From: an uncultured Hyphobacterium sp.
GTDB taxonomy: Bacteria; Bacteroidota; Bacteroidia; Cytophagales; CCMP332
Assembly (NCBI GenBank): GCA_964351965.1
Contig: CAYGPM010000015.1
Location: 5,306-29,305 of the forward strand
DNA: 24,000 nucleotides
Direction: 5' to 3'
Made by a program: the position numbers and the translations under genes. Below the pieces are notes generated by a model that saw nothing but the letters and a program-made list of their open reading frames with translations, was not told the origin of the DNA and ran no database searches. Positions 1 to 24,000 of this stretch are shown in pieces. Positions within the stretch are counted from its first letter, which is position 1. Every line of letters begins with the position of its first letter.

Positions 1-746
1 CATATATCTAAAGAGCCATACTCTCCTGCAAGGGCTGCGGGTTCATAATCCACTTTATATCCTTTTGAGGCCAATTTCATGGTCATGTAAAAATCTTCAA
101 TAATGGTGTCCGTATCAATCGATTCGAAAAGATTCGTTCTGATTGCAAAAAGTTCTCCGGCAGAACCTACCAGAGTGTTTAGCCTTGCATCGAGTTTTTT
201 CAAGAAGGACTCATATTTCCAATACATGCCCTCTCCTGCTGAACTCGCGGCCGCTCCGGGACTTTCAAGTATCACTTTTTCACCACTTACCGCCGCAACT
301 TTTGCTTCCATAAATCTTCGCGTCATCAGGGATACCGCTTCCGGATTGAGCATCACATTTGCATCCGAGAAAATGGAGATAGCTGTTTTAATTAATGGAA
401 TCACCCTATTCACTGCATGTATTTTCCCTTTCCTCTCCTGCGAATGAAAATGTATAAGCCCGGGATATTTTTTGATGATTTCCATACTATTATCATCCGA
501 TCCGTCGGTGACAATGGCAATTTTCAATTTATCTTTTGGATAATCGAGATTGAGGGTGTTTTTGATTTTCTCATCCAGGATGGAGGCTTCATTGTATGCA
601 CAGATCAGAAAGGTGGCCTCAGGAAAGTACTTCTCAAATTCCACTTTTTTTTTTGCCTTGATTTCATTCATCAGGAAGAGCAAAATTCCGTATCCGATAT
701 AGGTATAAAAAACAATTAAAATGAGTGCTATAAATACTATCTCCAT
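1..746 (-). CDS. Glycosyltransferase family 2, membrane-anchored synthase-like (PgaC/NodC/CESA-like); first 248 codons only, gene continues past the left edge
   Basis: Missing from the ORF track because it is open at the window edge. Minus-strand reading from ATG (746-744) gives MEIVFIALILIVFYTYIGYGILLFL (TM helix), ATFLICAYNEASILDEKI, KIAIVTDGSDDNS, IFSDANVML, GSAGELFAIR, with no stop down to base 1. Plus-strand ORFs 103-447 and 417-719 are its shadows. Confidence 0.8.
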   Translation of the reverse strand, partial: MEIVFIALILIVFYTYIGYGILLFLMNEIKAKKKVEFEKYFPEATFLICAYNEASILDEKIKNTLNLDYPKDKLKIAIVTDGSDDNSMEIIKKYPGLIHFHSQERKGKIHAVNRVIPLIKTAISIFSDANVMLNPEAVSLMTRRFMEAKVAAVSGEKVILESPGAAASSAGEGMYWKYESFLKKLDARLNTLVGSAGELFAIRTNLFESIDTDTIIEDFYMTMKLASKGYKVDYEPAALAGEYGSLDI

Positions 747-798
747 GATTTTATTTTTATACAAAAAAAAGCCCTAAAAAGTGCCTATTTTAAACATT

Positions 799-850
799 TA
801 GATGAATGTAACTTATCGAGCGATGAGAAGCGCAGATTAGCCGATAAATG
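799..850 (-). promoter_or_regulatory. Three related boxes at 21-bp period (CATTTATCGG, TTCTCATCGC, CATTCATCTA)
   Basis: Plus-strand 10-mers at 841-850 (ccgataaatg), 820-829 (gcgatgagaa) and 799-808 (tagatgaatg). They lie in the gap upstream of the partial GT2 gene (ATG at 746). Confidence 0.4.
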
Positions 851-1726
851 TCAAATTGAAGCAGAAAAGGTAGCTCCCGATTTAGCCAGAAAGAAATCGG
901 ATACCGATTCTAAAAGTGCCTTTTTATGAGCGCCTTTTAATGTGAGCATTTGACGTAAAAATGGCAGACTGAAGTAGTAAATCAGAAAGAAAACAAATTG
1001 AACATTATGACTGTGTTTTTTTAAGAATTTCAGTCGGTTTCGGTTATGATAATAGACTTTTAAGGGACTCCCTTTTCCGGTGCTGACCGACTCTTTATGA
1101 AGAACTTTGCAATTCAGAGCTACCTTAATTTTATAGCCTCTGCTTTTAAAGCTTTCCGACCAAGATAGCTCCTCATAATAAAGAAAGAATTCTTCAGGCA
1201 TTAGTCCGCATTCTTCAATTGCGCTTGTTCTAATCATGACTGCGGCCCCGTGAAAGTAAGCTGTCTCCTTTAGTTTGGATTCTCCGCTTATTTCTGAATA
1301 AACTTTATTTCTTCCTGTAAAAGGATTGATCACGGTGTTTCCTGCAAACTGAATCCTCTTCTGATCTTCGTAATAATGAATTACAGGTGAAATGGCAGCA
1401 GTGTCATCGTCAAAATGATGGAGTAAATCTTCAATAAGTCTTCCTTCAACCTCGGTATCATTGTTCAGCAGTAATATATACTCTCCCCCGGCTTGCTTTA
1501 TCCCGAGATTATTGGCTTCTGCAAAACCAAGATTTTTTTCGGAATGAATGATCCTGATATTCGGAATGATCGATCTGAAATTCTCATCGAAATCTTCTCC
1601 TCTTCCATTGTCTACAAGAATGACTTCCAGCTTATAATATTTAAGCGTATTGATTGTCTTTAGCAATTCAATGGTCACGGAAGCCTGCCTGTAATTTACG
1701 GTAATGATACTTACTAATGGATTCAT
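851..1726 (-). CDS. Glycosyltransferase family 2 (soluble GT-A fold)
   Basis: VSIITVNYRQ, VILVDNG and LLLNNDTEV are typical GT2 N-terminal, nucleotide-sugar and DxD-region motifs. ATGA overlap with the upstream methyltransferase gene. Confidence 0.8.
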   Translation of the reverse strand: MNPLVSIITVNYRQASVTIELLKTINTLKYYKLEVILVDNGRGEDFDENFRSIIPNIRIIHSEKNLGFAEANNLGIKQAGGEYILLLNNDTEVEGRLIEDLLHHFDDDTAAISPVIHYYEDQKRIQFAGNTVINPFTGRNKVYSEISGESKLKETAYFHGAAVMIRTSAIEECGLMPEEFFLYYEELSWSESFKSRGYKIKVALNCKVLHKESVSTGKGSPLKVYYHNRNRLKFLKKHSHNVQFVFFLIYYFSLPFLRQMLTLKGAHKKALLESVSDFFLAKSGATFSASI

Positions 1727-2532
1727 GCAGCCTGAGGTTTTTGAGCTAAAACATGTATGGCGTTTCCATTTTCTGACTTAAAGAATATCCTGTCGAGATG
1801 GATTAAAAATTTGCTTAAAGGAAGAAAAAGCAGATGAAATATTAAGCCTGTCTTTTTTGCCAGATAGGATATTTCCCAGGCAGCCCTGGATAATAGTCCA
1901 TCGCTTGATCTGGCGCAAAGTATTTCAAAGCCTTCACTTTCTACTCTTTCTTTCAATCCTTTCAGATCGTAAACCTGACCAATGTGTTCGTCATCCAGCC
2001 ATTTATTGTGTTCTACAAATAAATTCTGAGGTAGTATCGTCCTCTGACTCAGGTTGGGAATCTTTACTAAAAACAACCCGCCGGGCTTTAGTCTTTTATG
2101 AACCGCTTTAAAGGGCATTTCTTCCGGCAAAATATGTTCGAACACATCAACAGAATAGATGAAATCAAAATTGGACATGAATAATCGATCCAGTAAAAAA
2201 TTATGGGGGCGGATATTTCTAACCTTTTCTTTTTCGATTACTGACTTTAGTATTTTGATCCTTGAACCATCAATATCTAATGCATGTATCTCTGCATGAG
2301 GAAAGGCCCTGGAAAGAGCAAAACTATATTCACCAAAACCACAGCCAAGGTCTAGTATTTTGGAGTCGGGTTTTATCCCAAGTTTTGAGATAATCTCGTG
2401 GAAAATTGTGAACCTGGCATAATTGCCTATATTGGTATAACCGAAAATGGCCATCATAATTTTTCCGAGAAAAGGGTGATTCCTCATCTTCTCGCTACTG
2501 TGTACCTGTTCTTTTCCAAATTGAAATTTCAT
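1723..2532 (-). CDS. Class I SAM-dependent methyltransferase
   Basis: ILDLGCGFGEYS (SAM-binding motif I) and LKPGGLFLVKIPN. Stop/start overlaps with both neighbouring genes. Confidence 0.8.
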   Translation of the reverse strand: MKFQFGKEQVHSSEKMRNHPFLGKIMMAIFGYTNIGNYARFTIFHEIISKLGIKPDSKILDLGCGFGEYSFALSRAFPHAEIHALDIDGSRIKILKSVIEKEKVRNIRPHNFLLDRLFMSNFDFIYSVDVFEHILPEEMPFKAVHKRLKPGGLFLVKIPNLSQRTILPQNLFVEHNKWLDDEHIGQVYDLKGLKERVESEGFEILCARSSDGLLSRAAWEISYLAKKTGLIFHLLFLPLSKFLIHLDRIFFKSENGNAIHVLAQKPQAA

Positions 2533-3818
2533 GCTCTTACGTTTTTGATTTGAATAATTAATTCTTGAAAGTTTTGTGGTTTTGATTTAGAGAATAGAAT
2601 TATCTGGCCGATCGCAATGGTCAGAATTATGGCTATTACCGTGGCGATTGCTGCTCCGGAGATGCCCAAAAGGGGAATCAAAATGAAGTTCAGCGTAAGA
2701 TTTAAAGCCAGGCTGATTAATAAAAGTCTGGAATTCAATTGAGGGTGATGCATGGCATCAATACTCAATCCGGACACCCTTCCGATGGGTTTGATCAGAC
2801 TGGCAATCATCAATATCTGAATGATGTAGGAGGCATCCTCAAGTCCGGGCGAGGAGAATAACCAAAAAACCATTTCTGGAAAGAGGAGAAATATTGATAA
2901 TCCGGGCAGCATTCCCAAAATCATCAGAACAATCGATTTATAATAAATTGACTCGAAGGCCAGTCTTTGATATTTTGAAAAATATCTGGAGAGCTTAGGA
3001 AACAAATATTGAGAAAGACCATTGAGAGGAATTTCTATGTAATTAATCACCTTACTGGCAAAATGGTATATCGCGATAGCTTCTTTTCCTACAAAAAGAT
3101 TTAAAATGAGAATATCAGATTTATGAAATAAAATGGATAGGACATTGGTACTTCCTGAGTAGCGCCCAAAGTCAAAAAATTTTACAAGGATGGATTTAAC
3201 TGGTGTTGAGAATTCTGGTTTTTCTATCAGAAAGAAATTGATCATCACAATAAAGGCCGACGCAAACTGAATCAGGAGTAATAACCAAATGCTCAGATTG
3301 CCCAGAAAGTAAAACCAGATCGTAAACACAACTGAAAAAGCAACATAAATACTGTTTAATATGAACTGCTTTTTGAAGTTTTCTTTGGCAATTAGCAGGG
3401 TATTGAGAAATTGGATAAAGGCAGAAGCCAATACCGGTAGAAGAATCAGAAGAAACAATTCATTCAGCAATCCAAAAGCACCCAAAAGCATGAATGGCAG
3501 GGAAAGCACTATCACAATGGAAATGTTAAGTAAAAATGCACTGCTTATCAAAGCGGGTTCTTTATCCGGGCTTTGGTGCAAGACCCTGATAAGTTCATGA
3601 TGAATAAAACCCTGGCGAAAATGATCTATGATATTCACCCATGTAATAAATACCGCCCACTCCCCAAGTGCTTTCAAATCCAGACTTCTCACCAGCAGGA
3701 TATAGAGGAGAAAACTTCCTGAAAACAAGAGCAAATGGTTTAGCACAGACAAGGTTCCTGTGAGCAGATGAGAAAAAGAGCTTTGAAATTTATGCAGCGA
3801 TTGTTTCATAATATGCAT
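2529..3818 (-). CDS. wzx: Oligosaccharide/polysaccharide flippase, MOP superfamily (Wzx-like)
   Basis: 429 aa, almost entirely hydrophobic helices (about 12). Position and size are typical of Wzx in Wzy-dependent loci. Start overlaps the upstream GT4 gene by about 20-29 nt. Confidence 0.7.
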   Translation of the reverse strand: MHIMKQSLHKFQSSFSHLLTGTLSVLNHLLLFSGSFLLYILLVRSLDLKALGEWAVFITWVNIIDHFRQGFIHHELIRVLHQSPDKEPALISSAFLLNISIVIVLSLPFMLLGAFGLLNELFLLILLPVLASAFIQFLNTLLIAKENFKKQFILNSIYVAFSVVFTIWFYFLGNLSIWLLLLIQFASAFIVMINFFLIEKPEFSTPVKSILVKFFDFGRYSGSTNVLSILFHKSDILILNLFVGKEAIAIYHFASKVINYIEIPLNGLSQYLFPKLSRYFSKYQRLAFESIYYKSIVLMILGMLPGLSIFLLFPEMVFWLFSSPGLEDASYIIQILMIASLIKPIGRVSGLSIDAMHHPQLNSRLLLISLALNLTLNFILIPLLGISGAAIATVIAIILTIAIGQIILFSKSKPQNFQELIIQIKNVRA

Positions 3819-4935
3819 TTATGGTTGCCCTGGAAATTTTTCTCAGATCAAATTTTTTAGCTGCGAATGCTCTTGCTTTTTTCCCCATTTCGATACTCAA
3901 AGTGGGATCGTTATAAAACTTAAGAACTGCAGATTTATAGGCCTGGAGATCGTTGATCCCACATAAAAAACCTGTGCTCTTATCCACTACACACTCACGT
4001 ATTGCCGGAATATCGCTGGCAATTGAAGGAATAGAATTTGCCGCTGCCTCCAGCAGTACAATCCCCTGCGTCTCGTGATAGGATGGAAGAACTAAGGCCA
4101 GGCTATATTTGAGCACTTCATTGATTTCATAGCGCTGAAGATCACCATGAAAGTTTATCCTCGAGTGCAATCCTTTCTTTCTGGTCATTTGCTGTAGCCG
4201 ATCTTTGAGCGGGCCTGAGCCAATAATATTGAGACTGATGTCCCATGGCAAATGATTCATCAGTTCAATCAGAAACTCTACGTTTTTGATTTTGGTAAGG
4301 CGGCCTACAAAAGTGATGGCCTGTCGATTCTTTATTAGTTTGCCGGCACTGTCAAATCGCAATCCGTTGGGAATAACTTTGACTCTCTCTTCACATTTCC
4401 ATCGATTCGACAAAACTGACTGCATCAATTCATTATTTACAGTCAAAATCCTATCCGCACTTCTGATTTGATTGAGCTCGAAAGGTCTTGTAAAAAACCT
4501 GTAAATCTTTGAGCCAATTTGTTCATCGCTGTAAACCAATTCATGATCCAGCAAACCATGTATGGTTTGTACTATTGGCGTTCTGCCCTTGACAGAAGCA
4601 CCCAAATATCCGGTCCGCCCTTGCATATGAATGATGTCATAGTTGTGATTGTTTTTTCTAATCCAATTTTTCAGTGCGAGATTGAAAAAGAACTCTTCAG
4701 CCAAAAGAGCGATAGGAAAAATATAGCGTCCTGGGAAATAAGGTATTTCAATAACTTTTATGCCTTCCTTTATATATTCACTGCCTCTCATGAAGGAACC
4801 CGCTGCAATGATCGTCACCTCATGACCGAGGTCGCAAAGTTCTTTGGATAAAGTCCAGCTATGTGTTTGTATTCCTCCTTTGAAAGACCATGGAAGGCTC
4901 TTGCACAACATAGCGATTTTCAGTTTCTTTTTCAT
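3790..4935 (-). CDS. Glycosyltransferase family 4 (GT-B, group 1)
   Basis: N-terminal SFKGGIQTHS and C-terminal PSYHETQGIVLLEAAANSIP (E-x7-E motif). Confidence 0.85.
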   Translation of the reverse strand: MKKKLKIAMLCKSLPWSFKGGIQTHSWTLSKELCDLGHEVTIIAAGSFMRGSEYIKEGIKVIEIPYFPGRYIFPIALLAEEFFFNLALKNWIRKNNHNYDIIHMQGRTGYLGASVKGRTPIVQTIHGLLDHELVYSDEQIGSKIYRFFTRPFELNQIRSADRILTVNNELMQSVLSNRWKCEERVKVIPNGLRFDSAGKLIKNRQAITFVGRLTKIKNVEFLIELMNHLPWDISLNIIGSGPLKDRLQQMTRKKGLHSRINFHGDLQRYEINEVLKYSLALVLPSYHETQGIVLLEAAANSIPSIASDIPAIRECVVDKSTGFLCGINDLQAYKSAVLKFYNDPTLSIEMGKKARAFAAKKFDLRKISRATINAYYETIAA

Positions 4936-5027
4936 CTGCTTTTCTGTTTTCTGAATAGTGCTTTACCTCTCATCAGGCCCATGATCAAAAAGGCCAGACC
5001 AATTGTCAGAATGATAAACCAGGGCAT
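4932..5027 (-). CDS. Possible 31-aa single-pass membrane micropeptide (small ORF, not in the track)
   Basis: Minus-strand ATG at 5027 gives MPWFIILTIGLAFLIMGLMRGKALFRKQKSR*: one hydrophobic helix plus a basic tail. It fills the only gap between two coupled genes. It starts 4 nt after the upstream stop (5032) and its TGA overlaps the next ATG (ATGA at 4932-4935). Confidence 0.3.
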   Translation of the reverse strand: MPWFIILTIGLAFLIMGLMRGKALFRKQKSR

Positions 5028-5031
5028 TCCT

Positions 5032-6201
5032 TCAGCGATCATAATTCAAATGTTTTGTGTGGATAAAATTTCTTTTAGACTCCTTTATCAGGCTTAATCC
5101 CTTAAATGTAGATCCCAATAAAGAAGGTAAAGCGGCGATTAATACACCGATATTTTTAAAAATCCAGCCCGGAGGAACTAGAATGATATAGGTGAGAATA
5201 TTTAAAAACAATGCTATGAAATTAAGAACCGCCAGTTCCGGAGAAGAGATTAACAATGCACCCACTCCCAGCAATATGGAGAATGCCGGAATCAGGGTTC
5301 TGGGAGGTATGGCTAATTGCATGACTTTGTGGAAATAGTCGACATTGCCTTTAGCCATATACTTCCATGCATCCTGAAAATTGTTTATCAAAAAACTGTA
5401 TTGTGCTTCCAGCCAGCGACCTCTTTGATTGCCCATTTGCTCAAAGTCAAAACACTTCTCATCCAGCACGAAAATCTCCTCGTTATAATAAATTTTGATT
5501 CCTTTCTTGGTCAGTAAAAGTTCCATCTCCTTATCAAAACCACCCACCGCTTTGAGCCGCGGAATAATGTCCAAAAAAGTTTCCTTATCGAGTATCATTC
5601 CGGAGCCGGAAAGTTTTGAACTTAAGCCAAGCACATTTGCACCCTTGCATAAAATCTTATGATTGGCTCTTTCGGAAATTGCATCAAATACGGATGAGGC
5701 TTCGTACAGATTTTTGGCTGTTCGAAGTGTCTGAATAATGCTTTTTCCGGAAGAAAGAAGGCTGGATGCGCCAAGCAGATAATTATCGGACATAATGTTG
5801 TCGGCATCCAGAATGATCAGTCCTTCATAATCCGAATCACTCACAAAACCGATTACCGAATTGAGGGCTTTTACTTTAGTACTTTTTTCAAGCTCAATTT
5901 CCTTTACGCGGACTCCCATATTGCGGAGCTTTTGAACGCTTATGGCTTTCATCTGATCTGAAATAACCATGAGATCAAAATTCTTTCCGAGATAGTTTAT
6001 TTTTTGATTAGCCAGACAGGCCTGAATAATAACATCATCCTCTTTATATGCAGGAATGAGAACCAAAAGCTTTTTTTGATCCAATTCAGATGGTAAGTGC
6101 AGTTTTTTTCCAGCCGAAGACAGAGCAGCAATGGCAAGTAAAAACTGATAGAGAATAACCGCGGAGATAAAAAGACTCAAGATTCCAAATAGTATATTCA
6201 T
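5032..6201 (-). CDS. Integral-membrane GT2 glycosyltransferase, processive-synthase-like (QxxRW)
   Basis: N-terminal TM helix, LIPAYKEDDVI, ILDADN (DxD), QRGRW (QxxRW), C-terminal TM helices (LIPAFSILLGVGALLI, LNFIALFLNILTYIILV). Confidence 0.8.
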   Translation of the reverse strand: MNILFGILSLFISAVILYQFLLAIAALSSAGKKLHLPSELDQKKLLVLIPAYKEDDVIIQACLANQKINYLGKNFDLMVISDQMKAISVQKLRNMGVRVKEIELEKSTKVKALNSVIGFVSDSDYEGLIILDADNIMSDNYLLGASSLLSSGKSIIQTLRTAKNLYEASSVFDAISERANHKILCKGANVLGLSSKLSGSGMILDKETFLDIIPRLKAVGGFDKEMELLLTKKGIKIYYNEEIFVLDEKCFDFEQMGNQRGRWLEAQYSFLINNFQDAWKYMAKGNVDYFHKVMQLAIPPRTLIPAFSILLGVGALLISSPELAVLNFIALFLNILTYIILVPPGWIFKNIGVLIAALPSLLGSTFKGLSLIKESKRNFIHTKHLNYDR

Positions 6202-7622
6202 GATTGTGTTTTCCTGTCGATTTTGTGAATAATAAAAAGCAGTGGTATTGCAATATTCATAATCATACCTGTAGGCATTTGCCCAAAAACCTGATTGCCA
6301 TAGGAGCTGGCCAGTACGCCTGCAATAGAAGCATAAATGGCATGTGCGTATGATCGCAGTCTTGGGTTTTGGAGATTTGTCACAGCCACATAGGCCATTC
6401 CCATTATGTAAAAGAGAAATCCAATATGAAGAACAATACCCACTAAACCGGTCTCAGCCCATATTTTGACATACCAGCTGTCCGTGGCGGTTTTGGCAAG
6501 TAAAGAATTCGGATTAAAGCGAAATCCCCAATAGCCCGCAGTACCGACTCCGCCTCCAAAAGGTTTGTCGGCCAAATAATTTGCGAATGTTTTCTGATTT
6601 TCAAGTCTTACAAGAAGTGAAGGATTTTGTGCATCCAATGCACTTCTCATTCTCCTTACCTGCTCTACTCCCTGAAACAAAAAGGTGTATTTCAATATGT
6701 AAAACACCAGGGCAAATCCTGCCAGACCTCCGAGTAAAACCTTGAAGTTTTTGTTTATTAAAAGATAAGCCAGACCACCAAAGGCCGGAACTGCAAGTGC
6801 TCCCCTTGTACCTGAAATAGCGAAGCCCAAAAAGCACATCACGAAGGCTAGAAGGAATAAGATTTTTTTGCCTTTTGAATGCGGTCCTATAAATAGTATG
6901 CCGGAAAACAAAAACATCATAGCCTGATTGGCTCCAAACTGACCGGCATCACTGTAAAATGAGAATACTCTTAAGACTCCATGGAGCAAATGCTCATCCT
7001 GGTGATTTTCTGCAAAGAGCCAGTGGTTTTCGGCATAGTCAAGAATTCCGAATTGTTGTTTGAAACCCCAGAGCGAACCCAAAACAGAAAAAAAGATCAA
7101 AAGCCAAATGAAACGCTCAACATCCCTGATCTCTTTAACCAAAAGAAATACAAGTCCGAAGGTCAGCAATTGGTAAAAACCGATTCCTCTCATTGCATAA
7201 AACCATGCCACAGCTCCATTTCCATAGGTATTAAAAAATTCCAGACAGATGTAAATGAACCATATAGCAGCCACCAGAAAAATGTCATTTTTTAGTCCCG
7301 ACCAGTCAATGTTTCTTTTAAATAGAAGTGCAATCCAGGAAATGAAGAGAATGATATCGACACCCAGTCCCCAGGGTAAATTTATATATCGGGTAATTCC
7401 TGAAATGAGAAAGGAGAGAACAAGAGAGAACCAAATACCTGATTTCGGCTCCTTGAATAGTTTATAAATGAAAACAAACAGAAAAGGAAGGACAAAACTG
7501 AAAATCAGACCAATTAATCCGAGCCAGTAGATGGCCAGACAGGCAAAAAGTAAAAAGAGGATAATATATATACCCTTTGTGCTTCCTGCTTCGTCTAAAA
7601 TATGTATTGTCCCGGTTTTCAT
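6198..7622 (-). CDS. wzy: O-antigen polymerase/ligase-family polytopic membrane protein (Wzy-like)
   Basis: 474 aa with at least 10 hydrophobic segments. ISGTRGALAVPAFGG-type loop as in the Wzy_C/O-antigen ligase domain. ATGA overlap with the downstream GT2 gene. Confidence 0.7.
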   Translation of the reverse strand: MKTGTIHILDEAGSTKGIYIILFLLFACLAIYWLGLIGLIFSFVLPFLFVFIYKLFKEPKSGIWFSLVLSFLISGITRYINLPWGLGVDIILFISWIALLFKRNIDWSGLKNDIFLVAAIWFIYICLEFFNTYGNGAVAWFYAMRGIGFYQLLTFGLVFLLVKEIRDVERFIWLLIFFSVLGSLWGFKQQFGILDYAENHWLFAENHQDEHLLHGVLRVFSFYSDAGQFGANQAMMFLFSGILFIGPHSKGKKILFLLAFVMCFLGFAISGTRGALAVPAFGGLAYLLINKNFKVLLGGLAGFALVFYILKYTFLFQGVEQVRRMRSALDAQNPSLLVRLENQKTFANYLADKPFGGGVGTAGYWGFRFNPNSLLAKTATDSWYVKIWAETGLVGIVLHIGFLFYIMGMAYVAVTNLQNPRLRSYAHAIYASIAGVLASSYGNQVFGQMPTGMIMNIAIPLLFIIHKIDRKTQS

Positions 7623-7629
7623 TATAGAA

Positions 7630-7637
7630 CAAAACTA
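7630..7637 (-). promoter_or_regulatory. Bacteroidota-type -7 promoter box TAGTTTTG (TAnnTTTG), 7 nt upstream of the wzy ATG
   Basis: Minus strand reads atcTAGTTTTGttctataATG. Exact match to the TAnnTTTG consensus. It lies in the only large gap inside the operon, downstream of the phased repeats at 7687-7718. Confidence 0.35.
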
Positions 7638-7686
7638 GATTTCAGCTATGGGCTTTTCTTGATTATTAGACGGGGCTCAGCACTTG

Positions 7687-7718
7687 TCCGATGAATGACA
7701 GAATTTTTCCGATGAATG
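7687..7718 (-). promoter_or_regulatory. Two perfect 11-bp direct repeats CATTCATCGGA, 21-bp period (candidate LytTR-regulator box)
   Basis: Plus strand has tccgatgaatg at 7687-7697 and 7708-7718. The repeats are oriented with the operon and lie upstream of wzy. Confidence 0.5.
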
Positions 7719-7743
7719 GTTTTTGGCGAAAGCAACCTGAAAT

Positions 7744-8883
7744 TCAGGATGCTATCAGGGTCTGGAGCAATTGGGCCCGCTTTCTCCAGCTTTGTTCTTT
7801 GCTAAAACTGACTCTTTCTGCTATCCTATCCCCGCAATTTTGGAGCTGCGCATTTTGAAGAGCGAAATTGAATTCTGAATGGCTTCGGCAAATATCTATT
7901 ATCCCTGAAAAGGATTCTATATCGACAGAGAAATCGGTACTGATGACCGCTTTTCCCATGGCGAGATATTCGTTGATTTTGAGGGGATAAATAAAACGAG
8001 TGAATTCGTTTGAGCGAAAAGGAATAATACAAACAGCACTGTCTTGTAAAAGATCTGCCGATTCCTCCTGGCTTTTGGATCCTGTGAGAATGAGATTCGA
8101 ATATTGCTGCTTTAACTTAAAGATTCGTTCATCTTTAACCGGACCTATAAACTGGAATTTCAATTTTGGGTTTTCTGACAACATCGACTCAAGCAAATCG
8201 AAGTCTATGCGATCATCAATGGCTCCGAGATAGGATACTAAATTCTCCTGAGAAGCTTCTAATTTGGGCGAGAAAACCCTGTGATCAAATCCATTGAATA
8301 CTGTAAAAGTATTTGGATTCCGAACTTTAAGTTTATCCCTGAGAGCACCTGAGCTTGTAATTACCAGATCTGAATCTTCACAGTATTTTCCCTCATAGGG
8401 AAGCTGATGAAGTTTTGCCCAGGACATAGCCTCCATATTATCATAGGCATAATAAACCCTCCTTTTTGGTTTGAAAATTTCTGCCATAGAAGACCATTTT
8501 GGATTCATGGCATTAATGTAAATCGTGTTCTCAAGCCGGAGCTTTCGGGCAATTCTTTTGCAGCTGCGCCTAAGAATAAGGTTGTTTATCTTTTGAATCA
8601 AAGCTTTGAAAAGTGGAATGTGTGGCAAAATCGGCGCTGAGCTAAAAACACTGATCCTCGCATTATTTGCATTTTGAAATTGTCTGAGTCTGCTTTTCAC
8701 ACCAAGGATATTCCATTTAGGCACATAAGATTTAAAGATTAAATCCTTTAAGCTGTATGGGTAATCGATAAATAGAATGTCCTTGTCCTTATCCAATTCC
8801 TGTATTAATTCAATCGTGGATTTCTTGTAGGGCGCATCCCAAGAAGGAAAGCTATGAAATACTATGGTCTCCTTTTTACTCAT
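7744..8883 (-). CDS. Putative glycosyltransferase, GT-B fold (GT4/TuaH-like)
   Basis: C-terminal half LGAIDDRIDFDLL...IIPF...PLKINEYLAMGKAVISTDF resembles the group-1 GT C-domain. Assignment by resemblance only. Confidence 0.55.
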   Translation of the reverse strand: MSKKETIVFHSFPSWDAPYKKSTIELIQELDKDKDILFIDYPYSLKDLIFKSYVPKWNILGVKSRLRQFQNANNARISVFSSAPILPHIPLFKALIQKINNLILRRSCKRIARKLRLENTIYINAMNPKWSSMAEIFKPKRRVYYAYDNMEAMSWAKLHQLPYEGKYCEDSDLVITSSGALRDKLKVRNPNTFTVFNGFDHRVFSPKLEASQENLVSYLGAIDDRIDFDLLESMLSENPKLKFQFIGPVKDERIFKLKQQYSNLILTGSKSQEESADLLQDSAVCIIPFRSNEFTRFIYPLKINEYLAMGKAVISTDFSVDIESFSGIIDICRSHSEFNFALQNAQLQNCGDRIAERVSFSKEQSWRKRAQLLQTLIAS

Positions 8884-10982
8884 TTCGAAACTGAAATTTC
8901 AACTTTAGTCTGACCCAGTAATAATGATTTAAATACTTTTCTGATTTTGCTTCGCTTCCTTGGAATTTCGCCGATTAAAGATTCCATTTCATCCAGGTCC
9001 AATCCATTTAAAAAGAGTTGAAGTTTTTCTGAAATATGTTTTTGGACGAGCTCAAGAGCTTTTTCATCAGCTACGGTCCAGTTTCTTTTGGCATTGCTGA
9101 CGAGAATATTCGCATCCATTTGCTTCAACCATGACATTGGGAAATTGCCCTGAAGAATAGAGGGGAATTCATAAATTATTATTTCAGAATCACTTTGATA
9201 CTTTTCGAAAACAGAAGCTGTGTCAACTTTGTATCCGGCTTCGATGAAAGCGCTTTTTAATTTACCTATGACAAAAGATTTCCCTTCTGACTTATAATTG
9301 CTCAAAACAGCCATTCGGAATTGCCTTCCGGAAGTCCTTTCCCCCAAATTCAGGTTTTGAATGAAAAGGTTAAGAATTGAATTTTCTATACCAGGAAGAT
9401 CTATTTTATCGGAAAGGTCTTTCCTAATTAAAGGAAGGGCAGCCGCTACTTTCATAGAGGTAATTTCTTCGGCTTTAACCGGATTCTTAAGGGAATTATC
9501 AAGCAATTCAGAAGCTACCAACACGACAAGAGGTATGAATGCACCAAGAATCATCGATAATACTATCAGGAGAATTCGTTTTGATTTTTCAGGAATTTCC
9601 GGAAAAAAAGGAGGGTCGATCACCTTCAGATTACTCGACATGAGCATATTATACTTGTGCAATCTTGCCTGGTTGTAGCTATGCAGATTTTCAAGATATT
9701 CTCTTTCTGCGACGTCTATTTCTCTTTCAAGTCTTTTAAGAGTCGAACCCAGTGGTGCAAATTTTTTGTACAATTCCTTGTAATCATTCCTCATCTGCTT
9801 CATGGCTTCAAGCTTCGCTCCCGCCTCGGACTTCTGTATGTAATTGCTAAGCCATTGCTGAAGAATATCTCTGGATTGGATACCATCTTTGGTAGTTTTG
9901 ATAGAAATCAGACTTGACGCAGAGCTATTAATTTCTTCTTCAAGTTTAAACCTTCTCGCATTCAGGTTCATCAGACGAAGATTATCGGATTCGTTTTGCT
10001 TATTGTCGATCAGATTGAGAACGGCAAGCTCCGTATTTATCTCTGCGAGTTCATTGTTGTTGTGAAATAATTCTTCCTGAAGCAAGGTGATCAGACCCTG
10101 GTTTTCAAGTTTTTCTTCGAGTCTGTTGATGACCGAATCTGCCGCTGAGTAGATTTTTATCTCTTCATTGTATTTCTTGTCCAGCTCTTCTTTATTCCCG
10201 GCGATGAAACGCGTCTGCTCATAATAATTAATTATCTGATTGGACACGCTGAAGGTCAATAAAGAGTTCTCGGCATTATTCAGTTTTTCCTCAGAATTCC
10301 TAGCTGCTTTTTCAAAAAATTCAATCACCGATTCGGTTTGACCTTCCTTGATTTCCTTGTGTTTTCTAAGGAAAATTTCTGTCAATAGAACCAGCGTATT
10401 TTTACTGAAAAACGGATCAATACTTGTGTATTCCATTTTGATCATGTCGGAATTTCCTTCACGTTCCACCTTAATACCAGAAAGTGCCCTCAGACCAAAA
10501 AGTAAATGTTTGGAATAGAGCAATTCATAGACAAGGCTCTCTCTATCCTCTTCGAATGCCCTTCTTAAGAATTGGTAAATTTTTTCATCGGAACCTAAAA
10601 TTTCCTCCGGTACTTCAAGACGATTAAGCAGTTCAAGAATTTCTTCAAGGTTTTCGGGGAGCAACTCAAGTTTCTCATTTTTTGAATTGCGAATACATTG
10701 AGCCAGTAGTTTTAAGGATAATTCTTTGTGGGTTTCGGTTGTACTAGCCAGATTAATCAGGTTTTCAATCTCATTATTGGTGTAGGCATAATCCACGCGA
10801 CTTCCCTGCTGACTTTCGATATTATAGCCGGAGATCAATCCGGTATTCAACAAGGTATGAGACGTGTATTGTTTTTTTTGTCCGGATGTAAGCAAGATGC
10901 TTGATGCCGTCAATACCAATGAACCAATGAGGATCCATTTGAAATTTCTGAAAAGCAGTTTTATAAATTCCTTTGATGTCAT
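8880..10982 (-). CDS. Polysaccharide co-polymerase (Wzc/GumC-like chain-length determinant) with shortened, degenerate C-terminal P-loop domain
   Basis: TM1 (WILIGSLVLTASSILL), about 440 aa of Glu/Lys/Leu-rich coiled-coil periplasmic region, TM2 (ILLIVLSMILGAFIPLVVLVA), then 207 cytoplasmic residues with the Walker-A-like segment SNYKSEGKSF. Confidence 0.7.
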   Translation of the reverse strand: MTSKEFIKLLFRNFKWILIGSLVLTASSILLTSGQKKQYTSHTLLNTGLISGYNIESQQGSRVDYAYTNNEIENLINLASTTETHKELSLKLLAQCIRNSKNEKLELLPENLEEILELLNRLEVPEEILGSDEKIYQFLRRAFEEDRESLVYELLYSKHLLFGLRALSGIKVEREGNSDMIKMEYTSIDPFFSKNTLVLLTEIFLRKHKEIKEGQTESVIEFFEKAARNSEEKLNNAENSLLTFSVSNQIINYYEQTRFIAGNKEELDKKYNEEIKIYSAADSVINRLEEKLENQGLITLLQEELFHNNNELAEINTELAVLNLIDNKQNESDNLRLMNLNARRFKLEEEINSSASSLISIKTTKDGIQSRDILQQWLSNYIQKSEAGAKLEAMKQMRNDYKELYKKFAPLGSTLKRLEREIDVAEREYLENLHSYNQARLHKYNMLMSSNLKVIDPPFFPEIPEKSKRILLIVLSMILGAFIPLVVLVASELLDNSLKNPVKAEEITSMKVAAALPLIRKDLSDKIDLPGIENSILNLFIQNLNLGERTSGRQFRMAVLSNYKSEGKSFVIGKLKSAFIEAGYKVDTASVFEKYQSDSEIIIYEFPSILQGNFPMSWLKQMDANILVSNAKRNWTVADEKALELVQKHISEKLQLFLNGLDLDEMESLIGEIPRKRSKIRKVFKSLLLGQTKVEISVSK

Positions 10983-11695
10983 GATCTAAAAATTGATTGT
11001 CCAACAAGTGCACTTAAAAGCTCAATGCTTTCGAAAGCCTGACTTTTCGATTTTTCAAATTTCAATTTGCTGTTGTAAAAGGTGTCCACGCTCCCTTTGT
11101 ATTCTTCCATTGATACATTCCCGTTTCGAAATGATTTTTCCACCAGAATCATATTGGCCTGATAGGTATTCATGATTTTAGAGAGCAATTCCATTTCATC
11201 AAGGTGAAACAAAAGAGAACTGTACTGACGAATCACTTCCTTTTGCAGCAAAATGACATTATCAGATTTGAGATATTCGATCTCCTGTATTTGCATTTCT
11301 TTGGCTCTGACCTCATACTTCCGGTTCGCCACCTTGCTCATCGGCAGATATAGATTTACCCCAAGGTTGTAAAATGTATTTTTCCGGTTGGTATAATTCA
11401 AACCCTGGATACCACTAGTGTTGATCTCATCGAGAACATAACCCGTTCCGTAATTCATATTTCCACTTAGGAAAATATGATCCATCCAGTTTTTTTTCAG
11501 ACCCGAAATTTCATGATTGATTCTCATCTGCCGAGCCTCAAGAGAGTGCAGATTATTCGAATTCTCCTCTGCAATTGCGAGCAATTCATCCAAAGAGATT
11601 AAGCTTTCTTTTTTTGGAAGCTCGCTCTGTGCCGATGCAAAACTCATCGGGCATAACAATGCCGTTGTAAAAAGTAAAATCAATATCCTATTCAT
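10979..11695 (-). CDS. Secreted TolC/OEP-like outer-membrane protein, apparently a single repeat (half length)
   Basis: Signal peptide MNRILILLFTTALLCPMSFASAQ. SLDELLAIAEENSNNLHSLEARQ resembles the OEP-family N-terminus. Only 238 aa. ATGA-type overlap with the co-polymerase gene. Confidence 0.45.
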   Translation of the reverse strand: MNRILILLFTTALLCPMSFASAQSELPKKESLISLDELLAIAEENSNNLHSLEARQMRINHEISGLKKNWMDHIFLSGNMNYGTGYVLDEINTSGIQGLNYTNRKNTFYNLGVNLYLPMSKVANRKYEVRAKEMQIQEIEYLKSDNVILLQKEVIRQYSSLLFHLDEMELLSKIMNTYQANMILVEKSFRNGNVSMEEYKGSVDTFYNSKLKFEKSKSQAFESIELLSALVGQSIFRS

Positions 11696-11732
11696 AATTC
11701 AATCTCATTAGTTTTCTTTCACTTTGTTTTTT

Positions 11733-12854
11733 TCACCATTTGGACCTCATAAAAGGTTTCTCAAGGAAATAAAAGGCAGGCACACTCATTCCAAGTATAA
11801 TTGGTATGGCAAGCAGGGCCATCAAGATAAGGTTGCTGTAATAATTCCGGATTTCAACAAAATAATAGAATACGGTTGAAATGGCCTCCAGCAAAGGCAG
11901 GTGAATAAGGTAAATGGTATAGCACATACCTCCGATAGTAATAATCAACTTTTGGCTCAAAAGAATCGATATAAAGCGACCTTTGAACATGCTCAGAAAC
12001 AGCATCAACATGGATGTTTCCATTATTAAGCTGCTTGCTAATTCCTGCTTCCAGTTAAATTGTACTAAAAGAAGAGCTGGTATAAATACAATATCCCAGA
12101 ACACCGACTTATTCTTTATATAATCGCTATTGACATATAAATCTGCTAGCATAATTCCCAGAATAAAATGAGGTAACTGACCCAATATGCTTGCTCTGAA
12201 AGGTTCCTCAAACCAATTCAATTGAAACTGAATCAGAATAAAAATGAATATAAGGAAGGCCTGAGCAATCAGTCTTTTATGAAGGTCGGCGATTTGCAAT
12301 AGTGCCACAATAAGAAAGGGAGCAATAAGGTAAAATTGGATTTCAACTTCGAGTGACCAGGCAACCGGATTGATTGTTGAATATTCCGTATACATTATGT
12401 TATGAGAATAGAAAATGCTGGCGAAAAAATGTTTCAGATTTCCGATAGTCCATTCTTCTTTTAATGAGAGGATAAGAAAGAAAACCAGCATCCATAACAC
12501 ATAGGTAGGTTCGAGTCTGGTAATTCGACGCCATATATAGGATTTGTAATTTATTCCTTCAGAAACTTGATTTTTCAGAAAAGGTAAGGCTATAATAAAT
12601 CCGCTAAGACAAAAGAAAATAAATACTCCTACCGTTCCCCGACTGATTAAAAATGACAGTTTCTCCTCCATTCCCTCATTTATCAGCAATACCGAATTGT
12701 ATTTCACCATTCTTTCATTCAGATGCTGAAATAATACAAGGGCAATTGCAAGGAAGCGAATACCATCAACCAGGGGGATATAGTTACCCGAGGATGTTTC
12801 CCTTTTGAGCAAATTCAAAATAGATGATAGCTTTTTCATCTTAAACATTTTCAT
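11733..12854 (-). CDS. Acyltransferase family 3 (membrane O-acyl/acetyltransferase, OafA/WecH-like)
   Basis: IPLVDGIRFLAIALVLFQH opening motif and about 10 TM helices. Alternative ATG at 12839 would remove the 14-nt overlap with the upstream gene. Confidence 0.8.
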   Translation of the reverse strand: MKMFKMKKLSSILNLLKRETSSGNYIPLVDGIRFLAIALVLFQHLNERMVKYNSVLLINEGMEEKLSFLISRGTVGVFIFFCLSGFIIALPFLKNQVSEGINYKSYIWRRITRLEPTYVLWMLVFFLILSLKEEWTIGNLKHFFASIFYSHNIMYTEYSTINPVAWSLEVEIQFYLIAPFLIVALLQIADLHKRLIAQAFLIFIFILIQFQLNWFEEPFRASILGQLPHFILGIMLADLYVNSDYIKNKSVFWDIVFIPALLLVQFNWKQELASSLIMETSMLMLFLSMFKGRFISILLSQKLIITIGGMCYTIYLIHLPLLEAISTVFYYFVEIRNYYSNLILMALLAIPIILGMSVPAFYFLEKPFMRSKW

Positions 12855-13620
12855 GCTGAAACATGGCCGAAAAGGTTTTAAGCAGAATGCCGATATCGCC
12901 AGCCAAATTCATTTCTCTTGCATATTGAACATCGAGTTGAATTCTCCGACAAGCATCCAAATTATCCTTTCCTCTTTCTGTTACCTGCCATAAGCCGGTA
13001 ATTCCGGCAGGAGCAAGGAAGCGTGCGGTATAATCATTTTGCGTGAGTCTTTCGGCTTCATACAGCGGCAAAGGTCGGTTGCCAACTAATGACATGTCGC
13101 CTTTTAATACATTGATCAACTGAGGTAATTCATCCAGACTGGAGTTTCTTATGATCCTTCCAAAGCGCGTTATTCTTGGGTCATTTTTGATTTTGACAAA
13201 GGCATTGTTGTTTTCCTCAAGTTTGATTTTGTCATAAGAATCGATGTCAAGCATTCCCTCGTTTCCGATAAGTGAGTTGTCAATCTGGTAATTCGCAATT
13301 GCGCTTCTTGTCAATTTTTTTATGGGAGTGCTCGAAGAATTCTTCTCTTTGTACTGATTCAAATCTGAAATTTCAGCCAGTCGTTTATCCGCATCGCTAT
13401 ACATCGACCGGAATTTGTAAAACTTAAAAACCTCATAATTTTTACCGGCTCTGAGTGAGTAATAAAAAACCGGCCCCTTTGATTCCAGCTTGATAATCAA
13501 TGCTATTAATAAAAAGACAGGCGAAAGGATGAGCAGGAGCATAGATGCCGCTAGCAAATCGATTGCCCTTTTTAAATACAGTGAATAGATGTTGTTTTTC
13601 ATTGATTTATTTTTATTCAA
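12841..13620 (-). CDS. Initiating polyprenyl-phosphate sugar-phosphate transferase (bacterial sugar transferase, PglC/WbaP-C-terminal type)
   Basis: One N-terminal re-entrant/TM helix, YKFRSM, NDPRITRFGRIIRNSSLDELPQLINVLKGDMSLVGNRPLP, PAGITGLWQV. The track start at 13620 is a TTG; the first ATG is at 13602. Confidence 0.85.
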   Translation of the reverse strand: MNKNKSMKNNIYSLYLKRAIDLLAASMLLLILSPVFLLIALIIKLESKGPVFYYSLRAGKNYEVFKFYKFRSMYSDADKRLAEISDLNQYKEKNSSSTPIKKLTRSAIANYQIDNSLIGNEGMLDIDSYDKIKLEENNNAFVKIKNDPRITRFGRIIRNSSLDELPQLINVLKGDMSLVGNRPLPLYEAERLTQNDYTARFLAPAGITGLWQVTERGKDNLDACRRIQLDVQYAREMNLAGDIGILLKTFSAMFQHENV

Positions 13621-13653
13621 AGTACGTGTAGCGCAGGACGGGGATAAGAAAAT

Positions 13654-13685
13654 ATCGATGTCTGACCGGATTTCATCGATGAGTG
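13654..13685 (-). promoter_or_regulatory. Two related boxes CACTCATCGAT / CAGACATCGAT, 21-bp period, upstream of the first operon gene
   Basis: Plus strand has atcgatgtctg at 13654-13664 and atcgatgagtg at 13675-13685, between the terminator at 13706-13727 and the sugar-transferase start. The ATCGAT core is palindromic, so orientation is ambiguous. Confidence 0.4.
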
Positions 13686-13705
13686 AAAGGAATAAATAGT
13701 TAAAT

Positions 13706-13727
13706 AAAAAAAACCGGCAATGCCGGG
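13706..13727 (-). terminator. Rho-independent terminator after the LruC-lipoprotein gene
   Basis: Minus strand reads CCGGC-att-GCCGG followed by eight T, starting 7 nt after the stop at 13734. It separates the REC-LruC unit from the polysaccharide operon. Confidence 0.6.
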
Positions 13728-13733
13728 TTTCTG

Positions 13734-15749
13734 TCAGGGTTTCGTATAAATCTTATTTTGATTTCGATAAGCCGGCAAGTCCCGATACCAGTCGGTGTAA
13801 CCCGATCCAAAGCTGTATACCCAGTTTGAGAAATGCAGATGCGCAGATCTGATATCTTCCTTCTCTTTGGGATAGTCAAAACTCAAAGGGATATTTAATG
13901 CCCAGGGTAAGTCCGTTTTGGATTTATAATACTGGCCATTGCCAAGGTCATCGCTGGTGCCAAAATATGATGGATCAGCCAGGTCTGTAGGTAAATGCGA
14001 GGGCAAATGAACTTCCCTGCCCCGTTCTCCATCTACAATTAGAAAGGGATTGTTTGGAGGATAGCCAAGCTCAGCCTGTGACTTTGGATTCTCGAGAATA
14101 ACCGTCATCTTTTTTGATACATTATTTGCTGCCATCCCGGTTTCAGTGTTAATCATACCAAAGAGTCCAAATTCATCGTGAAGGTTATCCGATACAATCA
14201 ATACAGCTTTTGACTGCCCCGATTCTGTTCCGTTTCCTGAGAGCTGAATAATGTTTTGATTCAATGTATAGCCCCCAACCTGCTTTATATCTGAAGGATT
14301 CAAATCGAGCGAAAGACCGAATCCATTTCTATATCCTGCGCCTAATGCTTTGAGAACATATTCGATTTCAAAATCAACAATTTGATTTCTGGAATTCATA
14401 CGATAATGATATTGGTAATCTATAACCGCATCATTGAAATCATAGTCTCCGTAATTCGGCCAGTTATCCTCGAATGCCAGAGTAGCATAAGCGGTAGAAT
14501 TTGGGAAGTAACTATTATAGGCCAGCTCAGGATCATTCGGGAATTCGTCAAATACATTATTGACACCGTCGCCATCCGAATCGAGAGCATTTACATCATC
14601 TATTGGATTCACATTATTGGTTTCTATGGCTGTAATTGGGTTGCTTGTGAAGAATAGAATGGCGTCATTAAAATCCTGATCACAATTGAAAGGTATATTA
14701 TCTCTTCTTACATCTTCGAAACCGAGGATGAAAAGTTTGTTTACATCGTCGTATAACAAAACATTATGCTGTTTCAGCTGAGGATCGGTTTCAGGGTTTA
14801 ATTCCTTATTTGAGAAAACAAGATGTTTATAATTATTTGAATTATTACCATCCCAGCCATCCGCCAGAAGTGCCAATCCTATGCTTGTGCCCGGCTGAAA
14901 TACACCAAGGTGAATTTTGTTGCCGCTTTGAAGACCTCCTCCACTACCTTGAAATGACAGATTTGGAAATATTACGGTCAGAGTGTCAATTTCAGAAATA
15001 TTGAAAGGTGGGCTTCCGGTTGGATAGGTATAAAATGCAATTGCATTTCTCCAACCTGCTCCTTCATGTACAAAGGTGACCCAGACATCGGCCGAATCGA
15101 TTATTTCAATATTGCTCTGTTTACCATCTGCAAGATAAGTTGGATGGGCTCCTGGTACCGGTTGACTTTCCGGCAATGATGCGCTAATGGTATTTAACAA
15201 TTGGGCACTTATCAAATCATTCGTGCTCTCTAAATAATGTGGTACACCGTTAGAGCTATAACTGCCCTTGTATTTGATAACAGGTGCATTTGCATTTACA
15301 CTATTGATTTGTCTCCCATTACTTTTGGGTGCTATCTCATTTCTGATCGAGTGTTCTTCGGAAACAAATCCTTTATATATCAGCCGAAGTTCCGAATCTC
15401 TTTTTAACTCAAAGTATCTCGGGATGCTAATCATTCTCACTTCAATCAGAAGATCATCTATGGCCAATGGTATAAAAACCTTCGCATTTACTCTGCCTTG
15501 TGTGTCCGTTAGAAATTTGAATATCTCATCTCCTTCATTCGCATTATTTGCATCGTAAATATTAATGAGCATATGCCTAAATGGATCGCCATTTTTATCA
15601 GTGAATTCAAAATCCAATTCTTTCAATTCTGAGTTGTTAAACTCAAAACTGGAAATATCAATCTGCTCAATGGGCAGATCGAAATTTGGCTCCTGAATAC
15701 AGGAAATAGCAGCAAATGCTAAGGCTGTCAATAGGAAACGGAACTTCAT
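13734..15749 (-). CDS. LruC-domain (DUF4842) lipoprotein with central DUF4114-like domain and a thrombospondin-type-3-like Ca-binding motif
   Basis: Lipoprotein signal MKFRFLLTALAFAAISC. VWVTFVHEGAGWRNAIAFYTY...CDQDFNDAILFF (DUF4114-like). DSDGDGVNNVFDEFPNDPE (TSP3-like). TLAFEDNWPNYGDYDFNDAVIDYQY (start of LruC domain). Domain names are assigned from memory of the family motifs. Confidence 0.6.
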   Translation of the reverse strand: MKFRFLLTALAFAAISCIQEPNFDLPIEQIDISSFEFNNSELKELDFEFTDKNGDPFRHMLINIYDANNANEGDEIFKFLTDTQGRVNAKVFIPLAIDDLLIEVRMISIPRYFELKRDSELRLIYKGFVSEEHSIRNEIAPKSNGRQINSVNANAPVIKYKGSYSSNGVPHYLESTNDLISAQLLNTISASLPESQPVPGAHPTYLADGKQSNIEIIDSADVWVTFVHEGAGWRNAIAFYTYPTGSPPFNISEIDTLTVIFPNLSFQGSGGGLQSGNKIHLGVFQPGTSIGLALLADGWDGNNSNNYKHLVFSNKELNPETDPQLKQHNVLLYDDVNKLFILGFEDVRRDNIPFNCDQDFNDAILFFTSNPITAIETNNVNPIDDVNALDSDGDGVNNVFDEFPNDPELAYNSYFPNSTAYATLAFEDNWPNYGDYDFNDAVIDYQYHYRMNSRNQIVDFEIEYVLKALGAGYRNGFGLSLDLNPSDIKQVGGYTLNQNIIQLSGNGTESGQSKAVLIVSDNLHDEFGLFGMINTETGMAANNVSKKMTVILENPKSQAELGYPPNNPFLIVDGERGREVHLPSHLPTDLADPSYFGTSDDLGNGQYYKSKTDLPWALNIPLSFDYPKEKEDIRSAHLHFSNWVYSFGSGYTDWYRDLPAYRNQNKIYTKP

Positions 15750-15750
15750 A

Positions 15751-16158
15751 TTAGCTTACTTTTCTTTGATAATTACTTAACTCATTGATAGTTGATTTTG
15801 TGAGAAGCTCAATCCTCTCTGTCAACTCTAATGGATTGAAAGGCTTTGACAGACAATCCTGTGCTCCAAGTTTTAAAGCTTCTATCCTCTGTAAGCTATT
15901 ATCATTATCAGTTAGCATAAGAATAGGTCGGTTTCTGAGGAAAATGTTCAAATGAAGGTCTTTCAAATATTCGTAGTCATCACAATCCTCATTACAAAAA
16001 TGGCTTACAATCAAATCCGGATAATGAACCTTGTCCATATCTTCAAATACTGATTTAAAGCAGGGAAATGAACGCACATCATATTTTTTTCCGAGGAAAT
16101 TGTGTAAAAACAAGCGCATCATTTGATGTCTTTCGATGATTAAAACTTTCTTTTTCAT
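15751..16158 (-). CDS. Stand-alone receiver (REC) domain protein, atypical: canonical phospho-acceptor Asp and acidic pair absent
   Basis: CheY-like layout: KVLIIERHQ (beta1), PDLIVSHF (beta3), ILMLTDND (conserved Thr), LSKPF (conserved Lys). The stop is 1 nt from the LruC gene start. Confidence 0.75.
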   Translation of the reverse strand: MKKKVLIIERHQMMRLFLHNFLGKKYDVRSFPCFKSVFEDMDKVHYPDLIVSHFCNEDCDDYEYLKDLHLNIFLRNRPILMLTDNDNSLQRIEALKLGAQDCLSKPFNPLELTERIELLTKSTINELSNYQRKVS

Positions 16159-16280
16159 AACTTTTTTTTCACGAAAGTAGAGCGATCATCTCAGGCCAAA
16201 ATGATTTTTAGACCAAGTGATAAATTCTTTCGACAAGTATCAGATTTGTGTCGATTAATAAAATTTTTTGCTCCAAGCTA

Positions 16281-16296
16281 TTAATGCGAGCATTAA
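16281..16296. promoter_or_regulatory. 16-bp palindrome TTAATGC-ga-GCATTAA in the divergent promoter region
   Basis: Perfect 7-bp arms with a 2-bp centre, in the 250-283 nt gap between the REC gene (minus) and the kinase gene (plus). Confidence 0.3.
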
Positions 16297-16408
16297 GACA
16301 TGCTGAAATGCGTCTCGATTTGGGACAAAATTTCCCATATTAAGAACCATGGAATTTAATTTGCCTTCTAAATCTCTTTAAACAAAGAATTTTCAAAGGG
16401 ATCGAAAC

Positions 16409-18862
16409 TTGTTAAAGATATTTTCGTCTAAGGTATTTGACATGAACGAATTTGATATTGTATTTAAACTGGACTCCTCATTCAAGGTATTGTTTGCGAA
16501 TGATACATTTTATGAAGTTCTGAAATTGGAGAAAAGCCAAGTTCGGAGTATCACATTATTTGATATCATCAGTCCGGAATACAGATCAAACATTGAAATA
16601 CTTCATGAAAATCTGTTAAAGGATTCAGACAAAAAGCATGAACTGGAAATACCTTGCCAAAGCGGTTCAGGAGAAAAAATCTGGCTGAGAATTACCATTC
16701 AAAAAAGTAGTTCAATCGATGAGAGCCTGAAATTCATTGCAATTGCAAAAGATCATACAGATCGCATCTATACCAAAAAGCTTGTTTTGTCAAATGAGCA
16801 AAAGTATCGCGAAATCATTGAAAACATTGATCTCGGATTGATGGAAGTAGATTTGGCTGAAAATATTCTGTTTGCCAATGAGTCATTTTGTAAAAGCACT
16901 GGATATACACTTGAAGAAATAAAAGGAAAAAATGCAAGCAAAGTATTTGCCCCTGAAGATGTCCGTTTCCAAAAATTAATTGGAGAACACAATGACTTAA
17001 GGATGGAGGGCAAGTCTACCGTATATGAAATGAGTCTGACAAAAAAAGACGGCACACATGCCTGGATGATGATCAGTGGGGCACCTGTAAAAGACATCAA
17101 TGGAAAAGTTGTAGGGTCTATTGGTATTCATCACGATATCACATCAAGGAAGTTAGAGGAAATAAATAAGAAAAGTCTTTTAAAGGAATTAGAATCCAGA
17201 AACAAAGAATTAATCAAAAATCAGGAATTCCTGAAAGCCATTAATGACTTTGTCACCGGATTAATGCACAGCAACAATATTGAAGATATCGTACATAATA
17301 TTACGCAGGGTACCATCGAAAAATTCCAGTTCGAGGATTGTGTGGTTTATTTAATGAATGAGCAGAAGACGGAGCTTCATCAAATAACTGCATATGGTCC
17401 CAAGAATAATAATGGGAAAATCAATAACCCAATCGTCATTCCGTTGGGTCAGGGAATTGTAGGAAGTGTCGCTAAAAGTGGAAGAGCAGAAATTATAAAT
17501 GATACAAGCAAGGACCCACGATATATAGTTGACGATGAAATGCGATATTCGGAACTGGCAGTTCCCATCATTTCCGATGAGGAAGTAATTGGTGTTATCG
17601 ATTCAGAGCATAGCCAAAAGAATTTTTTCAAAAAGGCACATTTAGAAACCCTCACTACCATAGCAAATTTGTCTGCTACCAAAATCAAAAGTTCAATCAT
17701 ACGTTCCAAAAAATCGATTTCAGACAGGGCTTTGATTGAAAGTGAAGAAAAATTAAGATCCATTATTAATTCTTCTCTCGATGCGGTAATAACCATCGAT
17801 GAATCCGGAATTGTAACCGAATGGAATCCTCAGGCAATCGAATTATTCAACTTTTCCAAAGAAGAGGCCATCGGAGAAAAACTATCCAATCTGATCATCC
17901 CCGAAGAATTCAGGGCCATGCACGACAAAGGAATGGAGCACTGGAGAAAAACCGGCGAAGGTCCTGTTTTGAATAAAAGAATCGAAATAGTTGGTATTAA
18001 CAAGGAGGGTCTATCTTTTCCAATTGAGCTGAGTATTGTTCCTGTAAAAAGTAAAGGGAAGCACTTTTTCTCTGCATTTGTAAGAGATATCACGCCAAGA
18101 AAAGAAGCCGAAAAACAAATGCATGATGCTCTCGAAAAGCAGAAAGAATTGGTGGAGTTAAAATCCCGATTTGTATCAATGACATCTCATGAGTTCAGAA
18201 CCCCTTTAACTACCGTGAAAGTCAATATAGAATTGATTGAATATCAGCTGGAAAAGTTAAATGCCGAAATGGGTAACAAATTCAGAAAAAACTTCAGCAG
18301 GATCGCTTCAGAAGTAAAAAGGCTCACAGAATTAATGGATGACATTCTGATTATCGGAAGAATTGAATCAGGAAAAACACCATTTAAACCAAAGAAAATC
18401 AATATTGTAGAATTCATAAGGCAAATCGTTGACACATCATTTTCCAAAAGAAGAGATGGTCGAAAGGTGGAATTTTTCAGCAATGAAAATGAGATAGAAG
18501 GGATGATCGATCCGCATGTATATGATCATATTGTGTGCAATCTTTTGTCAAATGCATTGAAATACTCAAAAGGAAAAGCAAATCCTGAAATACATCTCAA
18601 TAAAAAAGACGATTGTCTGGAAATCCGGGTAAGGGATTATGGCATAGGGATACCGGAACATGATCTCGAAAATATTTTTGACTCATTTTACAGAGCATCA
18701 AATGTTGAAAATATTCAGGGTACAGGACTGGGTTTGGCTATAGTAAAAGAATACGCTGAGATGCATAATGCAAGCCTAAGCATAGAGTCCATTCTCAATA
18801 AAGGAACAGAAATAACAATTAAACAACCAATTGAATCAAATACACTGATTACTGCAGAATAA
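16409..18862 (+). CDS. Soluble sensor histidine kinase, PAS-PAS-GAF-PAS-HisKA-HATPase_c
   Basis: No TM segments. PAS-like blocks (ILFANESFCKSTGYTLEEIKGKN; DESGIVTEWNPQAIELFNFSKEEAIGE). GAF (GQGIVGSVAKSGRAEIINDTSKDPRY...AVPI). H-box SHEFRTPLT. N and G boxes (NLLSNALKYS, DYGIGIP, GTGLGLAIV). The track start at 16409 is a TTG; ATG 16442 (MNEFDIVF...) is more likely. Confidence 0.9.
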   Translation: MLKIFSSKVFDMNEFDIVFKLDSSFKVLFANDTFYEVLKLEKSQVRSITLFDIISPEYRSNIEILHENLLKDSDKKHELEIPCQSGSGEKIWLRITIQKSSSIDESLKFIAIAKDHTDRIYTKKLVLSNEQKYREIIENIDLGLMEVDLAENILFANESFCKSTGYTLEEIKGKNASKVFAPEDVRFQKLIGEHNDLRMEGKSTVYEMSLTKKDGTHAWMMISGAPVKDINGKVVGSIGIHHDITSRKLEEINKKSLLKELESRNKELIKNQEFLKAINDFVTGLMHSNNIEDIVHNITQGTIEKFQFEDCVVYLMNEQKTELHQITAYGPKNNNGKINNPIVIPLGQGIVGSVAKSGRAEIINDTSKDPRYIVDDEMRYSELAVPIISDEEVIGVIDSEHSQKNFFKKAHLETLTTIANLSATKIKSSIIRSKKSISDRALIESEEKLRSIINSSLDAVITIDESGIVTEWNPQAIELFNFSKEEAIGEKLSNLIIPEEFRAMHDKGMEHWRKTGEGPVLNKRIEIVGINKEGLSFPIELSIVPVKSKGKHFFSAFVRDITPRKEAEKQMHDALEKQKELVELKSRFVSMTSHEFRTPLTTVKVNIELIEYQLEKLNAEMGNKFRKNFSRIASEVKRLTELMDDILIIGRIESGKTPFKPKKINIVEFIRQIVDTSFSKRRDGRKVEFFSNENEIEGMIDPHVYDHIVCNLLSNALKYSKGKANPEIHLNKKDDCLEIRVRDYGIGIPEHDLENIFDSFYRASNVENIQGTGLGLAIVKEYAEMHNASLSIESILNKGTEITIKQPIESNTLITAE

Positions 18863-18882
18863 TAGAATATAATTTTAAAACC

Positions 18883-19611
18883 ATGGATAGATATAGAGTT
18901 TTGATAGTAGAAGACGACCAGATGATTGCTGAAAGTCTTAAGGATATTTTAGAAACACTTGATATGGACGTTGCTGGTATTGCAACAAATGCAAAAGACG
19001 CACTTCACTTATTGGATTCAAGCCAACCTGATCTGGCGCTACTCGATATACAGATTAATGGAGACAAAGATGGACTTGAGTTAGCCGATTTAATTAAGGA
19101 GCAGTCGGATCTACCTTTTATTTTCACCACTGCCTTTGCTGATTCAAATACATTGGAAAAGGCCAAGGATCTCGGCCCTTTTGGTTATGTAGTCAAACCA
19201 TATGGCATCAAGGATGTCAATGCGGCAATTCGCATAGCCATGCAAAACCATGAATCTGTTCAAAATTTGAAGAAGTCTCGTGATGAAGCATTAATTAAAA
19301 ACAATCACCTGTATGTACGTTCGAACTCCAAACTGGTGAAAATTGAGGACAAAGAAATTCAGTATATAGAAGCAAAAGGGGATTATGCCATATTTAAGAC
19401 AGATAAAAAATCCTATATCGTTCATACAACCATGAAGAATGTCGAAGACAAACTGAATGGTTCCGGATTTCTTAAAGTTCACAGGTCATTCATAGTAAAT
19501 CTTGACAAAATTGAAGATATAGAAGATTCCAATTTATTGATTCAGGATAAAATCATCCCGATATCAAGAGCCAACAAAGACCTTTTAATGCAAAGGATTA
19601 ACCTATTGTAG
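18883..19611 (+). CDS. LytTR-family response regulator (REC + LytTR DNA-binding domain)
   Basis: Canonical receiver (LIVEDD, LALLDIQ with acceptor Asp, FTTA, VVKP). C-terminal YIEAKGDYAIFKT...FLKVHRSFIVNLDKI is the LytTR signature. Lies 20 nt after the kinase stop. Confidence 0.9.
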   Translation: MDRYRVLIVEDDQMIAESLKDILETLDMDVAGIATNAKDALHLLDSSQPDLALLDIQINGDKDGLELADLIKEQSDLPFIFTTAFADSNTLEKAKDLGPFGYVVKPYGIKDVNAAIRIAMQNHESVQNLKKSRDEALIKNNHLYVRSNSKLVKIEDKEIQYIEAKGDYAIFKTDKKSYIVHTTMKNVEDKLNGSGFLKVHRSFIVNLDKIEDIEDSNLLIQDKIIPISRANKDLLMQRINLL

Positions 19612-19634
19612 CCTTGAACCTATCCATGTTGAAG

Positions 19635-19665
19635 ACCTTCGGAATAATTCTGAAGGTTTTTTTTT
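19635..19665 (+). terminator. Rho-independent terminator of the kinase/regulator operon
   Basis: ACCTTCGGAA-taa-TTCTGAAGGT (10-bp stem including one G-U pair) followed by a run of T. Confidence 0.8.
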
Positions 19666-19666
19666 G

Positions 19667-19698
19667 CATTTCATCGACAGATCCCTGCACTTCATCGA
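19667..19698 (+). promoter_or_regulatory. Two 11-bp direct repeats CATTTCATCGA / CACTTCATCGA, 21-bp period (candidate LytTR box), upstream of the 134-aa ORF
   Basis: Repeats at 19667-19677 and 19688-19698, 10/11 identical. The proximal repeat ends 41 nt before ATG 19740. A near-consensus -7 box cATTTTTG lies at 19728-19735. Confidence 0.5.
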
Positions 19699-19739
19699 AA
19701 TATCCCCTCCAGGCTAGAATTATTAAGCATTTTTGAAAC

Positions 19740-20144
19740 ATGAAAACACTAAAAATGATACTTCTGATAGCTATTGTAACGATTTACAATCTTCAGGCAG
19801 AAACGTTAGGTTCAGAAATTTCTTCAGAGGTGAATAGAAATGAATCAAATGAAATCAGGTTTGATACCAATAAAGTTGGGATGGATGTTTCAATACTTTT
19901 ATTGTGCGGCCAGGTTTATTATGATGAGGCGATTTCTTTGACTAATAATTTAAACGAGGTTCAAAATCTTCACAAGATCTTCGAAATTCAGGAAGAAATG
20001 GTCAGATTACTGGAAATATCATCTCTATATGTTGAAATTGCCAGAAAAATGGATTCAGACAGTAAGGTGATTTTCGAACTTGAGGAAAAATTAAATATTG
20101 CCCTAAACAAGCGTTCAAATACTCAACTTTTGACATCGAGATAA
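19740..20144 (+). CDS. Hypothetical small secreted protein (134 aa), predicted helical
   Basis: Signal peptide MKTLKMILLIAIVTIYNLQA-ET. No recognisable domain. It has its own terminator and upstream phased repeats. Confidence 0.6.
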   Translation: MKTLKMILLIAIVTIYNLQAETLGSEISSEVNRNESNEIRFDTNKVGMDVSILLLCGQVYYDEAISLTNNLNEVQNLHKIFEIQEEMVRLLEISSLYVEIARKMDSDSKVIFELEEKLNIALNKRSNTQLLTSR

Positions 20145-20170
20145 TGCAAACAAATAGATTCACCTGAAAT

Positions 20171-20198
20171 CCGAAGAGATCAAGCTTCGGGTTTTTTT
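20171..20198 (+). terminator. Rho-independent terminator
   Basis: CCGAAG-agatcaag-CTTCGG followed by G and seven T. Confidence 0.75.
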
Positions 20199-20332
20199 AT
20201 GCTCTTTCCAACAAAAAAATGGACTTGACTTCAACAAATGCCGTACCACCAGCATTGACTCGGAATCTTATCTTCCTTTAAGAATTACCTTCTTAATTAT
20301 TGAATTTCTGAAATGGTATACAACGGTCCCGG

Positions 20333-20436
20333 CTATGCGTAGTGCGGGTTTTCAAGGCACTTCACTTTCCGTTTAGCAGTTAGTTTATTTAATGCAATTA
20401 CTTTCATATCAGCACTTTCGCCCGCATTACGTATAG
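20333..20436 (+). ncRNA. Candidate structured RNA in the IS110 5' non-coding end (16-bp closing stem)
   Basis: 20333-20348 (CTATGCGTAGTGCGGG) pairs with 20421-20436 (CCCGCATTACGTATAG): 14 Watson-Crick pairs plus 2 G-U pairs on the plus-strand transcript only. Confidence 0.3.
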
Positions 20437-20481
20437 TTCCCATGTAATAATCTTCATCGTTAATCTTAAAAAAAGACTAAT

Positions 20482-21569
20482 ATGGAGCAAATTACAGAAA
20501 AGTGTCTATATGTAGGTATAGACGTTCACAAAAGACAATGGAGTGTAAGTATTTTCACTTCAGTCATCCACCACAAAACATTGTGCCTCCGCTAAAGCTT
20601 CAGCGACACGCGGTCAGCCAACCACCAGAGCCTGCGGCACTACAGAGTTACATTGATAAGTATTTTAAGGGTTATCGAGTAATTTGTGCATATGAGGCTT
20701 GTAAGTTTGGATTTTGGATACACCGAGAACTTACCGCATTTGGCTTTGAATGTTTGGTGGTTAATCCTGCTGATATTCCCACTACCAATAAAGAATCCTC
20801 TGAAAAGACGGACCCTATTGATAGCTGCAAAATAGCACGAGCCCTTCAAGGTGGATTGCTACGTGGAATATATGTACCCGACGAGTGTACATTGGGTCAC
20901 CGTCAGCTTTTCCGTTACCGCAAAAAGCTTTGGGCTGATTTGGTAAGGGTAAAGAATAGGATTAAAGATAAACTGCTGTTCAATGGTATTGAAATTCCGA
21001 AGGAGCATGACAAACCTTATTGGTCAAAAGCTTTTCTGAAGTGGCTAATCAAAGTAGAGTTTAAATCTCGCCATACACGAGCGACCTTGGACCACCTATT
21101 AGAACACTATGAGATGATTTACCGCCATTTTCTCAAAGTATCTATTGAAGTAAGAGCACTGCATAAATTGACCAAATACAAAGAAGCCGCAAAGCGTCTC
21201 AGACAGATTCCAGGCATTGGTCCGCTTACTTCGGTACTATTACTCATTGAAATCGAAGACATTAACCGCTTTAAAAACTTCAAACACTTCAATGGATACC
21301 TTGGGCTAAAGCCAATGGTACACAGTAGTGGCGATAAAGAGCGAAAAGGATACATGACCTATAGAAGTAATCATGCCTTGCGAAGTAGTTTGGTAGAATG
21401 TGCCTGGACTGCGGTACAGCGCGACCCTGTGATGTTGAGTTGTTATGAAGATCTTATAACAAGGCACACAAAAAAGAGAGCGATTGTAAAGATAGCGAGA
21501 AAACTAGCCAGCCGAATCTATAGAGTATTAAAAGAAAAAGAAGATTATGAATTAGGTGTGGTAAAGTAA
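20482..21569 (+). pseudogene. IS110-family transposase, disrupted (in-frame TAA plus frameshift near codon 38)
   Basis: ATG 20482 gives MEQITEKCLYVGIDVHKRQWSVSIFTSVIHHKTLCLR* (stop 20593-20595) and carries the first catalytic Asp motif. The rest (SQPPEPAALQSYIDKY...CAYEACKFG...VVNPADIP...KTDPIDS...IPGIGPLTS...HSSGDKERKG) is in another frame, running to 21569. The track start at 20502 is a GTG artefact. Confidence 0.8.
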
Positions 21570-21625
21570 AATAAAAAGGACAGTCTAATTTTAAAGGTTT
21601 GAAAAATAGAACTAATTTAGAATCT

Positions 21626-21799
21626 GCTCTGGACCACTCAACACTGTGTGTGGCGTCCATGCCCTGAGTATGGCGACCACTATTTTATAGTATGTGGCCA
21701 GAGCTATTTTTACAGAAACTAATAGGAATGTGTGGCGCTCCTAATTTTAAGGACGACCACTAATGCCTGCCTGCCGGCAGGCAGGGAAGCATGTTTTTT
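21626..21799 (+). ncRNA. Candidate structured RNA in the IS110 3' non-coding end (nested stem, two paralogous hairpins, GC hairpin plus T-run)
   Basis: Outer stem 21626-21637 with 21694-21704. Hairpin A at 21650-21680 and hairpin B at 21732-21760 share the GTGG/CCAC stems and a CGy/CGA internal loop. 20-nt perfect palindrome at 21766-21785. Confidence 0.3.
21766..21799 (+). terminator. GC-rich hairpin with downstream T-run (terminator-like)
   Basis: CCTGCCTGCC|GGCAGGCAGG is a perfect palindrome, followed 8 nt later by TTTTTT (21794-21799). The spacing is longer than in a canonical intrinsic terminator. Confidence 0.4.
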
Positions 21800-22016
21800 A
21801 TTTTCTAAACTTTAAAAATTGAATTTTTCGTCGTGAGAGGCCTTTTCATTTATCCCCTTTAAATGGTGGGACAGGAACTGGTATGTCCGGGTGAAAACAG
21901 AGACAGACGAAAAGATAATTGAATTTTAAATGGAAGATTACAAGCAAGCATTGCGAATCAAGCGTTTAATTGTATGTTTGAATGAAAGAGATTATTCATG
22001 GAACCCTTTGTTGTGG

Positions 22017-22769
22017 CTAGTTTTTATTTATTCTAAACACATTTATCTTTCCCTGATTCGTAAATCCCAAGATTTTATATATTCCTTTACCGAGTTCTGT
22101 CGCCTGTATTTCAACAGCTTTGCATTGAAGTTCTTTTGATTTAGTCAGGCATTCATTGGTCATTTTTAGTCCAAATCCTTTTTTTCTAGCTGATTTTTTA
22201 GTCGAGACTAGATATACTCCTGCTATTTTATCATTTACAAATAAAAATGAGGTTGCAACTGGTTGTTGTTTGTATAGTCCCAAGAAAAAGCTACAGTTAC
22301 CATCATTCAAAAGCGAATTAAAAATAGTAGCACTCAATGGGAAGTTTCCCATTAACTCTTCTTCCACTATAGATAGCCAATTACTAAGATCATTTTCGCT
22401 CTCAACTTGAATTATTTGAAAGTCTTTATCGGGGTTTAGCGTTGTTATGTGCTCTAAGTTGTGGGTCATTGCATGCCAAAGACTAGACTTGTAATTTCTT
22501 TTATTTATCATTTTCGATAATGATTGAGAATTTAAGTCTGGATTTAGCATTAGCAGGCTCGGAATACTTCCATTTAAAGATTCTTTTTCAATTAGATCCA
22601 ATACATCATTGATGCTATTTTCAGTACTCTTCAAGTTAAATAATTGATTTGGCCATACTGAGCCTTTTGTTTGGATAAAGTCAAAATACTCAGCTTGTCT
22701 GAAGTTTTGACCTGGAAAGCTTCCAATCAATCTAAATAGTTGCTCAATATTCTTTTGAGAGTATTTCAT
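22017..22769 (-). CDS. GNAT-family N-acetyltransferase
   Basis: C-terminal acetyl-CoA-binding segment GVYLVSTKKSARKKGFGLKMTNECL (R/Q-x-x-G-x-G/A type). The N-terminal 130 aa are of unclear function. Confidence 0.75.
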   Translation of the reverse strand: MKYSQKNIEQLFRLIGSFPGQNFRQAEYFDFIQTKGSVWPNQLFNLKSTENSINDVLDLIEKESLNGSIPSLLMLNPDLNSQSLSKMINKRNYKSSLWHAMTHNLEHITTLNPDKDFQIIQVESENDLSNWLSIVEEELMGNFPLSATIFNSLLNDGNCSFFLGLYKQQPVATSFLFVNDKIAGVYLVSTKKSARKKGFGLKMTNECLTKSKELQCKAVEIQATELGKGIYKILGFTNQGKINVFRINKN

Positions 22770-22818
22770 TTTAAATGTTCGTTAAGATACATCCTTTACA
22801 AAAGTTAAAGATTAGGGT

Positions 22819-24000
22819 TTACACTAAATTGGTTTCTAACCTTGCATGTTGATCTTTATTTCTTAGTTCATTTTCATTAAAGTATCCTAAAAGTACATTT
22901 CTATAAAAAACCTTCCAAACACCGTTACCCAACTCTTCAATGCCTACATATTTACCCTTAAGAGCGGCTGTCAAATAGACCCAATAATAAGATTTCCACC
23001 TGATAGCTCCATTTTGAGTTACTTTCAAAACTTTCATATCTGAGTCGTAGTCAAAACTTTGTATTCTTTCAGGAAAAGGCCTTGTAGAGAAGTTATGAAC
23101 AGAAGAAGGGGTTTCCATATCTAATGCTTCGTGCGGCCTTATATTATTATATTCCTTCACAAATTGATTTAGACGTCTTTGTTGAGCTTATAAATCATGA
23201 GATGAGGGTTTTGCACAAGCCGCTTTTAAGTCCCTGTGCATGCGTTCGTGTCTTCCGTTTTGTTCAGGGTGAGCTGGGTCTGAAAAGACAGGTACAATTC
23301 CTAATTCGATAAACCAGTAAGAGAGCTGTGTATAGCGTTGAATAGCGCGAACAGAACCAAAAGGACTCCCATTGTCGGTATGCATTTGTAGCGGTATGCC
23401 ATATGTTCTAAATACCCTTGTGAATTCAGCTTTAGCGGATTTTAGTGTTTCCTGGTAATGACCTTTTGCCGTAAAGAGAAAGCGACTTTTAGAGTCTGCA
23501 ATGGTAAGTGGGTGACAATAGATTTTATTACCCATTAAGAACTTGCCCTTGTAATCAGCACTCCATACTTCATTACACTCTTTTGGGTCAAAAATGGGAT
23601 AAACAGGCTTGACTCTCCTCATCCTCTTTTGAGGGCATACTAATCCATTTTTCTTTAGGATGTTGTGGACAGTAACCACCGATGGGATCTGATCATCGTC
23701 GAAGTCGTTAAACAAGAGTTTCTTGATTTTTTTAGCCCCCCATCGTGGGTGTTTTTTCTTTAAGCCAAGAATTCCATTAATAATAGATTCTCCAGTTTCA
23801 TTGGGGTGTTTTCGAGGTGTTCTGGAGCGTTCTCTTAAGCCTTCATAGCCTTGTTTTTCAAACCTATCTATTAGTTTATAAGCTGTTGGCCTGGAGATTT
23901 CAAAAGCCTTGCATAATTCGGTGATGGTATATTTTCCTGTTCGCCATTCACAAACAAATTCAATTTTTTGTTCCATTATCGTTGTTTCTTTCCAAGGCAT
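22819..24000 (-). pseudogene. IS481-family (IS3-superfamily DDE integrase) transposase interrupted by an in-frame TAA; the element continues past the right edge
   Basis: HTH region (TITELCKAFEISRPTAYKLIDRF), DDE core (WSADYK, HTDNGSPF, HPEQNGRHERMH). Then KPSSHDL-TAA(23188-23190)-AQQRRLNQFVKEYNNIRPHEAL continues in the same frame. ORFs 23188-24000 and 22819-23160 are therefore one gene. Confidence 0.85.

Follow-up and report, generated by a model that had tools for sequence, protein, structure and literature searches.

Phased tandem repeats beside a LytTR regulator gene form a conserved promoter element and a candidate LytTR operator in Bacteroidota

LytTR-domain response regulators are known mainly from quorum sensing in Firmicutes and from the proteobacterial proteins YpdB and AlgR. 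AlgR of Pseudomonas aeruginosa is reportedly a REC-LytTR regulator that activates an exopolysaccharide (alginate) operon; its sites are said to be separate 9-mers (CCGTTCGTC-like), some of them far upstream of algD, and not phased 21-bp tandem pairs. More generally, a LytTR site is made up of two repeats, direct or inverted, each of 9-11 nt, with a spacer of 11-13 nt between them and no common consensus (PMC4847170). At the yhjX promoter, the site of YpdB is a direct repeat of GGCATTTCAT (PMC4847170), and in the E. coli K-12 sequence of this promoter we found GGCATTTCAT twice with starts 21 bp apart, corresponding to a 10-bp box and an 11-bp spacer. AgrA dimers occupy direct repeats that lie just upstream of suboptimal promoters (PMC4227749). 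Our search of the full-text literature found no description of a LytTR regulator binding site or regulon in Bacteroidetes, Bacteroidota or Flavobacterium.

Here we describe a pair of phased direct repeats in the window, by which we mean the whole 24,000-nt stretch of DNA that was analysed. The 13-bp repeats TGCATTTCATCGA (19665-19677) and TGCACTTCATCGA (19686-19698) are identical at 12 of 13 positions, recur with a period of 21 bp and share the sequence TGCAyTTCATCGA. Within them, the cores CATTTCATCGA (19667-19677) and CACTTCATCGA (19688-19698) agree at 10 of 11 positions, again with starts 21 bp apart, and the sequence around both repeats reads GGTTTTTTTTTGCATTTCATCGACAGATCCCTGCACTTCATCGAAATATCC. 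A preliminary description of this DNA had given the cores at these coordinates, with this identity and period and with 41 nt between the proximal repeat and the ATG at 19740; direct reading of the sequence confirmed each of these values. Its placement of the pair between the terminator of the kinase/LytTR operon and the gene for a 134-aa protein also holds, as a hairpin followed by a T-run is present at the expected end of the operon, and the near-consensus -7 box that it had noted was found as CATTTTTG (Table 1).

The family geometry given in that description matches the published one (PMC4847170), and the boxes described here fit it; likewise, the YpdB box that it gave agrees with both the published motif and the K-12 sequence, with GGCATTTCAT and an 11-bp spacer. 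Given this match in repeat length and spacer, the element shows the geometry that defines a LytTR operator. We think it probable that the repeats are tandem half-sites of an activator operator for the adjacent REC-LytTR regulator, with adjacency and geometry pointing to that protein as the likely binder.

Table 1. Coordinates of the promoter elements, genes and terminator-like structures in the window
Feature	Coordinates	Strand	Details
Wzy-type polysaccharide cluster	851..13620	-	Pfam; two units, each preceded by boxes
Cluster unit 1			Bac_transf, Acyl_transf_3, OEP-like, GNVR chain-length protein, GT1_4
Cluster unit 2			After a box-bearing gap; Wzy_C, GT2_3, GT4, Polysacc_synt flippase, methyltransferase, GT2
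-7 box TAGTTTTG	7630..7637	-	Perfect 6/6; 63 bp (42+21) from proximal box; 7 nt before Wzy_C ATG at 7622
Third candidate operator, boxes AAACCATTCATCGGAA and CTGTCATTCATCGGAC	7686..7722	-	21 bp apart; before Wzy_C unit; pair score 33.0
-7-like box GTACTTTG	13618..13625	-	4/6 to TAnnTTTG; +42 register, Bac_transf unit; TAGCTTTG in L054
Second candidate operator, boxes CTTTCACTCATCGATG and CGGTCAGACATCGATA	13653..13689	-	21 bp apart; before Bac_transf unit; pair score 31.2; conserved in L054
Stand-alone receiver-domain protein, 135 aa	15751..16158	-	Pfam; kept next to kinase in L054
Weak TCGA pair 16230/16251	16226..16262	.	21 bp apart; divergent receiver/kinase gap; score 15.7
PAS-GAF-PAS HisKA/HATPase_c sensor kinase	16409..18862	+	Pfam; partner of the regulator
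REC-LytTR response regulator	18883..19611	+	Pfam Response_reg 4e-23, LytTR 2.8e-19; proposed box binder
Terminator-like hairpin with T-run	19631..19661	+	Intrinsic type; closes kinase/LytTR operon; distal box directly after
Distal box TTGCATTTCATCGACA	19664..19679	+	Read directly; matrix score 16.0; kept in L054 and L055 (alignment)
Proximal box CTGCACTTCATCGAAA	19685..19700	+	21 bp from distal box; matrix score 19.7; conserved island in alignment
-7 promoter box CATTTTTG	19728..19735	+	Bacteroidota type; 5/6 to TAnnTTTG
Candidate target gene 1, 134-aa protein with signal peptide	19740..20144	+	Single-gene unit between two terminators
Second terminator-like hairpin	20166..20195	+	3′ of the small 134-aa gene

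As at yhjX, where YpdB is itself a REC-LytTR protein, two direct repeats 21 bp apart stand before a single target gene, and the distal box of the window (tGCATTTCAT) equals GGCATTTCAT at 9 of 10 positions. The preliminary description had remarked on this likeness, which is true of the distal box in this genome but not of the core shared by the orthologues, TCATCGA. The resemblance to GCATTTCAT is confined to that one box, its GCAT part is not conserved, and the orthologue core extends 3′ of the YpdB box. Moreover, the regulator is 27% identical to YpdB, lies far below the NCBIfam cut-off for BtsR and reaches no NCBIfam equivalog cut-off, on which grounds we rejected orthology to YpdB (PyrR). 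The kinase here is a soluble PAS-GAF-PAS HisKA protein, whereas the partner of YpdB is of the LytS type (PMC5552118), and the candidate targets are polysaccharide genes rather than a transporter gene. A YpdA/YpdB (PyrS/PyrR) pyruvate-responsive system was likewise rejected, as the locus has no LytS-type membrane kinase and the orthologue consensus does not contain the GGCATTTCAT box.

Other likenesses are to AgrA at agr P2 and P3 and to ComE, PlnC/D and BlpR. Here too, two direct repeats lie just upstream of a predicted promoter, the regulatory operon carries sites of its own (in the orthologues from Roseivirga, Algoriphagus and Cytophagales), and the strongest site precedes the gene for a small secreted product beside the two-component system. 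Unlike in that class, however, the small product, a predicted helical protein of 134 aa, carries an ordinary signal peptide and is not an obvious short peptide pheromone, the kinase is without a membrane domain, and the predicted promoter belongs to the Bacteroidota type (-7 TAnnTTTG), in a rigid 42-bp register. The LytTR domain is also only remotely similar to the solved structures of ComE (E=0.011) and AgrA (E=0.44). AlgR belongs to a system that differs from this one in kinase type and phylum. New here are the sequence of the box, its phylum and its rigid register with the -7 box of Bacteroidota; the class of mechanism is already known.

The presumed phospho-acceptor of the regulator, D55, aligns with D53 of YpdB, and the LytTR domain hardly varies among 11 orthologues. 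Its partner kinase has no hydrophobic N-terminus and is therefore predicted to be a soluble, cytoplasmic sensor; the kinase may start at ATG 16442, and there is an 806-aa gene call in the same strain. Across the divergent gap from the kinase, the stand-alone receiver is a possible phosphate sink or pathway branch. It lies upstream of the polysaccharide cluster together with a DUF4114/DUF4842 (LruC-domain) gene.

For the 134-aa protein, structure prediction gave a three-helix bundle (pLDDT 74). No Pfam or NCBIfam family matched it, a single real homologue was found among 1.8 billion representatives, and the predicted fold had no significant structural match (best E=0.36). The window also contains an IS110 element, 800 bp away from the repeats.

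We then considered how often such repeats occur in the window. The exact 11-mer CAYTTCATCGA is present at two places only, namely the two repeats. Its core CATCG[AG] occurs 33 times on both strands, and three same-strand pairs of it are exactly 21 bp apart: 19672/19693 (+), 7714/7693 (-) and 13681/13660 (-). Only one other same-strand pair was found at any spacing from 5 to 60 bp. In 2000 dinucleotide-preserving shuffles, the mean was 0.0075 pairs at 21 bp, with 15 shuffles reaching one pair and none reaching three. All three pairs are in intergenic DNA, which makes up 7.8% of the window, and the two minus-strand pairs are oriented along the direction of the polysaccharide genes. The comparison with coding and shuffled sequence that the preliminary description had proposed as a check therefore came out in its favour, with 21-bp pairs far rarer there than in the gaps and nothing refuted.

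The preliminary description had counted nine boxes, with recurrence in three further gaps. Two of these gaps stand, 13621-13733 (before the Bac_transf unit) and 7623-7743 (before the Wzy_C unit), giving six strong boxes in total; the third, 16159-16408, holds a weak TCGA pair that is poorly conserved in L054 and, on manual reading, has no -7 box in register. The third candidate operator, before the Wzy_C unit, is conserved in L054, L064 and L068.

To place these repeats in a wider context, we queried a protein database with the regulator and obtained hundreds of full-length Bacteroidota relatives at 55-71% identity, including proteins from Roseivirga, Algoriphagus, Cytophagales, Cryomorphaceae and a genome deposited as Hyphobacterium sp. 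CCMP332. When genome and metagenome collections were scanned with this query, no match exceeded 41% identity. Over the region, seven contigs from the same strain show 100% identity and so carry no information on variation. Seven loci bear boxes (the window, L054, L055, L062, L064, L067 and L068), with regulators that are 58-71% identical. In each of the seven, the kinase/LytTR pair adjoins the same Wzy-type cluster, and it recurs as a regulatory unit beside the boxes in 7/7. Conservation of the boxes in orthologous loci was another check put forward in the preliminary description, and where the kinase/regulator pair and the polysaccharide cluster occur together, the boxes are present in every case (7/7).

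Across these loci, the pairs are kept in position, spacing and core. They precede the small secreted-protein gene directly 3′ of the LytTR gene (window, L054 and L055), Bac_transf (window and L054, the latter with three phased boxes), the Wzy_C unit (window, L054, L064, L067 and L068) and, in L062, a GT2_3 gene. A candidate autoregulatory site before the kinase/LytTR operon itself, a common though not obligatory trait of LytTR systems, is clear in L062, L064, L067 and L068; in the window, the gap upstream of the kinase contains only the weak TCGA pair, a point against the operator reading. In three-way and two-way alignments, the intergenic flanks have diverged, leaving the boxes and the -7 box as conserved islands with no gaps between them. 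The terminator is kept across relatives in structure but not in sequence.

A matrix built from 20 boxes gives the 16-bp consensus CTGyCAyTCATCGAAA, with ATCG nearly invariant and an information-rich core of about 10 nt, yTCATCGAAA. Among pairs scoring above 20 in the polysaccharide-linked loci, 11 are spaced at 21 bp and 2 at 20 bp, with 0-2 at each other spacing; the two at 42 bp probably reflect three-box arrays. In 598 kb of unrelated control loci, by comparison, the best pair scored 20.0 and none exceeded 21, against 22-36 for the real sites. Because L067 and L068 were fetched after the matrix had been built and were held out of it, they provide an independent test. Each has pairs before the kinase and before the Wzy_C unit, as predicted, and all four pairs have a -7 box of 5/6 or better at +42. 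Together, these data establish that the repeats are a real, conserved promoter element, beyond chance, and a chance repeat was accordingly ruled out by the shuffles and the conservation.

The distribution of the boxes bears on the identity of the protein that binds them. Five loci (L057, L059, L061, L063 and L069) have an orthologous kinase/LytTR pair, its LytTR domain nearly unchanged, without an adjacent Wzy-type cluster, and no box pair was found in any of them over 10 kb to each side, a stretch that takes in the DNA upstream of the kinase. Searches of these five loci for variant boxes, with seed repeats and with the matrix, gave nothing. With boxes in 0/5 cluster-less loci, their association with the polysaccharide cluster is at least as close as that with the regulator. 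This pattern, with boxes in 7/7 loci that have the cluster and 0/5 that have the orthologous regulator without it, is what would be seen if the boxes were a genuine promoter element bound by an unlinked transcription factor, with the LytTR regulator merely adjacent. Several observations nevertheless make such a factor unlikely. Sites of the OmpR/PhoB type repeat at intervals of about 10-11 bp, and palindromes are the usual targets of helix-turn-helix dimers. Tandem direct repeats with a 21-bp period are instead the hallmark of sites for LytTR proteins (PMC4847170). In four loci, moreover, boxes stand upstream of the kinase/LytTR operon, and in three others they directly follow the LytTR gene. 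Finally, Pfam gene tables show no other DNA-binding regulator gene that recurs across the box-bearing loci, all seven of which encode the LytTR-domain regulator. The 21-bp geometry, the boxes before the kinase operon and the lack of another recurring regulator are our reasons for rating an unlinked factor low and for preferring the adjacent LytTR regulator as the binder.

Primary-sigma promoters of Bacteroidota have the consensus -33 TTTG / -7 TAnnTTTG, and the pairs lie immediately upstream of a predicted core promoter of this kind. In 12/15 arrays, the last base of an 8-mer that agrees with TAnnTTTG at 5/6 positions or better falls exactly at +42 from a box, counting from the C of CATCG, compared with a background of 0.87% per position for such matches. 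In each of the remaining three arrays, this position carries a near-miss, GTACTTTG in one and GTATTTAG in two. At the small gene, 42 bp separate the G of CATTTTTG from the C of the proximal CATCG. At the Wzy_C promoters of the window and L054, a perfect TAGTTTTG is found 63 bp (42+21) from the strong proximal box, and in L054 a weak third box lies between the strong pair and the -7 box. In the 12/15 arrays, the -7 box is fixed at +42 (or +63) from a box.

By manual reading of the sequences, a -33 TTG about 19-21 bp before the -7 box is absent from most box-linked promoters. A mostly missing -33 element is what an activator-dependent promoter would look like. Assuming transcription to start a few bases after the -7 box, we estimate that the box centres lie near -48 and -69, just upstream of where -33 would be, and that the boxes span about -41 to -77, clear of the -7 box and the start site. 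At the small gene, the G of the predicted -7 box precedes the ATG by only 4 nt. The mRNA would therefore have to be leaderless or nearly so, a requirement that weighs against the favoured reading; the ATGAAAACA start of this gene is conserved in three species.

This architecture also helps to weigh the sign of regulation. The LytTR regulator could bind the boxes but act as a repressor or roadblock, a less likely prospect than an unlinked factor and one that we regard as quite improbable. The sign of regulation is not readable from sequence, and at the Wzy_C promoters of the window and L054 the greater distance of the strong pair from the -7 box, with the weak box of L054 in between, could be taken in favour of repression. 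Against this, the estimated position of the boxes does not cover the -7 box or the start, and the mostly missing -33 is as expected for dependence on an activator. The rigid register of 42 bp (or 42+21) fits contacts with RNA polymerase on one face of the helix, and AgrA and YpdB, characterised LytTR regulators of such architecture, are activators. We therefore infer activation rather than repression. What the sequences show directly is the repeats, their non-random occurrence, their conservation and their fixed register with the -7 box, whereas the binding protein, the transcription start site and the signal that the kinase senses are inferred as well.

The idea that the repeats act at the RNA level (as part of a terminator, leader or small RNA), or are chance or mobile-element repeats, draws on the distal box abutting the terminator T-run and on the IS110 element at 800 bp, but can be dismissed as very improbable: no Rfam family matched anywhere in the window and 19662-19745 shows no excess folding (z = +0.95, with 172/200 shuffles folding at least as well), which together ruled out an RNA element; the boxes are, on our reading, upstream of the predicted starts and so not transcribed from these promoters; and the preservation of the boxes at the orthologous promoters of seven genomes, between flanks that have diverged, excludes both chance and mobile-element remnants, with 0/2000 shuffles reaching three pairs.

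Under the favoured reading, with the LytTR regulator as an activator at these boxes, the soluble PAS-GAF-PAS kinase would phosphorylate the regulator at D55, and two regulator molecules would occupy the boxes (CTGyCAyTCATCGAAA) head to tail, placed on one face of the helix by the 21-bp period. The bound regulator would then recruit or stabilise RNA polymerase at promoters that have a -7 box and mostly lack a -33 element, activating transcription. The predicted regulon in the window would consist of the 134-aa secreted-protein unit, which has the strongest site, the Bac_transf unit and the Wzy_C unit. In relatives, a promoter of this type also stands before the kinase/LytTR operon and would give positive feedback. 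Through the shared composite promoter, the two-component system would control the production of a Wzy-dependent surface polysaccharide or exopolysaccharide.

Taken as a whole, this may be the first defined LytTR regulon in Bacteroidota, a conserved polysaccharide switch in which a cytoplasmic kinase acts through a LytTR activator that replaces the missing -33 element, at a rigid 42-bp register from the -7 box; we put this forward tentatively, as a possibility with the balance somewhat against it. If it is true, a LytTR activator in place of -33 would be a distinct way to activate the unusual RNA polymerase of Bacteroidota, and the strongest candidate target, the gene for the orphan 134-aa secreted protein, might encode an extracellular feedback factor or a part of the matrix, in a role like that of the pheromone genes in the LytTR circuits of Gram-positive bacteria. 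The locus offers a 16-bp box, a fixed promoter architecture and a small, testable regulon, and it links a soluble PAS-GAF-PAS kinase to a Wzy-dependent cluster in Roseivirga, Algoriphagus, other Cytophagales and this lineage. This would permit genome-wide prediction of the regulon across these marine and soil bacteria, direct tests of capsule, exopolysaccharide or biofilm control, and the study of an all-beta LytTR activator at promoters of the -7/-33 type.

At the three small-gene promoters (in the window and at the related box-bearing loci L054 and L055), only 4 nt separate the final G of the -7 box from the ATG, and the same short distance is found at the Algoriphagus Wzy_C promoter (L064). 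This spacing implies that mRNAs from these four predicted promoters are leaderless or near-leaderless. Because the mechanically called TTG start of Bac_transf, at 13620, falls within the proposed -7 box (13625..13618), translation probably begins instead at the ATG at 13602. The TTG start of the kinase at 16409 (region 16409-16442) is likewise doubtful, since gene calls from the same strain give a protein of 806 aa.

The strongest candidate operator in the window precedes the gene at 19740-20144, whose product is an orphan secreted protein with a signal peptide and a predicted three-helix bundle (pLDDT 74). Among 1.8 billion representative proteins it has a single homologue, and its predicted structure matches no known fold significantly. 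An IS110-family transposase gene lies shortly 3′ of this small gene. All independent same-strain assemblies share an endpoint at window position 20359, which suggests that the IS110 insertion sequence is a repeated element that breaks assemblies.

Locations of features in the window and at related loci
Feature	Locus	Position	Details
DUF4114/DUF4842 (LruC-domain) gene	window	13734-15749	between stand-alone receiver gene and Bac_transf promoter
IS110-family transposase gene	window	20502-21569	Transposase_20 + DEDD_Tnp_IS110
-7 box G/ATG, small gene	window	19735-19740	
-7 box G/ATG, small gene	L054	about 10854-10859	
-7 box G/ATG, small gene	L055	about 10841-10846	
-7 box G/ATG, Wzy_C	L064	about 18939	
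Lanthipeptide cluster	L059/L060		C39-peptidase ABC transporter, Lant_dehydr_N/C, LANC_like

L054 (CP058647.1, 2763750-2784478) lacks the DUF4114/DUF4842 gene but is otherwise syntenic with the window. It is filed under Hyphobacterium sp. CCMP332 (Alphaproteobacteria), a label that looks wrong given that the locus encodes Por_Secre_tail (type IX secretion) proteins, carries TAnnTTTG promoters and has a Bacteroidota-type regulator with 71% identity to that of the window. At L059/L060 (10730-20729), a regulator orthologue (62% identity) is followed by a 760-bp gap and then a lanthipeptide cluster, the classic arrangement in which a LytTR regulator accompanies bacteriocin genes. A search for the CATCG box pair at this locus found none.

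In the E. coli K-12 yhjX promoter (L065 6131-6143), manual alignment places a third, degenerate box, CGTCATTCAT (6/10 match), in phase with the pair of GGCATTTCAT YpdB boxes and 21 bp upstream of them. Upstream of the kinase at the Roseivirga-type loci (L062 6618-6673; L067 6635-6670), the boxes read GTCAGTyATCGAAA and are spaced by 20 bp, not 21, a variant form of the site specific to this lineage.
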